Origin: Escherichia phage OLB35
Length of the DNA stretch: 64,000 bases
Strand: one strand, 5' to 3'
Sequence record: MH992122.1
In this document: piece after piece, positions 1-64,000 of the stretch
How the letters are laid out: each line of letters begins with the position of its first letter
How positions within the stretch are numbered: position 1 is the first letter of the stretch
Program-made: the position numbers and the translations under genes
The notes under the pieces: generated by a model
Databases searched by the model: none
Seen by the model: the letters and a program-made list of their open reading frames with translations, nothing else
What the model was told of the DNA's origin: nothing

Positions 1-1531
1 GCTTCTTTAATTATTTCACCATTACGTTGAGCTGCAAGCATGTAACCTTTATGTTCTTTACGTTGATTAAAGACCTTAGTGATTTCAGTTGGAACTACAC
101 CATCACGGTCTTTATAATACATCATGCCGTTAGGAGAGCAACTGTACACATCTGAAGGACGTTCAGCGATTGCGTTAATATAATCATGCAATGGAGCTAC
201 TTTAAACGTTCCTGCTATTGTTTCTGGGCTAATATTCACTTGGCGAATAATACTTGGATACAGAGATGTAAGGTCGAAACTCATTACATATTTGTATCGA
301 TTTGGAATAGGTTCCTTAACAAAAGCGCCAGGATAAGGTTGAACCTGGTGAGAACGACCTTGTGGAATCACCTTGTTCTGCTCTTTAAGGCTATTAAAAA
401 TAATAACATCCCATGTTTTAATTGGGCTAAACACAGATTGAATCTGTATCTTAGCATAATAACCCATGTCCAAACTCAAGTTTATGAACTGGCGTTTAGC
501 ATCAATTTGCAATACACGATACACGTCGATAATGTTATAAGAAATATATCGTTGGTGATTACTTTCACGAAGTTTAGAAATAGGACCGTCATATTTCAGT
601 TTACCGACATTCAATTCAAATTCTGAAATGTAATCCAGAGAATACGACGGTTGGTTTGTGAAAGAGAATTTTTTGTAAAGGTCGATATAATCAAGAACAG
701 AGATACCGAACAATGTAATGATTTCACGAGAACCGTACATGTTTTCAATAACTTTAACACGAGTCTTGCGATACTGCAAAAACCTAGATCATTGTCGGGT
801 GGTGATAAACGTTTCGCAGTAGATTCGCCAAAAATATTCTTGATTCGGTTATACACATATGGAATATCAAATGACTCAACGTTCCATCCAGTCAAAATGA
901 CAGGAGTTTTCTGTTGCCAGAAGTTGAGATATTCCATCAACAATTCTTTTTCGTTATCAAACGGCATATAAATGATTTTATCAATAATTTCGGATGGAAC
1001 TTCATCACCACCTTGTTCTTGAAGCTTAGCAGCGATTTCAATAGACCATTCTTCTACATTACCATATGGAGAATTCAATAGATCAAATACGTAGAACCTG
1101 TCGTCAATTGAGTCATAATGGGTGATAGCATCAATCGGATGTTTTGCTTGTGACGGCTCAGGGAACCCATCCGGAGATGTTACTTCGATGTCGAAGTTAG
1201 CCACACGAATTTTTGTATGGTCGTATTTGATTTCATAGTTATAAGTGTCAGACAAATACGCCAATTTGAAATCGTCCATACCTAATGCTTCAAGACCAAT
1301 ATCTTCCATGCGTTTAATCCATTGGGAGGCATCACGCATATTAGCGAACAACTTACGAGTACACGGCTTACCGTAGATATCGAAATATTTAGTAGCCTGA
1401 CTTTCTGGACAATGAGCAAACAATGATGGTTTATATTCTACTTCACGAGTACGTTCACGGCCATTAGAATCGATGTAACGTTCAAAAATTGAATCACCAA
1501 TCTGTTCAACCGTTAAGTAAAATTCTTTCAT
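1..1531 (-). CDS. 43: DNA polymerase gp43 (B-family), N-terminal ~500 codons; frame interrupted near 775-800; gene runs off the window start
   Basis: From ATG at 1531: MKEFYLTVEQIGDSIFERY...FDIEVTS...GESTAKRLSP, RB69/T4 gp43-like exonuclease domain. Below ~782 the polymerase continues in a different frame (RKTRVKVIENMYGSR...SLYPSIIRQVNISPE...) to position 1. Confidence 0.9.
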
Positions 1532-1591
1532 TTAATTTCCTTTAGACGAGTTATTGTCTTTTGTTTGTTGATGAACTTATTATACTCCAAA

Positions 1592-1607
1592 TGGGACCGA
1601 AGTCCCA
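1592..1607 (-). other. GC-rich palindrome/hairpin (GGGAC-UUCG-GUCCC) between regA and gene 43
   Basis: Perfect 5-bp stem with 4-nt loop, immediately beside a TATAAT-like -10 on the minus strand; could be a terminator or operator. Confidence 0.4.
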
Positions 1608-1612
1608 TTGCT

Positions 1613-1990
1613 TTAATTACCAATTGTGTATTTTGCTTTCAAAGTCCAGTCATCTTTCTGTTTAAAAGAGATAACACGGAAGTTATTAGTCAGGCCAAAC
1701 AGATCTTCACGAGCAGAGTCTTCAATAACAATCAATCCCCAGTCTTCAAGCAGCTGAGCAATCGAATCACGTCGCTGATAGTCTTCACCATCAATATCAA
1801 CCTGACGTCCGTCCATACGCAGCATTTCTTTAAAGTGGACGATGTAATATTTACCTTGCTTTTGGAGGATATGACAGGACTGATAAAGGACTTTATCTTT
1901 GTTATTAGCGATGCCCATACGGGTTAGAGTCTCTTTGACTTTCAGAAAATCTTCAGGGTTCTTCAATTTAATTTCAATCATTTTTACCAT
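1613..1990 (-). CDS. regA: RegA translational repressor
   Basis: [41 protein letters not shown]... closely matches T4 RegA; T4 order 43-regA-62. Confidence 0.9.
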
Positions 1991-2547
1991 TCCAATGCTA
2001 ATTTTTTAAATTGTTTTTGTTCTTTTACGTTTTTAGTAACTTCTTTGAGAAATTCATCAGTGACCATGGCCTTCAGTTCTTTAAGGACTATTGGCAACTT
2101 GTTATTTTTTTCAAGGAGCCGCTTATACTCGGTAGCATCATTCATGTTGATTGTGTAATGTTTCATCAACAGTTTGATAACTAGTAACTCTGAAGTGTCT
2201 TCGACTAGTTTAGCCCATTTAGAGAATCGACGACCACGTGGAATTGCCGCCATCATATAGTTGAAGTGCGCTTCATCACTTAATTCAGAACCGACTAAGT
2301 TCATCATGTAAACGGCTGGCATACATTCTGGAAACTGTGATAATGAGTTCTCAACCATAAATTTTGAGTAGTCGACCTGAGCAATTGACATAGATTTCTT
2401 TTCATTAATAGCATTAATGATTTTAAAGAATTCATTCTCAGGTTTTTCTTTAAACATATCAGCACATTTTTGAATCGCATCAGCGTCATTAGACTTCCAT
2501 GCAATTTGGTGCTCGTTAAGCTGGACGTCATCATCGAATAAGTTCAT
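1984..2547 (-). CDS. 62: Clamp loader small subunit gp62
   Basis: 187-aa ORF between regA and 44, overlapping stop/start; synteny and size. Confidence 0.8.
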
Positions 2548-2548
2548 A

Positions 2549-3511
2549 TTATTTCCAAGTCAGTTCGCAGGTCAGTTGAAGAAGCATATACATAACATGT
2601 AATTCAATATTACTTGCTAGTCCATGAAACTTATTATTTTCGCCTGCAATTTCGTAAAGCGAAATAATACTTTTACCAGGTGCAACTTGATCATAACATT
2701 CTGAAACTAATTTATCGATGAACCATGAATAATCTGCAGCATATTTTGGAGCTAATGCACGAAGTTGTTTGATATCTTTGTTCTTCATTGCTTCGATAAC
2801 ATCGGAGACTGTGCCACGGTCATTAGTTACGATAGACAGAATACCTGCATCAAGAACACCTTTAGACGAGTACTGGTCTAATTGGCCAATTGTACGACGA
2901 AAGTCTGGGAAGTTCTTTTTAACCAGAGCTGCAACAACTTTCATATCAGCGATTTCGATATTTTCGTTCTTACAGATTTCAACCATACGATGAATCATTT
3001 TCTTCATCATCGAGATTTTATCTTCTTCAGTCGGACGACCGAATTCGATAACTCGACAACGACTACGTAATGGTTCAATAATTCCATCAATATTGTTAGC
3101 AGTGATAATAATAGAGCAGTTACTAGAGAATTCTTCCATAAACGTACGAAGGTGACGTTGTGATTCGGCAAGGCCACTACGGTCAAATTCGTCAATAACA
3201 ATAACTTTAGGCTTGCCTTCCATTGAGACTGAACGAGCGAATGCAGTTAACGGACCACGCACAAAATCAATCTTACAATCAGAACCGTTGACGAACATCA
3301 TTTCGGCATTGATATCATTACATAATGCTTTTGCTACGGTTGTTTTACCTGTACCAGGAGAAGGAGAGTGCAAAATAATATGAGGAAGTTTTCCTTTAGA
3401 TACTAAAGACTTGAATATTTCATGGTCATACGCAGGCAGAATACATTCGTCAATGGAAGAAGGACGATATTTCTGTTCTAGAATGTGTTCTTTGGAATTG
3501 ATAGTAATCAT
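2549..3511 (-). CDS. 44: Clamp loader AAA+ ATPase gp44
   Basis: 320 aa; Walker [11 protein letters not shown], Walker B VIVIDEFD; position between 62 and 45. Confidence 0.9.
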
Positions 3512-3586
3512 GTAATTTTCCTCATTATCATTAATCTGGAGGATTTCTCCTCCATAATCGTACTACATTAAACGTAAAGCTTTGAC

Positions 3587-4273
3587 TTAGAAGTCGTGAG
3601 TAGAATCGGCTTCCATTGCAATAACATAACTTACTTGAGAGCTTTCAAACTTGGCTGCAACTTTATCACCAGCTCCCCACAACATTACTTTATAGTTACC
3701 TGGCTGGATTTTCATATTAGCCATGTTGATTACGAAGTTAAAGTTGTTAGAACCATCATAATCGGTAAGAGTCAAAGAATACTTAGGACGAGTCAAGCCA
3801 GAATCTTCAACTTTATTGTAACCATTGATAACAATTTTACCATCTTTATTTGTAATAGCAATTGTATCAATCTGGAGACCACGTGAAACTCGAAGCAATT
3901 GTTGAAGGTCTTCAGCTTTAATTTCAGTAATCACAGAAGCCACCGGGAATTGAATTGGCTTATTAGGAAAAACAATGGTGCTCTTGTCGGCGGCAGGCCA
4001 ATAAACTGTGGAACGCGTATCGGCAATTTTAATATTGCCGTCAGTGTGCATTGAAATTTCAGCATCGTCAGACACTAGACTCAAAATGCTTAAGAAGCTA
4101 TTCAAATCATAAAGTGCTACGTCAAAATCAATTTCATCAGAGATATTTGCTTCCGCATAAGTAGTGCCATTAACTGCACGCGTCATAATAAATTTACCTT
4201 GACTCAGCAGAATACCGGAGTTAATAGAGGCAAAGTTTTTCAGAATAGCGATAGTATCTTTAGACAGTTTCAT
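3587..4273 (-). CDS. 45: Sliding clamp gp45
   Basis: MKLSKDTIAILKNFASINSGILL... matches T4 gp45; the track ORF starts 5 codons upstream at 4288. Confidence 0.9.
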   Translation of the reverse strand: MKLSKDTIAILKNFASINSGILLSQGKFIMTRAVNGTTYAEANISDEIDFDVALYDLNSFLSILSLVSDDAEISMHTDGNIKIADTRSTVYWPAADKSTIVFPNKPIQFPVASVITEIKAEDLQQLLRVSRGLQIDTIAITNKDGKIVINGYNKVEDSGLTRPKYSLTLTDYDGSNNFNFVINMANMKIQPGNYKVMLWGAGDKVAAKFESSQVSYVIAMEADSTHDF

Positions 4274-4315
4274 TTTATTTCCTTTCAAGACAATTCAAAG
4301 TTTATAACAAATTTA

Positions 4316-4732
4316 TTATGCAGCGACCATCTGCTTTTTAATAGCTTCAGGTAGTGATTCAATATATTCTGGAATTTTAGAAGCAACAATTTCGCCAGCT
4401 GCAATTAATTGTTCGTCGGCATCAACACAGTAGAAATCTTCCAGACGCTCAGAACCATCTTTATCAAGAACGATTTTTCCACCAGCTTCAATAGAATCTT
4501 TATAGTGCTTACGCATCAGATGAATCCACATATCAGATACATCGTTATCAATAAAACCATAAATCATAAAACGAGTTTCTTGTGGCAAAGATTGAAGCTT
4601 TTTAGCACTTGCGTCATCACAATGCAGGACCCATGCTTTACGAACACGATTATGGTTATGCGGGTTAGCGTCAGTACGGATAGAAGTAACTTTCAGATCA
4701 GCAGCGGTAAAACCTTTAGCAGTAGTAAACAT
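4316..4732 (-). CDS. rpbA: RNA polymerase-binding protein RpbA (by synteny)
   Basis: 138-aa ORF directly downstream of 45, as in T4; sequence not independently recognised. Confidence 0.55.
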   Translation of the reverse strand: MFTTAKGFTAADLKVTSIRTDANPHNHNRVRKAWVLHCDDASAKKLQSLPQETRFMIYGFIDNDVSDMWIHLMRKHYKDSIEAGGKIVLDKDGSERLEDFYCVDADEQLIAAGEIVASKIPEYIESLPEAIKKQMVAA

Positions 4733-4744
4733 ATTATTTCTCTC

Positions 4745-4945
4745 TTATTCGTAGAAGTCAGTAACTGTCCATGCGGAATTGCGATTAGACATTATTTTAT
4801 TATACTCATCTTTAAAAGCAGATTTGAGCATTTGTTCAGTAACAATATGTTCTTCACCTGAAAACGTATTGGTCAAAACATATTTTTTAATTTCAGGGAC
4901 AACAAGAAGATGTTGTCCGGTTGAATACTCCATGTTGTTCTCCAT
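4745..4945 (-). CDS. 45.2: Small conserved early protein (45.2-like)
   Basis: 66-aa ORF between rpbA and 46 by synteny. Confidence 0.5.
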   Translation of the reverse strand: MENNMEYSTGQHLLVVPEIKKYVLTNTFSGEEHIVTEQMLKSAFKDEYNKIMSNRNSAWTVTDFYE

Positions 4946-4987
4946 TTAATTTGATGTGGTCATTATAACCACATCGTGTTAAAGCGT

Positions 4988-6676
4988 TTATGAAACAGTC
5001 ATTACAGTAAATCGTCCAACTTTACTCATCTGAAGATGTTGTCCATAACGTTGAGGGTCATGGTCTCGATGAGAGATAATGAACACGTTAGTATTTTGTA
5101 AACTTCCAAGAATGGTATCTATAGCCTTAACAGCTTCAGAATCTACAGCGCCGTCAAAAACCTCATCAAGAATCAACGTGTTGATTTTAACACCAGAAAC
5201 CTTTTCAGCAATATCTCGCCATGTAAACAACAATGCGATATCGATACGTGCCTTTTCACCTTGACTAAATGAAGCATAACTAAAATCTTCACGACCACGT
5301 GATTTTATAGATTCATTGAATTCTTCATCAATAGAAAACACGTAATCAGCTTCCATGATTTTAAGGTAATGGTTAATCTGCTTGTTGAACAGAGGCACAT
5401 ATTTTTTAATGATAGCACCTTTAATACCAGAATCTTTTAACATATCTGTGATAATACCACGATGGTATTTTTCAAGAACGATATCCGATTTTGTTTTAAT
5501 GATTTTATCAAGTTCTTTTTGAAGCAAAGCTATCTCATCGGCATGGTCGATAAATTCTGCCGAGGCTTGCTCTATTGCAGCTTTAACTTTCTTAGCTTTA
5601 TCAATAGTGGCAATCATTGCTTGTTTCTTGGTACGAATATCAGATGCAAGGTCCTGTTTAGTCTTAACATTAGCTCTATATTCGTCCACTAGGACACTCA
5701 GATTATCTCTGTGACAGGTAAGTTGCTCGAATGAGTGATTACATTCATGAAGCTTATCGGTAATCTTAGAGACAATAGGATCACCCTGGTGCAACTGTGA
5801 TGCACAAGTAGGACATGTACCGCCATCGTGATACATCTTAATAACTTTGTTATACGAGTCAATTTTAGATTTAATCAAGAATGCTTCTTGTCCGATCTTG
5901 TTGAATGCCTCAGTAGGGTCTTCGTCAAGAACGATATTAAGTAGTCGCTCATTAGCTTCTTCGATTTCTGCTTTTAATGAACGAGCTTCTTTGGCTAGGT
6001 CGTCATACATATTCTGTAGACGCGCTACATTATCGCCAGATAATTTCTTTTGACGTTCGATATTCTCGTTATAAATCTTAATTTGTTGGATAATACCATC
6101 TTTCTTGGCATCGAGAACTTGTCCCTGGGAATTAAGTTCTCGAACTTGAGACTTATTGATTTTATCCATTTCAGCGAGTGTTCCAACTTCTAATAAGTCT
6201 TCAACAAGCTTTCTGCGAGCAGGGGTGTTAAGAGCCATGAAAGGGGTATACCCTGCCGTCCCAAGCACAACGATCTGTTTAAAAGACGCGTATGACATTC
6301 CGATGCTACGTTCAAATTCTTCTTGGAAGTCACGACTGCTGGCAGATTCATCAAGACGAACACCGTCAACGGAGATTTCGAAAATATTGGGCTTTTGGCC
6401 ACGTTTAATGAAGTATTTTTTATCATCAAATTCCATCCAAAGCTCAACTAAGAGCTCTTTCTTGTTCGTGCTATTAATGATTTGTCCTTTCTTAACATCA
6501 CGAAATGGTTTACCGAAAAGTCCGAAAGTAATGGCTTCTAACATCGTAGATTTACCACCGCCATTTTTACCAGTGATTAATGTCTTTTGGACTTTATCTA
6601 ATTGGATATCAATAGGATTCCCACCTACCGACATGATGTTTTGATAACGAACACGATTTAATTTAAATGATTTCAT
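4988..6676 (-). CDS. 46: Recombination endonuclease subunit gp46 (SbcC/Rad50-like ATPase)
   Basis: 562 aa; P-loop GKNGGGKST, long coiled-coil middle, C-terminal ABC-type motifs; precedes 47. Confidence 0.9.
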   Translation of the reverse strand: MKSFKLNRVRYQNIMSVGGNPIDIQLDKVQKTLITGKNGGGKSTMLEAITFGLFGKPFRDVKKGQIINSTNKKELLVELWMEFDDKKYFIKRGQKPNIFEISVDGVRLDESASSRDFQEEFERSIGMSYASFKQIVVLGTAGYTPFMALNTPARRKLVEDLLEVGTLAEMDKINKSQVRELNSQGQVLDAKKDGIIQQIKIYNENIERQKKLSGDNVARLQNMYDDLAKEARSLKAEIEEANERLLNIVLDEDPTEAFNKIGQEAFLIKSKIDSYNKVIKMYHDGGTCPTCASQLHQGDPIVSKITDKLHECNHSFEQLTCHRDNLSVLVDEYRANVKTKQDLASDIRTKKQAMIATIDKAKKVKAAIEQASAEFIDHADEIALLQKELDKIIKTKSDIVLEKYHRGIITDMLKDSGIKGAIIKKYVPLFNKQINHYLKIMEADYVFSIDEEFNESIKSRGREDFSYASFSQGEKARIDIALLFTWRDIAEKVSGVKINTLILDEVFDGAVDSEAVKAIDTILGSLQNTNVFIISHRDHDPQRYGQHLQMSKVGRFTVMTVS

Positions 6677-6927
6677 ATGTATTCTCTTCGAATGAAGTCC
6701 TCTACATATTTTAACATGTCATCCCTATCAGCAAAATATTCATCTAGTTCTGCATACATAACAACACCTGGTGCGTACTCACAGGTAACATACATTGTTC
6801 CAAAGAAACGAGGAGTTGATTCCTCGTAATTCTCAGTCCATTCAACTATACCAATATAACCGTCACCAATACTAAATTCATGACGATGGATTTCATAATC
6901 AGTCTTCGTCATTATACGCATCCTCAA
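6673..6927 (-). CDS. Hypothetical protein (46.1-like)
   Basis: 84-aa ORF overlapping the gp46 start by 4 nt; synteny with T4 46.1. Confidence 0.5.
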   Translation of the reverse strand: MRMRIMTKTDYEIHRHEFSIGDGYIGIVEWTENYEESTPRFFGTMYVTCEYAPGVVMYAELDEYFADRDDMLKYVEDFIRREYI

Positions 6928-7156
6928 TACACGCTTCAGCCATTTTAAGAATAGAGCCAGGAGTATCGTTGTCCATTATATTAAAGCTAAATTCAATAGC
7001 CCAGTCGGTACAGACATGAACGGCTTTAACTTCATTGCCTTCAACGCGTAATGGCTCAATCCAATACTTGATAGTGTTCTCGAATCCATCATCATCTTTA
7101 ACGTCTATTTCAACTTCAAGCCCAAGCCCAGCATTGTTAAATTCATCTAAAGTCAT
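6899..7156 (-). CDS. Hypothetical acidic protein (46.2-like)
   Basis: 85-aa ORF between 46.1 and 47. Confidence 0.45.
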   Translation of the reverse strand: MTLDEFNNAGLGLEVEIDVKDDDGFENTIKYWIEPLRVEGNEVKAVHVCTDWAIEFSFNIMDNDTPGSILKMAEACIEDAYNDED

Positions 7157-8172
7157 TGTGTTGCCTCAATATAAAGTTCGTTGGAATATTTGACCAGCGC
7201 TTCTCTGTCTTCGTCTGAGATATCCGGAATCGCGTCAATATATTCTTTAATGATATCTTGAAGTGATTTAATCTCGATTTCCTGGTCGTCATCAGATTCA
7301 ACACTGTTATCAACTTTAGAAACCATACGAAGAGAGTGAACTACTTTTTCAAGTTCAGATTCAAACTTAGTCAACTCTGAATCAATTTCTGATACTATAA
7401 CACGTACGGCTAGATTAGTATAATCAGAATAATTAATTTTGCCTTTAAACGGATAAGTGATTCGTCGATGCCATGTCGTTTCATTGGGAATAAATTCCAT
7501 ACGTTCAACAACAGTGTCAAATACCCAGAATCCTCGCGGATCGTTCTCATCACCTGCAGTAAGGGTCCATGGTGTCCCAATATATTTGACGTTAGCAGCT
7601 TCAGAGATTGTGTGGAAGTGGCCAGACCAGACTTGTTTATAGGTCTTTAAGAAATCAGGTTCAAGCCCATGAGACTTCATTCCTTTATAGAAATAAAAGC
7701 CGTTCAGTTCCCAGTGCCCAACACAGTACGCTGCGGAAGAAGTCTTGATGTGCTCTAAGATTTCACCTGTATTTTCTTCACACATCCACGGAACGATATC
7801 GATCAGACATCCGTCAAAATCTACAGTAGTTGGATGTTCGTAAATAGTAAAGTTTTCAAATTGAGTTAACAATTCAGAAACAGTGTTAGGTGTTATTGTA
7901 TTCTTAAACGCCATGTCATGGTTTCCTATCGTGACATGAACGTGAATGCCTGCCTTAGAAATCATATCAACTATTTCACGATTGAATTCCATCGTACGAT
8001 GTGTAATTGCTTTACGGACGTCAAACCAATCACCGTACTGAATCCAAGTTTTAATACCGTGTTTCTTAGAGTATTCAATTGCTTGACGAATACCATCACG
8101 TTGAATATCTTGAACCCATGGGTCGTCCTGTTTAACGCCGATATGGAAGTCACCTAAATGTAAAATTTTCAT
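7153..8172 (-). CDS. 47: Recombination nuclease subunit gp47 (Mre11/SbcD-like)
   Basis: MKILHLGDFHIG...GNHD phosphoesterase motifs, T4 gp47-like; the track ORF (to 8250) carries 26 extra N-terminal codons. Confidence 0.9.
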   Translation of the reverse strand: MKILHLGDFHIGVKQDDPWVQDIQRDGIRQAIEYSKKHGIKTWIQYGDWFDVRKAITHRTMEFNREIVDMISKAGIHVHVTIGNHDMAFKNTITPNTVSELLTQFENFTIYEHPTTVDFDGCLIDIVPWMCEENTGEILEHIKTSSAAYCVGHWELNGFYFYKGMKSHGLEPDFLKTYKQVWSGHFHTISEAANVKYIGTPWTLTAGDENDPRGFWVFDTVVERMEFIPNETTWHRRITYPFKGKINYSDYTNLAVRVIVSEIDSELTKFESELEKVVHSLRMVSKVDNSVESDDDQEIEIKSLQDIIKEYIDAIPDISDEDREALVKYSNELYIEATQ

Positions 8173-8218
8173 AAGTCTAACGCCGTTATCGCGATGCAAA
8201 TTAAAACCACAGAAATAA

Positions 8219-8244
8219 ATAAAAAAGGAAGCACTAGGCTTCCT
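8219..8244 (-). terminator. Rho-independent terminator
   Basis: Minus-strand GGAAGC-CUAGU-GCUUCC hairpin followed by a U6 tract, just upstream of the gene 47 start. Confidence 0.6.
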
Positions 8245-8416
8245 TTCCAATTAATACACCGTACAGAGGCTCATTTGAACTTTTAAATCGAATTGGCTTG
8301 TACGTAATAGTTCCTTCGGCTTTAGCTTTATCATAAGACTCTTTAAAACGTCTCATTCTTTCTGCTTTGCCTTTACGGATTTTATCGAAATTTTCAGAAG
8401 TCGGGATGTTCGTCAT
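8234..8416 (-). CDS. Hypothetical small basic protein
   Basis: 60-aa ORF (MTNIPTSENFDKIRKGK...) in the slot where T4 has a-gt; the terminator hairpin overlaps its stop. Confidence 0.4.
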   Translation of the reverse strand: MTNIPTSENFDKIRKGKAERMRRFKESYDKAKAEGTITYKPIRFKSSNEPLYGVLIGKEA

Positions 8417-8455
8417 GCATAAGCACCTCTCAGAAAAAGCCACCTGTCCACGTTA

Positions 8456-8662
8456 TCATCGTTTCCACCATTTCTTAACTTGAAATGAATCAACCCACAC
8501 GAGTTGTTTTGGGTCTGCCTTTACAATAGGCGGACAAATTTCTGTAATAGAACCGTCGTGATATTCCTTTTCAGAAATTTTAACACAAAGAGGACCTCCC
8601 AATTTAAGGGTGAACCCTGCGTTCAAATTCAGACGTTTAAACTTTGTTTGAAGTAGTGCCAT
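8456..8662 (-). CDS. Hypothetical protein
   Basis: Minus-strand ORF of ~68 aa in the 47-55 interval. Confidence 0.4.
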   Translation of the reverse strand: MALLQTKFKRLNLNAGFTLKLGGPLCVKISEKEYHDGSITEICPPIVKADPKQLVWVDSFQVKKWWKR

Positions 8663-8960
8663 TAATGATGTCCTCAATAGCCTGACGAGTAGTAACCCAT
8701 TGGATTTTAATTAACTTTTCATTATATGGTTGTCGTAGAATATCCCGAGATTTCTTAATAGCATATTCGTAAGCTTCGAAGTTGTTTTGAATTGCTGCTT
8801 CTTGAGCATGAGCATAAAGACGGTTTAGTTCAAAACGATTCTTTTTAAGAATCTTTTCGGATTTTTTACGTGCTTCAGCTTCATTTTTCTTTTGGATTTC
8901 TTGTAGCATTTTAGCTACTGCATCTTCTGCTTCTTTATTTTCAATAATCTCGGTAGTCAT
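8637..8960 (-). CDS. Hypothetical protein
   Basis: 107-aa charged/helical ORF in the 47-55 interval. Confidence 0.45.
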   Translation of the reverse strand: MTTEIIENKEAEDAVAKMLQEIQKKNEAEARKKSEKILKKNRFELNRLYAHAQEAAIQNNFEAYEYAIKKSRDILRQPYNEKLIKIQWVTTRQAIEDIINGTTSNKV

Positions 8961-8961
8961 A

Positions 8962-9177
8962 TTATCTCATTAAATTAAAATAAAAACGTCCGTCCTCTTC
9001 AATACAGAACTCGTACTCAACTGGAGTCCCATTTATCGAAAATGACACGTCATGTGGGTTCAAAGGGTCGATGTCAAAATTAATTTTAAATTCTCGACCC
9101 AACAGTTTTACCAAATAAGGGATTGCTTCGTCAAAAGGTTCTTCTAAGTAGTTAGAGATATCAATTGTCATCCTCAT
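8962..9177 (-). CDS. Hypothetical protein
   Basis: ORF starting at an internal Met ([15 protein letters not shown]...) and overlapping the gp55 stop. Confidence 0.4.
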
Positions 9178-9718
9178 ATAAAAAATCCAAACTAGGCGAA
9201 TCGCTAACAACTTCCTTCTTTTCAGCCCCAGGAGCTTTATAAGCGGATTCTTCATAATGCGTCATTTTATCGTAGATGTCTTGAATAAACGTTTCATCTA
9301 CCAACGCTACCATATCATCGTCATGACTGTCGTAGACATTATGAACGAAGTAACTATATTTCTTTGCAACTTCCTTACGTTCTTTTTTGATACGTTGGAC
9401 AAAAGCATTAAAACAAGCTCGAGTTATGTATGCATGTGGGTTATTGTACTTAGTTTCGTCGAAATTATGAAGTCCCTTAATAGAGGCTTCAATCCCATCT
9501 GCAATCATCTCCTGCTTCCAAGACTGGGTATATCCTGAAAAGTTGAAACGTTTGGACAGGCCTTCGGCGATAAGCATAATTGCTAAACCGATGGTATCAT
9601 TCTGACGAATAATTTTGTTTGGGTCTTTATTATTTAAGAGCTCCTTTTTCCACTCGATTATAGCGGCGAGAAGCTCTTTATTATTCACATAGTTATTTTT
9701 AGGTTTTTGTTCAGTCAT
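9161..9718 (-). CDS. 55: Late-promoter sigma factor gp55
   Basis: ...[31 protein letters not shown]...[39 protein letters not shown] matches T4 gp55. Confidence 0.9.
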
Positions 9719-9790
9719 AAGTACCTCTTGGCTCAATTCATAGGTCTATTATATCATAATATTTAGAGACCTATCTTAAAGCACGAGATA

Positions 9791-10060
9791 CTATCGGAGC
9801 AAACAATACGCCTGGAATACTTTTTCCATTAAACGTTTGAACTCATGGATATCGATATAAAGCTCAGTAAGACCGGCATTATAAAGAAAATCTAAAAAGT
9901 TCTCATGTGTTTCGTTATAGTCGCCTTCGTTTAATTGAGATACATGAGTTTCCCAAAAACCAACACCTTTAACGAATGGAAAATACGTGACTTTCATGTA
10001 TTCGTCAACATAAAATTCGCCCAGCTTTTCTTCAGTTATACTGATTCGAGTTAATTTCAT
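9791..10060 (-). CDS. Hypothetical protein
   Basis: 89-aa minus-strand ORF in the densely packed early block. Confidence 0.45.
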   Translation of the reverse strand: MKLTRISITEEKLGEFYVDEYMKVTYFPFVKGVGFWETHVSQLNEGDYNETHENFLDFLYNAGLTELYIDIHEFKRLMEKVFQAYCLLR

Positions 10061-10284
10061 TCTAGTTCCTTTGCTGCTTCAAGAGCAGCATCCAGCGAAT
10101 CAAATTGGTCAACGAAATCAATATTCAACGCATCGTCAACCGTAGCATATAACCACCATTGTTTGAATTCGTATTCTAGAATAAATCCAGGACCTTCAAT
10201 CTGAGGAAGACCTAGGCTATTTGTACCAACTTCGTAACCAGCTAGACGCAGGTCATTAATCAAAGTTTCTGTTAATACGCTCAT
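10057..10284 (-). CDS. Hypothetical acidic protein
   Basis: 75-aa ORF with 4-nt overlap to its neighbour. Confidence 0.45.
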   Translation of the reverse strand: MSVLTETLINDLRLAGYEVGTNSLGLPQIEGPGFILEYEFKQWWLYATVDDALNIDFVDQFDSLDAALEAAKELE

Positions 10285-10661
10285 TTTACCGCCTTAACAA
10301 TTTTCAGGTCAACGAATTTTTTCTTACGTTGATTTTTCATACGACGGATAGTCTTTTCAGAGATTTCATGTTTCTGATAAGCTTTAGATTCAACACCAAA
10401 TGCAGCAACGTCAAATTCAGAAAGAATATATTGTACTAGAATTTCACGAATAGAATTACGTCCAATTTTCTGGTCATGTTTTTGCATAATTTCGTAAAGA
10501 CGGAATTCCCACGCGTCAAGAACTTGAGGAGTAACAATATTGCCGGATTCCAGAAGAGCAACAACTTTATCGAAAGCGAAAGAATTAACTACGTTTTTGA
10601 TTTTAGTAGACATATTATTTTCCTCGGTTATTTTATTATCCAACGAGAGAATTATACTCAT
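10281..10661 (-). CDS. Hypothetical protein
   Basis: 126-aa ORF; start may be the internal Met (MSTKIKNV...). Confidence 0.45.
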   Translation of the reverse strand: MSIILSLDNKITEENNMSTKIKNVVNSFAFDKVVALLESGNIVTPQVLDAWEFRLYEIMQKHDQKIGRNSIREILVQYILSEFDVAAFGVESKAYQKHEISEKTIRRMKNQRKKKFVDLKIVKAVK

Positions 10662-10679
10662 CTCTCAAGAGTTTGTATA

Positions 10680-10919
10680 CTATTTTTTAAGCATGAAAAG
10701 CAAGTAATTTGTATCGCGTGGAGTAATATCAACACCCATATCAAAGATGCCTTTATAGATTGGGTATTTGTTTTCGGTTGTATCGAAGCTGAAACTATTT
10801 CCATCACAACTAACAGTAATAGCATCTGTTAAAATGTCATACTCAATCCTAACAATTGAATCTCCAATTTTAACGTCGAGGTGTTTTTTGAATTTGATAA
10901 AATCTAATTCTTGGGCCAT
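10680..10919 (-). CDS. Hypothetical protein
   Basis: 79-aa ORF. Confidence 0.45.
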   Translation of the reverse strand: MAQELDFIKFKKHLDVKIGDSIVRIEYDILTDAITVSCDGNSFSFDTTENKYPIYKGIFDMGVDITPRDTNYLLFMLKK

Positions 10920-10982
10920 GATATTTTCCTCATTTTAAGACGATAGGAAGACATGTTATTATCTTCCTATCGTTGTACATTA

Positions 10983-11195
10983 TTAACCGAACTTTTTAGC
11001 GCCTTTCCAGCCTTCGTACATAACTGCACAAGTCAATAGTACAGCATGTTGGCATTCTTTGTATTTGTAAATCCAGAACCAGCGTAAGAAGTCTTCATCC
11101 TCAACGCCGTTGAGTTTCATATTGGCAAAGAATTCAGCACGTTCTTCACGAAGCTTTTGCGATAACATAGATTCAGGATTCATTTTGTGTTCCAC
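10983..11195 (-). CDS. Hypothetical protein
   Basis: 70-aa ORF. Confidence 0.4.
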   Translation of the reverse strand: MEHKMNPESMLSQKLREERAEFFANMKLNGVEDEDFLRWFWIYKYKECQHAVLLTCAVMYEGWKGAKKFG

Positions 11196-11314
11196 ACCCC
11201 ATTTTCATCGATGAACTTAATCCAGTCATTTACAGACCATTTAGTTGTATCACCCTTTGGATTAACATTTAAAGTATATAATCCCTGCTTAAAAAGCATT
11301 CGTTTGATATTCAT
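11180..11314 (-). CDS. Hypothetical small protein
   Basis: 44-aa ORF from an internal Met (MNIKRMLFKQ...) preceded by GAGGAAA; the longer track form overlaps the upstream gene. Confidence 0.35.
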   Translation of the reverse strand: MNIKRMLFKQGLYTLNVNPKGDTTKWSVNDWIKFIDENGVWNTK

Positions 11315-11321
11315 AATTTCC

Positions 11322-11615
11322 TCAACTGTAACGATAACATTCGTTAGCTTTACGTTTGGCTTCAGTATGAGAAGTATTATAATCATACTCTTCTTTACTG
11401 TAAACATCTTTTTTCAACTTACGAACTTCTTTGCGGAGTTGTTGATTCATTTCATTCTTGACTTCAGAATCAACGCCTTTCATACGTTTCCATTTATCTG
11501 AGCGGAAAATGTTTTCAACCATGTCTTTGTGGCTAACACCGTCAGGAGCTTTACGTTTACCAAAATAGTCATAATCGCGAACTTTCAAATCTTTACGACG
11601 ATACGTTTTACCCAT
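11322..11615 (-). CDS. Hypothetical basic protein
   Basis: 97-aa lysine/arginine-rich ORF. Confidence 0.45.
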   Translation of the reverse strand: MGKTYRRKDLKVRDYDYFGKRKAPDGVSHKDMVENIFRSDKWKRMKGVDSEVKNEMNQQLRKEVRKLKKDVYSKEEYDYNTSHTEAKRKANECYRYS

Positions 11616-11622
11616 AAGTACC

Positions 11623-11871
11623 TCAGAGGTTGATTGATACGATGCGTTTGATAAAATTCACTTCACTTACTGAAAGGTTTTTAAGACCGATTGATTCTAA
11701 ACGCTGAGTAAGCGTCAACATTGGGATATAGTCCCAATGAGTTTTATATGCTTGATAAGTACGAACGCCATTAGCAATTTCAACATGCAAATCAGAAATG
11801 GTAACGAATACCGGATGCTCGTCATTAACTCTAAGTGTTAGAACAACCTTCTTTGAATCTAAACTAATCAT
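11623..11871 (-). CDS. Hypothetical protein
   Basis: 82-aa ORF. Confidence 0.45.
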   Translation of the reverse strand: MISLDSKKVVLTLRVNDEHPVFVTISDLHVEIANGVRTYQAYKTHWDYIPMLTLTQRLESIGLKNLSVSEVNFIKRIVSINL

Positions 11872-12170
11872 AGTTTAATTTCCTTCGCAATTGAACAGAA
11901 GATACTACGGTCACAAAGCATTTCACCAATTTCTGGATATTTGATTGAACGGTACCAAACATCCAGGCTTGAAACTCTGGTTATCTGTACGGCATTACCG
12001 TTGACAGAATAGTACTGGTCAACCTTAATTTCTTTATCTTCAATTGTCATTTTGTTTTCCTCTATAGCAGATGGTTTAATCTTAACATAACTATCGAGGA
12101 TGTAAACTGTTTTATGAAAATATTTTTGATTTGAGAGGGGCACAAGGAGATAGTGAAGTGAAGATTCCAA
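11868..12170 (-). CDS. Hypothetical protein
   Basis: 100-aa ORF with 4-nt overlap to the downstream gene. Confidence 0.45.
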   Translation of the reverse strand: MESSLHYLLVPLSNQKYFHKTVYILDSYVKIKPSAIEENKMTIEDKEIKVDQYYSVNGNAVQITRVSSLDVWYRSIKYPEIGEMLCDRSIFCSIAKEIKL

Positions 12171-12215
12171 TGGATTATATTAGAAATAAGATAAAGAAGA
12201 CCAGGCGGCACCTGG

Positions 12216-12539
12216 TCAATCTTCTATGATATCAGAGTCGTATCCTAATGAAATCAAGGACTTTTTAAACTCTGCAATATTCTTTTGTTTCTTATCATTT
12301 AAAAATATGACAGGATAACGAATATTAAGTGAAGTGAATCCTGCACGTTTAGCAAGAGATACGATTAAAGAACGGTCGTATTCGATCTTACCATTATTAG
12401 TGAGGACTTTATAAAATGTATAAGGAACATTGAGCTCCTTTAAAAGTTTTATAACAGTATAACATCCTGGACAACGTCCTACTTCTTCAGGGATACCATA
12501 AATTTCAATCTTGTTCTTTAAGTTCGAGTTTTGTTCCAC
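12216..12539 (-). CDS. Thioredoxin/glutaredoxin-fold protein (CPGC motif), NrdH-like
   Basis: IEIYGIPEEVGRCPGCYTVIKLLKEL...; probable GTG start at 12539 with an AAGGA Shine-Dalgarno; the track ORF extends upstream into the neighbouring gene. Confidence 0.5.
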   Translation of the reverse strand: MEQNSNLKNKIEIYGIPEEVGRCPGCYTVIKLLKELNVPYTFYKVLTNNGKIEYDRSLIVSLAKRAGFTSLNIRYPVIFLNDKKQKNIAEFKKSLISLGYDSDIIED

Positions 12540-12822
12540 GAGAAATAATTCCTTGGTAAGCCCAATAAGGAGGATTAACAGAATCCTCGCCAGAGTTTTC
12601 TTCAGGAAAATAAACCTGGATAACAAATCCAGATGCATCAAAGGTAAAATAAACCGTAGGCAGTTCACCTAACAATTCGGCACGAGCATTAATTTCTTCG
12701 AGATCTCGTTCACGTCCAGCCCAAAAACTAGGATTTAGATTACATTCGTAAAAATAATAGTCATTACCGAACATATCAAACCCCTTCCAACTCTCTACCA
12801 CGTACCGCTCAAAACTAATCAT
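12505..12822 (-). CDS. Hypothetical protein
   Basis: 105-aa ORF. Confidence 0.45.
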   Translation of the reverse strand: MISFERYVVESWKGFDMFGNDYYFYECNLNPSFWAGRERDLEEINARAELLGELPTVYFTFDASGFVIQVYFPEENSGEDSVNPPYWAYQGIISRGTKLELKEQD

Positions 12823-12824
12823 AA

Positions 12825-13040
12825 TTAAGCCTTTTTATCAAGAACAGAATTCAGTTTGTTAGTAATTTTATCCAGACGCTCATTGAACTCATTAGAAGAT
12901 AAGCCCTTTTCTGGAGAAATTAAACTAATCACGAAAAATACACCAGTAAAAGGAATAAGAAAAATAGCTCCAACTGCCATAAACAAAAAGAACGTTACAG
13001 TTGTAAGAAAATCAGCTAAACCTTTACGAAATTTATACAT
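12825..13040 (-). CDS. Small membrane protein
   Basis: 71 aa with one long hydrophobic segment (FLTTVTFFLFMAVGAIFLIPFTGVFFVISLI). Confidence 0.45.
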   Translation of the reverse strand: MYKFRKGLADFLTTVTFFLFMAVGAIFLIPFTGVFFVISLISPEKGLSSNEFNERLDKITNKLNSVLDKKA

Positions 13041-13154
13041 ATTTACCCTTAATTAATTAACCAAGCATTGATAAGCACTAAACCATATTGCGAATAAAAT
13101 TCTGGACCAAAATGAAAAATCATATCATTTATAGTATCCATAATGTAATTCAAT

Positions 13155-13625
13155 TTAATCATGTTTCCACACCCCATCGGTATTTGACCAAAGTCGCTGA
13201 TTATCTGATCCTCGCCACAGCTTTTTGGTCGGAAGATTTTTCTCATACTTCCCATCAATAATAACATCAACATATTTAAGCATTTCTAGCTGTTTAATAT
13301 CTTCAAACTTATATCCTGTCCACAACCAAATGCTTTTATTGGGATAAAAATTTTTTACTGTTTGAACAATGCAATGAATAACATCTCGATTGTCAGGATA
13401 GAGAGGGTCTCCTCCAGATATAGTTAATCCTTCTATATAATCATTATTCAAACATTCAATTAATTGTTCTAGTGTTTCACCAGTGAATGGAATACCATTT
13501 CTAGCATTCCATGTTGATTTATTATAACACCCTTCGCATTTATGCAAACACCCTGTAACGAAAAGAACAGTCCTGCAGCCCGGGCCATTCACAAAATCGC
13601 AAGGATAAAATCTATCATAATTCAT
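13155..13625 (-). CDS. nrdG: Anaerobic ribonucleotide reductase activating protein NrdG (radical SAM)
   Basis: CxxxCxxC cluster (GCLHKCEGCYN); sits directly downstream of nrdD. Confidence 0.85.
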   Translation of the reverse strand: MNYDRFYPCDFVNGPGCRTVLFVTGCLHKCEGCYNKSTWNARNGIPFTGETLEQLIECLNNDYIEGLTISGGDPLYPDNRDVIHCIVQTVKNFYPNKSIWLWTGYKFEDIKQLEMLKYVDVIIDGKYEKNLPTKKLWRGSDNQRLWSNTDGVWKHD

Positions 13626-15439
13626 TGGTGTTTAACCCTATGCATGATTTCTTTATTTTTACCGAGATTAAATCCGCGTTCGTTCGGATTTCCCAAATAA
13701 CCGCATGTCCTTCTTATAGTGTTCATCTTTTTAGGATCAGTTTCTCCACAAACTGAACAAACAAATCCGTTTTCAGTAGGAGTCATTTCATGAGTACTTC
13801 CGCATGTAAAACATTTATCCACTGGCATATTAACACCAAAATAATCTAAATGTTGTGCAGCATAATCCCAGACAGCCTCAAGACCCTTTAAATTGTTTTT
13901 CATATCTGGAAGTTCAACATAAGAAATGTGACCACCTGTCGCAATGAAATGATATGGGGCTTCGCGAGAAATCTTTTCAAACGGAGTGATATTTTCTTCT
14001 ACTGAAACATGGAAACTGTTAGTGTACCAGCCTTTATCAGTAACATCTTTTACACTTCCATATTTTTCAGTATCAAGTTTACAGAAGCGATAACAAAGGT
14101 TTTCAGCAGGAGTAGAATATAAGCTAAAAGCAAATCCAGTTCTTTCAGTCCACTGTTTAAGATGAGCATTCATTTTAGTTAAAATTTCTTGTCCAATATC
14201 ACGACCAACAAGAATATTCAATTCATGAATACCAATGTATCCTAAAGACACTGAACTTCTACCGTTTTTAAATAACTCAATTATATCGTCATCAGGTTTA
14301 AGACGAACCCCGAATGCACCTTCTTGGTAAAGAATAGGAGCAACAGTAGCTTTAACTCCTTTTAAGGAACCAATTCTACACATCAAGGCTTCAAAGCACA
14401 GATCCATTCGTTCATTGAATAATTCAACAAATTTCTGTTCATTGAACTGTGTTCCAATATAAGAATCTAATGCGATACGAGGAAGATTCAGTGTTACAAC
14501 ACCAAGATTATTGCGACCATCAAGAATTTCATTACCAGTCGAATCTTTCCATACGCTCAAGAAACTACGACAACCCATTGGAGAAACTGGAACTGAAGAA
14601 CCAGTAATAGCTTTATTATTCTTAACCGAAATAATGTCAGGATACATTCTTTTGCTTGCACATTCTAACGCAAGTTGTTTAATATCATAGTTTGGATCAT
14701 CTTTATAAAGATTAACACCTTCTTCAACAAACATAACAAGTTTAGGAAAAATAGGAGTTATTCCATCACGACCGAGACCTTTAATACGATTTTTCAGAAT
14801 TGCTTTCTGAATCATTCGTTCAGTCCAATCAGTTCCAGTACCAAATGTAATTGTTACAAAAGGCGTTTGTCCGTTTGAACTAAAGAGAGTATTTACTTCA
14901 TATTCATAAGCTTGGAATGCGTCATAGACATCTTTTTCTGTTTTGGATTGAGCATAATTCAGAATGTCCGGTATTTGCCATTTTTCTGCATCTTCAACAT
15001 GTTTAGCGTATGTACGTTTAACATAAGGAGAAAGTACTTTATCGACATTCGCAAATGTAGTTCCGCCATACTGATGTGAAGCAACTTGTGCAGTAATTTG
15101 TGCCATAATTGCAGTAGCAACACCAATCGATTTAGGCGTTTCAATTTGAGCATTGCCTAATTTAAATCCGTTCTCAAGCATTCCTTTTAAATCTACTAAA
15201 CAACAATTAGTAAATGGCAATGATATACTGTAATCTAAATCATGAAAATGAATTAACCCGGCATTATGAGCATTTACAATATGGCTTGGAAGAATACTAC
15301 AAGCGATATGTTTAGAAACAATACCGGCCATTAAATCTCTTTTTGTTGGAAAGACACGAGAATCTTTGTTGGCGTTTTCGGTATTTAATTCTTTATCTTT
15401 ATTTGAAATAAAATATAATAGTTTATATACTACATTCAT
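13622..15439 (-). CDS. nrdD: Anaerobic ribonucleoside-triphosphate reductase NrdD (glycyl radical enzyme), intronless
   Basis: 605 aa; C-terminal glycyl-radical motif RRTCGYLG and CxxC zinc ribbon; one contiguous ORF. Confidence 0.9.
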   Translation of the reverse strand: MNVVYKLLYFISNKDKELNTENANKDSRVFPTKRDLMAGIVSKHIACSILPSHIVNAHNAGLIHFHDLDYSISLPFTNCCLVDLKGMLENGFKLGNAQIETPKSIGVATAIMAQITAQVASHQYGGTTFANVDKVLSPYVKRTYAKHVEDAEKWQIPDILNYAQSKTEKDVYDAFQAYEYEVNTLFSSNGQTPFVTITFGTGTDWTERMIQKAILKNRIKGLGRDGITPIFPKLVMFVEEGVNLYKDDPNYDIKQLALECASKRMYPDIISVKNNKAITGSSVPVSPMGCRSFLSVWKDSTGNEILDGRNNLGVVTLNLPRIALDSYIGTQFNEQKFVELFNERMDLCFEALMCRIGSLKGVKATVAPILYQEGAFGVRLKPDDDIIELFKNGRSSVSLGYIGIHELNILVGRDIGQEILTKMNAHLKQWTERTGFAFSLYSTPAENLCYRFCKLDTEKYGSVKDVTDKGWYTNSFHVSVEENITPFEKISREAPYHFIATGGHISYVELPDMKNNLKGLEAVWDYAAQHLDYFGVNMPVDKCFTCGSTHEMTPTENGFVCSVCGETDPKKMNTIRRTCGYLGNPNERGFNLGKNKEIMHRVKHQ

Positions 15440-15909
15440 TTTAAACTCTTTCTAAGCTGCTTTTTGAATGAAGCTATTAATTGTGTTTTAGTATCAGATT
15501 CATTATATTCAAATCCTCTTTGAAGCATCTCAGTCATCATTTCCTCTTTACCTAGTCTTGAGAACTCTTTAGTTTTGTCTGGAACAAAATTAGGATGGAT
15601 ATTATTATCAGAATAATCTTGTTTCAAATAAACAAGAAGAGCTTCAAGCCATTCGAGGTAGTCGACATCACGACCTTTAAGACCAGAACGGTTGAACTTA
15701 TGCTTCATTTGACCTTCTGCTGCATTGCACAGGTTACATAGTAAACCACGAACCTTACCAGCTTTTGGCCCGTTTAATTCATGGTCGTGGTCAAGATGGT
15801 TACCTTGAACATCAGGGTCTAATTCACGGTGGCAAATAGGACACTTACCGTTCTGTGCATCATAAAATTTTTGTTTTTCTTCTTTATATTTTGCGCCTGA
15901 TAATAACAT
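15436..15909 (-). CDS. 49: Endonuclease VII (Holliday junction resolvase) gp49
   Basis: MLLSGAKYKEEKQKFYDAQNGKCPICHRELDPDVQGNHLDHDHELNGPKAGKVRGLLCNLCNAAEGQ... near-identical to T4 EndoVII. Confidence 0.92.
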   Translation of the reverse strand: MLLSGAKYKEEKQKFYDAQNGKCPICHRELDPDVQGNHLDHDHELNGPKAGKVRGLLCNLCNAAEGQMKHKFNRSGLKGRDVDYLEWLEALLVYLKQDYSDNNIHPNFVPDKTKEFSRLGKEEMMTEMLQRGFEYNESDTKTQLIASFKKQLRKSLK

Positions 15910-15948
15910 GATAAACCCTTACCTTAAATAGATAAGGGTATTTATAAT

Positions 15949-16119
15949 TTAGTAAATGTTATAAAAGTTACGATGAGAACGTTTAGCTTTGCGAAGCTGA
16001 CGTTTAGTAGGACGAACTGTAAATGGTTGTCCAGAGAAAAAATTCGGATCGGTTTTAATAAGCAAATACCAATCACGCTTGCCATTTTTTAATAAACGGT
16101 ACAATAATTTAACTTGCAT
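15949..16119 (-). CDS. Hypothetical small basic protein (56 aa, below the track threshold)
   Basis: ATG at 16119 to TAA at 15949: MQVKLLYRLLKNGKRDWYLL...RQLRKAKRSHRNFYNIY. Confidence 0.35.
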   Translation of the reverse strand: MQVKLLYRLLKNGKRDWYLLIKTDPNFFSGQPFTVRPTKRQLRKAKRSHRNFYNIY

Positions 16120-16276
16120 AATAATCTCTTCCCATTTCCATATCGATTAATTCATTTATTGAAGGTTCATCATAACATGGTTCTTCGTCGTTGTAATCTG
16201 TTTCGACGTCTGGCTCGACAGTCTCCCATCGAGCAGAATACCACGGTTTAACCCCGGAGTTTATTGAGCTCTTCAT
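16109..16276 (-). CDS. Hypothetical small acidic protein (55 aa)
   Basis: ATG at 16276: MKSSINSGVKPWYSARWETVEPDVETDYNDEEPCYDEPS...; overlaps both neighbouring genes. Confidence 0.3.
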   Translation of the reverse strand: MKSSINSGVKPWYSARWETVEPDVETDYNDEEPCYDEPSINELIDMEMGRDYYAS

Positions 16277-16604
16277 AATCAATCCAGGATTCTAGCCCTG
16301 ACGGCAGGTCACATTCAATGTTCCACAGAAGCTCTTCAATGGCTTGCAGGCGATTATATTCTTCAACGGTAATGGTAACCATTGGTGCAACCGGTTCTGC
16401 CTTTTTAACCATCATGTCGTTCATCAGGACGTAAAGGTCATCACGAACGACAGTGTCGTTCCATCCCCATGATTTGGCTTCGTAAGCTAATGATGAAGGG
16501 AGCACATTTAAAACTTCAATAATAGTTGGAGCATCAGGACCAAGTTCATTGGCACAAACTTCGTATACATCCTGGAAATCTTTAAGATTTAATGAATATG
16601 TCAT
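16248..16604 (-). CDS. Hypothetical protein
   Basis: 118-aa ORF. Confidence 0.5.
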   Translation of the reverse strand: MTYSLNLKDFQDVYEVCANELGPDAPTIIEVLNVLPSSLAYEAKSWGWNDTVVRDDLYVLMNDMMVKKAEPVAPMVTITVEEYNRLQAIEELLWNIECDLPSGLESWIDYEELNKLRG

Positions 16605-16622
16605 TTAAAATTTTCTCGCAGG

Positions 16623-16919
16623 TTATTGTTCTACCCATGAACAAGAGACTTCAAAATCAGGACCACCGTATTCCCAGTGATATTCACCAACAGGAATCCA
16701 GTCACCGTGCTCGTTTTCTTCATAGTCCTCAGGCTCAAGGCCAACGAATCGCCATTGGACACCGATGATTCGATTACCCATCATTACTCGAAATTCGCCC
16801 CATGGATTATCGATAGCATACTGAATATCGTTCTTGGCACGAGAGCACATTTCTTGATATAATAAAGCTTCTAATTCACCCTGGTCATAAGGGCCAGGGA
16901 AAGTTAAATCAATACTCAT
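16623..16919 (-). CDS. Hypothetical Trp-rich protein
   Basis: 98-aa ORF. Confidence 0.45.
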   Translation of the reverse strand: MSIDLTFPGPYDQGELEALLYQEMCSRAKNDIQYAIDNPWGEFRVMMGNRIIGVQWRFVGLEPEDYEENEHGDWIPVGEYHWEYGGPDFEVSCSWVEQ

Positions 16920-17179
16920 TTAAAATATTCTCGTAGTTGGTCAAATCCACCAATGTGACTTCCGTCAGGAGCAAACACTTGAGGCATAGTCAATCCAACT
17001 TGTGATTCACGTCCAAGCTTAACCAGAAGCTCAGCAATTTTCTCATCGTCGAACACACCTTTTTCCGGCATAACATTAATGAATTCGAATGGCTGTTTCT
17101 TAACAGTCAGCAATCGTTTCGCATTATCACAATAAATGCATTTATGAATAGTAGAGTCATACCCGTACACTTTAAACAT
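16916..17179 (-). CDS. nrdC: Glutaredoxin NrdC
   Basis: MFKVYGYDSTIHKCIYCDNAKRLLTVKKQPFEFINVMPEKG... matches T4 NrdC with a CxxC active site. Confidence 0.9.
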   Translation of the reverse strand: MFKVYGYDSTIHKCIYCDNAKRLLTVKKQPFEFINVMPEKGVFDDEKIAELLVKLGRESQVGLTMPQVFAPDGSHIGGFDQLREYFK

Positions 17180-17585
17180 TATTTTTCCTTTCATCGATTA
17201 AATATGCAATGCCAAATACAATACATGTAATAAAACCTGTGATACAGATAGAAACCAACAACACTGTACCAAAGAACCAAATCAAGTTATCTTTAGTAGT
17301 TTGTTTGATATCCATCTCACGAATTTCTATAGCTATCGTATCACCTTTATTCAGAAGCGTATAAAACGATGGCGATACACACCTGTCAAAAACTCGTCCT
17401 TGCTCATCTTTATAGACTGCAATAAATTCTAATTTAGAATATTTTCCTGTAGATTGGCCTGAGATTAATTCCACTACCTCCACAGGAATTACTTTAGTTT
17501 CCATGTAAGTATTCTGACTGTTCCAAATGAATGGAATAATAGCAAAAACTAAAGCTGCGATAAAACAACGAAGGCTATATCTCAT
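17172..17585 (-). CDS. Membrane protein (two predicted TM segments)
   Basis: 137 aa with N- and C-terminal hydrophobic helices. Confidence 0.5.
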   Translation of the reverse strand: MRYSLRCFIAALVFAIIPFIWNSQNTYMETKVIPVEVVELISGQSTGKYSKLEFIAVYKDEQGRVFDRCVSPSFYTLLNKGDTIAIEIREMDIKQTTKDNLIWFFGTVLLVSICITGFITCIVFGIAYLIDERKNNV

Positions 17586-17890
17586 TATAATGTTCTCTCA
17601 AATTTGTGGAAGCATTTACGGCATTTCAATTTCAAGTTATCAGTGGTCCAGTTAACCAGTTGGACCTGGATAGTTCCACATTCCGGGCATGGATGTTTTG
17701 CTGCTGATTTGGCAGCATTTTCACGTCGTTCAACCATTTTCATTATTTCGTTCCATGCTGGAGGAACGAACTCTTCTTCACCGTGGATTTTATCTCGCTG
17801 AACAAATTCAATCTTTGAACTATCGTCAATAAACTTAGCCAAGCCATGATTAGTGCTCATATCAATATCCTCTAAAAGACGTAGTTTCAT
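17585..17890 (-). CDS. Zinc-ribbon protein
   Basis: 101 aa; CPECG...CRKCFHKF four-cysteine motif. Confidence 0.5.
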   Translation of the reverse strand: MKLRLLEDIDMSTNHGLAKFIDDSSKIEFVQRDKIHGEEEFVPPAWNEIMKMVERRENAAKSAAKHPCPECGTIQVQLVNWTTDNLKLKCRKCFHKFERTL

Positions 17891-18840
17891 TATAACACCT
17901 CAATGGCATTTCGTAAACCGTCCGCTTTCGCATTCAGAGCTTTTAACGATTTAGTTTGTTCTTTAATCTGGGCTTCGACTTCTTTCAGACGAGATTTGAG
18001 GTACTCACGTTCTTCTCTCAAGTTGTCAACTTTTTCTACTTTAGGTTCTTTAATAGTCTTAAGTTTATACTCGTTAGGGTTCTTCAGCTTAATTCGGGTG
18101 CGAGAACTGTATAACATTGAACCGTTATCTTCGGATTCGTCGAACGTTTCAACAACATCCATAGTCTCTAACAATGTAATAAGTTTATAAGACAATGAAC
18201 GAACGGTTTTGTTATGCTTATTAATTTCTTCAGCTTTCATGGTACCGAGATTACGTGAGTAGTAATAAGGAACCTGGATATCAATTGATAATGATGCGTT
18301 ACCATTACCGGTCGGTTTGAATACTGCAGTAACCCAATCTTTAACATGAACTTTATTTGTACGACCATCACCGCCCGTGAATAATTTACGAGAATGTTTA
18401 AAAAGCATATTCACTTGGTTATTGAATTCACAAGCAAATTTATCAGCAAATTTAGTTTCAGGAATGGTAGATAACCAATCAGCCAAATGAGTCTTTTTAA
18501 CATCATTAACAATAGTGAATTCAACCAAATCGGTTTTAGATGTCACAGATTTAATAAAGCTCGGCTTCATAAAGTTTTTAATGTTATCGCGAGCTACAGT
18601 AGAAGATAATAAACGAGAACGTTTGAACCATTGAAGCAGTGTCCCTAATGAATGAGAATATGCATTCTGAGTATCTTTACAGATATGATTTTCTTGGCCT
18701 GTGTATGTACCAAAATCGCGAAGAATACCACTTACTACATCTCGGTGTGGAACATCAAATCCTAGTGCACCAGAAGCGCGCTGAGCATGAACGTTAGCGA
18801 TAAGACCGGCAAAGTATTCAATGTAATGTGAACGTGTCAT
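17890..18840 (-). CDS. Hypothetical protein with C-terminal coiled coil
   Basis: 316-aa ORF; C-terminal heptad-rich segment (REEREYLKSRLKEVEAQIKEQTKSLKALNAK). Confidence 0.55.
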   Translation of the reverse strand: MTRSHYIEYFAGLIANVHAQRASGALGFDVPHRDVVSGILRDFGTYTGQENHICKDTQNAYSHSLGTLLQWFKRSRLLSSTVARDNIKNFMKPSFIKSVTSKTDLVEFTIVNDVKKTHLADWLSTIPETKFADKFACEFNNQVNMLFKHSRKLFTGGDGRTNKVHVKDWVTAVFKPTGNGNASLSIDIQVPYYYSRNLGTMKAEEINKHNKTVRSLSYKLITLLETMDVVETFDESEDNGSMLYSSRTRIKLKNPNEYKLKTIKEPKVEKVDNLREEREYLKSRLKEVEAQIKEQTKSLKALNAKADGLRNAIEVL

Positions 18841-18868
18841 AATATTTTCCTCTAGTTAAGATAGATTC

Positions 18869-18897
18869 ATTATACTCCAACCATCCTTGGTTGTAAA
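18869..18897 (-). promoter_or_regulatory. Early sigma70-type promoter (GTTTACA-N17-TATAAT) with a palindromic spacer
   Basis: Minus strand reads GTTTACAaccaaggatggttggagTATAAT about 30 nt upstream of the ATG at 18840. Confidence 0.6.
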
Positions 18898-18902
18898 CTA
18901 TT

Positions 18903-19862
18903 TTATGATTTTAATGCATTCATTGCGTTAAAAAGTTTAGAATACTGCAACTGGAGATTCGTTACAACACTTTGAGCATCACGAAGCTTAGCTTGTGCTT
19001 TGTCAAGTTCAACAGACAGTTGGTCCATAGTGGCCTTGATTTGATTGTAATGGTAATCTTCGACCGGAAGAAGGTCATTAGAAACATTTAGTTTTACTGC
19101 AGACAGTTTGCACACATTTGGCAAACCTTTAAACATTGATTTACCCGAAGTAGAATATGAACCTAGAACTTCAGCATTACCAATTGGGGTTGCAGTAATT
19201 GACGCTTCAAATGTTGCATTTTCCTTTTTAAGATTTTGATAGTATTCAGAGTCTTTGTGCCACCACGGCGCAGGAACCTTTTTACCAATAGATACACGAG
19301 CCTGGATAGCGATATGGCCCTTATTCTTGATAGGGTCGATAATATTAAGCTCACGAGAATAAATTGCTTTAATCTGGTGGATATTATCACCTAAAACTTC
19401 CAACGCTTGGTGGAATACACGAGCAACGTTATCATTCTTAGGTTTATACGTAAGAGTGAACTCGTTCTCACTGATAACCATGATTTCTAACTTATCGTAA
19501 GTATATTTCAAATGTTTCATGTTAATTGCTTGAGGACGAATACGAGAAGCAATGGCCATCAGATTGTTAAGGTTATTCCGGAACTGCTTAGCGAAATATT
19601 GACCTTCACCGCCAATACAAAAATTACGAAGTTTCTGTTTGGCCAATAAACGGCTGAACTCACCATTTTTAATGAACTCTTTAACGGGTGTGTTAGTAAC
19701 GCATTCAAATTGGGTAAACATACGAGAAGTAATCCCATAATATGAACAGATTTCCTCAATCTCTTCAGGAGTCTTTACAGGCATACGGATAGGATTAGGT
19801 CCTGGAGTATATGCGTTCGAGGTAAATTCTTTGATAAGTTCTCTACGTGTAATAAAAGCCAT
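18903..19862 (-). CDS. Hypothetical protein with C-terminal coiled coil
   Basis: 319-aa ORF. Confidence 0.55.
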   Translation of the reverse strand: MAFITRRELIKEFTSNAYTPGPNPIRMPVKTPEEIEEICSYYGITSRMFTQFECVTNTPVKEFIKNGEFSRLLAKQKLRNFCIGGEGQYFAKQFRNNLNNLMAIASRIRPQAINMKHLKYTYDKLEIMVISENEFTLTYKPKNDNVARVFHQALEVLGDNIHQIKAIYSRELNIIDPIKNKGHIAIQARVSIGKKVPAPWWHKDSEYYQNLKKENATFEASITATPIGNAEVLGSYSTSGKSMFKGLPNVCKLSAVKLNVSNDLLPVEDYHYNQIKATMDQLSVELDKAQAKLRDAQSVVTNLQLQYSKLFNAMNALKS

Positions 19863-19888
19863 TTTATATTCCTCATGTTGAAAAATTT

Positions 19889-19917
19889 ATTATACTCCAA
19901 CCATCCTTGGTTGTACA
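19889..19917 (-). promoter_or_regulatory. Early promoter; core identical to the one at 18869-18897
   Basis: Identical ~28-nt core (ttatactccaaccatccttggttgta on the plus strand) upstream of the ATG at 19862. Confidence 0.6.
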
Positions 19918-20913
19918 TCATTCCTTAAGAAGTTTTACTACTTGAATAAGATTAGCTCGTTCTGTTTTATTTTTACCGTTTAAGCCTGCTAATCGTGAGA
20001 TTTCATCGTCAGTCTGTTGAATAGTTACATTAAGTTCGTTAATCAAAGCTTCAAAGTATTTGATTTGCTCAGCATGTTTTGATTCAAATTTCTGAACAGG
20101 AATAACATCTTGGTTCAGTTCATCAATAAGGTCTTTAAGAGCATCTTCTTGGTTGATATCATATTCAACTTCTTTTATTTCTTCAACGAGCTCGTCTTTA
20201 TATCTAACGTCTTTTAGTCCTGGAGCTGGTCCTGAAATCTCTTCTTTAAGAGTACAAACATACCCAATACGGTATCCAATGCCGTCTCGCTTGATATCAA
20301 CTTCGTCGATAAATCCACAATGTTTAAGACCAGAGCCGATTATGTCAAAATATCCTTGACGTCGTCCTTCAAACGTTACACGAACTACTAAGACAGTTTT
20401 ACCACCAACCTTTTGAAGCTCACATTTATAAAAGTCTGTTGAACCTGAATAACGTGGATGAGTTTTAAAGTTCATCTGACGATCTAGGCCCATTTGTAAA
20501 CGTGCTGTTACGGCCATAAAACGTGTTTGGTTCTCGTTAAGATGAGCAACAATCCATTTCAAAGGCATTTTACACTGTTCACGACCGAACAAATCAGTAC
20601 GTCCTAGATTACGCAGGATATTGTTAGAGTTAATCATCGACAGAACGTTAAGTTTATTCAGCGCGCTGAAGATTCCATCAGCCATTGATTTTCCATAACC
20701 TTTACACGCTTTAATAAGTGCTCGCGGCAGATTAGTATAGATTTCAGACGGCATATGAAAATCAAATTTACTAGTCAGTAATTGATGAACTTGGATAGCA
20801 ATTTGCTCGTAATTAAGTGCTCTGCGATCATTATGGTCTTTAAACCACACTTTAATCTGTGAAGCACATAAACCGTTAATTTCATGTTTTACCGCATCAG
20901 ATGTAATACTCAT
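19918..20913 (-). CDS. Hypothetical protein with C-terminal coiled coil
   Basis: 331-aa ORF. Confidence 0.55.
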   Translation of the reverse strand: MSITSDAVKHEINGLCASQIKVWFKDHNDRRALNYEQIAIQVHQLLTSKFDFHMPSEIYTNLPRALIKACKGYGKSMADGIFSALNKLNVLSMINSNNILRNLGRTDLFGREQCKMPLKWIVAHLNENQTRFMAVTARLQMGLDRQMNFKTHPRYSGSTDFYKCELQKVGGKTVLVVRVTFEGRRQGYFDIIGSGLKHCGFIDEVDIKRDGIGYRIGYVCTLKEEISGPAPGLKDVRYKDELVEEIKEVEYDINQEDALKDLIDELNQDVIPVQKFESKHAEQIKYFEALINELNVTIQQTDDEISRLAGLNGKNKTERANLIQVVKLLKE

Positions 20914-20975
20914 AACTATTTCCTCAGATTGAATTGGAACTCAAAACCATTATAACCCGTCCTTGGGTAAAGCGT

Positions 20976-21503
20976 TTATGCGTGAACCGTCTTTAAACGT
21001 TCTTCAAATTTCCGAAGAGTACTAATACGTTCTGCTTTCTGTTTTGTATAGTTTGCAATACGTTCTGAAGTGAGAGCGTATCGTTCGTTTACTGTTTCTT
21101 TCATGAAGTCAGGGATTTCACGAGAAGCTTTAATTTCATCAAACTTGTCGAGTACTGCCTGGTCTTCAGCGATTAAATTTTCGTACATCTCGATATCTTT
21201 CTTGATAAACTCGATATCTTCCTGGGTTACTTTGGATAAACGAGACGCTTTATCCTTTTTGTACTGCTCGTTAGTTTCACGAGACCAGAATAATGTACGT
21301 TTTTTGTTAGTGTTTTTGTAGACTTCCACAATTCCAACTGAATCGATGATAACAATCCAATTCCAGCGAGATTTGAAAATCTGACCTCCGTCCACGGTAA
21401 TCTCGTTATCATAAGCAACGTCATTAAAGAACTTGCTTTGTGCTTCAGATTTAAATTTACCGTCGTTATAATTTACCAGGTTGAAAATATCTTTAGCGTT
21501 CAT
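20976..21503 (-). CDS. Hypothetical protein
   Basis: 175-aa ORF with a Shine-Dalgarno GGAGGT upstream. Confidence 0.55.
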   Translation of the reverse strand: MNAKDIFNLVNYNDGKFKSEAQSKFFNDVAYDNEITVDGGQIFKSRWNWIVIIDSVGIVEVYKNTNKKRTLFWSRETNEQYKKDKASRLSKVTQEDIEFIKKDIEMYENLIAEDQAVLDKFDEIKASREIPDFMKETVNERYALTSERIANYTKQKAERISTLRKFEERLKTVHA

Positions 21504-21530
21504 GTTTTACCTCCAGTAGTTGATAGGTCT

Positions 21531-21559
21531 ATAATAACATAACCATAGACCTTGTAAAC
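21531..21559 (-). promoter_or_regulatory. Early promoter / PeSL-like element
   Basis: Minus-strand TTTACA, ~16-nt spacer, TATTAT; -10 flanked by inverted repeat AGGTCTAT/ATAGACCT. Confidence 0.5.
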
Positions 21560-21561
21560 AA

Positions 21562-21849
21562 CTAAAAGAAACTTTTTTCAGTATTTTTTCCACTGAACCA
21601 AACAGACTTCGGGATTTTTTGTAATTTTTCAGACTTAAGTTTCTCTTCCTGTTCTTTCTTATATACTCCCTTGTCGTACTGGAGCATCTCTAGGGCATTC
21701 TTTTGCAAACGATCTAAGGTAATTAAGGCTTTAGTTTTTCCTTTCAAGGAAGAGTCCTGGCGAACTTCCTCGCTATATTGCATCGTAGAACTAACCATAC
21801 GATGTGCATACAGTTCGACTGCGGCTTTGATTTTTTGCATAAAATCCAT
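21562..21849 (-). CDS. Hypothetical protein
   Basis: 95-aa ORF. Confidence 0.45.
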   Translation of the reverse strand: MDFMQKIKAAVELYAHRMVSSTMQYSEEVRQDSSLKGKTKALITLDRLQKNALEMLQYDKGVYKKEQEEKLKSEKLQKIPKSVWFSGKNTEKSFF

Positions 21850-21987
21850 AACATATCCTCTTTGATTTGTACATCATTATTTTTAAATATTTCTATGCCC
21901 TCAGTAGGTTCCTGGTGTCCTTCTTTGAGGTAAGCCATATGGTTATTAATCTTTATGGCTTTTGTTACCTCAGGACTTCCTGTAAGC

Positions 21988-22980
21988 TTATTTCAGTAAA
22001 GTTACTTCAGAGATTTCCTCCCAACCATCTTTATCAGTTGAAATAAAATCTGCTACATAAAGAGCCGTACGTAATGATACATTGCGAAGACGAGATACGT
22101 TAGCCTTCATCCAGGACAATGCTTTGTACGTTTCAGCATCAGTCAAGCCACGTTTCTGCATCATGTCAGTAGATAATATTACATCTTCAACTCGAACCAT
22201 AATCTCTTCATTAGAGTGTACTCCAAGGTCCAAATACACTGAACGAGATACTAAAGCTTGAAGGTGTGGAGCAAGTTTCGAACCGCGTTCTAACTCTTTA
22301 TCAATATCAACGTTTGTAATGAAAACGATAGTACCTTCAAACTCAAATTCTTTATCGATACCCTTATCATCGAGATAAGATGACGCAGTGCTCCAGCAAA
22401 CTTTGCGTTTATCACCAGTATCTAATGCTGCTTTAAGAAGGTTCAAGATGTCCATATCCGAGAATACGTCAACGTCGTCGATTAAGAGAACGCTGTCTGC
22501 ATCACGGTTGAGCCAAAGTTGTTCGTAAAGGCCAATACCAGAGATTTTACCATTAATGCTTTTGTATTTGATGAAACCGTTATCATTAGCATTATTAAGT
22601 GCTTTATCCAGAGAATACGTCTTACCAATACCGGCTGCACCTGAAATAATGAGTGAACGAATTTTGCCATCGATAATACCATTCGTCATCATGTTCATTA
22701 CTTTAAAGCGTTTGTTGATACGAGTTTTCATATCTTCAGTGCTTTCAACAACTGCAACTGGTGATGTCTCAACTCCTTCCATTACGATGTCTGATTTGAA
22801 GACCCATACTCCACGTTCAGAACCATCAATCATAACGAAAATTTTACCGTCACCTAAGTGGGAACATTCAGGATTAAGCTTTGCCGGGAACCATGTCTTT
22901 GTGGCAACATAAGAACCAGAGATTTCGTTATTACGATAGATACCTTTTTTGATTTGAACGTTGAACATTTTATTCTCCAA
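21988..22980 (-). CDS. P-loop NTPase
   Basis: 330 aa; Walker A GAAGIGKT and Walker B VLLIDDVD. Confidence 0.6.
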   Translation of the reverse strand: MENKMFNVQIKKGIYRNNEISGSYVATKTWFPAKLNPECSHLGDGKIFVMIDGSERGVWVFKSDIVMEGVETSPVAVVESTEDMKTRINKRFKVMNMMTNGIIDGKIRSLIISGAAGIGKTYSLDKALNNANDNGFIKYKSINGKISGIGLYEQLWLNRDADSVLLIDDVDVFSDMDILNLLKAALDTGDKRKVCWSTASSYLDDKGIDKEFEFEGTIVFITNVDIDKELERGSKLAPHLQALVSRSVYLDLGVHSNEEIMVRVEDVILSTDMMQKRGLTDAETYKALSWMKANVSRLRNVSLRTALYVADFISTDKDGWEEISEVTLLK

Positions 22981-23007
22981 ATTTACTCATTTCGTTTCGA
23001 TAGGTCT

Positions 23008-23036
23008 ATAATAACATGTTTAAAGCAAAAGTAAAC
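23008..23036 (-). promoter_or_regulatory. Early/middle promoter
   Basis: Minus-strand TTTACT-N17-TATTAT; a MotA-box-like TTGCTTTA overlaps the spacer. Confidence 0.45.
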
Positions 23037-23038
23037 AA

Positions 23039-23257
23039 TTATTTGCGACGAGATTTTTTGGTAAGAGGTTGAAAGAACACTGCTTTACCGGCAGGAGTCA
23101 AAGTGACTCGTAATGCATTACCGATTCCCAAGGATGCTTTAACCAGACCTTTAGATTTCAGTTCACCGAATGCTTGACGTTGGTCTGCATTACGAGTGTT
23201 AACCATAAGACCTTTATCACCAGCTTCACGAATCATTTCTAGCATTTTGGTTTTCAT
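23039..23257 (-). CDS. Small basic protein, possibly DNA-binding
   Basis: 72 aa from the internal Met (MKTKMLEMIREAGDKGLMVN...) preceded by GAGGAGAA. Confidence 0.45.
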   Translation of the reverse strand: MKTKMLEMIREAGDKGLMVNTRNADQRQAFGELKSKGLVKASLGIGNALRVTLTPAGKAVFFQPLTKKSRRK

Positions 23258-23346
23258 TTTGTTTTCTCCTCTTGTTTTGATAGGTCCTATAATAACATAT
23301 CCTAAAAGCATGTACACTACTTTTTAAAAATATTTTGACCCCTAAA

Positions 23347-23360
23347 GGGCCCGAAGGCCC
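23347..23360. terminator. GC hairpin (GGGCC-CGAA-GGCCC), bidirectional terminator candidate
   Basis: Perfect 5-bp GC stem with T-rich flanks on both strands, immediately 3' of the nucleotidyltransferase gene. Confidence 0.5.
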
Positions 23361-23363
23361 TTA

Positions 23364-24353
23364 TCATTTATAGTATGAATTATGATTTTCGAGATAGACT
23401 TGCTCAAGGAAATCATCCCAGAAACTCATATCTACCTTTTGTTGCATACCGTTCTTAGCGGCTTGTTCTGACGCGTGTTCAACTTGGTCAACGATATCTT
23501 CTAGGAATTCTTGTACAGTTTTAAACGTATGTTTACCAAGCTTAACATCGAGAATAAATGGAGCATCCTGAAGTGGGTAAACCAGGTCGCCGGTTTTGTA
23601 AATTTCCAATAATTGAAGTCCACCACGACACGCATGACTCAATGCTTTCCAGTCAATACCTTCATTGGCTTCTGCCTTACGAGCACGTTCACCATAGTTC
23701 TCTTCCAGTTTAACCAGGATGGCATTGAACTCTTTATTGGTTAACGTGTCTTGGAATTTACGGTCTAACAGATTATAGAATGTTTGCTTACCTGTTTTCT
23801 CGTTTTCGGTTTCAACCCACGAAGCAAATTCACCTATAGGCAGAACATTCTTCATATGTGATAAACGAATTACTGCACCGTTATCAAAGTATTGTCCCCA
23901 TTCATTAGAACGTTTAAGGGCTTGACGAAGAACAGCCAGTCGAGAACCCTTGACGCCATATTTAGAAGCTTGCTTACGGACATACCCTAAATAAGATTTC
24001 ATGTTAGTGGTATAGAAACGAGACCTGTTATCTTGAATATACTTCCATACATCAGGCAAATCAGATTTAACTACTAGACTTGGTGGAGTGTGAAGCATAT
24101 CTAATGCGACGGTTTCACCATCAGCAGCTAGTTTAAAGAAATATTTGAGACTATACAACTCATGGTCCACGTCGTCTTTTGTGTTCTTAGAAGATGTGTT
24201 ATTCGTGTTCTTGCTCATATGTTCTTTAACGTTACCGGTCAAGATATCACGAGCATGAGGGACATAAATTTCTTTAAAATCGACGTCAGATTCAGGAGTA
24301 GACGTTCCATAAAGGTGGCTACCAAAGTAGCCTTTCATAATTGTTTTCATCAT
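23364..24353 (-). CDS. Pol-beta-superfamily nucleotidyltransferase
   Basis: 329 aa; N-terminal GSHLYGTSTPESDVD fits the G[SG]x9-13Dx[DE] motif. Confidence 0.55.
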   Translation of the reverse strand: MMKTIMKGYFGSHLYGTSTPESDVDFKEIYVPHARDILTGNVKEHMSKNTNNTSSKNTKDDVDHELYSLKYFFKLAADGETVALDMLHTPPSLVVKSDLPDVWKYIQDNRSRFYTTNMKSYLGYVRKQASKYGVKGSRLAVLRQALKRSNEWGQYFDNGAVIRLSHMKNVLPIGEFASWVETENEKTGKQTFYNLLDRKFQDTLTNKEFNAILVKLEENYGERARKAEANEGIDWKALSHACRGGLQLLEIYKTGDLVYPLQDAPFILDVKLGKHTFKTVQEFLEDIVDQVEHASEQAAKNGMQQKVDMSFWDDFLEQVYLENHNSYYK

Positions 24354-24823
24354 TTAGCCTTATATTCAAGAGTAGGACAGACTTTTTCTTTACGAGCTTT
24401 AAGGTATTCACCTATTAATGATTTCTTACGTTCAATAGGCTCAAGTCCATTTTTAATTCGTTCTTGGTTTTGTGCAATGAGCTCAACTTCTTTATAATAC
24501 TTCCGCTCTCTGTATAAGTCGATTAGCCACGGTATGCCTAATACTAAAACTATAGAAATACCAACACATAATGCAATGAATAAAACACCTACACCAATTG
24601 AGGCCGGAACCAATGTCCATAAACTACTAAAGACAAAGAATTTAGTTAAAATTTCCTGGCCAACGATTGTGGCCGCTGCTAAAATCGCAAATCCAATAAT
24701 CGAAACAAACAATACCGGGAGAAACGTTTTCCAAAAATAAGCACACAACGTTTTCGGACGATTCCATGTACTATTAAACGCGGCATAAATTTTAAAGTGC
24801 CAAGAGTTTTCATTGATAATCAT
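24350..24823 (-). CDS. Integral membrane protein (3 predicted TM segments)
   Basis: 157 aa; stop/start overlap (ATGA) with the nucleotidyltransferase gene. Confidence 0.55.
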   Translation of the reverse strand: MIINENSWHFKIYAAFNSTWNRPKTLCAYFWKTFLPVLFVSIIGFAILAAATIVGQEILTKFFVFSSLWTLVPASIGVGVLFIALCVGISIVLVLGIPWLIDLYRERKYYKEVELIAQNQERIKNGLEPIERKKSLIGEYLKARKEKVCPTLEYKAK

Positions 24824-24832
24824 AATAATTCC

Positions 24833-25363
24833 TTATTTCAAAGTTGGGATAATAGAATCGAGATAAGCTTTAAGAGCAACTGCTTCATCTTTGTCTAATG
24901 TAACGATATGTTGACGAAGGTCATCAATTTGACGAATAACTACAACATCGCCATCTTCATAAGAAGGATTAACGCCTAGGACCGTTGTATAGTCAGGGCG
25001 GTCCTGATTTGTAATAAAAGCATTACGGCATTTAGCCCATTGAAGTTTGGCCTTTTTGGCTGTTTCAGATTCCATTAATTCTTTCACCTTAGTGACGAAT
25101 GTTTTCCAATTATTAATAGAAAGGCATTCATCTTCTGTTTCGATATTAACCCCACTATAAAGACCGTGATAAAAACGAACTTGAAGGTCTTCATCGATGT
25201 TAATTACAGATGCATGGCCGGGCGGATTGAGTTTCAAAATCTTGTCCAGTTCCATAGGAAGAATAGTAACAGAATCATCTTCTTGTGTCAGAACATACAC
25301 ATAACCACGTTTTTCGATACATAAATCGCCAAACAACTCGGTTGTTTCAATTACAGTTTTCAT
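24833..25363 (-). CDS. Hypothetical protein
   Basis: 177 aa from the ATG at 25363 (MKTVIETTELF...); the track form begins at a TTG four codons upstream. Confidence 0.5.
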   Translation of the reverse strand: MKTVIETTELFGDLCIEKRGYVYVLTQEDDSVTILPMELDKILKLNPPGHASVINIDEDLQVRFYHGLYSGVNIETEDECLSINNWKTFVTKVKELMESETAKKAKLQWAKCRNAFITNQDRPDYTTVLGVNPSYEDGDVVVIRQIDDLRQHIVTLDKDEAVALKAYLDSIIPTLK

Positions 25364-25364
25364 A

Positions 25365-25544
25365 TTATTCACCAATTAAAGTTTCAACAAAATTCACCAA
25401 ATCATTCAGACAAGCATCAACCTGTTTTTCATAAAAGTCTTCGTTATCATTTACTGCATGATAAGCTACATCATTCAAATCTGAATCGGCTTCACGTAAG
25501 TTACGGATAAGTTCCATCAATTTATTAGCTTGTTCACGGGTCAT
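25365..25544 (-). CDS. Hypothetical small acidic protein (59 aa)
   Basis: MTREQANKLMELIRNLREADSDLNDVAYHAVNDNEDFYEKQVDACLNDLVNFVETLIGE. Confidence 0.35.
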   Translation of the reverse strand: MTREQANKLMELIRNLREADSDLNDVAYHAVNDNEDFYEKQVDACLNDLVNFVETLIGE

Positions 25545-25651
25545 TTTACCATACTCGTTTCAATAAGATTCACTATGCCGTTTACCATGTTATAAGTAAA
25601 CATCGGATAATTGTATTGTACTACAACATAAGCGATAAGCAAAAGTTTCAT
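25541..25651 (-). CDS. Hydrophobic micro-protein (36 aa)
   Basis: MKLLLIAYVVVQYNYPMFTYNMVNGIVNLIETSMVK; Shine-Dalgarno GGAGAACAAA; its TGA overlaps the next ATG (ATGA). Confidence 0.35.
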   Translation of the reverse strand: MKLLLIAYVVVQYNYPMFTYNMVNGIVNLIETSMVK

Positions 25652-25679
25652 TTTGTTCTCCGTTCGTTTTGGTAGGACT

Positions 25680-25708
25680 ACTATAACATAATCCTACCAA
25701 GATGTAAA
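25680..25708 (-). promoter_or_regulatory. Early promoter / PeSL-like element
   Basis: Minus-strand GTTTACA-N17-TATAGT; -10 embedded between arms GGTAGGA/TCCTACC. Confidence 0.5.
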
Positions 25709-25945
25709 CTACCGATTGTGTTTTAAATGTTGATAAAGTTCTTCAACTTGTTTAGGGTCCAAAACAATTAGGTCATTTTCTTGACGAAGATAAATCCATC
25801 CCTTATCACCAGGTCCATTTTTACAAAACATCACCGTCGTCATATCATCATCTTCAGCGCTTTCAGGTAAAAGTTCAAGTACACCGTCTTCAGATTTTCC
25901 AGTATAATCGTAAAGCATAATATCCTCACATAATCTCGTTAACAT
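25709..25945 (-). CDS. Hypothetical protein
   Basis: 78-aa ORF. Confidence 0.45.
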   Translation of the reverse strand: MLTRLCEDIMLYDYTGKSEDGVLELLPESAEDDDMTTVMFCKNGPGDKGWIYLRQENDLIVLDPKQVEELYQHLKHNR

Positions 25946-26108
25946 ACATTTGCAATTCGGTGTGGGCGTCGGCCATCTTTTTCATTGCCTTATTGATATC
26001 AATATCGCCATCTTCGCACCCATGAGCATTTTCCCAATCGGATACAGAATTAGCATACTCTTCAATCAAAAACATCAACTTAGAAATCTTTTCTTTACGT
26101 GTCATAAC
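25926..26108 (-). CDS. Hypothetical protein
   Basis: Internal-Met start (MTRKEKISKLMF...) with Shine-Dalgarno GAGGAGAA. Confidence 0.4.
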   Translation of the reverse strand, partial: VMTRKEKISKLMFLIEEYANSVSDWENAHGCEDGDIDINKAMKKMADAHTELQMYVNEIM

Positions 26109-26172
26109 GTTCTCCTCTAGTAAGTAAGGACTACTATAACACAACCTGAGGAGAAGTAAACTGATAATATCC

Positions 26173-26200
26173 AAAAAGCCCCAACCATAAGGAAGGGGCT
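26173..26200 (-). terminator. Rho-independent terminator
   Basis: Minus-strand AGCCCC-UUCCUUAUGGUU-GGGGCU hairpin followed by a U5 tract. Confidence 0.6.
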
Positions 26201-26206
26201 AGTAAA

Positions 26207-26509
26207 TTAGATAGATGTAGACTCTAATTTTATTTTCATGAACTCGGCAAATTGTTTGGCAGTTTTTATGCCTTGTTCATGACATTCAAATGCATCATCA
26301 CAGGGGCTATTTTTGTAATGCTTTGCCATATACTTATAGAATTTTTCAGAGTTCTCGACATTTTGAATTTCAAACAAAGTATATACGTTTTTAATCCCTG
26401 ATTCCATAAAGTTATCAAAGTATGGGTCAACATATGCAGTACCAACGATAGGAGTTGTTGCTGCAAAAAACCCAAGCATCGCCATGACAGCTATCGCTCT
26501 TAAGGCCAT
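26207..26509 (-). CDS. rI: Lysis-inhibition regulator RI (periplasmic, signal-anchored)
   Basis: MALRAIAVMAMLGFFAAT...VDPYFDNFMESGIKNVYTLFE... matches T4 RI; lies just before tk. Confidence 0.8.
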   Translation of the reverse strand: MALRAIAVMAMLGFFAATTPIVGTAYVDPYFDNFMESGIKNVYTLFEIQNVENSEKFYKYMAKHYKNSPCDDAFECHEQGIKTAKQFAEFMKIKLESTSI

Positions 26510-26521
26510 ATAGGCCTCCTG

Positions 26522-26734
26522 TTAATTTTGGCCAGTATTTATTTTTCGCCTTTGGACGGCCTTAACATCTGCGAGGTATTTTTCCAGCTTTCGCTTGCGT
26601 GTATAATCAGCTTTAGAACCAGTTTGACGGATATCCTCGTTTAAATGAGAAATAGAATGTCCTAATTCTCTTCGGATTTCGTCCAATTGGGTTACAGTAA
26701 GATTACGAAGTTGTCTTTCGTTTAATTGCTGCAT
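26522..26734 (-). CDS. Hypothetical protein (rI.1 position)
   Basis: 70-aa ORF between rI and tk. Confidence 0.45.
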
Positions 26735-26761
26735 ATATACCTCTTGGTTAGATATTAGTAT

Positions 26762-27343
26762 TTATAACAACCCTGTCAAATCATTCCAATGCTTCCGGCA
26801 TAATGACACGTATCTATCGGTATCACCAATTTCAATTTGACTGCCATCTGTAATTGGAAGTCCGTCTTCCGTGACTCTAGCTACCATTGTGGCTTTTTTA
26901 CCGCAATGACAGACACCTTTAAGTTCAACAAGCTTATCGGCAATAGCCATTAATGCTTGAGAACCTTCAAATAGATTACCTTTAAAATCTGTTCGTAGTC
27001 CGTATGCCATTACCGGCACATTGTATACGTCAACAATACGACTAAGTTGATACACCTTTTCAGTAGTTAAGAACTGAGCTTCGTCAACAAATACACAGTG
27101 AATATCCTTTTGTGCTGCAGCCCATTTATAAAATTCAAAGATATCCATGTCTTTTGTAATTATATTGGCATCCTGACGAATACCAATACGGGAGACTATT
27201 TCACCTTTTGAATCGCGAGTATCAATAGCCGGTTTAAGAACTAATACACCCATGCCACGTTCTTTATAGTTATGTGCGGCAGTAAGTAATGAAGCAGACT
27301 TACCAGCGTTCATAGCGGCATAGGTAAAAATTAAACTAGCCAT
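26762..27343 (-). CDS. tk: Thymidine kinase
   Basis: 193 aa; P-loop YAAMNAGKS and C-terminal zinc ribbon CHCGKKA...CRKHW; T4 Tk-like. Confidence 0.9.
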   Translation of the reverse strand: MASLIFTYAAMNAGKSASLLTAAHNYKERGMGVLVLKPAIDTRDSKGEIVSRIGIRQDANIITKDMDIFEFYKWAAAQKDIHCVFVDEAQFLTTEKVYQLSRIVDVYNVPVMAYGLRTDFKGNLFEGSQALMAIADKLVELKGVCHCGKKATMVARVTEDGLPITDGSQIEIGDTDRYVSLCRKHWNDLTGLL

Positions 27344-27352
27344 AAGAGTCCC

Positions 27353-27535
27353 TTATAGTGAATTCACGTAGTCAATGAGTTCTTGTTCTTTCCTGTCAAA
27401 TGATTCCATCAATGCTTGATATTCTTCGTCTGTTAAAGGAGCATATTCATCGTACGCATTAGTGGCTGCTTGCTCATCCAATAGGTCATGGATAAGTTCG
27501 AACAGTTTAGTTTTCTCTTCTTTAGTTAATTTCAT
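27353..27535 (-). CDS. Hypothetical acidic protein
   Basis: 60-aa ORF. Confidence 0.4.
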   Translation of the reverse strand: MKLTKEEKTKLFELIHDLLDEQAATNAYDEYAPLTDEEYQALMESFDRKEQELIDYVNSL

Positions 27536-27753
27536 TTAGGTTCACCTTCTTTAATGAAATCCGGATAAGGATTAAATCCAGAATAAAATCCTTCACCTTT
27601 ATGATTGCTACAACCCTTGTTCGAGCAATAGCACCAATAATCAAAATCACAAGCCATTTCGTCATTGCATAGAGCAAATACTACAGGCCATTCACATTTT
27701 TCACATTTAGCACCTGTAAGAATTTTTGTTTGGCTCATAACAATGGTTCCCAA
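27532..27753 (-). CDS. Cysteine-rich small protein
   Basis: 73 aa with 9 Cys (CEKCEW...CNDEMACDFDYWCYCSNKGC). Confidence 0.45.
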   Translation of the reverse strand: MGTIVMSQTKILTGAKCEKCEWPVVFALCNDEMACDFDYWCYCSNKGCSNHKGEGFYSGFNPYPDFIKEGEPK

Positions 27754-28232
27754 TCAACAATCACAATTTCTAGTTTAGTGGAATACGTATCTAAAATCTC
27801 TTCGATGACATCCCAGTTTCCGCCACCGATACCTGCACCAATTCTTGGCATATAAATTACAGGCTTTGTTATCTTATTCTTTCCGAATTCATTTAATTCT
27901 ATTATACAATTCATTAAAGCAGGGTACTCAAAATTAGGTCCCGGCTCAAACTGTGTATAAAGATTAAAGCAATAAGCTTTATGGGTCTTAAAATATTTTT
28001 CATAAACCGAATAAGTCCCGAGTTTAGACTCGTCTCCGAATTCGGTTTGAAGTTTATCTGCTTCCAGAATTTTTGGATAAGCCTTTGCCAATTGACCTGC
28101 TACACCGGCACCCATTGTATGAAAACAATTGCACCCATGAGCAATATTATTACCTTTAGAAAACAGGGCGACAATATCGCCCTTGATATAGTTTTTAATC
28201 ACTTGCTGCAAGTCCTCTAGTATAAGAGTCAA
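27735..28232 (-). CDS. Macro-domain-like protein (putative ADP-ribose binding/processing)
   Basis: 165 aa; glycine-rich motifs MGAGVAGQLA and RIGAGIGGGNW resemble macro-domain signatures. Confidence 0.45.
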   Translation of the reverse strand: MTLILEDLQQVIKNYIKGDIVALFSKGNNIAHGCNCFHTMGAGVAGQLAKAYPKILEADKLQTEFGDESKLGTYSVYEKYFKTHKAYCFNLYTQFEPGPNFEYPALMNCIIELNEFGKNKITKPVIYMPRIGAGIGGGNWDVIEEILDTYSTKLEIVIVDWEPLL

Positions 28233-28533
28233 CTAGACGGTCCACCATAGAATTGCATGCTGCCTTATCTTTAGGTTCCGCCACCGAGCATTCTAATATT
28301 TGCCATTTTTTATGATATCGTTTAATTAAGGTAGACGCCTTGAACCTACTAGACGCCCCATCTTTTTCTCCGTCTTTATATGCGTATAACAATTTTTGTG
28401 AAAAATCTACTTTACACTCTTGACTTTTACCACAATAATCAGACGCCGTTCTGTTTGTATACTCCGTTACATCAGTATATGTAGTATTAGCAAGAGCGTT
28501 AAATGAAACCAAGCCAACTATTAAAGCCAACAT
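28195..28533 (-). CDS. Secreted/periplasmic protein with signal peptide
   Basis: MLALIVGLVSFNALA signal peptide; 4 Cys in the mature part. Confidence 0.5.
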   Translation of the reverse strand: MLALIVGLVSFNALANTTYTDVTEYTNRTASDYCGKSQECKVDFSQKLLYAYKDGEKDGASSRFKASTLIKRYHKKWQILECSVAEPKDKAACNSMVDRLVDSYTRGLAASD

Positions 28534-28538
28534 TTTGG

Positions 28539-29081
28539 TCATTCTTTTACTTCCAGTAGTTTATTTGATTTAAGGTAATTAGCCTTTTCTAGGACTTCAG
28601 AAGCATATTTACTGCCAGCACTTGTCTTCCATCCCGCATTATATGAGGATATAGCTTTTCTTATATCCCCGTTATGTATATTTAACCAATAAGAAAATTC
28701 GATATAAGCCCATCTTGTTGAATTAGACCGCTTAGATAGCATTTTCTTAATTTGGGCATCAGTCATATTATAACCAAGCTGGTTAATTCTTGCCCTCATT
28801 GTTGGTAGATAGTTTTGGAACATTCCATACGCATGGTGACCTTTCTTATCTTTAAGATTAATACCGGCAGATGATTCTTGCCATAGTATTGCGGCCATTA
28901 TGTATCCAAGTCCTTTCTTATGCATATTTTCATGCGTTTTAAATTTTCCGTCCTTAGAAAACTGTTCCCCAAACTGATAAGCATAATTCAAGTTATCGAG
29001 TTGGACATTACTAAAAGTATGCTCGGAGCTATGTGCTGATAACGAAAGAGCAAATAGACCAGCGAGTAGTGCTTTTCTCAT
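28539..29081 (-). CDS. Secreted lytic-transglycosylase-like (SLT domain) protein
   Basis: Signal peptide MRKALLAGLFALSLSAHS; WQESSAG...YGMFQ and SYNAGW resemble SLT catalytic motifs. Confidence 0.5.
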   Translation of the reverse strand: MRKALLAGLFALSLSAHSSEHTFSNVQLDNLNYAYQFGEQFSKDGKFKTHENMHKKGLGYIMAAILWQESSAGINLKDKKGHHAYGMFQNYLPTMRARINQLGYNMTDAQIKKMLSKRSNSTRWAYIEFSYWLNIHNGDIRKAISSYNAGWKTSAGSKYASEVLEKANYLKSNKLLEVKE

Positions 29082-29089
29082 GTTTACCT

Positions 29090-29548
29090 CTAGATTTTAA
29101 TCACTGCTTTAGAAGCTTTTCCTGGTAGTCGTTTACTGTTAATAATAGCCATTCTACATTGAAGAGTCTTCATTTTGAATGCCGGATTTTCGCGACAAAC
29201 TGTAAGTCCTAACCAAAGATTTCCATCAGTTATTTCTAAACGGCCTGGGCGATATTCGACACCTTCGACAAAATCTTCATCAACATCTGGACGTGCCGGC
29301 ATTGATAAAAATTCTGCAACTTCTTTAACATGATTTTTTACTTTACGAAATAATTCAAAAACGTAATTCTCATCTATTTCTCTCTGGATGGCACGATCTA
29401 AGAGATGTTGAGAATACTTGATATGAAAGCCTGGTAGTCCAAGAGACTTTGCAGCATCTTTTATACCGGCATTGATTTGACGAAACTCCGTTTCAAAGAT
29501 TCGACGGAGTTTATTGCGACGGATAAAAACTTCCGAATTGATAGTCAT
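29090..29548 (-). CDS. regB: RegB site-specific endoribonuclease
   Basis: MTINSEVFIRRNKLRRIFETEFRQIN...RLEITDGNLWLG...RLPGKASKAVIKI matches T4 RegB; the track ORF has 19 extra N-terminal codons. Confidence 0.88.
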   Translation of the reverse strand: MTINSEVFIRRNKLRRIFETEFRQINAGIKDAAKSLGLPGFHIKYSQHLLDRAIQREIDENYVFELFRKVKNHVKEVAEFLSMPARPDVDEDFVEGVEYRPGRLEITDGNLWLGLTVCRENPAFKMKTLQCRMAIINSKRLPGKASKAVIKI

Positions 29549-29628
29549 TTTTATTTCTCCTCTAGTTGACAGGTCTATAGTAACACAACTAGAGGAGAAG
29601 TAAACCACTTTTTGATAGGAATTAACTT

Positions 29629-29905
29629 TTAAACTGCTTTAGATACTTCGTCACGAACCTGGTGGAAGTTCTTGAGCTGTTCAAGGCGTTGTTCGTAATA
29701 CGCAATCTCATCTTCTTCAAGACAATCGTCAGCGTCTTCTTTCAGATATGCCTTGTACTCATTAAAGAGGGCCCATAGGCGGTTCTCAAAGTCATCAAGG
29801 CTTTGAATTTTCTTGTGCTTAGGAACAAGGCTAAAAGGATTGCTTTCAGTTATGCTTGTGACCTTTTCTTATGAGTTCCAAATACCCAGTAATAGTAGAA
29901 GCCAT
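29629..29905 (-). pseudogene. Frameshifted ORF ([14 protein letters not shown] then frame change)
   Basis: ATG at 29905 runs 19 codons to a TGA; an adjacent frame continues ...[15 protein letters not shown]...[28 protein letters not shown]; break at the T4 run 29864-29867. Confidence 0.5.
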
Positions 29906-30174
29906 TAGTATTTTTCCTCAGGTCGAAATACTGCACGACACGCCCACATGCTGGCTTCTTTTAGATGTTGCTTAGCGTACTTAAGAGCCTGCACTGCATC
30001 CATATCTTCTTTGGTTTGCTGCTCTGTTTCATTTTCTTTCAAGATATATGCTTCTTCAATAAGAGCATCAAACAGCAATCCAAGACGGACTTCTGCATCT
30101 TTAATAGCGTTCACTTTACCGATTTTATCATCGGTATGCGGCTTGTAGCCTTTGATGTCTTCAATCGACATAAG
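29905..30174 (-). CDS. Hypothetical protein
   Basis: Internal-Met start (MSIEDIKGYKPH...), ~89 aa; the longer track form overlaps the upstream gene. Confidence 0.45.
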   Translation of the reverse strand, partial: LMSIEDIKGYKPHTDDKIGKVNAIKDAEVRLGLLFDALIEEAYILKENETEQQTKEDMDAVQALKYAKQHLKEASMWACRAVFRPEEKY

Positions 30175-30385
30175 GAATTTCCTCATCGGTGGCAAGGTCA
30201 TATTCGACCAATTGGATAGGCTCGTTAATACCATATCCACGTACAGTGATATCGGTTGTCGGATATTTTCCAGTAATATCACCCATTCTAAATGATTCAG
30301 TGAATGATTGCTCGCCTGAATTACTAAACCATTCTGCGAAAGCATTTAGCACATCTTTAGACCCTTCTATAATCAATTTAGCCAT
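30161..30385 (-). CDS. Hypothetical acidic protein
   Basis: 74-aa ORF. Confidence 0.45.
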   Translation of the reverse strand: MAKLIIEGSKDVLNAFAEWFSNSGEQSFTESFRMGDITGKYPTTDITVRGYGINEPIQLVEYDLATDEEIPYVD

Positions 30386-30747
30386 TATAGACTCTCAGTA
30401 AAGGTACGAGCGATAACGTCGCGCTGCTGTTCCGGAGTCAGAGAGTTAAAGCGAACTGCATAACCGGATACACGGATGGTCAGCTGCGGATATTTTTCCG
30501 GATGCTTAACTGCATCTTCCAGAGTTTCACGTCGCAGAACATTAACGTTCAGGTGTTGTCCACCTTCAATTTTAACTTTAGGTTGATGTTCAATTTCAAT
30601 TTCACGGGCATTCAAACCGTAGAAAATTTCCGGGTCTACAATAGCGTCTTCTTTAAAAGTCTTAGAGGCAATAATCCGGGCTTGAGTACCGTCTTCAAAA
30701 TAAATAGTGCCTTTATGTGCACCTTCAAGAATTTGATATGCTTTCAT
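30385..30747 (-). CDS. Autonomous glycyl radical cofactor (GrcA/YfiD-like; T4 Y06I family)
   Basis: C-terminal [29 protein letters not shown] glycyl-radical motif; the last ~60 aa look like E. coli GrcA as recalled. Confidence 0.85.
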
Positions 30748-30753
30748 ATAACC

Positions 30754-31062
30754 TCAATTAGAAAATAAATTTATCCAAGTTTTTTCTTTAATCAAAAATG
30801 GGTCGGAATTAAACGCCATTAAACTTTGAGTGATTAATCCCTTAAATGGACCATCAATAAATTCCATTTTGAAATGCGGAATAGTAGTCATCAACCGTGC
30901 ATTAGGAGCAGTACAAAGAACCTGCTGCCCTGCGAACGGACCTTTAGTCAAACGGTATCGTTTAGGTTTAAAATGGTAAATCTCATAATTTTCTACAAGG
31001 GCCCTTTTATTGCATACTGGGCTGTTATAACAATATTCAAAAACTTCAATAGTGGTCATCAT
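30754..31062 (-). CDS. Hypothetical protein
   Basis: 102-aa ORF. Confidence 0.45.
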   Translation of the reverse strand: MMTTIEVFEYCYNSPVCNKRALVENYEIYHFKPKRYRLTKGPFAGQQVLCTAPNARLMTTIPHFKMEFIDGPFKGLITQSLMAFNSDPFLIKEKTWINLFSN

Positions 31063-31634
31063 TGCATTCCAATCACAAAAAATTGAGGACGAGCATTACC
31101 GCCGATGCAATATTTGCTTTTGCAGCAGTACTGTACTGTTTTAATATGGACATTGTAAATCTTATCCATATCAGGAGCTTTAATAGGCTCGTCAATTATA
31201 TACAGAATACGAGAAAGCGTTAATCCACGGAATTTAGAACCTTCATTGCCAATAAAACTACGGACAGAATCAGTAAATAAACGGAATCGAATATCATCGC
31301 TAGAATAACGAGAAAATTCTTTTTCAATGTTGCCAGCAGAAATTTTAGCATAAGCTGAAGTATTAGAAAGAACAATAACTGTTCCACCATCATACAGCCA
31401 ATTAGCAGCAAAATTAGTCACAGCAATTGATTTACCTGATTGTCTGCCGCCGTCTAAACGAAGTGTACAGTACTGCTTGAGTACGTCTTCAAATGGTGGG
31501 ATATAACCGTTCTTACAAATTTCTTCTACTCTAGCATCAGAATGGTGTGTAAAAGCATTCATCAGGGATAGATAAGGTCCAGTTAAAAATGTTCTCATAT
31601 TATTTCTCTTAAGGTTTGGGCCATTCCGTGGCAC
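31059..31634 (-). CDS. Hypothetical protein
   Basis: 191-aa ORF; true start may be the internal Met at 31598. Confidence 0.5.
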   Translation of the reverse strand: MPRNGPNLKRNNMRTFLTGPYLSLMNAFTHHSDARVEEICKNGYIPPFEDVLKQYCTLRLDGGRQSGKSIAVTNFAANWLYDGGTVIVLSNTSAYAKISAGNIEKEFSRYSSDDIRFRLFTDSVRSFIGNEGSKFRGLTLSRILYIIDEPIKAPDMDKIYNVHIKTVQYCCKSKYCIGGNARPQFFVIGMQ

Positions 31635-31711
31635 ATGTTAGGTCCTTCGACTCGCTATGTAAACCCATTACCGCATTGCGCTCGACCACAATTCTAGGAG
31701 AAAGTAAACTG

Positions 31712-32014
31712 TTATTTACCTTTAATTACTTTAGCTGCTTCGATAGCCGCTTGCTGAAGGTCATCCATAGACATACCGAATTTAGAAGCAAAGTTATCAA
31801 TTTTCTTTTCGACAGCATTCAAAGGCTTGGCCTGTTTACCTTCATTAGCGCCAGGAAGAGCGAGAATACGCTCTTTGTCAATATAAAGGCTTACAAGTTT
31901 CTTACGGTCTTTATCGGACAAATCATGAAATGAATGGGCCTTTTTATTTATAGCGGCTTCTAATTTACCTGCACTCACTCGCGCTTCAGTAATAAATTCT
32001 TGATATGTTTTCAT
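31712..32014 (-). CDS. ipII: Internal protein II-like (capsid-targeted)
   Basis: N-terminal capsid targeting sequence MKTYQEFITEA...; 100 aa; resembles T4 IPII as recalled. Confidence 0.8.
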   Translation of the reverse strand: MKTYQEFITEARVSAGKLEAAINKKAHSFHDLSDKDRKKLVSLYIDKERILALPGANEGKQAKPLNAVEKKIDNFASKFGMSMDDLQQAAIEAAKVIKGK

Positions 32015-32078
32015 TTTTTGTTTCCTTGTTTGTTTTGATAGAGTAATTATACCATATTAATACTTAAGCGTAAACAAT

Positions 32079-32339
32079 TTAAGCTTTACCGCCAGAAATA
32101 ATTCCGAAGTTGTTAAAATCGTATCCAATATCGTCAACATCTACTTTAGGATTTACTACAACATAAGCAATTTCACTACGTTTTGCATAGGTGTTGATTT
32201 CTTTACCATCGCCACCTAAGAAAGAATACCCATTACGTTTTAATGAGCCAAAGTCTTCGGCATCACCAATTTACTTCGATAGCAGCTTTCTGTTCCGCAG
32301 ATAATGTACTTCAGTGATAAACTCTTGATATGTTTTCAT
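32079..32339 (-). pseudogene. Internal-protein-like gene with in-frame TAA after codon 22
   Basis: ATG at 32339: MKTYQEFITEVHYLRNRKLLSK, TAA at 32271-32273, then the same frame stays open to 32079 (IGDAEDFGSLKRNGYSFLGGDGKEINTYAKRSEIAYVVVNPKVDVDDIGYDFNNFGIISGGKA). Confidence 0.5.
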
Positions 32340-32345
32340 TTTTCC

Positions 32346-32756
32346 TTAGTAAATTGATTTACCATAGTATTTGTACCAAGTCGGACGTTGAGCAATTTTT
32401 TCATCTAAGCGTGCTTGACTTATCGCAATGGACGCTTCGGACGGGACATAATTATTACGAAATTCGGCAGGGATGTCGGAAATATCCTGGACTGTCGTGT
32501 CCTTGATTTTGAAACCACGTTTCAAACATTCAGCGATTAGCTCGATTTGACGTAAACGTAAAAATTCGAGTTTGTCGTAAAAGAATGTTACGTGACCTGT
32601 GCCTAAGATAAATGTTGGAGAGATTTTAAAATCCTTTACACATTTACCATTTTGAACATGTTTACGGACTGCACCAAATACGCGTGGTAATTCACGATAC
32701 TCAGCCATAAGATGTTGGTCGGACAGTTCAGAAACAAGTGTTAAATTGATACGAGT
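32346..32756 (-). CDS. denV: Endonuclease V (pyrimidine-dimer DNA glycosylase) DenV
   Basis: [35 protein letters not shown]... near-identical to T4 DenV. Confidence 0.92.
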
Positions 32757-32817
32757 CATAATTTCCTCCAAGTAGTTGATGAATGTATAGTATCAAAACT
32801 CTTGGAGGAAGTAAACA

Positions 32818-33099
32818 CTATTTTTCTGAAGCGCCTGAAATATATTTTTCAAGACGTTGTTTCATCAGCGAGCCGTTCTTAGCGATTTCTTCCGGTTTAT
32901 CGCACATACGCAACAAGGCTTCAAGCTTAGCGATATCACTGGTGCGCTCAAATTTGCGAGTATCTATCTTACTAGCAAGTTCAGAAATACGTGCTAATAG
33001 ACTTTCAGCTTCAACCAAAGCTGCACCTAGCTTAGTTGCAAATGTGTCAGTAGCTTCGTTAAGAATAGATTCTGATAAAAATTCACTATATGTTTTCAT
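32818..33099 (-). CDS. Internal protein (CTS-bearing)
   Basis: Starts [10 protein letters not shown]...; 93 aa; adjacent to lysozyme e. Confidence 0.6.
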
Positions 33100-33557
33100 A
33101 TATACGCTTTCCAAGTTCCTGTTTTAAATGTTGAGATTACGCGTTTCGCGCGATTAGGTGTCTGACGATACCATTTAGATTGGGCTAGATTTACTGCCGC
33201 TTCATCCCAACGTTTCTGTTGAAGCATACGAAGAGAATTAGTAAAACCAGCGACGCCTGCTACACCCATTTGGAAGACCATATTGACCAATGCACACCGA
33301 CGAACTGCATCTAAAGAATCATATACCGGTTTAAGTTTAGCATTAACGTCTTCATTAAATAGCTTTTCAGCCTCATCAAGGGTAATTGTACCGTTGCATT
33401 TACGACCGATCATTCTGTCAAGTTCAGCTTTAGCTACGGCTAAAGACGGGTTCTTTGTTACTAAATGGCCTATGCCAATCGTCCAAAAGCCTTCAGTGTC
33501 TTTGTATAAAGTCAGTCTAAGACCTTCGTCATTACGAAGCATTTCAAATATATTCAT
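33096..33557 (-). CDS. e: Lysozyme (endolysin) e
   Basis: [32 protein letters not shown]... matches T4 lysozyme; appears to lack ~9 residues near T4 positions 70-80. Confidence 0.92.
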
Positions 33558-33591
33558 AATACCTCCCACGTTTATAGGAGGTATTTATTAC

Positions 33592-34050
33592 TTATATGAC
33601 GGTAGTGAGCACCTTATATAATGATTTGCCCATTACATATTCCCATTGAGAAGGTTTAATTAAAGCGTATGCATCAAATTCAGGAATCTGTCGTCCGTCT
33701 GGGAATGTATGATAGGAATTACAAACACTGTTTCTGAATTGCTCGTGCTCTACAGGGATGGTATATAGGAACAGATGAATATTCTTATTGTCTGAGTAAT
33801 GATGTTCACCTAGGTCTTTCAGGAAGGCAGGGTCATATTGTGTAAACCCAGTTTCTTCTTCGCATTCACGAATAGCGGCTTCAATAGGAGATTCGCCAGG
33901 TTCGACACGGCCTTTAGGAATATCCCACCGATGAGCTAAAGAACCTTTAGGACGAGAACCAGTTACACGGCCCATGAATAACTCTTTATCTTCGGTAAGG
34001 AAAATAATACCGGCTGATAGCTCTTTCACTTTATTTTTCTTACTCATCAT
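33592..34050 (-). CDS. nudE: Nudix hydrolase NudE (e.1)
   Basis: Nudix box GRVEPGESPIEAAIRECEEETG; downstream of e as in T4. Confidence 0.85.
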   Translation of the reverse strand: MMSKKNKVKELSAGIIFLTEDKELFMGRVTGSRPKGSLAHRWDIPKGRVEPGESPIEAAIRECEEETGFTQYDPAFLKDLGEHHYSDNKNIHLFLYTIPVEHEQFRNSVCNSYHTFPDGRQIPEFDAYALIKPSQWEYVMGKSLYKVLTTVI

Positions 34051-34276
34051 CTCGGTCCCATGATTTGGCCATTAATTCGGACATAAATTCTTCAATGCGC
34101 GTTTCTTTAGATGGACTTTCACTATTAGAGACCGCAAGTTTGTAATCTGCAATAGGACAGAACATATCAAGGTCCATATTAAGATCGTCTTTGATTTTTT
34201 CTTCTGACACATCTTTATCATATGTGTACAGATAACTATCACATGATTCTGATTTAATGTAAATTGCTATACTCAT
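34040..34276 (-). CDS. Hypothetical acidic protein
   Basis: ~78-aa ORF. Confidence 0.4.
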   Translation of the reverse strand: MSIAIYIKSESCDSYLYTYDKDVSEEKIKDDLNMDLDMFCPIADYKLAVSNSESPSKETRIEEFMSELMAKSWDRDDE

Positions 34277-34764
34277 CTCAAATTCCTGCATTCGGTAATA
34301 AAACGTTCAACTTCATTATTCTTGGCCTTTATCTTGTCTTTACGTTCCTGTAAACTACTTTTAACAAGATTAATAATGATGCCTATAGTACCTCCACCAA
34401 TAATACCACCAATAATACTTACGATAGTAGATGCTAATAAGATAGCGATAATATCTAATATAGCAAAGGCACTTACTTTAGTACTAAAAAACCACACCGA
34501 TGGTACAAATATAATCCATCCTGTTATCCATTGGCACTTATTGAAAAACTTTTCAAGCTCAGCTTGAGTTGTTCGTATTACTTCATCGATAGGTTGATAT
34601 CCATTAATGTATCTGTTCACGATAATACCTGCTGGTTTGTCGATTTTAAATGCTTGACATTGGTGTTTCACTAAATAAGATGGACATCCTGTCCAATCTA
34701 CTGAATAGTATGAAATACCTTCGTTGCCATCGTCTATATTAGACCAATATGTTTTGTTAATCAT
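34273..34764 (-). CDS. Membrane protein with glycine-zipper C-terminus
   Basis: 163 aa; two TM segments including IIGGIIGGGTIGIIINLV. Confidence 0.5.
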   Translation of the reverse strand: MINKTYWSNIDDGNEGISYYSVDWTGCPSYLVKHQCQAFKIDKPAGIIVNRYINGYQPIDEVIRTTQAELEKFFNKCQWITGWIIFVPSVWFFSTKVSAFAILDIIAILLASTIVSIIGGIIGGGTIGIIINLVKSSLQERKDKIKAKNNEVERFITECRNLR

Positions 34765-35450
34765 TACCAGCCTTCCATAGGGAATTCCAGATAAACTTGG
34801 GCATTGACACGAATTTCATTGGTGATCTTTTTAACTCGGTCTGTATTACGAGATACACGTCCGAACCAACGCCATCCATTACTAATTGCACGAGAACCAG
34901 TGTGCCATGTTTGCCAATCGAACTGAAGAAGAGTACGGTCTGGAGCTTCCCATTTCTCTAGTTCGCCTTTTTCAATTTTTTCGAGGACTTCTTTGTGCCA
35001 TTGGCGATAGATAAGTTCGCCATCAGGAATCTGACTGAACTCTGCAGTTCCTGTTGCAAAATGAGTAGGACACACGTCAGCGTTAACAAGACCAAGAATA
35101 TGTTCAGACAAATAGCGAGGATTGTCATAGTCAGGTTGTCCTGCAGTAATAAAATGTTGACCAACCGGAATATCCCGGCGCGGTACATCATCATGGTGAT
35201 AACCTGGAATAGCAGGATACCAACCAGGCATCAGCATATGAACCCGAGAATCAAATACAACATGTTGATTAGTCCAATCAATTGGGAGATTGACAATAAA
35301 GCTACGAGTAATAGGACCGCCGTTATCCTAAGCAAATTTTAAACTACAGTTAAAGAACATAGGCTCGTTCTTGATTTGATCATTAGAAATACCGCCGGCA
35401 AAACCACCTACTGCACGAGCTTGACTATTAAACACTTTAGAACTATTCAT
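34764..35450 (-). pseudogene. 229-codon reading frame interrupted by an in-frame amber codon
   Basis: ATG at 35450 (MNSSKVFNSQARAVGGFAGG...SLKFA), TAG at 35328-35330, same frame continues (DNGGPITRSFIVNLPIDW...) to 34764; the track sees only the C-terminal 157 aa. Confidence 0.5.
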
Positions 35451-35451
35451 A

Positions 35452-35757
35452 TTATTTTCCTCGACATTCTTTAATGAAATTTTCTAGATTGGTAGATTCA
35501 ATAGCTTTTTTACGAGCTTCTGCGTGTTCTTCTTCAGACAATTTACATTTATAATTAACCCAGACGTTATGGTCAAAACTAGTCGTGGCATATAATAACA
35601 AAGCCCCGACGAATAATAAAAATGGTGATAAGAATACAAAACCAGGAACACCATCCATATCGTAAGCCTTTTGTAATACTGCAACAGAAAGAGCTACGTA
35701 AAAAGGTGATACAAATATAGTTAAAAGACCAATTCGGTTGGTTTCGCCTAATTTCAT
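35452..35757 (-). CDS. Membrane protein
   Basis: 101 aa with two hydrophobic helices. Confidence 0.5.
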   Translation of the reverse strand: MKLGETNRIGLLTIFVSPFYVALSVAVLQKAYDMDGVPGFVFLSPFLLFVGALLLYATTSFDHNVWVNYKCKLSEEEHAEARKKAIESTNLENFIKECRGK

Positions 35758-35785
35758 AATATTCTCCTCATGTTTTAATAGGACT

Positions 35786-35814
35786 ACTATAACATAGTCC
35801 TATAATTGTGTAAA
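35786..35814 (-). promoter_or_regulatory. Early promoter / PeSL element
   Basis: Minus-strand TTTACA-N17-TATAGT; -10 between inverted arms ATAGGACTA/TAGTCCTAT. Confidence 0.55.
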
Positions 35815-35827
35815 CAGTTTTGCGAAA

Positions 35828-36784
35828 TTATTTGAAAGGTTTTACCATATGGAAATTTTGTTTAAAACGTTTTACATAATCGTCATGTCCTAAGCTTTGG
35901 TACATACTTACAACTTTGCTGTAGTTTTCCCAAGCGTATTCACGGAACCAGCCTGACGTGATTGAAGTACAGACTTTTTCTAATGCCATCATAAAACTAT
36001 CACGTGGATGGATTTCAAAGTTATTAGGAATCTGAGAACGTTCTAACGCTAGTACACATGATTCTTCGTATACGCCGGCTAATTTGACCATTTCTGGTAA
36101 TGATTCGAACTTCTCGCGTGAGGTCATGACTTCAGAACCATCTTTCATATAAAATGTATACGCTGGACGGTCTGTTAGTGCAATGGCTTCGTGAATAGTA
36201 TCATGGTCATACGTATAGATGTCATCTTTAAAGAATGCGCTTTTAGAAGTGTCAAGAACTGGGTGAGCATAGTTCAAGGTTTCTTTCTGGCGTTTCAGCA
36301 TAATTTCAGTAAGTTCATCGTTCAGTGTAACACCTTTACCACGAAGATACTGAATATGGTTCATAGTCTTTAAAAAGAATGGATTATTTTTCTTGAAACG
36401 ATGAGACATCTTAATTGCAAGACACATCTCAGGAGTTGCCCAGTAAAACCCGTTCAAACGGTCTTTAGTCAAATTTTTCTTGGCGTATTTTAAAAGGTCA
36501 TAAGAAGACGTGAAATCTTCAGGAGTGAGTTCACCGACTAATTCACGGACATTAGTGATTGCCGGAACAATATATGCTTCAAAATGAGTTTCGCGTCCAT
36601 TATGGAAGCATTTGAAAACTTGGACATCAGGGTTATCTTGGTGAACATATACACCCATCATTTGATTTTTGAATACATTCCAAGAACCTTGGTCCGCAAT
36701 AAAGTCCCAATCACTATTTTTGATAGCGCTAGAATCAATAAGGCCGTGATAGTGAAGTGCACGAGAACCAATAACTAACATCAT
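35828..36784 (-). CDS. Hypothetical protein (318 aa), candidate enzyme
   Basis: Large ORF (MMLVIGSRALHYHG...) with no motif I can assign. Confidence 0.55.
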   Translation of the reverse strand: MMLVIGSRALHYHGLIDSSAIKNSDWDFIADQGSWNVFKNQMMGVYVHQDNPDVQVFKCFHNGRETHFEAYIVPAITNVRELVGELTPEDFTSSYDLLKYAKKNLTKDRLNGFYWATPEMCLAIKMSHRFKKNNPFFLKTMNHIQYLRGKGVTLNDELTEIMLKRQKETLNYAHPVLDTSKSAFFKDDIYTYDHDTIHEAIALTDRPAYTFYMKDGSEVMTSREKFESLPEMVKLAGVYEESCVLALERSQIPNNFEIHPRDSFMMALEKVCTSITSGWFREYAWENYSKVVSMYQSLGHDDYVKRFKQNFHMVKPFK

Positions 36785-36812
36785 AATATTTTCCTCGGAT
36801 TAATTCATTAAC

Positions 36813-37064
36813 TTAAATTTCGCGACATGCGATATTATATTCATCCCAGAGGTCGTCATGTGAAGCCTCTACCAATGGAACGATTGTGCCGTTTATGTCT
36901 TCATTATAAGGGCAAATTGTACAGTGCGCATCTTCGAATCGGATGCCTTTGTGTTCAGATTTTTTATAACGCATATCGAATATCTTTGCAAACTTTTCAC
37001 GAGTAATAGTTTTAGCAACTACTTCTGTTCCTATACTTTCGTAATAAACCATTGTTGTCTCCAT
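36813..37064 (-). CDS. Cys/His-rich small protein
   Basis: 83 aa; HCTICPYNEDINGT...CREI. Confidence 0.45.
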   Translation of the reverse strand: METTMVYYESIGTEVVAKTITREKFAKIFDMRYKKSEHKGIRFEDAHCTICPYNEDINGTIVPLVEASHDDLWDEYNIACREI

Positions 37065-37080
37065 TTAATTTGATAGGACT

Positions 37081-37109
37081 ACTATAACATAGCCCTATCT
37101 TGTTGTAAA
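37081..37109 (-). promoter_or_regulatory. Early promoter / PeSL element
   Basis: Minus-strand TTTACA-N17-TATAGT with flanking GATAGGACT/AGCCCTATC arms. Confidence 0.5.
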
Positions 37110-37114
37110 CTGTT

Positions 37115-37312
37115 TTAGCAAGAATAACTAGATGATACCCAGCCTTGAACAGTAATACTATTATTTGATAACGAGATTGCGTCCTGGAGATTCAGACCTG
37201 CATTATCTTCAATCCACAATGTAACTTCTTCACGCTCTTCGGTTGCAATCTGGAACAGGTTTTCTAGAGCAGCTACTGCCGTACGTACAGCACAATCTAA
37301 TTCACGAGACAT
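37115..37312 (-). CDS. Small protein, WVSSSxxC-tail family, member 1
   Basis: 65 aa ending ...VQGWVSSSYSC. Confidence 0.5.
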   Translation of the reverse strand: MSRELDCAVRTAVAALENLFQIATEEREEVTLWIEDNAGLNLQDAISLSNNSITVQGWVSSSYSC

Positions 37313-37321
37313 ATGATTTCC

Positions 37322-37595
37322 TTAACAAGTGTGAGAAGATGCAACCCAACCACCATCTTCAAGGCTCAAGTTGTAGTCGTATTGGTAAACGTCGGCCCAT
37401 TCAGCATAACCGTTTTTTTGTACAACGTTCAAGATCGGCTTTAAGATGTCCTGGTGAATGATAGGTTCCACCCATGCCATAAGCTGGATACAAGTTGAAT
37501 GTTGTGTTTTGTTTATTAGCAATTTCTTTGGCAGCCTCAATAGCTGCATAGATTTTTGCTACAGCTTCAGCCAGTTCGGTTTGTTCTTTAGACAT
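37322..37595 (-). pseudogene. WVSSSxxC-tail family member 2, frameshifted
   Basis: N-terminal frame (37595-37401: MSKEQTELAEAVAKIYAAIEAAKE...YGMGGTYHSPG) and C-terminal frame (to 37322: ...NGYAEWADVYQYDYNLSLEDGGWVASSHTC) each match the intact paralogue. Confidence 0.5.
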
Positions 37596-37604
37596 AATGA
37601 TTCC

Positions 37605-37910
37605 TTAGCACAACGCAGAAGACGAAACCCAAGCACCTTCAGTAATAACGTAACCATTACCTTCACGCTTAACATCGCCACCATTATTTTCAATTTCATC
37701 TTTCATCCACTGGGATACGATTTCACCCTTAGGATAATAAGTACGACCGCTACCATAATCACCTACAGAAAATGATACTGCATATTGGTCTGCGATCTTT
37801 GTTGCTTCTTCTTCGATACGTTCAGCTTGATTCAGAAGTTTATAAATTGCATCTGAAGCGGATTTGGCATCATTAAACTCTGGTACTTTAATTTCAATAA
37901 TCTTACTCAT
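37605..37910 (-). CDS. WVSSSxxC-tail family member 3 (intact)
   Basis: 101 aa: MSKIIEIKVPEF...GDYGSGRTYYPKG...GNGYVITEGAWVSSSALC. Confidence 0.55.
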   Translation of the reverse strand: MSKIIEIKVPEFNDAKSASDAIYKLLNQAERIEEEATKIADQYAVSFSVGDYGSGRTYYPKGEIVSQWMKDEIENNGGDVKREGNGYVITEGAWVSSSALC

Positions 37911-37935
37911 TTTCTACATTCCTTAATAAAGTTTT

Positions 37936-38321
37936 CGATTGTTTCATTTTCACGTTTAGCTAGGAGTTCATTATAACTAATCATTTGAGAAGCGTAAACA
38001 GCATAAATTCAGTTAAGGCTTTTGCATCTTATTTCCTTAACGAATTCCATAGCTTCTTCATATTCATACTTTTTAACAGCTTCGATTGTTTCATTTTCAC
38101 GTTTAGCTAGGAGTTCATTATAACTAATCATTTGAGAAGCGTAAACAACGCCGTCAATAAGAAATCCAACTAATCCAAAGGCAAATCCCATGCCAATACT
38201 CATAATAAAAATTAGAATGTTCTCACCAAGAGAAGGCCAGCATAAATTCAGTTAAGGCTTTTGCATCTTATTTCCTTAACGAATTCCATAGCTTCTTCAT
38301 ATTCATACTTTTTAACAGCTT
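37936..38321. repeat. Segmental duplication, units A-B-A-x-B (A ~65 bp, B ~83 bp)
   Basis: A at 37936-38000 and 38083-38147; B at 38001-38083 and 38239-38321, near-identical; unit A carries GTTTAC-N17-TATAAT on the minus strand. Confidence 0.8.
38009..38203 (-). CDS. Chimeric small membrane protein sharing its C-terminus with the next gene
   Basis: 64 aa; last 22 aa (VKKYEYEEAMEFVKEIRCKSLN) identical to the end of 38248-38640 because of repeat unit B. Confidence 0.4.
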   Translation of the reverse strand: MSIGMGFAFGLVGFLIDGVVYASQMISYNELLAKRENETIEAVKKYEYEEAMEFVKEIRCKSLN

Positions 38322-38640
38322 CATCATACTGAGCTTGGGCTTTTGCGCACTGAACTTTCCATTCTCTTAATCGGGCTCTGTGATGACGTCCTTGGTACCA
38401 ATATCCCATCCAGTTAATAGGCATTAATAAAAACGGTACAATAAGTGGTGCGACGAACATTAATGAAAATGCTGCATCAGACGATATAACTTCACTAGAA
38501 TCTAAAACGGCTCCTATAATCATAAAGATTAAAAATGCTAAAGCTAAAATAGGGCCAAATAGTACTTCATTTGGGATTAATTTACGCTTGTATTCATACG
38601 CCCAGGGCTTACTTGGCATGTATAGGGTTGGCTTTGACAT
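38248..38640 (-). CDS. Membrane protein
   Basis: ~130 aa from the internal Met (MSKPTLYMPSKPWAY...); two TM helices. Confidence 0.5.
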   Translation of the reverse strand: MSKPTLYMPSKPWAYEYKRKLIPNEVLFGPILALAFLIFMIIGAVLDSSEVISSDAAFSLMFVAPLIVPFLLMPINWMGYWYQGRHHRARLREWKVQCAKAQAQYDEAVKKYEYEEAMEFVKEIRCKSLN

Positions 38641-39232
38641 ATTCTCTACATTCCATAATAAATTGCTCAAGGATTAAATTGTTAGTGAAATTAGGACTAA
38701 CAACCATAGTTTCATAAAGCGCATCAATAGCACTTAAAGCATCAACTCTCTTAAGCAAAGGCTTGCCTTCATACATAGTTTCAGAATCGACGATTAACGT
38801 AAAGTAGTATTTTTTATTATCGACTAGAACTTCTGTATCGATATAAAACATATTAGTCCTCAGAAGCTTATCTCTAAAACCATAATAATCTTCAGAGCGT
38901 TCGCTGATATATTCCCATTCAGTGTTTAAACAACAAACAGACCACGTAGGAGCAACGAAATCAGTGAATCTAATATCATGGTCTGCAACTAGTTTAGCAA
39001 TAGCTCCGATATCATGAATCATAATACCTGGGGCTAATAAAGATTTTCTGCTATGGCTAGCCGTTTTCTCGGTGGTCTCATAAGAAGACGACCAGTACCA
39101 TTTACGTCCGGTTGCAACATATCGTAATGAATCAACTAAAGACGTAGGTGGATTTACCTTATCTCGGAACTCTTCGAACATTGAGTCAATATCATTATTT
39201 TGGTTTCGCATGTTAACTCCTTTATTATCCAA
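38609..39232 (-). CDS. Hypothetical protein
   Basis: 207-aa ORF; start may be at 39211. Confidence 0.5.
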   Translation of the reverse strand: MDNKGVNMRNQNNDIDSMFEEFRDKVNPPTSLVDSLRYVATGRKWYWSSSYETTEKTASHSRKSLLAPGIMIHDIGAIAKLVADHDIRFTDFVAPTWSVCCLNTEWEYISERSEDYYGFRDKLLRTNMFYIDTEVLVDNKKYYFTLIVDSETMYEGKPLLKRVDALSAIDALYETMVVSPNFTNNLILEQFIMECREYVKANPIHAK

Positions 39233-39260
39233 AAGGAGGACCGGAGTCCTCCGTATTATT

Positions 39261-39854
39261 TTATTTCAAAGAGTTAATATATTCTTGTACATCAGCAGAA
39301 GTGGTTTCGACACCGGCTGGAGTGCCATTGAACGTTTCAACACGAGTCAGAGTGTCTTCGATATCAACCTTAGTCAGTGCAGCAATTTCAATCACATCAT
39401 CAGCCGTAGAGATACCAAGGGCATTGGCTGCTCGAGTTTCACGAATGTATTCGAGTTTGATTGCCAGATTCTGACGAGCATCATCAAGTTCAACCACCTT
39501 ACGAGCAATTTCAATTCGCATAGCGGCATAACCGTCAGCTTTTGTATTAAGTTGTTCGGCAGTTCGACGATACAGAAGACCAAGCTTAGCATGCATGGTA
39601 ACATCTTGTCCTTCAGCCAGGAGCTTACGAATTTCACGTTCCTTAGAAGCGGCTTGCTTGTTCTTTTCATTAACAAGTTCGCGAATACGTTTTTCTTCAT
39701 TAATAGATTTAACAGAAGCCGTTTTTAGTTCTTTGATTTGGGTAATCAACTTATCTGCAGCTGCGTTATACTGTTCTTCGACAGTCAGATTTTTAGCCAT
39801 AGCAGTACCCAGTTTAGTGCGGATGAATTCAACAAGTTTCTTCAGTGTGTTCAT
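39261..39854 (-). CDS. Alpha-helical coiled-coil protein (possibly PspA/IM30-like)
   Basis: ~198 aa, Ala/Lys/Glu/Arg-rich heptad pattern; family assignment is tentative. Confidence 0.4.
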
Positions 39855-39924
39855 ATTATTACCTTTCAATTGGTGGTTTATTATCCAATGAGAGCATTAT
39901 ACTCTGCTCTCAAGAGTTTGTAAA

Positions 39925-40152
39925 TTATTTTTTAATCAAATTGACATAAAACTTGGCGTCTTCCGGGTGCATGCCTTCGCAGTATTCTTCAACCATGAAC
40001 TTCTTAACAGCTTCATAAGGACCACTCAGATTAAGCTCAGTTGTCCAAAACTTGGAATCTTGGGCTGAATCGATACGAACTTCAGGGTGTCGGTTGCGAA
40101 TAACTTCTTCGGTGTATTCATAATCAACGACATCAATACTAACTTTAGCCAT
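39925..40152 (-). CDS. Hypothetical protein
   Basis: 75 aa: MAKVSIDVVDYEYTEEVIRNRHPEV... Confidence 0.5.
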   Translation of the reverse strand: MAKVSIDVVDYEYTEEVIRNRHPEVRIDSAQDSKFWTTELNLSGPYEAVKKFMVEEYCEGMHPEDAKFYVNLIKK

Positions 40153-40700
40153 TTTGTTTCTCCTCTGTAGTTGATAAGTCTTAACTATAGTATCACCATC
40201 ATTGGTGTTTGTACATCATTATTTTTAATTTTTCCAACTTAACAACCTTCAGCCAAGATACAACAGAGTTTTTATCTGAGGATTCAAATTCAGGCATTGG
40301 ACTTTCACCGCGAATAACTTCTTCGGTGTATTCATAATCAACGACATCAATACTAACTTTAGCCATTTTGTTTCTCCTCTGTAGTTGATAAGTCCTATAG
40401 TATCACCATCATTGGTGTTTGTACATCATTTATTTTTAATTTTTCCAACTTAACAACTTGTAGTGTCCTTCATTCATACGTGGTTTATCCCAAGAAATAC
40501 TAATATATGATTCGCCATCAATAGCTTTTTCTTCACCACCACCACTGATAGTCCTCTGTAGTTGATAAGTCCTATAGTATCACCATCATTGGTGTTTGTC
40601 AACTATTATTTTTAATTTTTCCAACTTAAAACTTGTAGTGTCCTTCATTCATACGTGGTTTATCCCAAGAAATACTAATATATGATTCGCCATCAATAGA
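40085..40700. repeat. Three tandem copies of a ~160-230-bp module (gene 3' end, promoter, leader, gene 5' start)
   Basis: Core ...ttttgtttctcctctgtagttgataagtc(c/t)ta...tagtatcaccatcattggtgtttgt... recurs at ~40153, ~40366 and ~40549 with flanking duplicated coding ends. Confidence 0.8.
40199..40366 (-). CDS. Chimeric 55-aa ORF created by the duplication
   Basis: MAKVSIDVVDYEYTEEVIRG...; first 19 aa identical to the start of 39925-40152, then diverges. Confidence 0.3.
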   Translation of the reverse strand: MAKVSIDVVDYEYTEEVIRGESPMPEFESSDKNSVVSWLKVVKLEKLKIMMYKHQ

Positions 40701-40916
40701 AGTCGCCGGGTTTTTCTCTACCGTAAGACCTTCACTTTCCAGCCATTCAATAGTATTTGCGCATAAATCTGAAGAACACCTCATCGGAAACTGGCAAGAT
40801 TTTTCACCTTTAGATGCAGCGTTATACATCTTTTCTAAAATACGCTTTTGCACGTTTTTAAAAATGGTTTCAGCAGATTCTTCAGATTTTTTATTCAGTT
40901 CAGTATAAAGACTCAT
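40626..40916 (-). CDS. Hypothetical protein
   Basis: Start at the second Met (MSLYTELNKK...) after GAGGAG; C-terminal coding end is duplicated in repeat copy 2. Confidence 0.5.
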   Translation of the reverse strand: MSLYTELNKKSEESAETIFKNVQKRILEKMYNAASKGEKSCQFPMRCSSDLCANTIEWLESEGLTVEKNPATSIDGESYISISWDKPRMNEGHYKF

Positions 40917-41005
40917 AATATTCTCCTCATTAATAGGGCTCATAATATCTCAATCATTAGCTCATTTACGTATTTATAGTAACAGCATTCTCTGAGAGAT
41001 TCAAA

Positions 41006-41033
41006 CTAAAAAGCCCCAACCTTTTGGCTAGGG
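41006..41033 (-). terminator. Rho-independent terminator
   Basis: Minus-strand AGCC-loop-GGCU hairpin followed by UUUUU, 3' of 41043-41507. Confidence 0.5.
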
Positions 41034-41042
41034 TACAGAATG

Positions 41043-41507
41043 TTATTTGATTTGTTTAGCAGACCAAATGCGGTCTTTAATAAGTTTTTGGATATCTTCA
41101 ACATACTCAAGGCTATGAGCGTGAGGATTATCTTTGAAGCTATGTGCTCGTGCCAGTTTCTGGCCTTCAGTTTTGATTACCAAAAGTTCTTTAAGAATTG
41201 CTTCATACTTAGAAATAATTCCTTTGGCGATATTTTTTTCTTGAGCTGCTTTAGGGCCCGCTTTTGGTGCTGGTGCTTTACCTGTAGCTTTCTGGAACAA
41301 TTCACCTGATGCAGCTAGGCTTTTAAAAACTCGGCTAACAGTATTAGCATTAGTAAAACCTTCGGCTTTAAAATCTCTAATAAAACGGAAACGTTCTTCA
41401 TCAGAGGCGTCTTTGTAAGAATATTTACCTGCTTGAATTGCTGCAATCGCAGCGGCTTTTACATCTGAACTAGATTGTTCAGTCAAAAATTCTGCATATG
41501 ATTTCAT
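41043..41507 (-). CDS. Internal-protein-like (CTS-bearing) protein
   Basis: N-terminus MKSYAEFLTE resembles the capsid targeting sequence; 154 aa, Ala/Lys-rich. Confidence 0.5.
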   Translation of the reverse strand: MKSYAEFLTEQSSSDVKAAAIAAIQAGKYSYKDASDEERFRFIRDFKAEGFTNANTVSRVFKSLAASGELFQKATGKAPAPKAGPKAAQEKNIAKGIISKYEAILKELLVIKTEGQKLARAHSFKDNPHAHSLEYVEDIQKLIKDRIWSAKQIK

Positions 41508-41551
41508 GTTACTTTTCCTAAGTTAATTAACTTATCTATTTATTATTATGC

Positions 41552-41580
41552 AAAAAAGCCCCAACCTTTCGGAAGGGGCT
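41552..41580 (-). terminator. Rho-independent terminator at the end of the tRNA/stable-RNA transcription unit
   Basis: Minus-strand AGCCCC-loop-GGGGCU hairpin followed by a U6 tract. Confidence 0.6.
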
Positions 41581-41582
41581 AA

Positions 41583-41886
41583 GCCTTGCGGTAACCTTGT
41601 CGGGGTTCCACCTGCTAAGGCAAGTGTTTGTACGAAACGCCGGGATTCGAACCCGGTTATTAAGCAGTTGACGCTACTCAATATTTTTAAAAGGCCATAT
41701 CTCGACCATATCCGAACGTTCCGTCAAAAACGCTACTCGGCTTACGGCAAAGATATTTCCTCGAATCGATAATTCGGTGCGCCGTTTCTGCTGTGATAGT
41801 AAAGAATCAGAACACAGTAAAACTGTGGGAGAAACTATACTCCAGGGAACATCAGTCCGACGACTTACCGGTAGCGACCCGGTTTC
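41583..41886 (-). ncRNA. Non-coding stable-RNA region with a tRNA-like T-arm (possibly analogous to T4 small RNAs)
   Basis: No plausible minus-strand ORF; contains CCGGG-TTCGAAT-CCCGG plus a repeated GAGTAGCG; bounded by tRNA-Arg and the terminator. No cloverleaf could be folded by hand. Confidence 0.3.
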
Positions 41887-42231
41887 TCATTTTGGCATAT
41901 CATCAATTTGCTCTCGACGCCGACGCCATAGATTAATCGCTTCATTAACACATTCGGCGTTTGGTATATGACGGCAATAATATAATGATTCGCGTTTCTG
42001 GAACCGATGTTGCAACGGGATTTCGTTTAAAAGATCTTTACGATCAAAGTATTCAAAACTAGTTAACCCTGAACGGTTTTTAATGAACTTCCAATGTCCG
42101 AATTCGTTTTGAACATAGATGTAATCGGCATGCTGATACAGCGAATTAATCAACCGGTCGGAAATAACTGTATCCTGTTCGTTAAAATAAAACGTTAAAT
42201 CATGAACTACCAGATAAATATTACCTTTCAT
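41887..42231 (-). CDS. Hypothetical protein inside the tRNA cluster
   Basis: 114 aa from the ATG at 42231 (MKGNIYLVVHDLTFYF...) with GAGGAAA; the longer track form would overlap tRNA-Arg. Confidence 0.5.
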   Translation of the reverse strand: MKGNIYLVVHDLTFYFNEQDTVISDRLINSLYQHADYIYVQNEFGHWKFIKNRSGLTSFEYFDRKDLLNEIPLQHRFQKRESLYYCRHIPNAECVNEAINLWRRRREQIDDMPK

Positions 42232-42249
42232 ATTTTCCTCACTTGAAGT

Positions 42250-42326
<77 letters not shown>

Positions 42327-42329
42327 AAT

Positions 42330-42404
42330 TGGTGACCCTGGCTGGTTTCGATCCAGCTACCTATCAGTTATGAGCTGACAGCTCTCCCATTGAGCTACAG
42401 GGCC
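42330..42404 (-). tRNA. tRNA with anticodon CAU (Met or Ile2-type)
   Basis: Acceptor GGCCCTG/CAGGGTC, D-arm GCTC-AATGGGA-GAGC, anticodon loop CTCATAA, T-arm GCTGG-ATCGAAA-CCAGC, encoded CCA; C4-G69/C5-G68 fit an Ile2-type tRNA. Confidence 0.8.
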
Positions 42405-42483
42405 TAAATAACTTTCTATTATGAAAGGCACTTTAGAGCACCTTTGGTAATAGAGGGTATGAATTAATAATAACACATAATTC

Positions 42484-42999
42484 TTAAAGCAAATCAATCA
42501 TTTTAACGGTTGGCAAAACGATTTCTTCTTCAATATAAGCAAATTCGACACGTTCAACTACACGCAAGAAATCGTAATCATAGTATTCAGAAGCATAGCC
42601 AAGAATATCAATAAGTCCTTGAGATATCTCATCGCCTTTCACAAAGAACAGGTCGAATACGCGGGCTTCGTCTTCTTCAGATTTATCACCAAGGTCTACT
42701 TCGATGCCAAAGACCTTTTTAATAAATTCCGGTTGGAGTTGGTCTGAGAACAGTCCTTCAACCAGATATTCGTAGATAATAAGCGAGCAACGACCGAATG
42801 GTGTATTACCGCAATAACGTTCGGCTTTGGTGCTAGAATGACGGCTCTTAAATTTCTTCAAGAGATATTTAAACTGTTGGAGCTCATGCTCTTCCACTTC
42901 AAACAATGTTTTGGTTTTATAGTTGTCACCATCACTTTCATAGGTAGTGACATCAATTACGTAGCCCTTAGGAATTGTACTGCCTAATCGAATATTCAT
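42484..42999 (-). CDS. Hypothetical protein
   Basis: 171-aa ORF. Confidence 0.5.
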   Translation of the reverse strand: MNIRLGSTIPKGYVIDVTTYESDGDNYKTKTLFEVEEHELQQFKYLLKKFKSRHSSTKAERYCGNTPFGRCSLIIYEYLVEGLFSDQLQPEFIKKVFGIEVDLGDKSEEDEARVFDLFFVKGDEISQGLIDILGYASEYYDYDFLRVVERVEFAYIEEEIVLPTVKMIDLL

Positions 43000-43003
43000 T
43001 TAA

Positions 43004-43294
43004 TCACCGTACCATATTAATGTAATTATATTCAATGCAACGTAATTTCAAAGGATTCTTGAAAATATCATATTCAAGAGGGCCTTTTTCTGTTTCAATA
43101 AAGAAATCAAAGTTAACTGTGTTAAATTTATCATCTTCACAGAGTAATTTAACCTGTGAAGACGAACGGTCAATGTAAACCTTTTCAACTTCAAAATATG
43201 TTAAAATGCCATAATCATCGATCAATGCTTTAGCTGCACGTTGATCGCTTTCGTATCCATTCTCGACAGATTTTACTTTAGCATAAAGAATCAT
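43004..43294 (-). CDS. Hypothetical protein
   Basis: 96-aa ORF. Confidence 0.45.
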   Translation of the reverse strand: MILYAKVKSVENGYESDQRAAKALIDDYGILTYFEVEKVYIDRSSSQVKLLCEDDKFNTVNFDFFIETEKGPLEYDIFKNPLKLRCIEYNYINMVR

Positions 43295-43653
43295 GAGTGT
43301 TCCACCGCTTCAAAAGTATGTGCATTTACAATCTGGTACCAGTCAAAATTTTCTTCAGCATTTTTGTAGATTTCACGAAGAGCTTCAACAGTTTTTCCTG
43401 TAGCAACAAGATCATCAATACCACCAAGAGGATAACAGTCATAACCAGCAAACAGAAGGAAATTAATAGTTTCTGTAGGTTCTGGATGCAGTGTACCATT
43501 GTCATCGACTACTTCAAAGAACATATAACCAGGCGATTTAGATTTAATCCAAGCCCATGCTTGAGCTGCTGAATCAAATGGTCTGCGTATCAAACGACAA
43601 TCAGGGTCTTTAGAAGGATTTGCTTCAAAATCTGCATATACATGATATTTCAT
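43291..43653 (-). CDS. Hypothetical protein
   Basis: 120-aa ORF with 4-nt overlap. Confidence 0.5.
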   Translation of the reverse strand: MKYHVYADFEANPSKDPDCRLIRRPFDSAAQAWAWIKSKSPGYMFFEVVDDNGTLHPEPTETINFLLFAGYDCYPLGGIDDLVATGKTVEALREIYKNAEENFDWYQIVNAHTFEAVEHS

Positions 43654-43839
43654 TTACTCACCTTTTGCAATTTTATCCATAACGATAGCGATTAAGCCGA
43701 TTAGAAATGCTACTACCAATGAGATAGAGTTTTCAGTTGTTGTCAGTAGTCCACAAATGAATCCTACAAACATCGAAAAGCTAAAAGCCATTGAAGCAAT
43801 TACTACAGCAACATTACGAATCAGTTCAGCGCGTTTCAT
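43654..43839 (-). CDS. Small membrane protein
   Basis: 61 aa with two hydrophobic helices (MKRAELIRNVAVVIASMAF...). Confidence 0.5.
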   Translation of the reverse strand: MKRAELIRNVAVVIASMAFSFSMFVGFICGLLTTTENSISLVVAFLIGLIAIVMDKIAKGE

Positions 43840-44265
43840 TTTATTTCTCCTTTACTCATTTTGTTTTGATAGGACTACTATAACATATCCATATAGGCTT
43901 GTATATCTTTATTTCAAATATATTGCGTATTTTTTATAGCCACCAGGCTCGTGTCGAAGACCTTTATCATTCGCAAAACGTTGAATGTTATTGAACTGGT
44001 TTTCATCGAATGATGATTTAATCTTAGCTTTAGATCCTTTAGTTATAGAAATAAACATCTCGGAAGACCCTTTCTTAAAGTCTGATGCAGATACTTCAAC
44101 ACCGTTCTTAGCAAGTGACCTCAGAATTGCATCTGCGTACACTTCATATGTGTCGAATATGAAAAAGTTTTGTTAGCTACCAAGCGTGATATATTGAGAA
44201 TCAGTTCAGCGCGTTTCATTTTATTTCTCCATTTACTCATTTTGTTTTGATAGGACTATTATAAC
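43819..44265. repeat. Direct repeat pair (~65 bp each) carrying a PeSL promoter plus the first codons of a gene
   Basis: gaatcagttcagcgcgtttcattttatttctcc...gataggact...ataacat at 43819-43885 and 44198-44265; the second copy starts a 32-codon ORF sharing MKRAELI with 43654-43839. Confidence 0.75.
43909..44142 (-). CDS. Hypothetical basic protein
   Basis: 77-aa ORF. Confidence 0.45.
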   Translation of the reverse strand: MYADAILRSLAKNGVEVSASDFKKGSSEMFISITKGSKAKIKSSFDENQFNNIQRFANDKGLRHEPGGYKKYAIYLK

Positions 44266-44286
44266 ATAGTCCTATCGGCATGTAAA
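44258..44286 (-). promoter_or_regulatory. Early promoter / PeSL element with perfect 10-bp inverted repeat around the -10
   Basis: Minus-strand TTTACA-N17-TATAAT; GATAGGACTA ... TAGTCCTATC arms flank the -10. Confidence 0.6.
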
Positions 44287-44290
44287 CTAC

Positions 44291-44578
44291 TTACAGAAGA
44301 GTTTTTGCAATAATTTTAAGCTGAGCTACAGAAATGTGCTTAGCTTTAAACAGTGCAGTCTCTTCAGCCGGAGAGATAACAATAGTAGCGCCATCTTTCT
44401 TAGCAGACCATCCATCCCCTAAGTAAACAGTACCTTTTACTTCTTCGCCGTCAGCCAGACTAATCATTGGTTTGCCCTCACGTCCTTTATTTGCTTTAAT
44501 AACTTCGGAAGTAAGGGTTGCTTCAGTCAGAGTAGAAACGTTAGCATCAGGTGATATAAATTCTTTATAGGTTTTCAT
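44291..44578 (-). CDS. Internal protein I-like (capsid-targeted)
   Basis: Starts MKTYKEFIS...; 95 aa; sits between the tRNA region and 57B as T4 ipI does. Confidence 0.6.
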   Translation of the reverse strand: MKTYKEFISPDANVSTLTEATLTSEVIKANKGREGKPMISLADGEEVKGTVYLGDGWSAKKDGATIVISPAEETALFKAKHISVAQLKIIAKTLL

Positions 44579-44624
44579 TTTATTTCCTTGAGGCTGTTTA
44601 TTTGATAGGATGATAGTAACACAC

Positions 44625-45395
<771 letters not shown>

Positions 45396-45399
45396 TTTA

Positions 45400-46134
45400 T
45401 TACCTTAAGATTTTTTCAATTTTATAATAAAGCTCTTCTAACGAGCCGTCGTTTGTAATAACTAAATCGCCTTCTTCAATAGGCAACCCAGCTTCTGTAA
45501 TATGTTTATCAGTGGATTCCGTACCAGAGCGAACCACATGAATAACTGTAGCACCCATCGCTCTAGCGGTTTCCATTTCATGGACTTGGCGTGTATCGGT
45601 TACAACATAGTAATCGAAATCACTTCCAATATAATCCATATAGTTTAATGCAAAAAGCTTAACCCAATACATACGGTCAAATAAATTAACGACAACATCC
45701 GTACCGAGGGCTTGCATAAGACGGCGGATCGACCATGTGTCGTTGATATTATTTATAGCTTCACGCAGGGCTTCATATGGTTTAATATCTAGATATGAAT
45801 ATCCACCTTCTAACGATGATAATACTTTAACATTATTAATTGGTAAATATTGACTTTGTAAATAAATTAGCGCTTCTTCCAATAATTCAATAACATCCAA
45901 CTTATTGAGATTTAATGGTGTTTCACGGTCGTATCCAATGCCTTCAAAGTATTCGTATTTCAACTCTGTGAATACATCAGGATTTTCAGCATGTCTACGT
46001 CCCCAGGCTATTGCTAGAGCGTCTTTAATTGGATATGCTAATTGGTATTTTACGGATTTAAAGTTTGAATTGATGTAATCAGCAGTAGTGTCTTTACCAC
46101 TACGTTTGATGCCACTTAAAAAGATTAGCTCCAT
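45400..46134 (-). CDS. 1: Deoxynucleoside monophosphate kinase gp1
   Basis: P-loop LSGIKRSGKDTTADY; T4 gp1-like; synteny 57A-1-3-2-4. Confidence 0.88.
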   Translation of the reverse strand: MELIFLSGIKRSGKDTTADYINSNFKSVKYQLAYPIKDALAIAWGRRHAENPDVFTELKYEYFEGIGYDRETPLNLNKLDVIELLEEALIYLQSQYLPINNVKVLSSLEGGYSYLDIKPYEALREAINNINDTWSIRRLMQALGTDVVVNLFDRMYWVKLFALNYMDYIGSDFDYYVVTDTRQVHEMETARAMGATVIHVVRSGTESTDKHITEAGLPIEEGDLVITNDGSLEELYYKIEKILR

Positions 46135-46187
46135 AGGTTTTCCTCATATAATTTATAAGTGATTATAACATACGGAGCTAGAAGCGA

Positions 46188-46778
46188 TTAACGCAAGGAA
46201 GGGTGTCTAGAAATGGATTTAGATTCGGCTGCTTGACGAGGCTGTTGAGATACAATGACTTCGCCGTCTTTTTCTATCGTCATATACGCGTAGTGAATAG
46301 TTGCTACGCACGTAACGGCAGGGTCAGAATCTTCAGTGTAACTAAATTCAATTTCGCTCAAATCAGAAATCCATGGTTTATAGAAATTTGCCGTCAAAAC
46401 GACTTCAGTCTTATTGTTGTTTAAAATGTGCAAAGTAACAAACTCAGGACCATCAGCATGGGCCGTATTATGTCCGGTTATATAGTTATTAGTGCTGAGC
46501 ATCCATTTATACATGTTCATCCAGGACGTCATGTCTTCATCAACTATAAATCGTACAATAAAAGGGTCATATTCAAATGTTGTGCCTGCACGCATTGCAC
46601 GCCCTAGCCCCATTGTGCCTGTCACAGTTTCAACAACAGGAATTCTCACACCTGGCAGTGGAGCCGTTTGGGCATTGAGCACAAAACCTGAAGTTCGTGT
46701 ACTATCCGGGATATCCACAACAAAGTTTGTTATATTTGTTTGGTTAAAAATCTGTCTCGCTGGACGAGTCATAAGCAC
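46188..46778 (-). CDS. 3: Tail completion / sheath stabiliser gp3
   Basis: ...MTRPARQIFNQTNITNFVVDIPDSTRTSGFVLNAQTAPLPG...; position between 1 and 2. Confidence 0.8.
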   Translation of the reverse strand: MLMTRPARQIFNQTNITNFVVDIPDSTRTSGFVLNAQTAPLPGVRIPVVETVTGTMGLGRAMRAGTTFEYDPFIVRFIVDEDMTSWMNMYKWMLSTNNYITGHNTAHADGPEFVTLHILNNNKTEVVLTANFYKPWISDLSEIEFSYTEDSDPAVTCVATIHYAYMTIEKDGEVIVSQQPRQAAESKSISRHPSLR

Positions 46779-46874
46779 CTCAAAAACGCTTTAATAAAAA
46801 TGCAGTATAATGGTTTTAGGTCTCTTCCATTAATCCGGTTCAACAGAATATCAGAAGAACGGAAGAGAATAGAA

Positions 46875-47696
46875 TTAAGATTTCCAAACAGTATTCGCAG
46901 AGAAACGTTTTCCTTTTGACATAAATTGCTGAGTAGGTAACATGATTATGTTAGCCCAGTCTTTAGGAGCGATTTCTGTTATTGTTCCTCTAATGTGTCC
47001 TGGTAGGTATGCTTTAATCATTTTGTCAGCACCTTGAAATCCTTTCACCTTGCTCCAGTCTATCTTCAACTTTGTGTTATTAGTAATAGTAGTTGTGCTA
47101 GCATATTGCTTCAGCAATTCTTCAAGAAACTGTTGACGTGCTTTAGGTGGGATATAGTGCAAGTTTAACCCGTACATCAAATTATGTTTACCTAATCCTA
47201 AATAAATAATCAAAGGATATCGGTCCCAATACGGCAGAGTATCTTTATGTTTGGCATCATACATGTAAGTATAAATTTTGCCTGGCGTAGGCTTGACTAC
47301 TTTATGACCTTTTACACTTTTCTTAATTGTTTCAACGAACCACTTAGATGATTTGTTGTTTACTGCTGCGCCTTCATTTCTAATCTTTTCTCGTATTGAA
47401 CTGCGAAACGAGTTTATCATCAGAAGTTGACGTTCTTGCTTATTTAGTTTATTTTTAGGTTTAGATTCAAGCGTTTCAATTTTCTGTGCAGTCTTAATAG
47501 ATGATGCATATCTAGACATTGCAGATGTAAACGATGAGTATTTTATTCCTTTTGATTCTGCAAATGCTTTTGCAGTGATTCCTTTCTCTTTAGCTTTCTT
47601 GTATTCTAATCCTATCTCAATCCATTTTCTTTCATTCATAGACTGAGCAATCTTAGGGGCTTGTACGCCTTCAGATATAATTTGGAATATGCTCAT
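46875..47696 (-). CDS. 2: DNA end protector protein gp2
   Basis: 273-aa lysine-rich ORF between 3 and 4. Confidence 0.8.
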
Positions 47697-47698
47697 AA

Positions 47699-48148
47699 TT
47701 ACCCCTTGTATCCGAGTTTCCTAAGTCCGTCTTCGGTTAAAACTCGAAATTTTATATTTCTCTTTTCTGCGACAGCAGAAGCAGCTTTCCATTTGTCACA
47801 GTTCACAGACCACACGTAGATCTCGTTCATATAACGTTTCTTTGCTGCGGTCGTAAGATTTACAGGCTTAATAGGTGGTTGAGTTTCTTTCTTTGGTTTT
47901 ATTTCTACAAAGAACTCTTGACCTGATGCATCTTTCATCCATATGTCCATATAGTATCGACGTTTCTTACCTTCAGCATTACAAAAATATGGAATTACGG
48001 CTGTTTCACTACCCCATGCAATAATTTCCGGATTTTTATCCAACCATTCGAAAAAGAATTTTTCCCAGTTTGAACGATACGTTATTTTGGTATGGTCTCC
48101 ACGGTATTTTTTTAAATTTTTTGGGACCCATTTACCAGAGTAGGCCAT
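47699..48148 (-). CDS. 4: Head completion protein gp4
   Basis: [49 protein letters not shown]... matches T4 gp4. Confidence 0.88.
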
Positions 48149-48159
48149 GTTGTCCTCCT

Positions 48160-48167
48160 TATAAATA
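48160..48167 (+). promoter_or_regulatory. Late promoter (TATAAATA) for gene 53
   Basis: Exact TATAAATA ~40 nt upstream of the gene 53 ATG. Confidence 0.7.
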
Positions 48168-48174
48168 GTATTAT

Positions 48175-48182
48175 TATTTATA
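48175..48182 (-). promoter_or_regulatory. Late promoter (TATAAATA on the minus strand) for gene 4
   Basis: Reverse-complement TATAAATA ~27 nt upstream of the gene 4 ATG; divergent with the gene 53 promoter. Confidence 0.65.
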
Positions 48183-48209
48183 CCAATTTAATATTGGAAG
48201 GAGACTATT

Positions 48210-48785
48210 TTGTTATTTACATTCTTCGACCCAATAGGATATAGTGCTAAAACAGTTGATAAGAATGCACCTACTATTCCTATGACAGACATATTTCGTA
48301 ACTATAAAGAGTACTTTAAACGTGTTGCTGCCAATTATAGATTACGTTCTTATTACATTAAAGGCTCTCCACGTCCTGAAGAACTAGCAAACATAATTTA
48401 TGGCAACCCTCAATTATACTGGGTCCTTTTGATGTGTAATGATAACTATGATCCGTATTATGGTTGGATTACATCTCAGGAAGCAGCGTATCAAGCGTCT
48501 ATTCAGAAATATGCAAATGCTGGCGGAGACCAAATTCTTTACCATATTAACGAGAACCGTGAGAAATTTTACAATTTAGTTTCATATCCAGACGAGCCTT
48601 TAGTATGGTATGATAAAGGTGATGAAGCTCGTAAGTATCCGCAATATAAAGGACCTTTGGCTGCAGTAGATACTTATGAAGCAGCTGTACTAGATAACGA
48701 AAAACTTCGTAAAATAAAAATTGTTGCAAAGGAAGATATAAACTCGTTTATCACTGATTTGATTCGTGAGATGGAGATTGCATAA
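48210..48785 (+). CDS. 53: Baseplate wedge protein gp53
   Basis: MLFTFFDPIGYSAKTVDKNAPTIPMTDIFRNYKEYFKR... matches T4 gp53. Confidence 0.9.
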   Translation: MLFTFFDPIGYSAKTVDKNAPTIPMTDIFRNYKEYFKRVAANYRLRSYYIKGSPRPEELANIIYGNPQLYWVLLMCNDNYDPYYGWITSQEAAYQASIQKYANAGGDQILYHINENREKFYNLVSYPDEPLVWYDKGDEARKYPQYKGPLAAVDTYEAAVLDNEKLRKIKIVAKEDINSFITDLIREMEIA

Positions 48786-50518
48786 TGGAAATGATTAGTA
48801 GTAGCCTTAATTGGTTCGTGGGTGTTGTCGAGGACAGAATGGACCCATTGAAACAAGGGCGTGTTCGAGTACGAGTCGTAGGACTTCATCCAGCGCAGAG
48901 AGCACAAGGTGACGTACAAGGTATTCCTACCGAAAAACTTCCATGGATGACTGTTATTCAACCTATTACATCGGCATCAATGTCGGGTATTGGTGGTTCT
49001 GTTACAGGCCCTGTCGAAGGAACTCGAGTATATGGTCATTTCTTAGACAAATGGAAAACAAACGGTATTGTACTCGGTACATATGGTGGAATTGTACGCG
49101 AAAAGCCTAATAGACTAGAAGGTTTTTCCGACCCTACAGGTCAATATCCACGACGTTTAGGTAATGATACGAACGTATTAAACCAAGGTGGTGAAGCTGG
49201 TTATTATTCGAATTCTAACGTAATTCAAGACAACAACTTGGATTATGGTATAAACCCAGATGATACAGATTTAGCAAATATTCCAGAAGATGATGACCCT
49301 AATTTTACAATAACAGAAATGTTACGTCGTGATGAAGGTCTTCGTGATAAAGTGTATTGGGACCATCTAGGGTATCCTACAGTAGGTATTGGACACCTTA
49401 TCGTAATGGAAAAGACCCGAGATATGTCTCGAATTAATAAATTATTATCTGATCAAGTAGGGCGTGAAGTAACAGGAAATCCCGGGACTATTACATTAGA
49501 AGAAGCAACAGCGTTATTTGAGAAAGACCTTGCTAAGATGCAGAAAGACATTCGTTCTAATTCTAAAGTAGGTCCTGTTTATGCTAAAATGAACAGGTCT
49601 CGTCAAATGGCATTAGAAAACATGTGCTTCCAAATGGGCGTTGGCGGTGTAGCAAAATTCAATACTATGCTTAAAGCAATGGCCACAGGTGATTGGAAAA
49701 CTGCATACAAATCTGGGCGTGATTCATTATGGTTCCAACAGACTAAAGGACGTGCTTCACGCGTAACAACAATTATTTTAACTGGTAACATGGAATCATA
49801 CGGTGTTCCTGTTAAAACACCACCTTCGCCTGGTGTTGGTGCCGATTTAGTTACTAGAAATACAGATCCAGAAGACCCGGCTGGTCCTCCTGTTCCATTA
49901 GATTCGCGTATCCTTTTTAAAGAACCTGAATCAAGTTATCGCGGTGAATACCCGTATGTTCATGCTATGGAAACAGAAAGCGGTCATATCCAAGAATTTG
50001 ATGACACTCCAGGTAACGAACGTTATCGCTTAGTTCATCCAACAGGGTCATATGAGGAAGTTTCTCCATCCGGGCGTCGTACTCGTAAAACTGTAGAAGA
50101 CCTTTTTGACATCACTAATGGTGATGGGAATTTCCTGGTTTCTGGTGATAAACTTGTTAACGTTGGTGCTAATGAAATATATTATAACATGGCAGACCGC
50201 CTCCATCAAATAGATGGCAGCGACACAATCTTTATTCGTGGTAACCAAACTAAAACTGTTGAAGGCGATGGAACTCTTTACGTTAAGGGCAATATCAAAA
50301 TAGTTGTTGACGGAAATGCAGATATTCTTGTTAAAGGTGATGCTAAGACTCAAGTTGAAGGGAATCATGACTATACTGTCAATGGTAATGTTAAATGGAC
50401 TGTCAATGGTAATGTTGATATGACTGTTGCTGGCAATTGGTCTGAGACAATGACTACAATGAGCTCAATAGCTTCAGGACAATATACTGTTGACGGATCT
50501 CGTATTGATATTGGGTAA
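48785..50518 (+). CDS. 5: Baseplate hub / tail lysozyme gp5
   Basis: 577 aa; N-terminal OB domain, central lysozyme domain (RDEGLRDKVYWDHLGYPTVGIGHL), C-terminal VxGxxxxxV beta-helix repeats. Confidence 0.92.
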   Translation: MEMISSSLNWFVGVVEDRMDPLKQGRVRVRVVGLHPAQRAQGDVQGIPTEKLPWMTVIQPITSASMSGIGGSVTGPVEGTRVYGHFLDKWKTNGIVLGTYGGIVREKPNRLEGFSDPTGQYPRRLGNDTNVLNQGGEAGYYSNSNVIQDNNLDYGINPDDTDLANIPEDDDPNFTITEMLRRDEGLRDKVYWDHLGYPTVGIGHLIVMEKTRDMSRINKLLSDQVGREVTGNPGTITLEEATALFEKDLAKMQKDIRSNSKVGPVYAKMNRSRQMALENMCFQMGVGGVAKFNTMLKAMATGDWKTAYKSGRDSLWFQQTKGRASRVTTIILTGNMESYGVPVKTPPSPGVGADLVTRNTDPEDPAGPPVPLDSRILFKEPESSYRGEYPYVHAMETESGHIQEFDDTPGNERYRLVHPTGSYEEVSPSGRRTRKTVEDLFDITNGDGNFLVSGDKLVNVGANEIYYNMADRLHQIDGSDTIFIRGNQTKTVEGDGTLYVKGNIKIVVDGNADILVKGDAKTQVEGNHDYTVNGNVKWTVNGNVDMTVAGNWSETMTTMSSIASGQYTVDGSRIDIG

Positions 50519-50521
50519 TAT

Positions 50522-51037
50522 ATGGCACAAATACTTCCTTTAAATACCGACTTAGGAGAAGACATGGAAGGGGCGTCTATTGACGTCCTTTTTACTCCTC
50601 AGCTAGAAACGTCCGAAACTTTAGTGTCAATAAATATAACAGATTATGAACCGACACAAGGCATTACGGTAGATGGTAATCGTTTATATGGAACATATGA
50701 AAGTGTGTTTAGCTTTTCTTCGGATGCATTGAAATATCGATTAAATGATGATTTTAAAACTGCATCTTCATGGGATGATTTACCGAAAGATGAATCCGCA
50801 CAGTTATATTTGTGGAGAGCTCCTCAGAATCTTCGTAAAGTGTTTAGTTATACGGTTGAAATGATTTATAACTACCAAGAAGAAAGTTCATCAGGCGGCA
50901 CAAGAAGTGACTCTGGTGCAGAACCTCCACCGGCTCCAGTACAAAAAACTCTTACTAAGGTTTATACAAAAACTATAGTAGGAAATTGGAGCAAATGGGC
51001 ACAACAATTACGAAACTATGTTTATATGAGGCCATAA
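50522..51037 (+). CDS. 5.1: gp5.1-like protein
   Basis: 171-aa ORF immediately after gene 5. Confidence 0.55.
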
Positions 51038-51039
51038 AA

Positions 51040-51333
51040 ATGTCTGGCTTAAGTTACGACCAGTGCGTTACAACAGGTCATGAAGCATGGCCTCCTACGG
51101 TAATTAACGCTTCTCAATCTAAAGTATTCACCGGTGGTATTCCTGTTCTTGTAGCAGGAGACCAAATAACACCTCATACAGAAATTAAAAAACCATACGA
51201 GACTCATGGAGGTGTTACTGAACCTCGTACATCTAAAGTATATGTCACCGGTAAAAAGGCCGTTCAAATGGCTGACCCAATTTCATGCGGGGACACTGTT
51301 TCTCAGGCCTCGTCAAAAGTCTTTATCAAATAG
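51040..51333 (+). CDS. 5.4: gp5.4 PAAR-like spike tip protein
   Basis: 97 aa from [19 protein letters not shown]...; PAAR-like [15 protein letters not shown] region; between 5.1 and 6. Confidence 0.75.
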
Positions 51334-51341
51334 GAATTAAA

Positions 51342-53312
51342 ATGGCAAACACTCCTGTAAATTATCAATTAACCCGAACAGCGAATGCTATTCCCGAGAT
51401 TTTTATCGGGGGCACATTTGCCGAAATCAAACAAAACATTATCGAATGGCTCAATGGACAGAACGAATTTCTTGATTATGATTTTGAAGGTTCGCGTTTA
51501 AACGTATTGTGCGACCTTTTAGCATATAATACTCTTTATATCCAACAGTTCAGTAATAGTGCGGTGTATGAAAGCTTTATGCGCACTGCAAACTTGCGTA
51601 GCTCTGTTGTACAAGCGGCTCAAGATAACGGATACCTGCCTTCATCTAAATCGGCAGCACAAACAGAAATTATGCTCACATGTACGGATGCATTAAATAG
51701 AAACTATATCACTATTCCACGTGGTACTCGTTTCCTGGCGTATGCTAAAGGTACTTCTGTAAATCCATATAACTTTGTTTCCACAGAAGACGTCATTGTA
51801 GTTAAAGACAAAAATAATCAATATTTCCCACGTCTTAGGTTAGCTCAGGGACGTATTGTTCGTACTGAATTAACATTTGATAAATTAAAACCTATCATTA
51901 TTCGTGATAAGAACATTGACCGTAATTTGGTTAAATTGTATGTTGACGGAGCAGAATGGATTAACTGGACTCGCAAATCGATGGTTCATGCTGGTTCTAC
52001 TTCAACCATTTATTATATGCGAGAAACTGTTGACGGGAACACTGAATTTTATTTTGGTGAAGGTGAAATCTCTATTAACACATCAGAAGGTGCTTTAACA
52101 TCTAACTACGTTGGCGGCCTTAAACCTGTCCAGGGTTCTAAAATCGTAATTGAATATATTTCTACTAATGGTGCTGAAGCAAATGGTGCAGTAGGATTCT
52201 CTTATGCTGATACATTAGCTAATATCACAGTTATTGGAATTAATGAAAACCCAAGTAATAACCCTGACTTCGTTGGTGCGGATGGCGGTGGCGACCCTGA
52301 AGATATTGAACGTATCCGTGAATTAGGTACAATTAAACGCGAAACTCAACAACGATGTGTGACTGCGACAGATTACGACACATTCGTCTCTGAACGATTT
52401 GGTTCTATTATTCAAGCGGTTCAGACATTTACGGATTCATCTAAGCCTGGGTACGCATTTATTGCTGCTAAACCTAAGTCTGGGTTATATTTGACTTCCG
52501 TCCAACGAGACGATATTAAAAATTATCTTAATGAGTATAACTTAGGGACGATAACTCCTGTTGTTATTTCTCCTGATTATTTGTTTATTAAAATGAATAT
52601 TCGCGTTACGTATGCATTGAACAAATTACAGGAATCTGAACAATGGTTAGAAGGCCAAATTATTAATAAAATCGACCGGTATTATATTGAAGACGTGGAA
52701 ATTTTTAACTCGTCATTCGCAAAATCTAAAATGCTAACGTATGTCGATGACGCAGATATTTCTATCATTGGTTCGTCTGCGACTATTCAAATGGTTCGCG
52801 AGGTACAGAACTTCTACAAAACACCTGAAACAGGTATTAAATACAATAACCAGATTAAAGATAGAACATTAGAATCTAACGTGTTTTCATTTGATAGTTT
52901 ACGCGTTGACCCTGAAACGGAAGATACTATTAAATATGACGTTCGCATTGTAGGTTCAGATAGAAATGACCGTGGCATTGGACAAGTTATTATTGGCCCG
53001 TTTGCAGATGGCGACGTTATAGAAAATGCTTATATTCAACCATATACTGGTGACGATTTTAATAAACTTCATGTTACGGACGGAAGAAACAAATATTACT
53101 CTATAGGTGAAGTAAATTATCCGGCTGATTCAATTTATTGGAATATAGCTAAAATTGATTTAACTTCCGATAGATTTGAAGTTCAAACTATTGAACTCTA
53201 TTCAGACCCAGCTGATGATGTTATCTTTACTAAAGACGGGTCATTAATTGTATTTGAAAATGACTTACGTCCACAATATTTAACCATAGATTTGGAGCCT
53301 ATTTCACAATGA
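51342..53312 (+). CDS. 6: Baseplate wedge protein gp6
   Basis: ~656 aa from MANTPVNYQ...; the track ORF starts 19 codons earlier; synteny 5-6-7. Confidence 0.88.
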   Translation: MANTPVNYQLTRTANAIPEIFIGGTFAEIKQNIIEWLNGQNEFLDYDFEGSRLNVLCDLLAYNTLYIQQFSNSAVYESFMRTANLRSSVVQAAQDNGYLPSSKSAAQTEIMLTCTDALNRNYITIPRGTRFLAYAKGTSVNPYNFVSTEDVIVVKDKNNQYFPRLRLAQGRIVRTELTFDKLKPIIIRDKNIDRNLVKLYVDGAEWINWTRKSMVHAGSTSTIYYMRETVDGNTEFYFGEGEISINTSEGALTSNYVGGLKPVQGSKIVIEYISTNGAEANGAVGFSYADTLANITVIGINENPSNNPDFVGADGGGDPEDIERIRELGTIKRETQQRCVTATDYDTFVSERFGSIIQAVQTFTDSSKPGYAFIAAKPKSGLYLTSVQRDDIKNYLNEYNLGTITPVVISPDYLFIKMNIRVTYALNKLQESEQWLEGQIINKIDRYYIEDVEIFNSSFAKSKMLTYVDDADISIIGSSATIQMVREVQNFYKTPETGIKYNNQIKDRTLESNVFSFDSLRVDPETEDTIKYDVRIVGSDRNDRGIGQVIIGPFADGDVIENAYIQPYTGDDFNKLHVTDGRNKYYSIGEVNYPADSIYWNIAKIDLTSDRFEVQTIELYSDPADDVIFTKDGSLIVFENDLRPQYLTIDLEPISQ

Positions 53313-56300
53313 CAGTAAAAGCGCCAGCAGTCACGAGTCTCAGATTATCTAAATTGTCCGCAAACCAAGTTCAAATTCGCTGGGATGAGGTTGGCGCTAA
53401 TTTCTACTATTTTGTGGAAATAGCTGAGACCAAAACAGCTAATGGGGAAGCAATTCCCCGTAATAGCTATAGATGGACTAATTTAGGATATACCGCTGAT
53501 AACAATTTCTTTGAGTCTGGTTTAAATTCATTAACAACATATATGATGCGTGTGGCTACAGCAGCGGAGGGATTTGAGCAGTCTGATTGGAGATACACCG
53601 AAGAGTTTGAAACATTTGAAATAAACGCTTACACATTCCAACATATGATTGAAATGCAATTAGCTAACGAGTTTATTTCTGAAAAATTTACAAAAAATAA
53701 TACAAACTACGTTGATTTTAATAATGACACTATCATGGCAGCACTGATGAGCGAGTCGTTCCAATTTAGTCCTGCATACACCGATGTGTCATCGATTAGA
53801 AATTTTATAATTGGTGAAAATCGGTATCATGAAATCCAGGGGCATATCCAGGACGTATGTAAAGATATAAATCGAGTATATCTAATGGAATCTGAAGGAA
53901 TTCTTTACCTTTTTGAAAGATTCCAACCTATTGTAAAAGTGTCTAATGATAAAGGCCAAACATGGAAAGCGGTTAAATTGCTTAATGACCGTGTAGGATA
54001 TCCACTTTCACGAACTGTATATTACCAATCAGAATATACGACGTATTTGCTCGGCTATGATAAGATTTTTTACGGGCGTAAATCATCCGATATTCGTTGG
54101 TCTGCTGATGATGTTCGTTTCAGTTCACAAGATGTAACATTTGCTAAAATCGGGGACCGATTAAATTTAGGTTTTGATGTAGAGATTTTCGGTACATACG
54201 CATCATTACCAGGAAACGTATCACGTATTGCAGAAGCTATTACTTGTAATGATGACTATGTTTATATTGCGGCCAGAGATAAAGTTCGCTTCGTTAAAAC
54301 CAGTAACGCTCCTATTGATTCAGATCCATTATCTCCGACCTATTCCGAACGGTTGTTTGAACCTGAGACGTTTACAATAACAGGCAACCCTAAAGCAGTT
54401 TGTTATAAAATGGATTCTGTTGGTGGAAGAATATTCGCTCTTATTATTGGTGAAGTCGAAAACGTTAATGACGACCCAAGAACAAAGCCTATTTTAGATT
54501 CCGTTGATAAAGGTGTATACGTTTTAGACCATGACGCTGGAAAATTTAAAAGGATATTTGGTAATACCGAAGAAGAACGCCGTCGTATAGAACCGGCTTT
54601 CACCAATATGTCTACTGATGGTGTTGAGCTTTATATCTCTTCTAGTAATTTTAAATTTTTAGAATCTGATATTGTTGACGACCCAGAAACGCAATCTAAG
54701 TATGGACTTTTAGGAGCAGTTAAGTATGAATATCCTAGAGAATGGCTCGCAGATAAACATTACCATATGATGATTTTCGCATCAAACGAAGAAAGTAATT
54801 GGGAAACTTTTTCACCAACTCCTATGCAGTATTATGCAGAACCTTTCTTTAGTTATTCTAGAAAATCAGGCACACGTTCTTGGATTAATAACTCTGATAG
54901 AGCGGTAGTGATTTATTCTGATTTGCTTTACACAAAGGTAGTGGAAAGCCACCCTAGCACTTCACCTGATCGTAAAGTTCATGAATACTGGAATGATGGC
55001 GATTGTAAGATTGTTATGCCGAATATAGAATTCACTGGATTTAAAAAATACGCATCTGGTATGTTGTTTTATAAATCATCAGGTGAAATAATTTCATATT
55101 ACGATTTTAGTTATCGTGTTAGAGATAACGTTTCTATAATTTGGAAGCCCACTAACGTATTTTTGACCTCCTCATTACAAAACCAAGAAAAAGAAACTTC
55201 TTGGGTTCCTGTTGAAGAGACTGGTCTAGCTGACCCGGATTTACGCCCATTACTCACTACAATGATGCCAGAGTCTTATCTGTTGGATAATACAAACTTT
55301 GAAGCATTTTGTGAAGCGTATATTCAATATCTTTCTGATGGATACGGGACTCATTATAATAACTTATTGAATTTGATTAAAAATAAATACCCACGAGAAG
55401 AACACGCATGGGAATATCTTTGGTCTGAAATTTATAAACGGAACATTTATTTGAATGCTGAGAAACGTGATTTAGTTTCTAGGTTCTTTGAGTCCAGAAG
55501 TTATGATTTTTATTCTACTAAAGGAACTGAAGCGTCGTATAAGTTTTTGTTTAAAGTTCTTTATAACGAAGACGTTGAAGTGGAAATTGAGTCATCTGCT
55601 GGAACAGAGTACGATATCATAATTCAATCTGATTCTATAAGTGAAGATTTGGTTGGACAAACTATATACACCGCTACAGGTAGATGTAATGTTACATATT
55701 TAGAAAGAAGCTATTCTAAAGGTAAATTACAATGGACTGTGACTATTCATAACCTTTTAGGTAGGCTTTTAGTCGGTCAAGAAGTAAAAGCCGAAAGACT
55801 AGCAGATTTTGAAGGTGAAATAGTTCGCGGTATTAAAGGTAAAGAACTTGCCCAAAACACTATCGATTATTTTAATCGTGGTAGAGCTTATTACGTCATG
55901 AAAATAAAGTCAAATCTTCCATCCTCTCGTTGGAAATCTGACGTACTACGTTTTGTACATCCGGTAGGATTTGGATTTATTGCAATAACCTTATTAACAA
56001 TGTTTATTAATACAGGATTAACGCTTAAACATGTTGAAACTATTATTAATAAATATAAAAATTATAAGTGGGATTCCGGACTGCCTACGGAATATGCAGA
56101 CCGCGTCGCTCGTTTAGACCCTCAAGGTAATGTAGAATTCAATCCTGTTACAGGTGAAGTAATTTATGATGCTGGTCCTTATGCCGGTATCGAATACCCT
56201 TTACCTGCAAATTATAACGAAGAAAATGATAACTCTATTTTCCAAGGACAATTACCGTCCGAACGACGCAAGCCAATGAGCCCATTATTTGATGCATCAG

Positions 56301-56407
56301 GTACAACGTTCTCTAGATTTAGAGAGCTTGTTAATGAAAGATTGTTAGATAACGTGGGAAATCCTAGAGACCCGATTAATCCACCACAGGTTAAATTAGA
56401 TGAATGA
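53309..56407 (+). CDS. 7: Baseplate wedge initiator gp7
   Basis: 1032 aa, same length as T4 gp7; overlapping stop/start with genes 6 and 8. Confidence 0.9.
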   Translation: MTVKAPAVTSLRLSKLSANQVQIRWDEVGANFYYFVEIAETKTANGEAIPRNSYRWTNLGYTADNNFFESGLNSLTTYMMRVATAAEGFEQSDWRYTEEFETFEINAYTFQHMIEMQLANEFISEKFTKNNTNYVDFNNDTIMAALMSESFQFSPAYTDVSSIRNFIIGENRYHEIQGHIQDVCKDINRVYLMESEGILYLFERFQPIVKVSNDKGQTWKAVKLLNDRVGYPLSRTVYYQSEYTTYLLGYDKIFYGRKSSDIRWSADDVRFSSQDVTFAKIGDRLNLGFDVEIFGTYASLPGNVSRIAEAITCNDDYVYIAARDKVRFVKTSNAPIDSDPLSPTYSERLFEPETFTITGNPKAVCYKMDSVGGRIFALIIGEVENVNDDPRTKPILDSVDKGVYVLDHDAGKFKRIFGNTEEERRRIEPAFTNMSTDGVELYISSSNFKFLESDIVDDPETQSKYGLLGAVKYEYPREWLADKHYHMMIFASNEESNWETFSPTPMQYYAEPFFSYSRKSGTRSWINNSDRAVVIYSDLLYTKVVESHPSTSPDRKVHEYWNDGDCKIVMPNIEFTGFKKYASGMLFYKSSGEIISYYDFSYRVRDNVSIIWKPTNVFLTSSLQNQEKETSWVPVEETGLADPDLRPLLTTMMPESYLLDNTNFEAFCEAYIQYLSDGYGTHYNNLLNLIKNKYPREEHAWEYLWSEIYKRNIYLNAEKRDLVSRFFESRSYDFYSTKGTEASYKFLFKVLYNEDVEVEIESSAGTEYDIIIQSDSISEDLVGQTIYTATGRCNVTYLERSYSKGKLQWTVTIHNLLGRLLVGQEVKAERLADFEGEIVRGIKGKELAQNTIDYFNRGRAYYVMKIKSNLPSSRWKSDVLRFVHPVGFGFIAITLLTMFINTGLTLKHVETIINKYKNYKWDSGLPTEYADRVARLDPQGNVEFNPVTGEVIYDAGPYAGIEYPLPANYNEENDNSIFQGQLPSERRKPMSPLFDASGTTFSRFRELVNERLLDNVGNPRDPINPPQVKLDE

Positions 56408-57404
56408 TTCAAGTGTTGTCTATCGTTCGATAGTTACTTCAAAATTTAGAACTGAAAAAATGTTGAATTTCTACAATTCAATAGGTGATGGTGATAATAA
56501 AAACACCATCTTTATAACGTTTGGTCGGTCTGAACCATGGGCTGCTAATGAAAATGAGGTGGGCTTCGCCCCACCGTATCCAACAGACTCGGTTTTAGGT
56601 GTAACAGATATGTGGACTAACATGATGGGTTTAGTTAAAGTTATCCCATCTATGTTAGACTCGGTTATTCCTAGACGTGACTGGGGAGATATTCGTTATC
56701 CGGACCCTTATACGTTCAAAATAAATGATATAGTCGTATGTAATACAGCCCCATATAACGCCACTGAAGTCGGAGCTGGATGGTTAGTATACCGTTGCGT
56801 AGATGTTCCTGATGTTGGGATGTGTTCTATTGAGTCTCTCGACAACAAAGAAGAATGTCTTAAATTAGGCGGTAAATGGACTCCATCTGTTAGGTCTTTA
56901 ACCCCTCCTGAAGGCCGTGGAGATGCTGAAGGGATTATCGAAGTTGGTGATGGATATATATGGGAGTATCTTTATGAGATTCCACCCGATGTGTCTATAA
57001 ACCGATGTACTAATGAATATATAGTCGTTCCATGGCCGGAAGAAGTTAAAGAAGATCCTGCTCGTTGGGGATATGAAAACAATCTAACCTGGCAACAAGA
57101 TGATTTTGACCTTGTGTATAGAGTTAAAGCAAACATAATTCGTTTTAAAGCCTATTTAGACTCAGTTTATTTCCCTAATGCAGCACTGCCTGGTAATAAA
57201 GGATTTAGACAAATTTCTATTATCACAAACCCCTTGGAAGCTAAACTCCGTCCTAATGACCCTAATATAAAAGCTGAAAAGGATTATTATGACCCCAGAG
57301 ATTTACAGCGTCATTCTGGTGAAATGATTTATATGGAAAACCGTCCACCTATTATTATGGCAATGGACCAAACCGAAGAGATCAATATTTTGTTTATGTT
57401 CTAA
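56400..57404 (+). CDS. 8: Baseplate wedge protein gp8
   Basis: 334 aa, same length as T4 gp8; synteny. Confidence 0.88.
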   Translation: MNDSSVVYRSIVTSKFRTEKMLNFYNSIGDGDNKNTIFITFGRSEPWAANENEVGFAPPYPTDSVLGVTDMWTNMMGLVKVIPSMLDSVIPRRDWGDIRYPDPYTFKINDIVVCNTAPYNATEVGAGWLVYRCVDVPDVGMCSIESLDNKEECLKLGGKWTPSVRSLTPPEGRGDAEGIIEVGDGYIWEYLYEIPPDVSINRCTNEYIVVPWPEEVKEDPARWGYENNLTWQQDDFDLVYRVKANIIRFKAYLDSVYFPNAALPGNKGFRQISIITNPLEAKLRPNDPNIKAEKDYYDPRDLQRHSGEMIYMENRPPIIMAMDQTEEINILFMF

Positions 57405-57433
57405 TTTAGGGAGACTTCGGTCTCCCTTTCGCG

Positions 57434-57441
57434 TATAAATA
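57434..57441 (+). promoter_or_regulatory. Late promoter (TATAAATA) for gene 9
   Basis: Exact TATAAATA ~25 nt upstream of the gene 9 ATG. Confidence 0.7.
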
Positions 57442-57466
57442 GTATAAACTATTAAGGATTAGCCAC

Positions 57467-58330
57467 ATGTATATTCAAACTCCAAAACAATTGATTGACG
57501 TTGGCGAAATTGGTAACGCTTCTACAGGCGATATCCTTTTTGACGGCGGTGTTAAAATAAACAATGATATAAATGCTATTTACAATGCGTTTGGTGACCA
57601 ACGAAAAATGGCAACTGCTAATGGGACAGGACCAAATGGACAAATAATCCATGCTACTGGATACTACCAAAAAGGAGGTCCTACTGATTATTTCACCCCT
57701 GTTCCAGTAGGAAGTAGACACGACATAGATGCTTCTACCGGTGGTGTTATTGTTACTGTTGCTAGAGGTGAACTCGGCGATTCCGTGGAATTTATAAATT
57801 CAAACGGGTCAATTTCGGTAAACAACCCATTAAGTATCCAAGCATTAGATTCTATTAAAGGTGTTGCAGGTAATTTAGTTATAACTACACCTTATACTAA
57901 AGTTACTCTTCGTTGTATTTCTTCTGGTGCAGGCGGTTCAATATGGGATTATTCTACAGAAAGTATGTTTAGTCATACCGAAATTCCTGTAGACGGGACA
58001 TGGAATATTATTTCAGACTATGTCAATATTCCTCTATTTTATAAAACTGAATATAATGCTGCTAAACTTTTGGTTACATGCCAATCTGCCAATGGCAGAA
58101 AAATTAAATCATGCGAAATAAATATTCTAATAGATACAATTAATTCAAGAGTTATTTCAACCGAATACGCAGTGATGCGCGTTGGTAATGATAACGAAGA
58201 AGATGAAATTGCGAATATTAGTTTTTCGATAATTAACAATTTTGCCACTATGACAGTTTCTTCACGTATAAATGGTCTTCGAGTGGCAGCTAAAGTTATT
58301 TCAACTCAGAAAATTAGGGTCGCTCAATAA
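57467..58330 (+). CDS. 9: Baseplate protein gp9 (long tail fibre socket)
   Basis: 287 aa; MYIQTPKQLIDVGEIGNASTGDILFDGG...; synteny. Confidence 0.88.
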   Translation: MYIQTPKQLIDVGEIGNASTGDILFDGGVKINNDINAIYNAFGDQRKMATANGTGPNGQIIHATGYYQKGGPTDYFTPVPVGSRHDIDASTGGVIVTVARGELGDSVEFINSNGSISVNNPLSIQALDSIKGVAGNLVITTPYTKVTLRCISSGAGGSIWDYSTESMFSHTEIPVDGTWNIISDYVNIPLFYKTEYNAAKLLVTCQSANGRKIKSCEINILIDTINSRVISTEYAVMRVGNDNEEDEIANISFSIINNFATMTVSSRINGLRVAAKVISTQKIRVAQ

Positions 58331-60144
58331 TGAAACAAAATATTAAAATTGGGAACGTCGTTGATGACGGACAAGGCGATTACCTTCGTCGTGGTGGTGC
58401 AAAAATTAATGAAAACTTTGATGAGTTGTATTATGAATTAGGCGATGGCGAAGTTCCATATTCCGCTGGTGCCTGGAAAACATACCATTCTTCAGATGGA
58501 CTTAATTTAGCTGCTGAATGGGGTAAATCATACGCAATTGATACTTCAACAGGGCGTGTTTCTATAAATTTACCTAAAGGAACAGTGGAAGATTATAATA
58601 AAGTAATTAGAGCCCGTGATGTATTCGCCACATGGAATATTAACCCTGTAACATTAATTGCTGCCAGTGGTGATACTATTAAAGGTTCTTCTAGCCCAGT
58701 AGAAATCAATGTGCAGTTTTCAGACTTAGAATTAGTTTACTGTTCTCCTGGACGCTGGGAATACGTTAAAAATAAACAAATAGACAAAATTACTAGTTCT
58801 GATATTAGTAGTGTAGCTCGTAAAGAATTTTTAGTCGAAGTTCAAGGTCAAACTGATTTTCTTGATGTATTTGGGTCTGTTTCTTATAATGTGAATAATA
58901 TCCGTGTAAAACATCGTGGTAACGAATTATACTACGGTGATGCGTTCAGTGACAATAGCGACTTTGGTTCTCCAGGAGCTAATCCTGGAGAAATCGTTGC
59001 ATTAGATGGTAAAAACATCCGTTTAAGACAACCATGTAATATTGGCGACACCGTACAAATTGAAACCTTTTTGGATGGGATTACACAATTACGCAGTTCT
59101 TATTCTCGCCGCCAAATACGTATTTTAGATTCAAAATTAACAACCCGTCCTTCCTTAGAAGGAAGTGTATATGTCGCTGATTTGTCAACTTTGAAATCTA
59201 TTCCTTTTTCCGCATTTGGAGTTAATCCTTCAGAACCGGTCAATACCAATTCTTTAGAAGTTCGTTTTAACGGTATTCTTCAAGAATTAGCTGGTACTGT
59301 TGGTTTACCTATGTTCAGATGTGAAGGAGCTGACGCAGAAACTTCTACTGAGTGTTCAGCTTTAGGTGGGACTTGGGTTACATCTAACACAGATTATTCT
59401 ATTGAATATGATGATAACGATGCAACTATCGCACGTGCTTTAGTCTTTGACCGTAAGTTTGAAGACCAAGACATTATTGATATTACATGGTTTAATAACG
59501 ATTTAGGCACTTTATTAAGTATCGATGACATTTTAGATACAACTGATGAAAGGTATGTCGCACAAGGTGCAACCGTAAATGTGACAGGCGATGTGGCTTT
59601 GACCGATTTCAATAATATCGGATGGCCTAATGTAGAACCTGTTCCGACATATAGCAGGGAATTCTCGTCTATTGCAAATATTTTTAACACTATTTACCCT
59701 GTCGGTACTATTTACGAAAATGCAGTGAACCCTAATAACCCAGCCACATATTTAGGATTTGGCTCTTGGAAATTATGGGGACAAGGAAAAGTATTAGTTG
59801 GATGGAACGACGATATTAGCGATCCTAATTTTGCATTAAATAATAACGACCTTGATTCTAGCGGGAATCCTACACATACCGCCGGTGGAACAGTCGGAAC
59901 AACGTCTAACACACTAACTAATTCTGATTTACCTCCTACTCAAACTGACGAGAAAGTTCTTATTTCCGATGAGAACGGTACAATTATTATTGGTGGTTGT
60001 CAATATGACCCTGATGCGGAAGGTCCTATATACACCAAATACCGTGAAGGCCACGCCACAACGAATAGTACACACGTACCGCCTCAAGCTGTAAATAATA
60101 TTCAACCGTCAATTACCGTATACCGTTGGGTAAGGATTGCATAA
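58330..60144 (+). CDS. 10: Baseplate wedge / short-tail-fibre attachment protein gp10
   Basis: 604 aa; synteny 9-10-11. Confidence 0.88.
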
Positions 60145-60803
60145 TGACCATACTTAATACTAAAGCGGGAGTAATATCCCGCGAAGCAGATTTTTTAGGA
60201 TTTAGAAAAAATCCTACTCAAATTGATATTTTAAACAACCAAGGCGTAGGTTCTGTAACTATTTCTCAATTGGCAAAAGGATTCTACGATGATAACGTGG
60301 AATCTGCAATAAACGATGTTCATAATATTGCTAGAGCAGATGTAGGAACAGTTACAATTAACACCTCAGGTGTATCTCCTGAAGGAACTTCACAGGTAGA
60401 TTATTGGTCCTTTAGTGGAAGTGTAACTGACCCTAGTTTGCCCGATGGAAGCCCTGTTATTGTAAAAGTTTACGGGCTTCCTGTTAACGCTACTGTAGGT
60501 ATGACAGCCGACGAATTTGTTGTACAATTACGTACTACTCTCCGGAATGCGATTTCCGACCAATTGGCTATTGCAGAGTATAAAGATGACCCTACTGTTG
60601 GGACTAAATTACAAATAACATATTTAGATAACCAAAGACACATACTCCCAACGTATTCCGCTTATGGTATCACGGTTTCTCAAGAAATAGTGTCTCAGGC
60701 TAAGTCCGGATACGGCACTTGGAATTTACTAGGTGCGCAAACCATTACTCTTGACAACCATACTTCACCTACAACCTTTTATTATTTTGTGAGAAGCGCA
60801 TGA
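60144..60803 (+). CDS. 11: Baseplate wedge protein gp11
   Basis: 219 aa from [20 protein letters not shown]...; ATG overlaps the gene 10 stop (TAATG). Confidence 0.88.
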
Positions 60804-62350
60804 GTAACAATACATATCAACACGTTTCGAATGAATCGGTATATGTTGAATTTGACCCTGCAGGGTCAAATTTTGATAGTTCAATAACCAATGTCCAGGC
60901 AGCCTTAGCCTCAATTAGCGCATATGGTGTTAAAGGTGTTCCGGACGCAAGCGAAGCAGAAAAAGGTGTAATTCAATTAGCGACAGAACAAGAAGTTCTT
61001 GATGGATTTAATAGTACTAAAGCCGTTACACCCGCCACATTAAATGCAAGACTTCAGTATCCGAACGCGTCAGAAACACAATACGGTGTAACTAAATATG
61101 CAACACAAGAGGAAGCCATTGCCGGCACTTTAGACACTGTTTCTATTACTCCACTTAAATTAAACCAAACTATTGATAACACGTTCTCTACTCGTTATTC
61201 CACCGAAACAACTAATGGTGTTATTAAAATTGCAACTCAAACCGCTGCACTTGCCGGGTCTGATGATACCACAGCAATGACACCGCTTAAAACTCAGCAA
61301 TTAGCAATAAAATTAATTTCTCAAATAGCTCCTAATAACGACCCGGCTTCAGAATCTATTACCGGTGTTGTGCGTTTAGCTACAGTGGCTCAAACACGTC
61401 AAGGAACTCTTCGCGAAGGATATGCAATTTCCCCGTATACCTTTATGAATTCTGTTGCAACACAAGAATATAAAGGTGTTATACGTCTAGGAACACAAGC
61501 AGAAATTAATAGTAATTTAGGAGATGTTGCTGTAACGGGTGAAACGCTAAATGGTAGAGGAGCTACCGGTTCTATGCGTGGAGTCGTAAAATTAACGTCA
61601 CAGGCCGGTGTTGCACCCGAAGGCGATAGCTCTGGAGCATTAGCATGGAACGCAGATGTAATTAATACACGCGGTGGGCAAACTATTAATGGTTCTTTAA
61701 ATTTAGACCATCTCACAGCAAATGGAATTTGGTCACGTGGCGGAATGTGGAAAAACGGTGACCAGCCGGTTGCAACAGAGCGATATGCATCTGAACGTGT
61801 TCCTGTTGGAACAATTCAAATGTTCGCAGGTGATAGCGCTCCTCCGGGTTGGGTTTTATGTTATGGCGGGACCATTTCTGGAGACCAATTTCCGGACTAT
61901 CGAAATGTGGTTGGAACGAGATTTGGCGGTGATTGGAATAATCCTGGAATTCCAGATATGCGCGGCCTTTTTGTTAGAGGAGCTGGTACAGGTAGCCATA
62001 TTTTAAATAATCGCGGACAAGACGGCTATGGAAAGGATAGATTAGGTGTAGGATGTGACGGCATGCATGTTGGCGGTGTCCAAGCGCAGCAAATGTCATA
62101 TCATAAACACGCTGGTGGATGGGGCGAATATCAACGTCACGAGGCACCATTCGGAGCATCCGTATATCAAGGTTATTTGGGTACTAGAAAATACTCTGAT
62201 TGGGATAATGCGTCGTATTTCACAAATGACGGCTTCGAATTAGGTGGTCACCGTGACGCAACAGGCACTCTTAACCGTGAAGGACTTATCGGATATGAGA
62301 CTCGTCCATGGAATATATCTTTAAATTATATTATTAAAGTCCATTACTAA
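60800..62350 (+). CDS. 12: Short tail fibre protein gp12
   Basis: 516 aa; N-terminal repeats (GV(I/V)(Q/K/R)LAT..) and C-terminal receptor-binding region with His-rich metal site (HKHAGGW). Confidence 0.9.
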
Positions 62351-62359
62351 GGGTAAAAA

Positions 62360-63802
62360 ATGATCGAATTAAAAAGTCTACCATACGTTGATGGCCCTCC
62401 TGATGAGGGTCAAAAACGTTTAAACTGGATTAAAAATTCAGAAGAAATAACTGGCGCTGATACGTTATACGGTTCTGAAGGAGTAATGAACCGTCCAATA
62501 ACAGAAGTTCAACGAAATGTAGAAACAATTAACGATAACGTTAAGACTATAGCAGAATCTTTAGATACCGCTAATGCTGATATTGACACAATTAAAAGTA
62601 TCTTGGATGTTTCTGGTGACGTAGATGCTTTAGCACAAATTGGACATAACACTGATGATATTGAAGTATTAAAACACACTGTAAATTCACACGGTGTTGA
62701 TATTTTAAACACTGAAGAAAAACTAGATGATACTATTGCTAATATCGGAGTAGTTAATCCAGAAACAGATTCGGTGTATCGTACGGTGCGTAACGACCTT
62801 CTTTGGATTAAAACCGAATTAGGGCAATATACTGGACAAGATATTAATGGTGTCCCAACCGAAGGTAATGAAAGCACCGGTATGAAACGACGTATTATTA
62901 CTAACAGTTCAGTGTTGGTTGACCAAGGCGTTCGTTTAACCGAGTTAGAAAATAAATTTGCCGATTCTGATGTTGGGGCTCTGACAACCGAAGTTGAAAA
63001 CCTCCGTCAAGAAATAGGTCCTAGACCATCGTTAACAGTACCGGTTTACACTCGTTTATCCGGTATTGATTCATCCATTTCTATCCAAACTAGAGATATT
63101 GCGGCATTAAAAGATTTTGTTGGATATCCTAATTCAACCGCTATTAAAACTCAAGTCGAGGCCAATAGTCTTTCTATATCAACAATAAATTCAGTCATTA
63201 ACTCGACTGGCGGTATTAAACCACGTTTGACAACGTTAGAAACTACTATAGGCTCTCCAGATTTACCAACTACTCTTCAGGGTAAGATCAAATTAAATAC
63301 CGATTCCATTTCAGGTATTAACACAGTTTTAGGTGTTGATTCTTCTAGTGGTTTACGTTTTAACGTAGCATGGCTTAATCAGGTGGTTGGAGTTGATTCA
63401 AACGGTGGACAACCTGAACCGGCTGGTTCACTTTTATATAGGACTCGTATTCTTGAAACTGGTGTTACCGACCTAGGCAATAACATTCAAAACGTTCAAA
63501 CCGAATTGGGAACTAATTCGTCTGGTATTAAAGGACAAGTAACTAGTTTAAATAAACTTATAAGCGGCACCAACCCAAACGGTCAAACCATAGAAGAACG
63601 TGGTATATTGCCAACAGTTAAAAACCACGACACGACAATTACGGATTTAACTACGCGTGTTACCACTTTAGAAACAGACCTTGCTGCAGCAGAAGCAGAA
63701 ATTCAGGCCCTTGAAGAGGCTGGATATATCGAAGATGCTCCTTCAGACGGTAAATTCTATGTTCGTAAAGATGGTGCTTGGGTTGAACTTCCTACAGCTT
63801 AA
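62360..63802 (+). CDS. wac: Fibritin (whisker antigen control) Wac
   Basis: 480 aa coiled-coil protein ending ...EAGYIEDAPSDGKFYVRKDGAWVELPTA (foldon). Confidence 0.9.
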   Translation: MIELKSLPYVDGPPDEGQKRLNWIKNSEEITGADTLYGSEGVMNRPITEVQRNVETINDNVKTIAESLDTANADIDTIKSILDVSGDVDALAQIGHNTDDIEVLKHTVNSHGVDILNTEEKLDDTIANIGVVNPETDSVYRTVRNDLLWIKTELGQYTGQDINGVPTEGNESTGMKRRIITNSSVLVDQGVRLTELENKFADSDVGALTTEVENLRQEIGPRPSLTVPVYTRLSGIDSSISIQTRDIAALKDFVGYPNSTAIKTQVEANSLSISTINSVINSTGGIKPRLTTLETTIGSPDLPTTLQGKIKLNTDSISGINTVLGVDSSSGLRFNVAWLNQVVGVDSNGGQPEPAGSLLYRTRILETGVTDLGNNIQNVQTELGTNSSGIKGQVTSLNKLISGTNPNGQTIEERGILPTVKNHDTTITDLTTRVTTLETDLAAAEAEIQALEEAGYIEDAPSDGKFYVRKDGAWVELPTA

Positions 63803-63808
63803 TGAAAA

Positions 63809-64000
<192 letters not shown>

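Follow-up and report, generated by a model that had tools for sequence, protein, structure and literature searches.

The reading frame of the DNA polymerase gene (gene 43) is lost in this genome because a 26-nt block has been inserted into it, and not because a homopolymer run has changed in length. The block is an ectopic copy of part of gene 37, none of the relatives aligned or Mosigvirus records searched carries it, and we conclude with high confidence that this unique copy, rather than a homopolymer slip, causes the frame break. From its features we infer that it is an ordinary insertion scar, left by repair or recombination, which makes a genuine polymerase-defective allele (a probability of roughly 0.4). 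Overall, such a defective allele, a record that is one base short of a 27-nt in-frame insertion, or an artefact are the most likely explanations.

A 26-nt copy of gene 37 within gene 43

Sequence comparison places the window (the whole 64-kb stretch of DNA analysed) in a T-even phage of the RB69 group (Mosigvirus), its first 25 kb being collinear with, and ~97–98% identical to, Escherichia phages CAU_ECP01 (PQ572755) and CCU7 (PV806175). Gene 43 lies on the minus strand, begins with the ATG at 1531 and leaves the window at about codon 501; upstream of it stand RegA, 62, 44 and 45, as in RB69. Codons 1–244 (800–1531, minus strand) are in the native frame, and their product is 100% identical to the RB69 DNA polymerase (PDB 1CLQ, 1IG9 and others) and matches Pfam DNA_pol_B_exo1 (E = 1.5e-20). 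After ...AKRLSP the open reading frame continues as PDNDLGFCSIARLV..., away from the native frame, and standard decoding ends at a stop at 611–613 (minus strand) after a total of 306 residues. The native polymerase continuation, RKTRVKVIENMYGSRE..., is found in another frame (1–772, minus strand; from the second base of codon 245 to about codon 501), which is open as far as the window edge, matches Pfam DNA_pol_B and, by tblastn, is 97.7% identical to residues 241–501 of CAU_ECP01 gp43 without any stop. Judged by Pfam and by identity to 1CLQ, both the exonuclease and the polymerase domains of an RB69-type family B polymerase are present across the two pieces; a single uninterrupted gp43 reading frame is not, the frame being lost at codon 245. 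The original prediction of a gp43 frame break at this place, with a stop at 611, was thus confirmed. An exact protein look-up of the 306-aa product found no entry in a large public gene-position collection. The ten public contigs with an identical gp62 all encode an intact gp43 of 903 aa (10/10), and a look-up with a 154-aa ORF of the window returned only relatives in which gp43 is intact.

The same prediction had located the lesion in an A5/T5 homopolymer, and this part did not survive alignment with RB69, CCU7 and CAU_ECP01, which reveals a clean 26-nt insertion (773–798, minus strand; CCGACAAUGAUCUAGGUUUUUGCAGU in mRNA sense) between flanks that are otherwise collinear. The block directly follows the first base of the His245 codon (C^CCGACAATGATCTAGGTTTTTGCAGT^AT on the sense strand), and each of the 13 aligned relatives (RB69, CCU7, CAU_ECP01 and ten more) shows exactly one 26-nt gap over 2.6–3.6 kb. 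Among 154 phage records that cover the region, the best 40 all span 575 nt of a 601-nt query, with no higher-ranking full-length match in the set. When the 26 nt are removed, a normal, perfect gp43 results. The T5 run (plus-strand A5; 778–782, minus strand) lies inside the insert, and the donor of the block also has T5; with the whole 26-nt block missing from the relatives, a simple homopolymer indel is ruled out.

Two further claims about the run hold as arithmetic: one base added to it gives ...SPPDNDLGFLQYRKTRV... without a stop, and the repaired protein would carry an insertion of about nine residues relative to RB69. The run is one of several places where this can be done. Frame analysis finds a TGA in the native (downstream) frame at 789–791 (minus strand), which sets the 5' limit of an 18-nt repair interval, and any +1 or -1 shift event in the 18 nt that follow it restores gp43; a T added at AGT^AT is an alternative one-base repair that yields the donor-like AGTTAT and the peptide ...GFCSYRKTRV. 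The insert is itself open in the incoming frame, with UGA and UAG in the two other frames. The insertion point is six residues ahead of the proofreading beta-hairpin, which comprises residues 251–262 of RB69 gp43 and in which loop deletions produce a mutator phenotype (PMC6153641).

A sensitive search with the insert alone matched it to the long-tail-fibre distal subunit gene of Mosigvirus, gene 37, at 24 of 26 positions, the match coinciding with the insert from end to end (E = 0.01 in a search of 2.3 Gb; one place per genome). The computed chance expectation for such a match is 2e-7 to 2e-5 per 169-kb genome. The donor sequence of CAU_ECP01 is g-ccgacaatgGtctaggtttttAcagt-tatgtt, which codes for ...GG-ADNGLGFYS-YVTQ..., and the incoming gene 43 frame uses the gp37 frame, giving PDNDLGFCS where the donor gives ADNGLGFYS; one of the two mismatches is the G>A at position 789. 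The copy is in sense orientation relative to both gene 43 and gene 37, and hence inverted in the genome, the two genes lying ~43 kb apart in relatives. The donor compared here is gene 37 of these relatives, this genome's own gene 37 lying beyond the 64-kb window, within which there is no second copy of the insert at up to 3 mismatches. The donor likewise has T5 (ggtttttac), so that the template itself accounts for the run, whereas a T6 read as T5 would need an extra event. The left junction has no microhomology, and at the right junction the common AT fits only a 27-nt copy. The donor continues as ...CAGTTAT, and a 27-nt copy rejoining at the common AT would be in frame (again ...GFCSYRKTRV). 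The inserted block is one T short of such a copy, and in view of the donor's continuation the record may itself be one base short.

No exact copy of the insert was found in IMG/VR, GTDB genomes, JGI metagenomes or E. coli genomes, and a gapped search of IMG/VR and JGI metagenomes returned no gene 43 with any insertion of 8–38 nt at the site. The IMG/VR negatives are weak because that database holds just one matching Mosigvirus gene 43, the only one recovered in the positive control. Our literature search found no report of such a gene 43 allele in Mosigvirus. Other sources of the 26 nt were considered and rejected: E. coli host DNA, for which there is no match in E. coli genomes; an adaptor; and a CRISPR spacer. 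By manual check, the position of a Cas9-type blunt cut does not fit the insertion site.

Changes around the insertion and elsewhere in the window

Directly 3' of the insert, the alignment shows a tract with four silent transitions (735–768, minus strand): CGT>CGC at 768, AAA>AAG at 765, ATC>ATT at 747 and TAT>TAC at 735. The changes at 765, 747 and 735 are absent from all 13 aligned relatives, and the tract as a whole occurs in none of 210 records, the best of which has 3 mismatches in 93 nt. Against the same 13 relatives, gene 43 has six window-unique codons in about 500, five of them silent and one a replacement (A367V). Three of the unique silent changes, together with CGT>CGC, fall in the 12 codons directly 3' of the insert; the 160 codons 5' of it have no window-unique change. 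The clustering has p ~3e-4 to 2e-3, which other unique divergent patches weaken to roughly a few percent. The six changes in and beside the insert (two inside it and four 3' of it) are all transitions and all fall in third positions of the native frame. Since the neighbouring changes are silent, as are five of the six window-unique codons, gene 43 was under purifying selection until very recently, or is so still. We read the insert and the tract as one event or one imported patch, which could have been acquired either through multi-step copy-choice or repair or through recombination with an unsampled lineage.

The window also carries other lesions. Further broken frames had been predicted, and these exist: a TAG at 35328–35330, which appears at the junction of two allele types, TAT-AAT and TGG-GAT; a TAA at 32271–32273 and two TAA in 29608–29895, which interrupt small accessory ORFs; and a frameshift at 37406–37412, where a T7 run stands against T6 in seven relatives. 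All of them are in small accessory ORFs, and when the 115 CDS of CAU_ECP01, the nearest relative, were compared with the window, every large or essential gene except gene 43 was uninterrupted. In the lysozyme gene e, a clean 27-nt in-frame deletion (after 33344) takes out DKAVRGILG; no repeat flanks the deletion, and none of the 155 records compared shares it. The genome also contains several further short patches of unique, divergent sequence.

Unique homopolymer indels that hit an ORF number one in the 27 kb covered by at least three relatives, and a random one-base error in the 27 nt at issue has an a priori probability of ~1e-3. This scarcity of random indels in the record makes it less likely that a one-base error fell inside the insert by chance, and the presence of unique lesions of different kinds suggests a genome, or a record, that is not under normal selection. 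Such a set of lesions, two of them in important genes, is more in keeping with a shared, mundane origin, whether the genome is defective or complemented or the record is flawed, than with a dedicated decoding of gene 43.

Explanations for the interrupted gene

Three alternatives had been raised at the outset, namely sequence error, a polymerase-null allele and frameshifting; all of them are still live, and what has fallen away is homopolymer miscount as the cause. We favor the second, in the following form. A 26-nt piece of gene 37 from the phage's own kind would have been copied, in sense orientation, into codon 245 of gene 43, as an ectopic “filler” insertion arising in the infected cell by break repair or copy-choice recombination, and it may have arrived together with the adjacent 36-nt tract of four silent changes. 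As 26 nt do not make up a whole number of codons, standard decoding then yields 244 native and 62 aberrant residues up to the stop at 611–613, and part of the exonuclease domain and all polymerase motifs would not be made from the allele. A genome of this kind would need a helper or a mixed population in order to persist, or else it may be a non-viable variant caught by sequencing. Several observations pull the other way: one would not expect a null allele of an essential gene as the consensus of a plaque-purified phage; of the three frames, precisely the incoming one is open through the insert, the others carrying UGA and UAG; the silent neighbouring changes imply recent or ongoing purifying selection; a 27-nt donor copy at the common AT would be in frame; and the exact donor lies outside the window.

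The phage may instead carry a real 27-nt in-frame insertion, with one base missing from the record at AGT(T)AT or through a T6 read as T5, which we consider possible, if unlikely. His245 would then be replaced by a 10-residue gp37-like peptide, in a functional gp43 of 912 aa with a longer loop before the beta-hairpin. Either one-base addition opens the frame into native gp43, and the donor's ...CAGTTAT and the target's AT together predict exactly the 27-nt in-frame product; there is no stop within the insert in the incoming frame, and the flanking changes are all silent. The loop before the beta-hairpin varies in length among family B polymerases, and one other unique homopolymer discrepancy occurs in the window, the T7 run at 37406–37412 where T6 is expected. 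The site itself is between a helix and the beta-hairpin (residues 251–262, PMC6153641), and judging from this position an in-frame insertion might be tolerated and could affect fidelity. This explanation, however, puts two rare things at one spot in a record whose indel error rate is elsewhere very low, and since the donor has T5, a T6 would need an additional change. Nor was an insertion of 8–38 nt at the site present in IMG/VR and JGI metagenomes, where the power is low, or in the 154–210 phage records.

It is rather unlikely, though to be taken seriously, that the phage itself lacks the 26 nt altogether. They would then have entered during assembly or consensus calling, from a chimeric molecule formed in amplification or library preparation, or the record would have been altered in some other non-biological way; the other odd lesions of the window would share this origin. 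The insertion and the gene e deletion have much in common, both being clean, without junction microhomology, unique among more than 150 relatives and placed in conserved, important genes. The cluster of transitions around the insert (two inside it and four just 3') and the absence of the 306-aa product from the large public collection fit an artefact as well. Yet assemblers rarely build a 26-nt patch from a locus ~43 kb away without shared k-mers, and the insert junctions share just 0–1 nt. Elsewhere the window reads as a coherent Mosigvirus mosaic of natural appearance, its large genes are intact, and it naturally contains other short patches that are unique and divergent.

A further alternative, which we judge improbable, is that the insertion is real, that the phage is viable and that enough gp43 is made through incidental (“compensatory”) -1 frameshifting at U_UUU or (G_UU)A_AAG. 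The frameshift site that had been proposed, “GGUUUUUG”, turned out to be merely a U_UUU tetramer (782–778; GGU_UUU_UGC in the incoming frame) with no significant stimulator. The second possible incidental -1 slip site is the A_AAG tetramer (752–755, minus strand; GUG_UUA_AAG in the incoming frame), from which native gp43 would be re-entered at K251. Both tetramers are in the right frame, and a slip at either would lead back into native gp43 at or before the beta-hairpin: at U_UUU it would give ...LGF-LQYRKTRV..., and at A_AAG (755–752) ...ARLVL-KVIENMYG..., with LGFLQYR or LVLKVIENMYGSR as the predicted junction peptide. Few tetramers are prone to shifting in E. coli, and U_UU.U and A_AA.G belong to them (PMC4066793). 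Compensation of a neighbouring frameshift mutation has been described for (G_UU)A_AAG, and “savior” frameshifting at a low level is a known phenomenon, HSV TK being one example (PMC5009743). In addition, RB69 and T4 gp43 repress their own translation (PMC6153641), and loss of this autogenous repression would raise translation of the gene 43 mRNA. Given that compensatory frameshifting is known and that gp43 represses itself, a leaky rescue can be envisaged.

The signals at the site are nevertheless weak. A slippery heptamer X_XXY_YYZ is absent from the incoming frame, which has only the two tetramers, and in E. coli tetramers alone give ~0.15% frameshifting against a background of 0.11%, reaching 0.26–5.6% only with a strong pseudoknot (PMC4066793). 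An irregular hairpin is predicted 6 nt 3' of the U5 (724–771, minus strand; -9.1 kcal/mol), but it is like those of shuffled sequences (z = -0.47; an equally good fold in 57 of 200 shuffles). This hairpin gains stability from three of the four unique silent changes (-9.1 vs +0.2 kcal/mol), although four silent changes picked at random bring the MFE down by as much in 10%–23% of cases (p = 0.10–0.23). The SD-like AGGU abuts the slip site, and an element so placed does not have the spacing that favors a -1 shift. A T5 run is too short for transcriptional slippage, and, the allele being unique in all records searched, the frameshift site has no conservation among relatives. The other lesions of the window argue for a common, mundane cause. 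Rfam gave no match at the site, and an intron, an intein or a known structured RNA was rejected on this ground and on length, 26 nt being far too short for a group I/II intron or an intein. Taken together, these signals provide no positive argument for a leaky rescue. The fuller version, in which a viable phage makes gp43 only by compensatory -1 frameshifting, boosted by lost repression, and the three unique silent changes represent early adaptive tuning of the hairpin, seems to us more improbable still.

The least credible rescues are a gene-60-like hop from the GGU at 784–782 to the GGU of Gly258, or a two-piece polymerase formed by re-initiation at a UUG (779–777) or at Met256. Measured from start to start, exactly 50 nt separate the two GGU codons, the spacing also found in T4 gene 60, and a hop between their frames would restore gp43. 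Ten matched codon pairs of this kind arise here by chance, however, which may well account for the coincidence, and the take-off GGU is followed by UUU, neither a stop nor a slow codon, has no local take-off hairpin and lies in the 3' arm of a weak long-range pairing; within the window, no homing endonuclease gene adjoins gene 43, and no gene is added upstream relative to CAU_ECP01. As to a two-piece polymerase, split gp43 genes reportedly occur in some T4-related phages (Petrov and Karam), and beta-hairpin loop deletions give a mutator phenotype (PMC6153641). Against it, the second part has no credible start or RBS, the UUG having only an AGG 3 nt upstream and Met256 no SD; there would be no coupling, because the upstream frame does not end nearby; and the cut would pass through the exonuclease domain.

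What appeared to be a homopolymer frameshift in an essential gene has turned out to be a 26-nt ectopic insertion, and, if the most likely explanation holds, the practical lesson is that the reads should be checked before gene 43 is called a pseudogene, before a base is added as a “fix” and before recoding is claimed. With its gene 37-derived insert, this T-even phage provides a small but definite case of templated “filler” DNA, events of a kind that are poorly documented for phages. If the allele is real and the phage viable, this would be a natural case of an essential gene saved by incidental frameshifting; and if compensatory frameshifting does operate, a recoding site would have been caught at birth in an essential replication gene.

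Comparison with known systems

T4 gene 60, with its 50-nt translational bypass element (bioRxiv 10.1101/2022.08.31.505936; PMC5462505), resembles the present case in that a short, non-coding-looking insert stands in an essential T-even replication gene, with matched Gly codons 50 nt apart. Gene 43 differs from it in having no take-off stop, take-off hairpin, known nascent-peptide signal or conservation; no linked homing endonuclease is in view, and the insert is copied gene 37 coding DNA. The “savior” cases, such as the G-run of the HSV thymidine kinase gene and (G_UU)A_AAG (PMC5009743, PMC4066793), share with gene 43 the presence of right-frame tetramers downstream of a frame-breaking indel in a needed gene. 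Here, unlike in those cases, there is no significant stimulator, and the expected efficiency is near background.

As with homopolymer indel errors, one base added to the T5/A5 run restores the ORF, and there is a genuine-looking discrepancy of that type at 37406–37412; unlike such errors, the break coincides with a whole 26-nt block that relatives are without, and whose donor has the same T5. The Aeh1-type 43A/43B split of gp43 (Petrov and Karam) involves kilobase inserts and two proper cistrons. In both instances a T4-like phage has an interruption in its family B polymerase gene, but here the second part is without a credible start or RBS and the first runs on for 62 aberrant codons.

T4 mutants that escape CRISPR show small insertions and minihomology repair, their lesions being deletions, point changes and insertions of 1–5 nt, as opposed to the 26-nt ectopic copy in gene 43 (PMC8262927). 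That copy also departs from filler repair systems in that the 26-nt version has no visible junction microhomology. In eukaryotes, end joining by polymerase theta leaves templated “filler” insertions at repaired breaks, and the insertion in gene 43 is like these: a short block from elsewhere in the genome, placed at a single point, with a few base changes nearby and the gene otherwise undisturbed.

Pairing and divergence around the gene 43 insert

The 3' end of the 26-nt insert in the DNA polymerase gene 43 (GGUUUUUGCAGU) is almost the complement of a native segment of the gene (ACUGCGAAAC) lying about 25 nt upstream, and in predicted folds of the minus strand these stretches (811-820 with 773-784) form a long-range stem. 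Compared with shuffled sequences, the overall fold containing this stem was no better (z = -0.65). The complementarity might be relevant to the capture of the block, or might be a coincidence.

The small unique tract adjoining the insert has to be weighed against a background of similar features elsewhere in the window. Five short patches (8128-8240, 8438-8450, 34636-34663, 35370-35394 and 41776-41829) are dense in substitutions found in no aligned relative, and are typical of T-even mosaicism with unsampled lineages.

An in-frame deletion in lysozyme gene e

The lysozyme gene e (33099-33557, minus strand) has lost 27 nt cleanly and in-frame, with the deletion point after 33344/33345. The residues removed, DKAVRGILG, correspond to residues 72-80 of T4 lysozyme, where the long inter-domain helix ends. 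No repeat flanks the deletion, which is unique in that it is absent from the seven aligned relatives and from 155 phage records. The gene e deletion and the gene 43 insertion are comparable in size and “cleanness”; their sequences are unrelated.

Other interrupted reading frames

A 228-aa ORF on the minus strand (34767-35450) is interrupted by an in-frame TAG at 35328-35330, where the window reads GCT TAG GAT and relatives read either GCT TAT AAT or GCT TGG GAT. Since the relatives show two allele types at this site, the stop appears to have arisen either at a recombination junction falling inside the codon, between the two types, or through a G>A change.

Two small accessory ORFs on the minus strand are also broken relative to the close relative CAU_ECP01 (PQ572755). 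One (32082-32330; 84 aa in CAU_ECP01) carries a TAA at 32271-32273 together with small indels; the other (29608-29895; 99 aa in CAU_ECP01) carries TAA codons at 29869-29871 and 29629-29631, both lying where three 1-nt indels separate the window from that genome. In the “endoribonuclease” gene, a 1-nt indel near 31319 distinguishes the window from CAU_ECP01 (window ~31319-31598 against 1354-1894 of the compared relative sequence, L003). CAU_ECP01 annotates this gene as two overlapping CDS, and the frameshift may be in that relative rather than in the window.

A conserved 90-aa ORF (37322-37595) is frameshifted by a plus-strand T7 run at 37406-37412 (A7 in the gene sense), which has six residues in seven relatives. 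Across the ~27 kb covered by at least three relatives, this was the sole unique homopolymer indel to hit an ORF.

tRNA genes

Two adjoining minus-strand tRNA genes, at 42253-42326 and 42333-42404, matched the Rfam tRNA model with 71 and 59 bits, respectively. The tRNA set of RB69 is similarly small.

Follow-up and report, generated by a model that had tools for sequence, protein, structure and literature searches.

The interval between genes 47 and 55 of phage OLB35 (positions 8173-9160 of the window, i.e., of the whole 64-kb stretch of DNA that was analysed) holds four open reading frames (ORFs) of 60-107 aa and a terminator, and nothing else. An earlier note on the same DNA had described the interval in these terms, and the description was confirmed in every detail; the plus strand of the interval has no ORF longer than 50 aa. 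The four ORFs are orthologues of the T4 genes a-gt.2 to a-gt.5. Gene 47, whose product is 76% identical to T4 gp47 over all 339 aa (tblastn), forms the right border of the slot that a-gt occupies in T4, and gene 55 forms the left border of the interval; gp47 and gp55 also appear in the annotation of relatives. The coordinates of these and the other features discussed are presented in Table 1.

Table 1. Positions in the window of the features discussed in the text.
Feature	Position	Strand	Length	Description
Gene 47	7153-8172	minus	339 aa	Mre11/SbcD-like recombination nuclease subunit; Pfam Metallophos
Gene 47.1 relic	8172-8249	minus	26 codons	Last 26 codons only, WKGSLVLPFLFISVVLICIAITALDL
Intrinsic terminator	8212-8248 (hairpin 8248-8222)	minus		Terminator scan and RNA fold
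a-gt.2 orthologue	8234-8416	minus	60 aa	74% to T4 a-gt.2; PHROG 2140
a-gt.3 orthologue	8456-8662	minus	68 aa	69% to T4 a-gt.3; PHROG 1648 (E = 3e-33)
a-gt.4 orthologue	8637-8960	minus	107 aa	57% to T4 a-gt.4; PHROG 951
a-gt.5 orthologue	8962-9177	minus	71 aa	Pfam DUF5491
Gene 55	9161-9718	minus	185 aa	Late sigma factor; 91% to T4 gp55
nrdC.11 orthologue	23364-24353		329 aa	Pfam RlaP (RNA-repair-associated Pol-beta nucleotidyltransferase)
RB69ORF134c homologue	35828-36784		318 aa	DUF7277 and DUF7275
Gene 1	45400-46134	minus		dNMP kinase; 98.8% to Shf125875 gp1; orthologue of RB69 gp159

The a-gt.2 and a-gt.4 products match Pfam families DUF5486 (E = 2e-26) and DUF2654 (E = 1e-26), respectively, and the a-gt.5 product is 47% identical to its T4 counterpart over its full length. 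As in T4, a-gt.5 and the 3' end of gene 55 overlap by 17 nt. Across several genera of Tevenvirinae, 815 phage records contain a-gt.2 homologues, and the cassette as a whole is conserved whichever sugar the phage uses. The names a-gt.2 to a-gt.5 reflect nothing more than map position in T4 and have no functional meaning; a literature search for functions of these four genes and of 47.1 found nothing. We propose that a-gt.5, a-gt.4, a-gt.3 and a-gt.2 constitute a conserved early cassette, which would be read leftward from gene 55 and ended by the intrinsic terminator, with gene 47 following.

Gene order and genus

In this segment of a T-even-type phage, the early genes lie on the minus strand. 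The window begins inside gene 43 and continues with regA, 62, 44, 45, rpbA, 46, 47, the a-gt.x cassette and 55, followed by nrdH/G/D, 49, the nrdC.x genes, tk, vs, regB, denV and e, then by two tRNAs, and finally by 57, 1, 3, 2, 4 and baseplate genes. The two tRNAs are all that an Rfam scan of the whole window returned.

Positions 7000-10500 are matched by 136 records at 95-99% identity, typically about 97% (megablast), and the fully annotated ones among them are Mosigvirus. Identity to Mosigvirus records is 96.5-97.8% for positions 1-25000 (over the full length, 97.3% to CAU_ECP01 and 96.5% to Shf125875) and 95-98% for positions 25001-50000, and the gene order is collinear with that of Shf125875. 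Judged by this identity and synteny, the phage can be assigned to Mosigvirus, the RB69-like Tevenvirinae. The RB69-like DNA polymerase reported in the earlier note was also borne out, as residues 1-244 of gp43 are 100% identical to RB69 gp43, and residues 241-501 are 97% identical to it.

Absence of a glucosyltransferase gene

The absence of a glucosyltransferase-sized gene from the 47-55 interval, the central observation of the earlier note, is upheld by both the ORF map and tblastn. Between gene 47 and a-gt.2 there is no ORF of about 400 aa, and the largest ORF in 8173-9160 has 107 aa. When T4 a-gt was compared with all six frames of the 64 kb (tblastn, no low-complexity filter), only noise was obtained and nothing fell in the interval; the best match (E = 0.015, 27% identity over 69 aa, at 38945-39124) is at noise level. 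T4 b-gt and gp42 gave best E-values of 2.4 and 1.7 over the whole window, although in T4 b-gt and gene 42 lie past gene 43, i.e., in the region outside the window. Degraded remnants of T4 a-gt, b-gt, gp42 or mobB were likewise not found in the window by tblastn, which leaves 47.1 as its only relic. Since the a-gt slot is unoccupied, the phage cannot alpha-glucosylate hydroxymethylcytosine (hmC).

The a-gt slot in other phages

In T4, a-gt indeed lies between genes 47 and 55, in the order 55, a-gt.5-a-gt.2, mobB, a-gt, 47.1, 47. The flanking genes are shared with the window in order and orientation (55, a-gt.5, a-gt.4, a-gt.3, a-gt.2 ... 47), with protein identities of 47-91%. T4 differs in adding the homing endonuclease gene mobB, a-gt itself (400 aa, GT-B) and an intact 47.1, of which the window retains only the relic.

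In RB69, NBG1, mar005P1, Shf125875 and CAU_ECP01, the gene content of the interval is that of the window: a-gt is absent, and a terminator directly follows a-gt.2. The layout without a-gt is found not only in RB69 but also in Bp7 and JS10 (Dhakavirus), VR20 (Gaprivervirus), Merlin (Moonvirus) and Marfa (Marfavirus), where the order is 55, a-gt.5 to a-gt.2, terminator, 47.1 in some phages, and 47. Homologues of a-gt occur in 657 of the 50,697 phage records searched. Those among the a-gt matches listed are either Tequatrovirus-like, with at least 90% identity, or of the Klebsiella/Raoultella Jiaodavirus type, with about 66%, and there is no Mosigvirus among the matches listed.

In comparison with the window, the Klebsiella phage Mineola (Jiaodavirus) presents the same cassette, i.e., 55, a-gt.5 to a-gt.2, terminator and 47. 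However, its slot between a-gt.2 and the terminator is filled by an a-gt with 66% identity to that of T4, and the phage has neither mobB nor 47.1. As Mineola has a-gt in the same slot, the slot is a polymorphic site for cargo genes within a single transcription unit. To judge from these comparisons, an empty slot is the usual state outside Tequatrovirus and Jiaodavirus and no oddity of OLB35. The interval corresponds to the standard form of the 55-47 region in Mosigvirus, a layout that has already been described.

The terminator and the a-gt.2/47 junction

The terminator hairpin reads GGAAAGGAAGC-CUAGU-GCUUCCUUUUU with a U-rich tail after it. An 11-bp stem encloses a 5-nt loop, inside which lies the TAG stop codon of a-gt.2, and the fold (-13 kcal/mol, z = -3.2) was equalled in stability by none of 200 shuffles. 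Terminators are annotated at the equivalent position in NBG1, Merlin and Marfa. The hairpin is predicted to close the transcription unit formed by gene 55 and a-gt.5-a-gt.2.

Of gene 47.1, only the end is retained. This relic is 46% identical to residues 21-46 of T4 gp47.1 (E = 0.001), and its TGA stop overlaps the ATG of gene 47, as in T4. It has no ATG of its own; the sole candidate start is a GTG at 8234, in the terminator loop. The a-gt.2 stop (8234) and the gene 47 ATG (8172) are only 61 nt apart. In comparison with the alignment of intact 47.1 alleles from Mizar, ESh27, CCU7, VR20 and JS10, 141 nt are missing, which span the 5' half of 47.1 together with a MotA-type promoter and a Shine-Dalgarno sequence. 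A sigma-70 scan together with a MotA-box pattern search (minus strand, 13258-5526) found no promoter for gene 47 after the terminator. Given the 141 nt missing at the junction, neither a promoter nor a ribosome-binding site belonging to gene 47 itself can be recognised. The junction is contiguous in none of the 50,697 phage genome records, and IMG/VR contains no exact match to it.

The junction is a mosaic that includes Dhakavirus/Gaprivervirus-like sequence. The window and the typical Mosigvirus allele (RB69, NBG1, mar005P1, Shf125875) share about 78% identity over the 201 nt around it. In the typical allele, a-gt.2 ends in ...LCG*, there is no 47.1, the hairpin is of a different type, and ahead of gene 47 lie a middle promoter of the MotA-box type, TGCTTTATAAACGGATGATAGAAT, and the Shine-Dalgarno sequence GAGGAAA, whereas the window has neither of these two elements and carries the 47.1 relic. 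A minority type is found in Mizar, ESh27 and CCU7, which have a Mosigvirus backbone and a Dhakavirus/Gaprivervirus-like segment from a-gt.2 to 47.1. Their terminator is identical to that of the window, as are the last 50 nt of 47.1 into gene 47, but they have lost neither the middle promoter nor the Shine-Dalgarno sequence, and their 47.1 is complete (47 aa), with a stop that overlaps the start of gene 47. The window's a-gt.2, in contrast, is mostly of the RB69 type and not of the Dhakavirus type, with 57% identity to the a-gt.2 of CCU7.

Cytosine modification in RB69 and its relatives

Thomas et al. (2018) reported that RB69 DNA has arabinose in place of glucose, and proposed ORF003c as the transferase (PMC6024577). 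More recently, Lee et al. (2026) described the RB69 base as mono- and di-arabinosylated 5-hydroxycytosine (PMC13326640). In that work, the RB69 gene-42 homologue gp48 makes 5-hydroxy-dCMP, a D169N signature marks the 5-hydroxy-dCMP synthases, and co-expression of gp48 with the gene 1 dNMP kinase gp159 brings 5-hydroxycytosine into E. coli DNA; the pathway genes are given as p003, p028, p045-p055 and p159 (PMC13326640). The arabinosyl- and di-arabinosyl-5-hydroxycytosine nucleosides of RB69 were also found in the Mosigvirus NP, as presented in the Durham Collection paper (PMC13390438).

In both Shf125875 and CAU_ECP01, the modification cluster starts 40 nt past the stop of gene 43. It comprises, in order, genes for an arabinose-5-P isomerase, a bifunctional nucleotidyltransferase/kinase, a HAD phosphatase, a U32-like protein, a thymidylate-synthase homologue, a transferase and a thymidylate kinase, and its proteins are 97-99% identical to RB69 p045-p055. 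The thymidylate-synthase homologue is encoded about 4.4 kb beyond gene 43; it shares 98.7% identity with RB69 gp48 and presents SQN in place of the SND of T4 gp42, i.e., the D169N signature. Shf125875 carries a second transferase, the ORF003c homologue, between rIIA and a topoisomerase gene. Of the two GT-B arabinosyltransferases of RB69 (p046:47 and p003), Shf125875 has both (gp045 and gp003) and CAU_ECP01 the first.

None of nine modification-cluster proteins of Shf125875, nor its ORF003c homologue, presents similarity to the 64-kb window (tblastn). As the window starts 1531 nt into gene 43, counted from the start codon, the cluster is expected about 1.2 kb beyond position 1, and the arabinosylation genes are not visible for OLB35 because they are expected outside the window. 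The placing of the modification enzymes elsewhere in the genome by the earlier note therefore agrees with the nearest relatives, in which they lie directly past gene 43 and beside rIIA. Of the published modified-cytosine pathway, gene 1 alone falls within the window; as T4 also has this gene, it does not discriminate between the glucosyl and arabinosyl chemistries.

Under the proposed mechanism, cytosine would be replaced by 5-hydroxycytosine, made as a nucleotide by the thymidylate-synthase homologue, with the gene 1 dNMP kinase presumably responsible for its phosphorylation. Once the DNA has been replicated, one or two arabinoses would be added from UDP-arabinose by two arabinosyltransferases of the GT-B type, and phage enzymes would supply the UDP-arabinose. 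From the near-identical relatives and the published chemistry, we infer that OLB35 would carry both the arabinosylation cluster and arabinosyl-5-hydroxycytosine. Very probably, then, this is an ordinary Mosigvirus region without a-gt, in a phage whose DNA contains arabinosyl-5-hydroxycytosine instead. The earlier suggestion that hmC is not glucosylated and that arabinose may be used instead stands with respect to the sugar, given the missing a-gt and the arabinosylating genus, yet not with respect to the base, which in RB69 and the Mosigvirus NP is 5-hydroxycytosine and not hmC (PMC13326640, PMC13390438).

Alternative explanations

The earlier note had pointed to the ORFs at 23364-24353 and 35828-36784 as places where a replacement transferase or sugar-nucleotide enzyme might be encoded inside the window. 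Both are enzyme-sized, have nucleotidyltransferase features and carry no experimental assignment of function, and the RB69-based annotation gives no T4 gene name for the ORF at 35828-36784. Nevertheless, both turn out to be Pol-beta-type nucleotidyltransferases that are not specific to modification. The ORF at 23364-24353 is nrdC.11, an RlaP protein and not a sugar-phosphate nucleotidyltransferase, with homologues in 1540 phage records, among them those of the glucosylating Tequatroviruses RB14, RB32, RB3 and RB18, where the identity is 78-79%. The product of 35828-36784 presents the Pol-beta signature hG[GS]...DxD, with G6, S7, D25 and D27 invariant in an alignment of 37 sequences, as are H128, H174, H194, D195 and H198. 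Its AlphaFold2 model (pLDDT 91.8) supports, with high confidence, a predicted MenT/ANT-like Pol-beta nucleotidyltransferase, and no fold of the GT-A, GT-B or GlmU/RmlA type was found in it. Its homologues occur in 733 records, which include unrelated phages of Pseudomonas, Stenotrophomonas, Streptomyces and Gordonia and a Mycobacterium prophage. Neither ORF encodes a glycosyltransferase or a sugar-activating enzyme, is restricted to arabinosylating phages or appears in the RB69 pathway table as published. Since glucosylating and unrelated phages have these genes too, neither candidate is a missing enzyme, and it is very unlikely that either or both supply the replacement activity.

It could also be supposed that the phage lost a-gt recently, in the very deletion marked by the 47.1 relic. 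The truncated 47.1 and the missing promoter do indicate that a deletion happened at exactly the a-gt.2/47 junction. However, the closest intact alleles (Mizar, ESh27 and CCU7) have terminator, promoter and 47.1, and yet no a-gt; for this reason a recent a-gt deletion was rejected. In addition, the junction deletion amounts to only 141 nt, the window holds no a-gt remnant, and Mosigvirus is missing from the a-gt matches listed, all of which make this account extremely improbable. A further possibility is that the genome encodes no transferase at all, and that the DNA contains plain cytosine or an unglycosylated hydroxylated base. The window by itself gives no proof of a transferase, as the modification genes lie outside it. 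Against this, Shf125875, CAU_ECP01 and RB69 all keep the modification cluster beside gene 43, Shf125875 has the ORF003c-type transferase beside rIIA, and, as in RB69, the gene 1 dNMP kinase and an internal protein of the IPI type are still encoded in the window. DNA free of any sugar is, hence, highly improbable for this phage.

Implications

The absence of a-gt in itself leaves no novel reading, since both layout and biology are already published: the lack of the T4 glucosyltransferases in RB69-like phages and the arabinosylation of their cytosines have been in print since 2018, and the pathway genes, together with 5-hydroxycytosine as the true base, followed in 2025-2026. In retrospect, the earlier reading had the right direction, an outdated chemistry and the wrong candidate genes. 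The observation is nonetheless of use in annotation, as it places the window in an arabinosylating genus, and it illustrates that the T4 gene map is no safe default for T-even relatives. DNA chemistry sets the sensitivity of a phage to restriction, to CRISPR and to type IV systems such as GmrSD/BrxU, and modified DNA is hard to cut or sequence by some methods.

Private insertions and deletions

Three indels are private to this sequence, none of them present in any public record: the loss of 141 nt at the a-gt.2/47 junction, a gain of 26 nt in gene 43 and a loss of 27 nt in gene e. Together with the mosaic junction, they suggest the genome may be no textbook Mosigvirus, or else that the sequence contains errors. 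The indels may be real mutations, assembly errors or edits; that all three are real and tolerated, and not artefacts of sequencing, assembly or editing, is very doubtful.

In the lysozyme gene e, a clean in-frame deletion near 33346 removes DKAVRGILG. Its flanks are 100% identical to those of many Mosigviruses, and the deletion occurs in none of the 156 matching records.

If the junction is true, the essential gene 47 would be expressed without a MotA-type promoter or Shine-Dalgarno sequence of its own, relying on read-through at the a-gt.2 terminator plus re-initiation or coupling from a 21-codon relic of 47.1.

The 26-nt insertion in gene 43 (773-798, CCGACAATGATCTAGGTTTTTGCAGT) shifts the frame after codon 244 and is absent from relatives. 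It has no second copy in the window (at most three mismatches), and no exact match in IMG/VR, the JGI metagenomes or the GTDB genomes. Neither a -1 frameshift on GGU UUU U nor gene-60-like bypassing finds support in a canonical signal, and the local RNA fold is unremarkable (z = -1.1). In the downstream frame, the insertion gives rise to a TGA stop with AGG-N4-TTG after it; if the insertion is true, production of gp43 from the frameshifted gene would need recoding or split-polymerase expression.

A distinctive a-gt.2/gene 47 junction

Among 50,697 phage records, none has the same junction between a-gt.2 and gene 47 as the window (8172-8260, minus strand). This junction matches the allele of the Mosigviruses Mizar, ESh27 and CCU7, but is 141 nt shorter. 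The missing 141 nt comprise a MotA-type middle promoter, a Shine-Dalgarno sequence and half of gene 47.1 at its 5' end, and in their absence neither a promoter nor a ribosome-binding site belonging to gene 47 itself can be recognised. A 26-codon relic of gene 47.1 is retained, and its TGA overlaps the gene 47 ATG. The GTG at 8234, preceded by AAGGAAG, could be the start of a 21-codon remnant ORF.

Inside its last codons, the a-gt.2 of the window changes from the RB69 type to the Dhakavirus/Gaprivervirus type. CCU7, Mizar and ESh27 carry an a-gt.2 of the latter type, with 57% identity to the window's a-gt.2 protein (8234-8416), together with an intact 47.1. Given this combination occurs in some Mosigviruses, there is inter-genus mosaicism exactly at this position.

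Other features of the window

The coordinates of the remaining features are presented in the table below.

Features located on the minus strand of the window
Feature	Coordinates	Strand	Remark
26-nt insertion CCGACAATGATCTAGGTTTTTGCAGT in gene 43	773-798	minus	gene 43 start codon at 1531
Lysozyme gene e	33096-33557	minus	27-nt deletion at about 33346
DUF7277 + DUF7275 protein	35828-36784	minus	widespread in phages
Internal protein (Ip1) homologue	44294-44578	minus	97.9% identity to Shf125875 Ip1
Middle-promoter pattern matches	5502-5526, 13258-13282, 15502-15527, 27896-27921, 42467-42491, 54374-54397	minus	MotA box + TANNNT

The insertion in gene 43, which encodes the DNA polymerase, splits the His codon that follows residue 244. 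The resulting frameshift makes the N-terminal ORF stop at 611. The downstream frame presents a new TGA followed by AGG-N4-TTG. The inserted sequence is absent from the close relatives Shf125875 and CAU_ECP01, and has no second copy within the window; searches of IMG/VR, JGI metagenomes and GTDB genomes gave no exact match either. An artefact or an edit could account for it, as could a mutation that is lethal or is recoded.

The deletion in gene e is clean and in-frame, and removes DKAVRGILG from the lysozyme. Many Mosigviruses match its flanks at 100% identity, and all of the best 8 of 156 matching records, with flanks at 100% identity, contain the 27 nt. According to a by-eye alignment with the T4 lysozyme sequence, the lost segment presumably corresponds to about residues 72-80, where the long inter-domain helix ends.

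The DUF7277 + DUF7275 protein, with 2221 homologues at E <= 1e-5, is confidently predicted to be a MenT/AbiEii-like Pol-beta nucleotidyltransferase. It has an invariant GS...DxD and a C-terminal helical domain with invariant H128, H174, H194, D195 and H198; its substrate may possibly be tRNA or another RNA.

In T4, IPI* blocks the type IV restriction enzyme GmrSD. As for the Ip1 homologue, the occurrence of this internal protein in an arabosylating phage is remarked on in PMC13326640.

When both strands of the window were searched for the T4 middle-promoter pattern (MotA box TGCTTNA, then TANNNT 10-13 nt on), 13 matches were obtained, against 5.1 expected by chance.

Follow-up and report, generated by a model that had tools for sequence, protein, structure and literature searches.

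Genes A, B and C of the region described here appear, judging from sequence, to belong with T4 nrdC.3-.6 to one anciently duplicated and strongly diverged superfamily confined to T4-like phages. Each copy in the window (the whole 64,000-nucleotide stretch of Escherichia phage OLB35 DNA analysed, MH992122.1) appears to be an autonomous cassette with its own predicted promoter, sigma-70 early for A and B and middle for C. As an explanation of the whole, we give slightly better than even odds to an ancient paralogue array of autonomous cassettes encoding non-enzymatic, probably anti-defence binding proteins and carrying repeats like the promoter-early stem-loops (PeSLs) of T4-type phages (Arbiol et al. 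2010, PMC2839356; Comeau et al. 2014, PMC4122927). The window is RB69-like (Mosigvirus) T4-type phage DNA, and the block, all of whose genes lie on the minus strand, corresponds in Mosigvirus form to the T4 nrdC.3-nrdC.6 segment in the nrdC-mobD hyperplastic region. A, B and C were already annotated as genes; what our analysis adds is the shared ancestry of these genes and the hairpin in their promoters, neither of which we found mentioned in the literature searched.

Gene A: 17890..18840, minus strand, 316 aa; T4 nrdC.3 ortholog of the nrdC.3/.4 branch, C-terminal coiled coil at about 275-315.
Gene B: 18903..19862, minus strand, 319 aa; DUF7235, the T4 NrdC.5 family, C-terminal coiled coil at about 268-318.
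Gene C: 19918..20913, minus strand, 331 aa; nrdC.6 family, a short turn breaking the C-terminal helices.
Gene D: 20976..21503, minus strand, 175 aa; T4 nrdC.8 ortholog (83% identity by BLASTP, phrog_2274).
Gene E: 21562..21849, minus strand, 95 aa; nrdC.9 family (DUF7203; Pfam PF23833, E 8e-23).
Gene F: 21988..22968, minus strand, 326 aa; T4 nrdC.10 ortholog, a P-loop/AAA+-like ATPase.

The original prediction of three consecutive ORFs of similar size was borne out, and one-to-one orthology with T4 genes, which it had set against its own reading, is largely what we found (nrdC.3, nrdC.5 family, nrdC.6 family, nrdC.8, nrdC.9 and nrdC.10). A is 56% identical to T4 NrdC.3 (BLASTP, E 1e-118; phrog_1435), and its homologues carry PF26897. 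B and T4 NrdC.5 both match PF23882 (DUF7235; Pfam E 2e-121 and 5e-126, respectively) at a mutual BLASTP identity of 25.6%, and the RB69 homologue of B bears the name NrdC.5. C is 29% identical to T4 NrdC.6 (BLASTP, E 3e-18; phrog_2257), with PF26899 in its homologues, and gene E shares 35% identity with T4 NrdC.9 (BLASTP).

The predicted promoters of the block are as follows:

Promoter of A: 18869..18897, minus strand; early, sigma-70 type, -35 TTTACA at 18892-18897 and -10 TATAAT at 18869-18874.
Promoter of B: 19889..19917, minus strand; early-type, -35 TGTACA at 19912-19917 (10/12) and -10 TATAAT at 19889-19894.
Promoter of C: 20949..20977, minus strand; predicted middle-type, MotA-box-like AAACGCTTTA at 20968-20977 and -10 TATAAT at 20949-20954.
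Early promoter of D: 21531..21559, minus strand; common T4/PST PeSL type, from sequence and promoter scan.
Early promoter of F: 23008..23036, minus strand; GTTTAC-N17-TATTAT, from sequence and promoter scan.

The promoter of A, the best scan match in the region (11/12 to consensus; predicted start near 18862), holds the spacer hairpin CAACCA-AGGA-TGGTTG at 18878-18893, which is present in the MFE fold and is followed by GGAG at 18875-18878. The same hairpin lies at 19898-19913 in the promoter of B (predicted start near 19882). The core of about 28 nt originally thought common to both promoters comprises exactly 27 identical nt (TACAACCAAGGATGGTTGGAGTATAAT, at 18869-18895 and 19889-19915), but the -35 hexamers differ (TTTACA versus TGTACA), so that GTTTACA stands upstream of A only. 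An exact 27-nt repeat is expected about 1e-7 times in 64 kb, and gene B is thereby bracketed by direct repeats 1020 bp apart (repeat family D14). Repeated promoters are not peculiar to this block: the window contains 49 direct-repeat families, mostly promoter cassettes, an instance of the known PeSL phenomenon (PMC2839356, PMC4122927). In the promoter of D, a stem (AGGTCTAT...ATAGACCT) surrounds the -10 region (RNA fold -13.6 kcal/mol, z -2.0).

The promoter of C, with a 13-nt spacer containing CCAAGGACGG (20957-20966; stem ACCC/GGGT) and a predicted start near 20942, appears from its sequence to correspond to PnrdC.7, a mapped MotA-dependent middle promoter of T4. In the T4 counterpart, cgctttataCCAAGGATGGtataat, 7 nt separate the homologous -10 from the PnrdC.7 start site downstream of it, mapped at 53325 (Hinton 2010 review, Table 1, PMC2988021). 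The promoter of C matches its T4 counterpart in having a CGCTTTA box, a CCAAGGAYGG spacer and TATAAT, and the 13-nt spacing fits the stated 12 +/- 1; its box begins CGCTT, not TGCTT.

The spacer palindrome is under selection. CCAAGGAYGG occurs three times in the window against 0.08 expected, once in the spacer of each of the three promoters (A, B and C), between the -10 and the -35 (or MotA box). In 808 kb of loci it is almost exclusive to superfamily promoters. Its flanks co-vary in three lineages, keeping a hairpin of 5-8 bp: among six independent promoter variants, 18/18 flank pairs are Watson-Crick, with 2-4 pair types per position (permutation p ~0.001). Since the hairpin is short, thermodynamically unremarkable (z -0.25 to -2.2) and devoid of a U tract, a role as terminator is doubtful. 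Alternatively, CCA-AGGA-TGG could serve as an operator, recognised by a dimeric DNA-binding protein of phage or host that switches the paralogues on or off together; the 10-nt core is kept in three lineages and two promoter classes, with the -35 or MotA box on one side and the -10 on the other, so that RNA polymerase would be occluded by a protein bound there. However, the half-sites within the core are only 3 bp, and the flanks vary yet stay complementary (AA/TT, AT/AT, AG/CT, AC/GT, TA/TA), a signature of base pairing; since they co-vary and are not conserved, a hairpin fits better than a sequence-specific operator. An operator is also made unlikely by the absence of an evident candidate regulator in the block (Pfam, PHROG), and by the glucosyl-hydroxymethylcytosine in the major groove of T4-type DNA, as discussed for MotA. 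The coordinated regulation through the palindrome that was originally suggested has against it that the three genes do not share a single promoter class (A and B sigma-70 early, C MotA-box middle).

Another possibility, to which we assign a similarly low likelihood, is that the hairpin and the adjoining GGAG-UAUAAU form a RegB/S1 processing site in read-through RNA, with a protective 3' hairpin uncoupling the mRNAs of neighbouring cassettes. Being located upstream of the start site of its own promoter, the hairpin would be transcribed by read-through only. GGAG directly follows the stem in early-type copies from three lineages, and GGAGUAUAAUA matches 9/11 positions of the consensus GGAGRAYARAA (PMC1702504); that match is partly forced, however, because the sequence is also the -10 box, and neither the middle-type copies (those of C and T4 PnrdC.7) nor the T4 nrdC.4 copy has GGAG. 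We favour PeSL-like repeats that may insulate or process read-through transcripts and would offer short homologies for the gain, loss or replacement of single cassettes.

The common origin of A, B and C emerges from intermediate sequences and iteration, since direct comparison of narrow profiles gives no signal. As originally predicted, the three show no obvious identity (BLASTP, best E 3.5), and profile comparison of three narrow, Mosigvirus-only alignments (Neff 1.2-1.5) yields probabilities of at most 1.3%. Comparison at cluster level, using 39 T4-like loci gathered through the ATPase gene together with decoys and controls, does join them: in hhalign, probabilities between slot clusters are 70-94%, with 130-270 columns aligned in the globular part (nrdC3/4 versus nrdC5 75.5%, nrdC5 versus c6 91%, nrdC6 versus c6 93.5%, nrdC3/4 versus c19 94%), against at most 2% to the ATPase, the nucleotidyltransferase, a 260-aa family and other control clusters. 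nrdC.3 and nrdC.4 share one BLAST cluster. Iterative HMM searches seeded with residues 1-262 of A, from which the coiled coil had been removed, converge on 60 ORFs, all from the slot, and the sole additional match up to E=10 is B. Seeding with residues 1-250 of C in a database tripled by reversed and shuffled decoys retrieves 70 matches, including A (5e-57), B (4e-41) and T4 NrdC.3-.6, with 0/3682 decoys and no control ORFs recruited, and control seeds show no drift. Iterations seeded from A or B stall in this larger database. Furthermore, family motifs are collinear (SRLLS..A...L..F; F..N...L...ARL..G.DR; AL..M..V; a P ahead of the coiled coil), and the genomic slot is fixed between nrdC.9 (or the 260-aa family) and nrdC.2, with one to four copies per phage in constant order (39 loci). 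The architecture of the superfamily is a helical-then-alpha/beta domain of about 250 residues, a conserved proline and a C-terminal coiled coil.

Coiled coils were originally predicted at the end of all three proteins. This holds for A and B, whose tails carry clean heptads from residues 280 and 285, respectively, with LIVM at 70-80% of a/d positions versus 0-8% elsewhere, and form long C-terminal helices in AF2 (275-315 and 268-318). C is less cleanly coiled-coil because its C-terminal helix is interrupted (..RLAGLNGKNKTE..). Profile searches of the PDB match nothing but coiled coils (GCN4, BST2 and prefoldin-type), which align with the C-terminal ~65 positions of the profile. The AF2 models of A and B are both unusable (pLDDT 54 and 36) and show no common fold, and Foldseek matches to other T4-like proteins of 300-375 aa reach a TM of only ~0.2.

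It could be argued that A, B and C are three unrelated ORFans alike in size and C-terminal coiled coil, with the superfamily a product of profile drift and the common promoter one of PeSL shuffling. The missing BLAST and narrow-alignment hhalign signals, the lack of a common AF2 fold and the listing of three separate families in both Pfam and PHROGs would fit this explanation. Nevertheless, we judge it a small chance, somewhat below that of either hairpin alternative: coiled-coil-free iterations recruit same-slot ORFs only, the cluster-level probabilities of 75-94% concern the globular part, the top segment of the weak A1-A2 comparison is the family-wide F..F.N..N.L motif, and the promoter motif is common to the three genes and found nowhere else in the window.

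The array diverges fast. Identity to the T4 counterparts is 26-29% for B and C, versus 77-83% for nrdC.8,.10 and.11 (BLASTP), and the family is narrow, with only 8 matches among 1.84 billion representatives. dN/dS is below 1 throughout, at 0.14-0.22 for A and B versus 0.01-0.07 for C, F and H, C being strongly constrained among close relatives; no polar residues are conserved family-wide. Alleles of B are bimodal (identity of at least 87% or at most 25%), and 50,697 phage records contain no intermediates between B and T4 NrdC.5. Nearly all Mosigvirus records have B, so recent cassette mobility is not demonstrated. The duplication originally read from promoter identity is supported by the superfamily, but as an ancient event: coding identity among A, B and C is under 15-20% while A and B share 27 identical promoter nucleotides, which points to regulatory-cassette conservation or gene conversion and not to a recent copy of gene plus promoter.

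The nrdC.10 ATPase (gene F) is probably a separately conserved neighbour and not a demonstrated component of the array. The original prediction placed an NTPase of 330 aa behind the three genes and two small ones. The small genes and the Walker motifs are present (GAAGIGKT, codons 110-117, 22618-22641; VLLIDDVD, codons 160-167, 22468-22491), but the protein has 326 aa, from ATG 22968 behind a GGAG Shine-Dalgarno, and, since the genes are on the minus strand, it is transcribed before A, B and C. A start at TTG 22980 was rejected, residue 1 of T4 NrdC.10 aligning to residue 5 of the 330-aa ORF. F is 77.5% identical to T4 NrdC.10 (BLASTP), a predicted AAA-type ATPase (Nolan et al. 2006, PMC1524935) from which it shows no substantive difference; its Walker motif columns are invariant across 10 genera-spanning homologues, and matches to Pfam AAA_22, AAA_16 and nSTAND3 are weak, all under curated cut-offs. 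The neighbouring nucleotidyltransferase is nrdC.11. The suggestion that A, B and C be compared with nrdC.10 and nrdC.11 was misplaced, nrdC.10 being the ATPase itself and nrdC.11 this nucleotidyltransferase. No evidence was found linking the ATPase to the array, and a single multi-component machine of the three coiled-coil proteins and the ATPase, possibly with nrdC.8/nrdC.9, is very unlikely: adjacency and gene order are kept in 39/39 loci and all genes are early or middle on one strand, but the ATPase itself served to gather the loci, so that co-occurrence lacks independence, every gene has a promoter to itself, identity across genera is 66-100% for the ATPase (dN/dS 0.01-0.05) whereas the paralogues number from 1 to 4 per phage and drop to 25% identity or less, and plasmid-borne T4 NrdC.5 sufficed against Dsr1.

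By analogy with T4 NrdC.5, the array may supply non-enzymatic proteins whose coiled coil would mediate oligomerisation and whose variable domain would bind and neutralise host factors, most probably anti-phage defence proteins, with separate paralogues perhaps serving separate targets or hosts. T4 NrdC.5, an early protein, counteracts the Dsr1 SIR2 defence (Srikant et al. 2022, PMC9391042), and alone restored infection of Dsr1 cells when expressed from a plasmid (PMC9391042). It is the single T4 member with known anti-defence function and is 26% identical to B, which it resembles in length class, gene-order position, C-terminal coiled coil and early expression signals. NrdC.1 counters Septu (bioRxiv 10.1101/2025.11.20.689424), and gp49.2 counters OLD (PMC13096335).

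The T4 order.6-.5-(.4)-.3 is also kept in the window, although the window has no copy of nrdC.4, and T4 NrdC.6 has lost most of its C-terminal helix. In T4, nrdC.7 lies between promoter and nrdC.6, so that PnrdC.7 drives nrdC.7 and then nrdC.6; in the window, the nrdC.7 homologue is downstream of nrdC.2 (17172-17585), and the promoter drives the nrdC.6 homologue directly. As with PeSLs, short repeats of promoter plus stem-loop flank non-essential ORFs in a hyperplastic region, direct repeats surround a single gene (B) in an arrangement that yields deletions and mini-circles, and a variant with a middle promoter (PmSL) is known as well. However, described PeSLs place the stem-loop beside the promoter or around the -10, whereas here it lies inside the promoter spacer, always has AGGA as its loop and CCA/TGG as its closing stem, is devoid of a G/C-rich stem or U tract, and is tied to one protein family.

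Three adjoining genes in the nrdC region of Escherichia phage OLB35, here called A, B, and C, are very probably diverged paralogues, homologous to one another, as judged from profile comparisons and genomic position. The record closest to this region is Shigella phage SHSML-52-1 (98.7% over 5.9 kb), at least 80% of the region is covered by 141 records, and the window belongs to a Mosigvirus (RB69-like) T4-type phage. Correspondence with T4 was set by BLASTP and Pfam searches against the annotated T4 nrdC-mobD segment:

17890-18840, minus strand: gene A, T4 nrdC.3, 56% identity
18903-19862, minus strand: gene B, nrdC.5 family (DUF7235), Pfam E 2e-121 (T4 NrdC.5: 5e-126), 25.6% identity
19918-20913, minus strand: gene C, nrdC.6 family, 29% identity, E 3e-18
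20976-21503, minus strand: gene D, T4 nrdC.8, 83% identity
21562-21849, minus strand: gene E, T4 nrdC.9, DUF7203
21988-22968, minus strand: gene F, T4 nrdC.10, 77.5% identity
23364-24353: RlaP nucleotidyltransferase, counterpart of T4 nrdC.11

The window has no copy of nrdC.4. The original prediction of a distinctive three-gene block was sound as to its features, yet these genes are long-annotated T4-type ORFs in a hyperplastic, anti-defense-rich region. A homologue of nrdC.7 lies at 17172-17585, downstream of nrdC.2 (41% identity to the T4 membrane protein), whereas in T4 nrdC.7 sits between promoter PnrdC.7 and nrdC.6, so the position of this small gene has shifted between genera. At 13622-15439, nrdD is one unbroken 605-aa ORF; in T4 the gene is split by a group I intron that encodes I-TevII, and mobC adjoins.

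All three ORFs are present at the predicted sizes and, as predicted, lack pairwise similarity (BLASTP, best E 3.5). The C-terminal coiled coil expected of each protein is supported for A and B, whereas the terminal helix of C is broken by a short turn. In A and B, LIVM residues occupy 70-80% of heptad a/d positions versus 0-8% elsewhere (scored from residues 280 and 285 onward), and AF2 models place C-terminal helices at residues 275-315 and 268-318, respectively (model pLDDT 54 and 36). In a PDB profile search, the last ~65 positions matched coiled coils and nothing else (GCN4, BST2, and prefoldin-type), and the globular domains had no match; NCBIfam and PADLOC gave no meaningful matches.

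Evidence for common origin comes from 39 loci collected from viral contigs around the conserved ATPase, whose ORFs were clustered. In every T4-like lineage, a fixed genomic slot bordered by nrdC.9 (or a 260-aa family) on one side and nrdC.2 on the other carries 1-4 proteins of 270-390 aa in conserved order, and in these loci all 66-70 members of the proposed superfamily, which includes A, B, C, and T4 NrdC.3-.6, are found 0.9-5.2 kb downstream from the ATPase. A single BLAST cluster holds nrdC.3 and nrdC.4. Comparison of slot clusters by hhalign gave probabilities of 70-94% over 130-270 columns outside the coiled coil (nrdC.3/4 versus nrdC.5, 75.5%; nrdC.5 versus cluster 6, 91%; nrdC.6 versus cluster 6, 93.5%; nrdC.3/4 versus cluster 19, 94%), while the ATPase, the nucleotidyltransferase, the 260-aa family, and six other control clusters reached at most 2% against all slot clusters. 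Direct hhalign of narrow, Mosigvirus-only alignments of A, B, and C gave no signal.

Iterative HMM searches point the same way. Seeded with A residues 1-262, which exclude the coiled coil, the iteration converged on 60 ORFs, every one of them located in the slot, and the sole further match up to E=10 was B. A search started from C residues 1-250, against a database enlarged threefold by reversed and shuffled decoys, converged on 70 ORFs including A (5e-57), B (4e-41), and T4 NrdC.3-.6, recruiting zero decoys and zero control ORFs; control seeds did not drift. Iterations seeded with A and B stalled in this larger decoy database. Motifs are collinear among members of the family alignment, in which conservation is highest at hydrophobic columns, at Gly or Ala, and at a Pro preceding the coiled coil, and no polar residue is conserved. 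AF2 models, built for A from 29 homologues and for B from 51 aligned sequences of A, B, and C together, had confidence too low for fold assignment (pLDDT 54 and 36); the order of secondary-structure elements was similar. Word-indexed homologue searches found close relatives only (33, 19, and 4 proteins). A HMMER search of 1.84 billion representatives with a mixed profile yielded 8 hits, only the three families and fragments, with no bacterial or non-T4-like relatives, and the superfamily is restricted to T4-like phages. In the literature searched, we did not find nrdC.3,.4,.5, and.6 described as a single diverged family.

The family may reach more distant Straboviridae. Foldseek with the poor A model matched T4-like 300-375-aa proteins (probability 0.84-1.0, TM about 0.2); its BFVD matches E5EYP0 and E5EYP1 are neighbors in a distant T4-like phage, with lengths of 318 and 348 aa (locus L053, 17220-19224), and the decoy-controlled iteration likewise picked up one of this pair (cluster 27). 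In T4-like genera with a single superfamily member, the slot also carries, about 1.1-2.7 kb downstream from the ATPase, a conserved 256-284-aa family with 19 members (loci L027-L034, L039-L052, L054, and L057). By profile, this family resembled neither the superfamily nor anything else compared.

The array evolves in a fast, mosaic manner, and positive selection is not demonstrable from the sequences compared. B and C are 26-29% identical to their T4 counterparts, versus 77-83% for nrdC.8,.10, and.11, and B alleles among 50,697 phage records are either at least 87% or at most 25% identical. Comparison of close relatives gives dN/dS values of 0.14-0.22 for A and B and of 0.01-0.07 for C, the ATPase, and nrdC.11. 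Superfamily copy number differs between genera. On a Tequatrovirus contig (L037, 14382-15414), an nrdC.4 homologue is split into two ORFs (193 and 158 aa), consistent with a pseudogene or a sequencing frameshift and fitting a dispensable gene.

Gene F does contain the predicted Walker A (GAAGIGKT) and Walker B (VLLIDDVD) motifs, invariant in 10 homologues, but the TTG start at 22980 of the mechanical ORF was wrong: alignment with T4 NrdC.10 and a GGAG Shine-Dalgarno sequence 7 nt upstream place the start at ATG 22968. Matches to curated AAA families fell below thresholds (AAA_22, 22.1 bits against a cut-off of 27; AAA_16, 20.5 against 32.6), NCBIfam gave no match, and PDB matches had E 0.11 or worse. 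F is an ortholog of NrdC.10 under strong constraint (66-100% identity across genera) and has its own promoter of the PeSL type (the promoter-early stem-loop cassette of T4-type phages). We rejected F as a component of the paralogue array because its evolutionary rate and promoter organization are unlike those of the array, and no link beyond adjacency was found.

The promoters of A and B, predicted to be identical, do share 27 nt (18869-18895 = 19889-19915), but their -35 hexamers differ (TTTACA versus TGTACA). Both are sigma-70 early-type promoters, matching the consensus at 11/12 (A) and 10/12 (B) positions. Recent tandem duplication as the source of this identity was rejected, since the coding sequences are <20% identical. 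The C promoter (AAACGCTTTA, 13 nt, TATAAT) has one mismatch to the MotA-box rule, (a/t)(a/t)(a/t)TGCTTtA located 12 ± 1 bp upstream of a good -10, and is predicted to belong to the T4 MotA-dependent middle class. In T4 the corresponding sequence is cgctttataCCAAGGATGGtataat, which ends 7 nt upstream of PnrdC.7, a mapped middle-promoter start at 53325 (PMC2988021).

Common to all three spacers is a hairpin element with the core CCAAGGAYGG, which occurs three times in the window, once per A, B, and C promoter, against 0.08 expected. Related loci totaling 808 kb have this core in promoter context almost exclusively at superfamily genes or the nrdC.7-nrdC.6 unit. Because MAFFT shifted the register of promoter copies to match TATAAT, we counted covariation by script in fixed register. 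Six independent promoter variants, drawn from three lineages, were compared at the three flanking base pairs of the core: 18/18 were Watson-Crick, with 2, 4, and 3 pair types at the three positions (permutation p about 0.001), which shows that the inverted repeat is under selection as a pairing element. In the literature searched, we did not find a co-varying hairpin described for the early and middle promoters of these genes.

As RNA the hairpin forms a 6-bp stem with an AGGA loop; an intrinsic terminator was rejected as unlikely, given the lack of a U tract and the unremarkable folding energy (z -0.25 to -2.2). Because transcription from its own promoter begins downstream of the hairpin, it would be relevant at the RNA level only in read-through transcripts. 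In the early-type copies, GGAG directly follows the hairpin (18875-18878 and 19895-19898, minus strand) and runs into UAUAAU, giving 9/11 matches to the RegB/S1 cleavage consensus GGAGRAYARAA (PMC1702504); more speculatively, this could be a RegB/S1-like processing site of read-through transcripts.

Gene B matches PF23882 end to end (405.5 bits, profile positions 1-307 of 307, gathering score 30 bits; T4 NrdC.5, 420.6 bits). Expressed alone from a plasmid, T4 NrdC.5 restored infection by a deletion mutant on Dsr1-carrying cells (PMC9391042). That activity belongs to T4 NrdC.5; B, at 25.6% identity to it, is a candidate for a related role. The lack of conserved catalytic residues, the oligomerization module, the variable copy number, and early/middle expression point to binding-type inhibitors; most likely, the superfamily inhibits host factors, probably defense proteins, by binding, with one member having a phenotype. 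A more elaborate scheme, which we offer tentatively and consider rather doubtful, is that T4-like phages carry a fast-diversifying NrdC.3-.6 inhibitor battery with one immunity target per paralogue (NrdC.5/Dsr1 being the first) and a purpose-built CCAAGGAYGG hairpin that would control expression and drive cassette exchange.

Neighboring genes counter defenses as well: NrdC.1 counters Septu (bioRxiv 10.1101/2025.11.20.689424) and gp49.2 counters OLD (PMC13096335), and with NrdC.5 they mark the nrdC-mobD region of T-even phages as an emerging anti-defense island. If NrdC.3-.6 form one family, at least three more T4 proteins become candidate host-immunity inhibitors and host-range determinants, as do their numerous alleles in therapeutic phages of the genera Mosigvirus and Tequatrovirus. 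A variable domain plus coiled coil with no conserved polar residues also offers a concrete route to the NrdC.5 mechanism.

Repeated promoters are the rule in the window, which contains 49 direct-repeat families, mostly T4/PST PeSL-type promoter cassettes with a stem enclosing the -10, matching the PeSL concept. Cassettes of the GTTTAC...ATAGGACTATGTTATAGTAGTCCTATC type, 60-90-nt early-promoter repeats with the 7-8-bp stem around the -10 of a T4/PST-type PeSL, occur on the minus strand at 25624-25725, 35730-35831, 37025-37126, 43855-43922, 44202-44303, and 44591-44658 and far outnumber the CCAAGGAYGG subtype. Short tandem duplications, perfect or near-perfect, occupy 37934-38322 and 40096-40699, with units of 67 and 85 nt (100% identity, spacing 147 and 239 nt) and of 88-91 nt (91-99% identity, spacing about 175-214 nt); they take in promoter and gene starts and have the look of tiny early genes recently duplicated as segments. 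The block's only convincing intrinsic terminator, as predicted from its sequence, is a strong G+C hairpin at 23337-23362, GGGCC-TTCG-GGCCC with a T-rich run after it, between nrdC.11 and a small gene at 23039-23317; resembling AAAAAGCCCC...GGGGCT elements occur at 26173, 41008, and 41553.

Gene B sits exactly between two 27-nt repeats, and a gene between direct repeats is the geometry that PeSL work has linked to excision, replacement, and mini-circles (PMC2839356, PMC4122927). The allele survey of 50,697 phage records found no Mosigvirus lacking B. The repeated A/B promoter fits this known class of putatively mobile regulatory cassette: like a PeSL, it is a strong sigma-70-like early promoter repeated intergenically in a hyperplastic region. 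With its co-varying hairpin in both early and mapped middle promoters, the array offers a small test case for T4-type promoter stem-loops. A PeSL is also expected to have a stable stem-loop that adjoins the promoter and acts as a terminator/attenuator; the A/B promoters do carry a co-varying 6-bp stem, but it is weak, lies inside the spacer, and has no U tract. Particular to the A, B, and C promoters are this placement of the stem within the spacer and the tie to one protein family.

Follow-up and report, generated by a model that had tools for sequence, protein, structure and literature searches.

The 329-aa nucleotidyltransferase encoded on the minus strand of Escherichia phage OLB35 (MH992122.1) is, as judged from its 78% identity to the T4 protein over the full length and from the position of its gene between nrdC.10 and mobD.1, the orthologue of T4 NrdC.11, and we lean, by a modest degree, towards the reading that it is an early RlaP-type enzyme which adds nucleotides to broken tRNA ends before their ligation by the phage, the membrane protein gene beside it being independent. 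The stretch of DNA analysed (hereafter the window) comprises 64,000 nt. The identity of the protein, its fold, its conserved catalytic residues, the placement of its gene behind an early promoter and the association of its subtype with RNA repair in cells are supported directly by the results shown here. The window holds no new entity in this respect: the gene is already annotated in RefSeq, it belongs to the Pfam family RlaP, and it has been discussed in the literature as coding for a putative RNA-repair nucleotidyltransferase, so that the idea of repair is not new either.

The nrdC.11 gene and its early transcription unit

By DNA comparison, the window is that of an RB69-like (Mosigvirus) phage. 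Over the 2.7-kb region, the identity is 99% with Escherichia phage vB_EcoM_WFbE185 and 94.7% with RB69, in which the genes are ordered nrdC.10, ORF102c, nrdC.11 ('nucleotidyltransferase'), ORF104c ('membrane protein'), mobD.1 and tk.1. Besides the position of its gene, the protein has the strand and the early-region context in common with NrdC.11 of T4 and RB69, and it differs from the T4 protein in nothing substantial other than the occurrence, in T4, of mobD where the window phage has the membrane gene, and the start codon, which in T4 and in most database entries is the second Met (328 aa). The protein matches phrog_388 ('nucleotidyltransferase', E=3e-126) and was found by tblastn in 1540 phage records, in the Straboviridae and beyond. 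The homologues retrieved by an initial large search were all at least 98% identical to it, and the diversity came from an exhaustive search of 50% clusters, which yielded 3215 clusters at E<=1e-3. Scans of the nucleotidyltransferase, the membrane protein, MobD.1 and NrdC.10 with NCBIfam and PADLOC gave no relevant match. A reading of the window made earlier from the sequence alone had been unable to assign the protein to a T4 gene; its homology to a T4 nrdC.x protein is now plain, which removes the novelty, although the function would not be an 'ordinary' one.

The transcription unit runs on the minus strand from an early promoter at 25709 to a UUCG hairpin at 23345-23362 and encloses five ORFs (Table 1). 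The three genes described in the sequence-only reading are real, namely the 329-aa ORF with its N-terminal signature, the membrane protein gene, whose TGA overlaps the ATG of nrdC.11 as ATGA at 24350-24353, and the upstream gene of 177 codons (176 aa plus the stop), and to these a 36-aa ORF and a 59-aa DUF7438 ORF have to be added. If the second Met of NrdC.11 were the start, a 1-nt overlap (TGATG) with the membrane gene would replace the ATGA. The 36-aa ORF, at whose position the RB69 RefSeq record annotates no gene, overlaps by its stop the start of the DUF7438 gene, also as ATGA, and the ATG of MobD.1 directly follows the stop of the DUF7438 ORF. MobD.1 matches both T4_y05I_N (E=7.5e-41) and T4_y05I_C (E=1.4e-19) in Pfam.

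Table 1. Features of the nrdC.11 transcription unit and of its immediate surroundings, in window coordinates
Feature	Position	Strand	Remarks
T4-type early promoter, GTTTACA-N13-TGTTATAGT	25680..25709	-	opens transcription unit
36-aa hydrophobic ORF (MKLLLIAYVVVQ...)	25541..25651	-	GGAG Shine-Dalgarno present
59-aa DUF7438 protein	25365..25544	-	called tk.1 / 'helicase loader' in RB69 RefSeq
MobD.1, y05I family, putative transcription factor, 176 aa	24833..25363	-	Pfam; RB69 mobD.1
157-aa membrane protein, RB69ORF104c homologue, phrog_944	24350..24823	-	
NrdC.11 nucleotidyltransferase, long subtype of the RlaP family, 329 aa	23364..24353	-	
Codons for catalytic motif G11-S12...D23-x-D25, GSHLYGTSTPESDVD, residues 11-25	24279..24323	-	
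Codon for D63, probable third catalytic carboxylate	24165..24167	-	invariant; starts strand 62-68 in model
GC hairpin AAGGGCC-UUCG-GGCCCUU, 7 bp	23345..23362	-	directly 3' of NrdC.11 stop; putative terminator/RNA-stabilising
Next early promoter, GTGTACA-N13-TGTTATTAT	23289..23317	-	opens following unit (ORF102c)

Across the whole window, the extended T4 early motif has eight occurrences on the minus strand and none on the plus strand, as compared with a mean of 0.03 in composition-preserving shuffles; besides the site at 25709, it lies at 23317 and 23036, ahead of the next two genes. It was the only informative promoter scan, since a generic sigma-70 scan gave 12 sites for 11.1 expected, which is not above chance, and neither a MotA-box middle promoter nor a late promoter motif was found inside the unit. 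The early promoters envisaged around these genes are thus present as T4-type motifs, none of which stands directly upstream of the 177-codon gene. The GC hairpin proposed as a terminator is also there, and a terminator is annotated at this position in the closest GenBank record; nevertheless, a clean U-run is missing and the folding z-score is a modest -1.4.

RlaP family membership, fold and active site

NrdC.11 scores 49 bits against the Pfam family RlaP (PF10127; cutoff 23 bits, E=8.4e-13), described as 'RNA repair pathway DNA polymerase beta family', and the match covers only residues 7-152 of the protein and positions 23-148 of the 249 in the profile. The RlaP signature is present in full (hG[GS], DxD and a third conserved Asp). 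In an alignment of 71 diverse homologues with 34-53% identity, G11, S12, S22, D23, D25, N57, D63, Y132, R223, K236, R243 and G273 are invariant. The AlphaFold2 model built on that alignment (pLDDT 94, pTM 0.83) begins with strand 3-10, the GS turn, strand 24-31 with D23 and D25, and strand 62-68, which starts from D63; these are followed by a long helix (119-155), a small sheet (177-201) and a helical C-terminal part. This model supports a pol-beta-type fold for NrdC.11, and from the model and the alignment we infer that D63 is the third catalytic carboxylate. By hhalign, the D63 segment pairs with the segment of canonical RlaP that contains an invariant Asp, LDxNGWD, the exact pairing of residues having been made by eye.

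The best fold matches of the model in the PDB (Foldseek) are the kanamycin/ANT(4') nucleotidyltransferases, the nucleotidyltransferase-like structure 3c18 and HalB of the Hailong system, all of them weak (E ~1e-3), and in a viral fold library many 'nucleotidyltransferases' of phages and giant viruses also match it. The top matches, KNTase 1kny and ANT(4'), resemble NrdC.11 in having a nucleotidyltransferase domain and a helical C-terminal domain, but with TM scores of 0.3-0.4 and about 10% identity, and they are small-molecule enzymes from unrelated gene contexts. Searches of PDB sequences with the protein and with the 71-sequence profile gave nothing meaningful, and no RlaP entry, the PfRlaP structure included, was among the PDB matches by sequence or fold. 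It should be mentioned that the closest solved structures are small-molecule nucleotidyltransferases and the DNA-synthesising HalB, not RNA enzymes, which counts against a role in tRNA repair.

These results bear out the pol-beta nucleotidyltransferase proposed from the sequence alone, by the Pfam match as much as by the nucleotidyltransferases at the top of the PDB neighbours, and its candidacy for tRNA repair or anti-defence is implied by the assignment to RlaP. Two of the checks that had been suggested for it were run, the Foldseek search of an AlphaFold model giving nucleotidyltransferase neighbours and a pol-beta-type fold, and the search for the third acidic residue pointing to D63. The approximately 250 residues after the motif, said to be helical, were partly so: the C-terminal ~200 are mostly helical, and a beta-sheet lies at 177-201.

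Canonical RlaP is represented by the enzymes of Pseudomonas fluorescens and P. aeruginosa, encoded in rtcB-rlaP-rtcA operons (PMC12776372). NrdC.11 shares with it a homologous N-terminal nucleotidyltransferase domain (GS...DxD plus the third Asp) and, for the subtype in cells, the proximity to genes for RtcB, Pnkp, Hen1 and Ro60, and the model suggests a similar two-domain layout in which the C-terminal part is largely helical. In the PfRlaP crystal structure the C-terminal domain is helical and its last helix packs back on the nucleotidyltransferase domain. However, NrdC.11 is some 60-70 residues longer, its C-terminal ~200 residues carry a beta-sheet insert and cannot be aligned to canonical RlaP by profile-profile comparison, and it falls in a separate cluster of the sequence network (PMC12776372). 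When long and short RlaP profiles were compared by hhalign, residues 4-131 aligned with 93.7% probability and no homology was found past ~131, in the part of the protein that the model, from residue 119 onwards, renders as largely helical. That only the N-terminal nucleotidyltransferase domain is detectably homologous to canonical RlaP also counts against tRNA repair. The Pfam RlaP profile likewise matches only the N-terminal half of the cellular homologues of NrdC.11. In 13 of 80 cellular loci, the long homologue is accompanied by a canonical RlaP, located directly downstream in about 12 of them; these short companions have 252-286 aa, and the three copies scanned match the whole profile (E 1e-51 to 1e-75). 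No short RlaP was found in the phage window. Because of this tandem occurrence, NrdC.11 is, at the level of sequence, a paralogous long subtype of RlaP. The adjacency of long and short forms in cells, a further point against the repair reading, suggests that they are non-redundant and that the specificity of the long subtype may differ from that of canonical RlaP. What was measured for the Pseudomonas enzymes may not apply exactly to NrdC.11.

RNA-repair neighbourhoods and the adjacent membrane protein

The biochemistry of the family comes from cluster-1a Pseudomonas enzymes, two of which extend RNA 3'-OH ends by one or two NMPs (or dNMPs), with a preference for Mn2+ (PMC12776372, preprint, 2025). 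Neither DNA nor protein serves as their substrate, the broken end of a cleaved-tRNA mimic is preferred, and a tRNA missing a single nucleotide of the anticodon loop regains its aminoacylation through them; T4 NrdC.11 is placed by the same study in cluster 5 of the PF10127 sequence-similarity network, 'of unknown function' (PMC12776372). It had been predicted before that RlaP restores the nucleotides removed by RloC-type nucleases before ligation (Iyer et al. 2021). In T4, viable mutants have spontaneously lost nrdC.11-mobD.3, as would be expected of an accessory or anti-defence gene.

Whether repair extends to the long subtype itself was examined through the genomic context of its cellular homologues. 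The 80 loci mentioned above came from scanning a single genome for each prokaryotic species and encode full-length homologues of 33-52% identity; their neighbours within 6 kb were clustered, and representatives were scanned against Pfam. RNA-repair genes were found near 14 of the 80: RtcB in six, Pnkp (here a kinase-phosphatase-ligase) in six, Hen1 in four and TROVE/Ro60 in four, whereas chance alone would give about one locus of this kind (a rough estimate that assumes some four single-copy genes in a 4-Mb genome and a span of 12 kb). In several of them the genes stand in direct operon order, such as Hen1-Pnkp-nucleotidyltransferase (L082, L083 and L058) or Ro60-RtcB-...-nucleotidyltransferase-RlaP-Hen1 (L033). 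About 70% of the cellular loci have no recognisable RNA-repair neighbour, which counts against tRNA repair. As for the phage, RB69 encodes pseT, rnlA and rnlB at ~55-84 kb from nrdC.11, and its annotation shows no RNA-repair gene next to nrdC.11, another point against this role. The counts of phage records per genus are almost identical for NrdC.11 and RnlA, a co-occurrence that is consistent with repair but uninformative because both are near-universal in T4-like phages.

The membrane protein upstream of nrdC.11 had been described as having three transmembrane segments, a count that we could not establish: the protein has two to three hydrophobic spans, hydropathy gives two hydrophobic blocks (25-65 and 62-105), and the AlphaFold2 model, with two long helices, is poor (pLDDT 65, pTM 0.32). 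The basic character of both termini speaks for an even span number, and the C-terminal tail has a conserved basic sequence, KKSxIxEYLKARKxKVCPxxEYKA. The protein occurs in 1015 phage records. Its gene lies directly before nrdC.11 in Mosigvirus and in most Tequatrovirus phages, including T2; in T4, that slot is occupied by the HNH homing endonuclease gene mobD, and in Jiaodavirus, Tegunavirus and Kanagawavirus one or two other genes separate the two. One Otagovirus has the membrane gene, with no gene of the size of nrdC.11 within 2.5 kb on either side. The NrdC.11 homologues of Acinetobacter, Aeromonas, Vibrio and Erwinia phages have non-membrane neighbours, and an upstream transmembrane neighbour was seen in only 3 of 69 cellular homologues. 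From these gene orders, the pairing with nrdC.11 is lineage-specific and not a conserved functional pair; the physical linkage pointed out in the sequence-only reading is real, but the operon was over-interpreted there. In spite of its translational coupling to nrdC.11 in this phage, the membrane protein gene is probably accessory and independent, and synteny would account for its retention at this place.

Possible functions and their significance

In the reading that we favour, NrdC.11 would be made early, as the product of the last gene of the five-ORF early transcript, and its residues D23, D25 and D63 would coordinate two divalent metal ions, which by analogy are probably Mn2+. Needing no template, it would use NTPs to extend the 3'-OH of a broken RNA by one or a few NMPs. 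The most plausible substrate is a host tRNA cleaved in its anticodon loop by an RloC-type anticodon nuclease of the host, which takes out a nucleotide as well; the enzyme would extend the 5' half of such a tRNA. The phage polynucleotide kinase-phosphatase (PseT) and RNA ligases (RnlA and RnlB) would then reseal a full-length, usable tRNA. That the enzyme acts on RNA, how many nucleotides it adds, that tRNA is its target and that it serves in anti-defence are all inferred here.

Other RNA ends may be concerned instead. NrdC.11 could act on 3' ends outside the ligase-dependent repair of anticodon loops, either by rebuilding the trimmed 3'-CCA of tRNAs or by tailing host or phage RNAs (which would alter RNA stability during takeover), and we regard this as unlikely, although it has several points in its favour: a wide range of E. 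coli RNAs, rRNA and full-length tRNA among them, can be labelled in vitro by RlaPs, which discriminate little between NTPs (PMC12776372), nrdC.11 lies apart from the ligase genes of the phage, the homologue in Erwinia phage Hena1 lies ~2 kb from a gene for a CCA-adding enzyme, and the C-terminal region is unlike that of canonical RlaP. Against it stand the Pnkp/Hen1, RtcB and Ro60 repair islands in which the cellular homologues of the subtype sit, and the fact that neither Pfam nor the fold matches relate the protein to CCA-adding enzymes or poly(A) polymerases. RlaP was in fact the sole Pfam match above threshold and no CCA-adding enzyme was among the fold matches listed, which leaves the protein outside those families. 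The resemblance to ANT/KNTase enzymes brings in a substrate of another kind, a protein or small molecule nucleotidylylated as by ANT/KNTase, MNT or DrrA-type enzymes, for instance to inactivate a host defence toxin or a metabolite. We hold this for quite improbable, as the structural matches are weak (E ~1e-3, TM 0.3-0.4, 5-16% identity), E. coli proteins were not labelled by RlaPs (PMC12776372), and the RNA-repair neighbourhoods point to RNA. In addition, there is no HEPN partner, no Rx4-6H motif and no PADLOC match; by the first two, NrdC.11 is not a member of the MNT-HEPN toxin-antitoxin systems.

A further reading joins the membrane protein and NrdC.11 in a two-gene module like HalA-HalB of Hailong, in which an oligonucleotide product would gate or regulate the membrane protein; in a variant of it, NrdC.11 would mimic the product of HalB and keep the HalA channel of the host closed. 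We consider such a module very unlikely, and no greater weight can be given to its form confined to Mosigvirus and Tequatrovirus, where a short oligonucleotide made by the nucleotidyltransferase would be sensed by the conserved basic tail of the membrane protein or would mimic the host Hailong signal; if true, nucleotide synthesis would be tied to membrane events beside the rI lysis-inhibition genes. HalB (PDB 9dbh/9dbj) is a tetrameric, Tyr-primed protein of 217 aa that makes poly-dA; it is 16% identical to NrdC.11, and no match between them appears at the sequence level, even by profile. Membership in Hailong is not borne out by PADLOC, nor by the distribution of the membrane pairing, which is absent from T4 and from the distant phage homologues and rare in the cellular ones, as seen above. 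A signalling enzyme like cGAS/DncV, or a decoy for CBASS-type immunity, is the least credible reading, extremely improbable in our judgment: NrdC.11 shares with these enzymes only the pol-beta superfamily motif, and no CD-NTase was found by Pfam or PADLOC or among the top structural neighbours listed, so that it does not count as a CD-NTase. The CCA-adding, MNT-partner and cGAS/DncV options put forward from the sequence alone have thus found no support in Pfam, PADLOC or the fold matches.

Returning to the repair of broken tRNAs, what the present work adds to it is the embedding of the NrdC.11 subtype in bacterial RNA-repair islands, together with the indication that the linkage to the membrane gene is probably not functional. 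The kinase-ligase pathway of T4 for tRNA repair is the classic phage answer to the anticodon nuclease PrrC, and RloC-type nucleases are thought to defeat it by also removing a nucleotide. The hypothesis that NrdC.11 is a counter-measure to RloC is directly testable. If NrdC.11 restores the missing nucleotide, it would represent the next move of the phage in the anticodon-nuclease arms race and, if true, this restoration would explain why a non-essential gene has been kept in ~1500 sequenced T4-like phages.

Early promoters and the genes they serve

Eight minus-strand matches to the extended T4 early-promoter motif (searched as GT[TG]TAC[AT]-N12-14-TGxTAT[AT][AG]T) mark where the window's early transcription units lie, with no plus-strand match in the whole window and 0.03 matches in shuffles. 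In the unit ending with nrdC.11, the earliest ORF downstream of the promoter encodes a hydrophobic peptide of 36 aa, its stop overlaps the start of the DUF7438 gene (ATGA), and no gene is annotated at its counterpart in the RB69 RefSeq record. RefSeq and PHROGs label the DUF7438 protein a "helicase loader," a name that looks doubtful given the protein's small size (59 aa); its RB69 label is "tk.1." A separate early promoter serves nrdC.10, whose product gave sub-threshold Pfam matches to AAA_22, AAA_16, STAND-type NTPases, and an HTH_37 domain.

Locations of the features discussed (window positions unless a locus is named)
Feature	Location	Strand	Remark
Extended early-promoter motif sites	44287, 37110, 35815, 26161, 25709, 23317, 23036, 21559	-	motif match
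36-aa ORF, MKLLLIAYVVVQYNYPMFTYNMVNGIVNLIETSMVK	25541-25651	-	GGAG Shine-Dalgarno
DUF7438 protein	25365-25544	-	phrog_4859
Membrane protein, C-terminal tail	residues 126-156 of 24350-24823 product	-	GLxPIxxKKSxIxEYLKARKxKVCPxxEYKA
NrdC.11	23364-24353	-	RlaP
NrdC.10, 330 aa	21988-22980	-	Walker-A P-loop GAAGIGKT
T4 mobD (free-standing HNH homing endonuclease)	T4 locus L002, 10430-11209		same slot as 24350-24823
Hena1 tRNA nucleotidyltransferase (CCA-adding enzyme) gene	Hena1 locus L007, 1-549
Hena1 NrdC.11 homologue	L007, 2489-3547
Long NTase followed by short RlaP	bacterial loci L013, L028, L033, L044, L056, L058, L062, L071, L078, L080	 	about 6000-7950 in most

The membrane-protein gene and the mobD slot

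In RB69-like and T2-like phages, the membrane-protein gene occupies exactly the slot held by mobD in T4, where it was apparently displaced by the mobD insertion. Conservation of the protein is far higher in its C-terminal tail than in its membrane spans, the tail being nearly invariant among homologues that are only 40-48% identical overall.

NrdC.11 homologues and their neighbors

RlaP was the only above-threshold Pfam match of NrdC.11, which showed no similarity to thioredoxin. Many GenBank and UniRef entries name its homologues "thioredoxin," which appears to have been inherited from the gene name nrdC.x. In Erwinia phage Hena1, a CCA-adding enzyme gene lies approximately 2 kb upstream of a distant homologue (25% identity), in what looks like a tRNA-maintenance neighborhood. 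Since a canonical short RlaP (252-277 aa) directly follows the long NrdC.11-type NTase in bacterial genomes, the two proteins are suggested to form a two-paralogue module; at L033 the gene pair lies within an island ordered Ro60-RtcB-...-long RlaP-short RlaP-Hen1.
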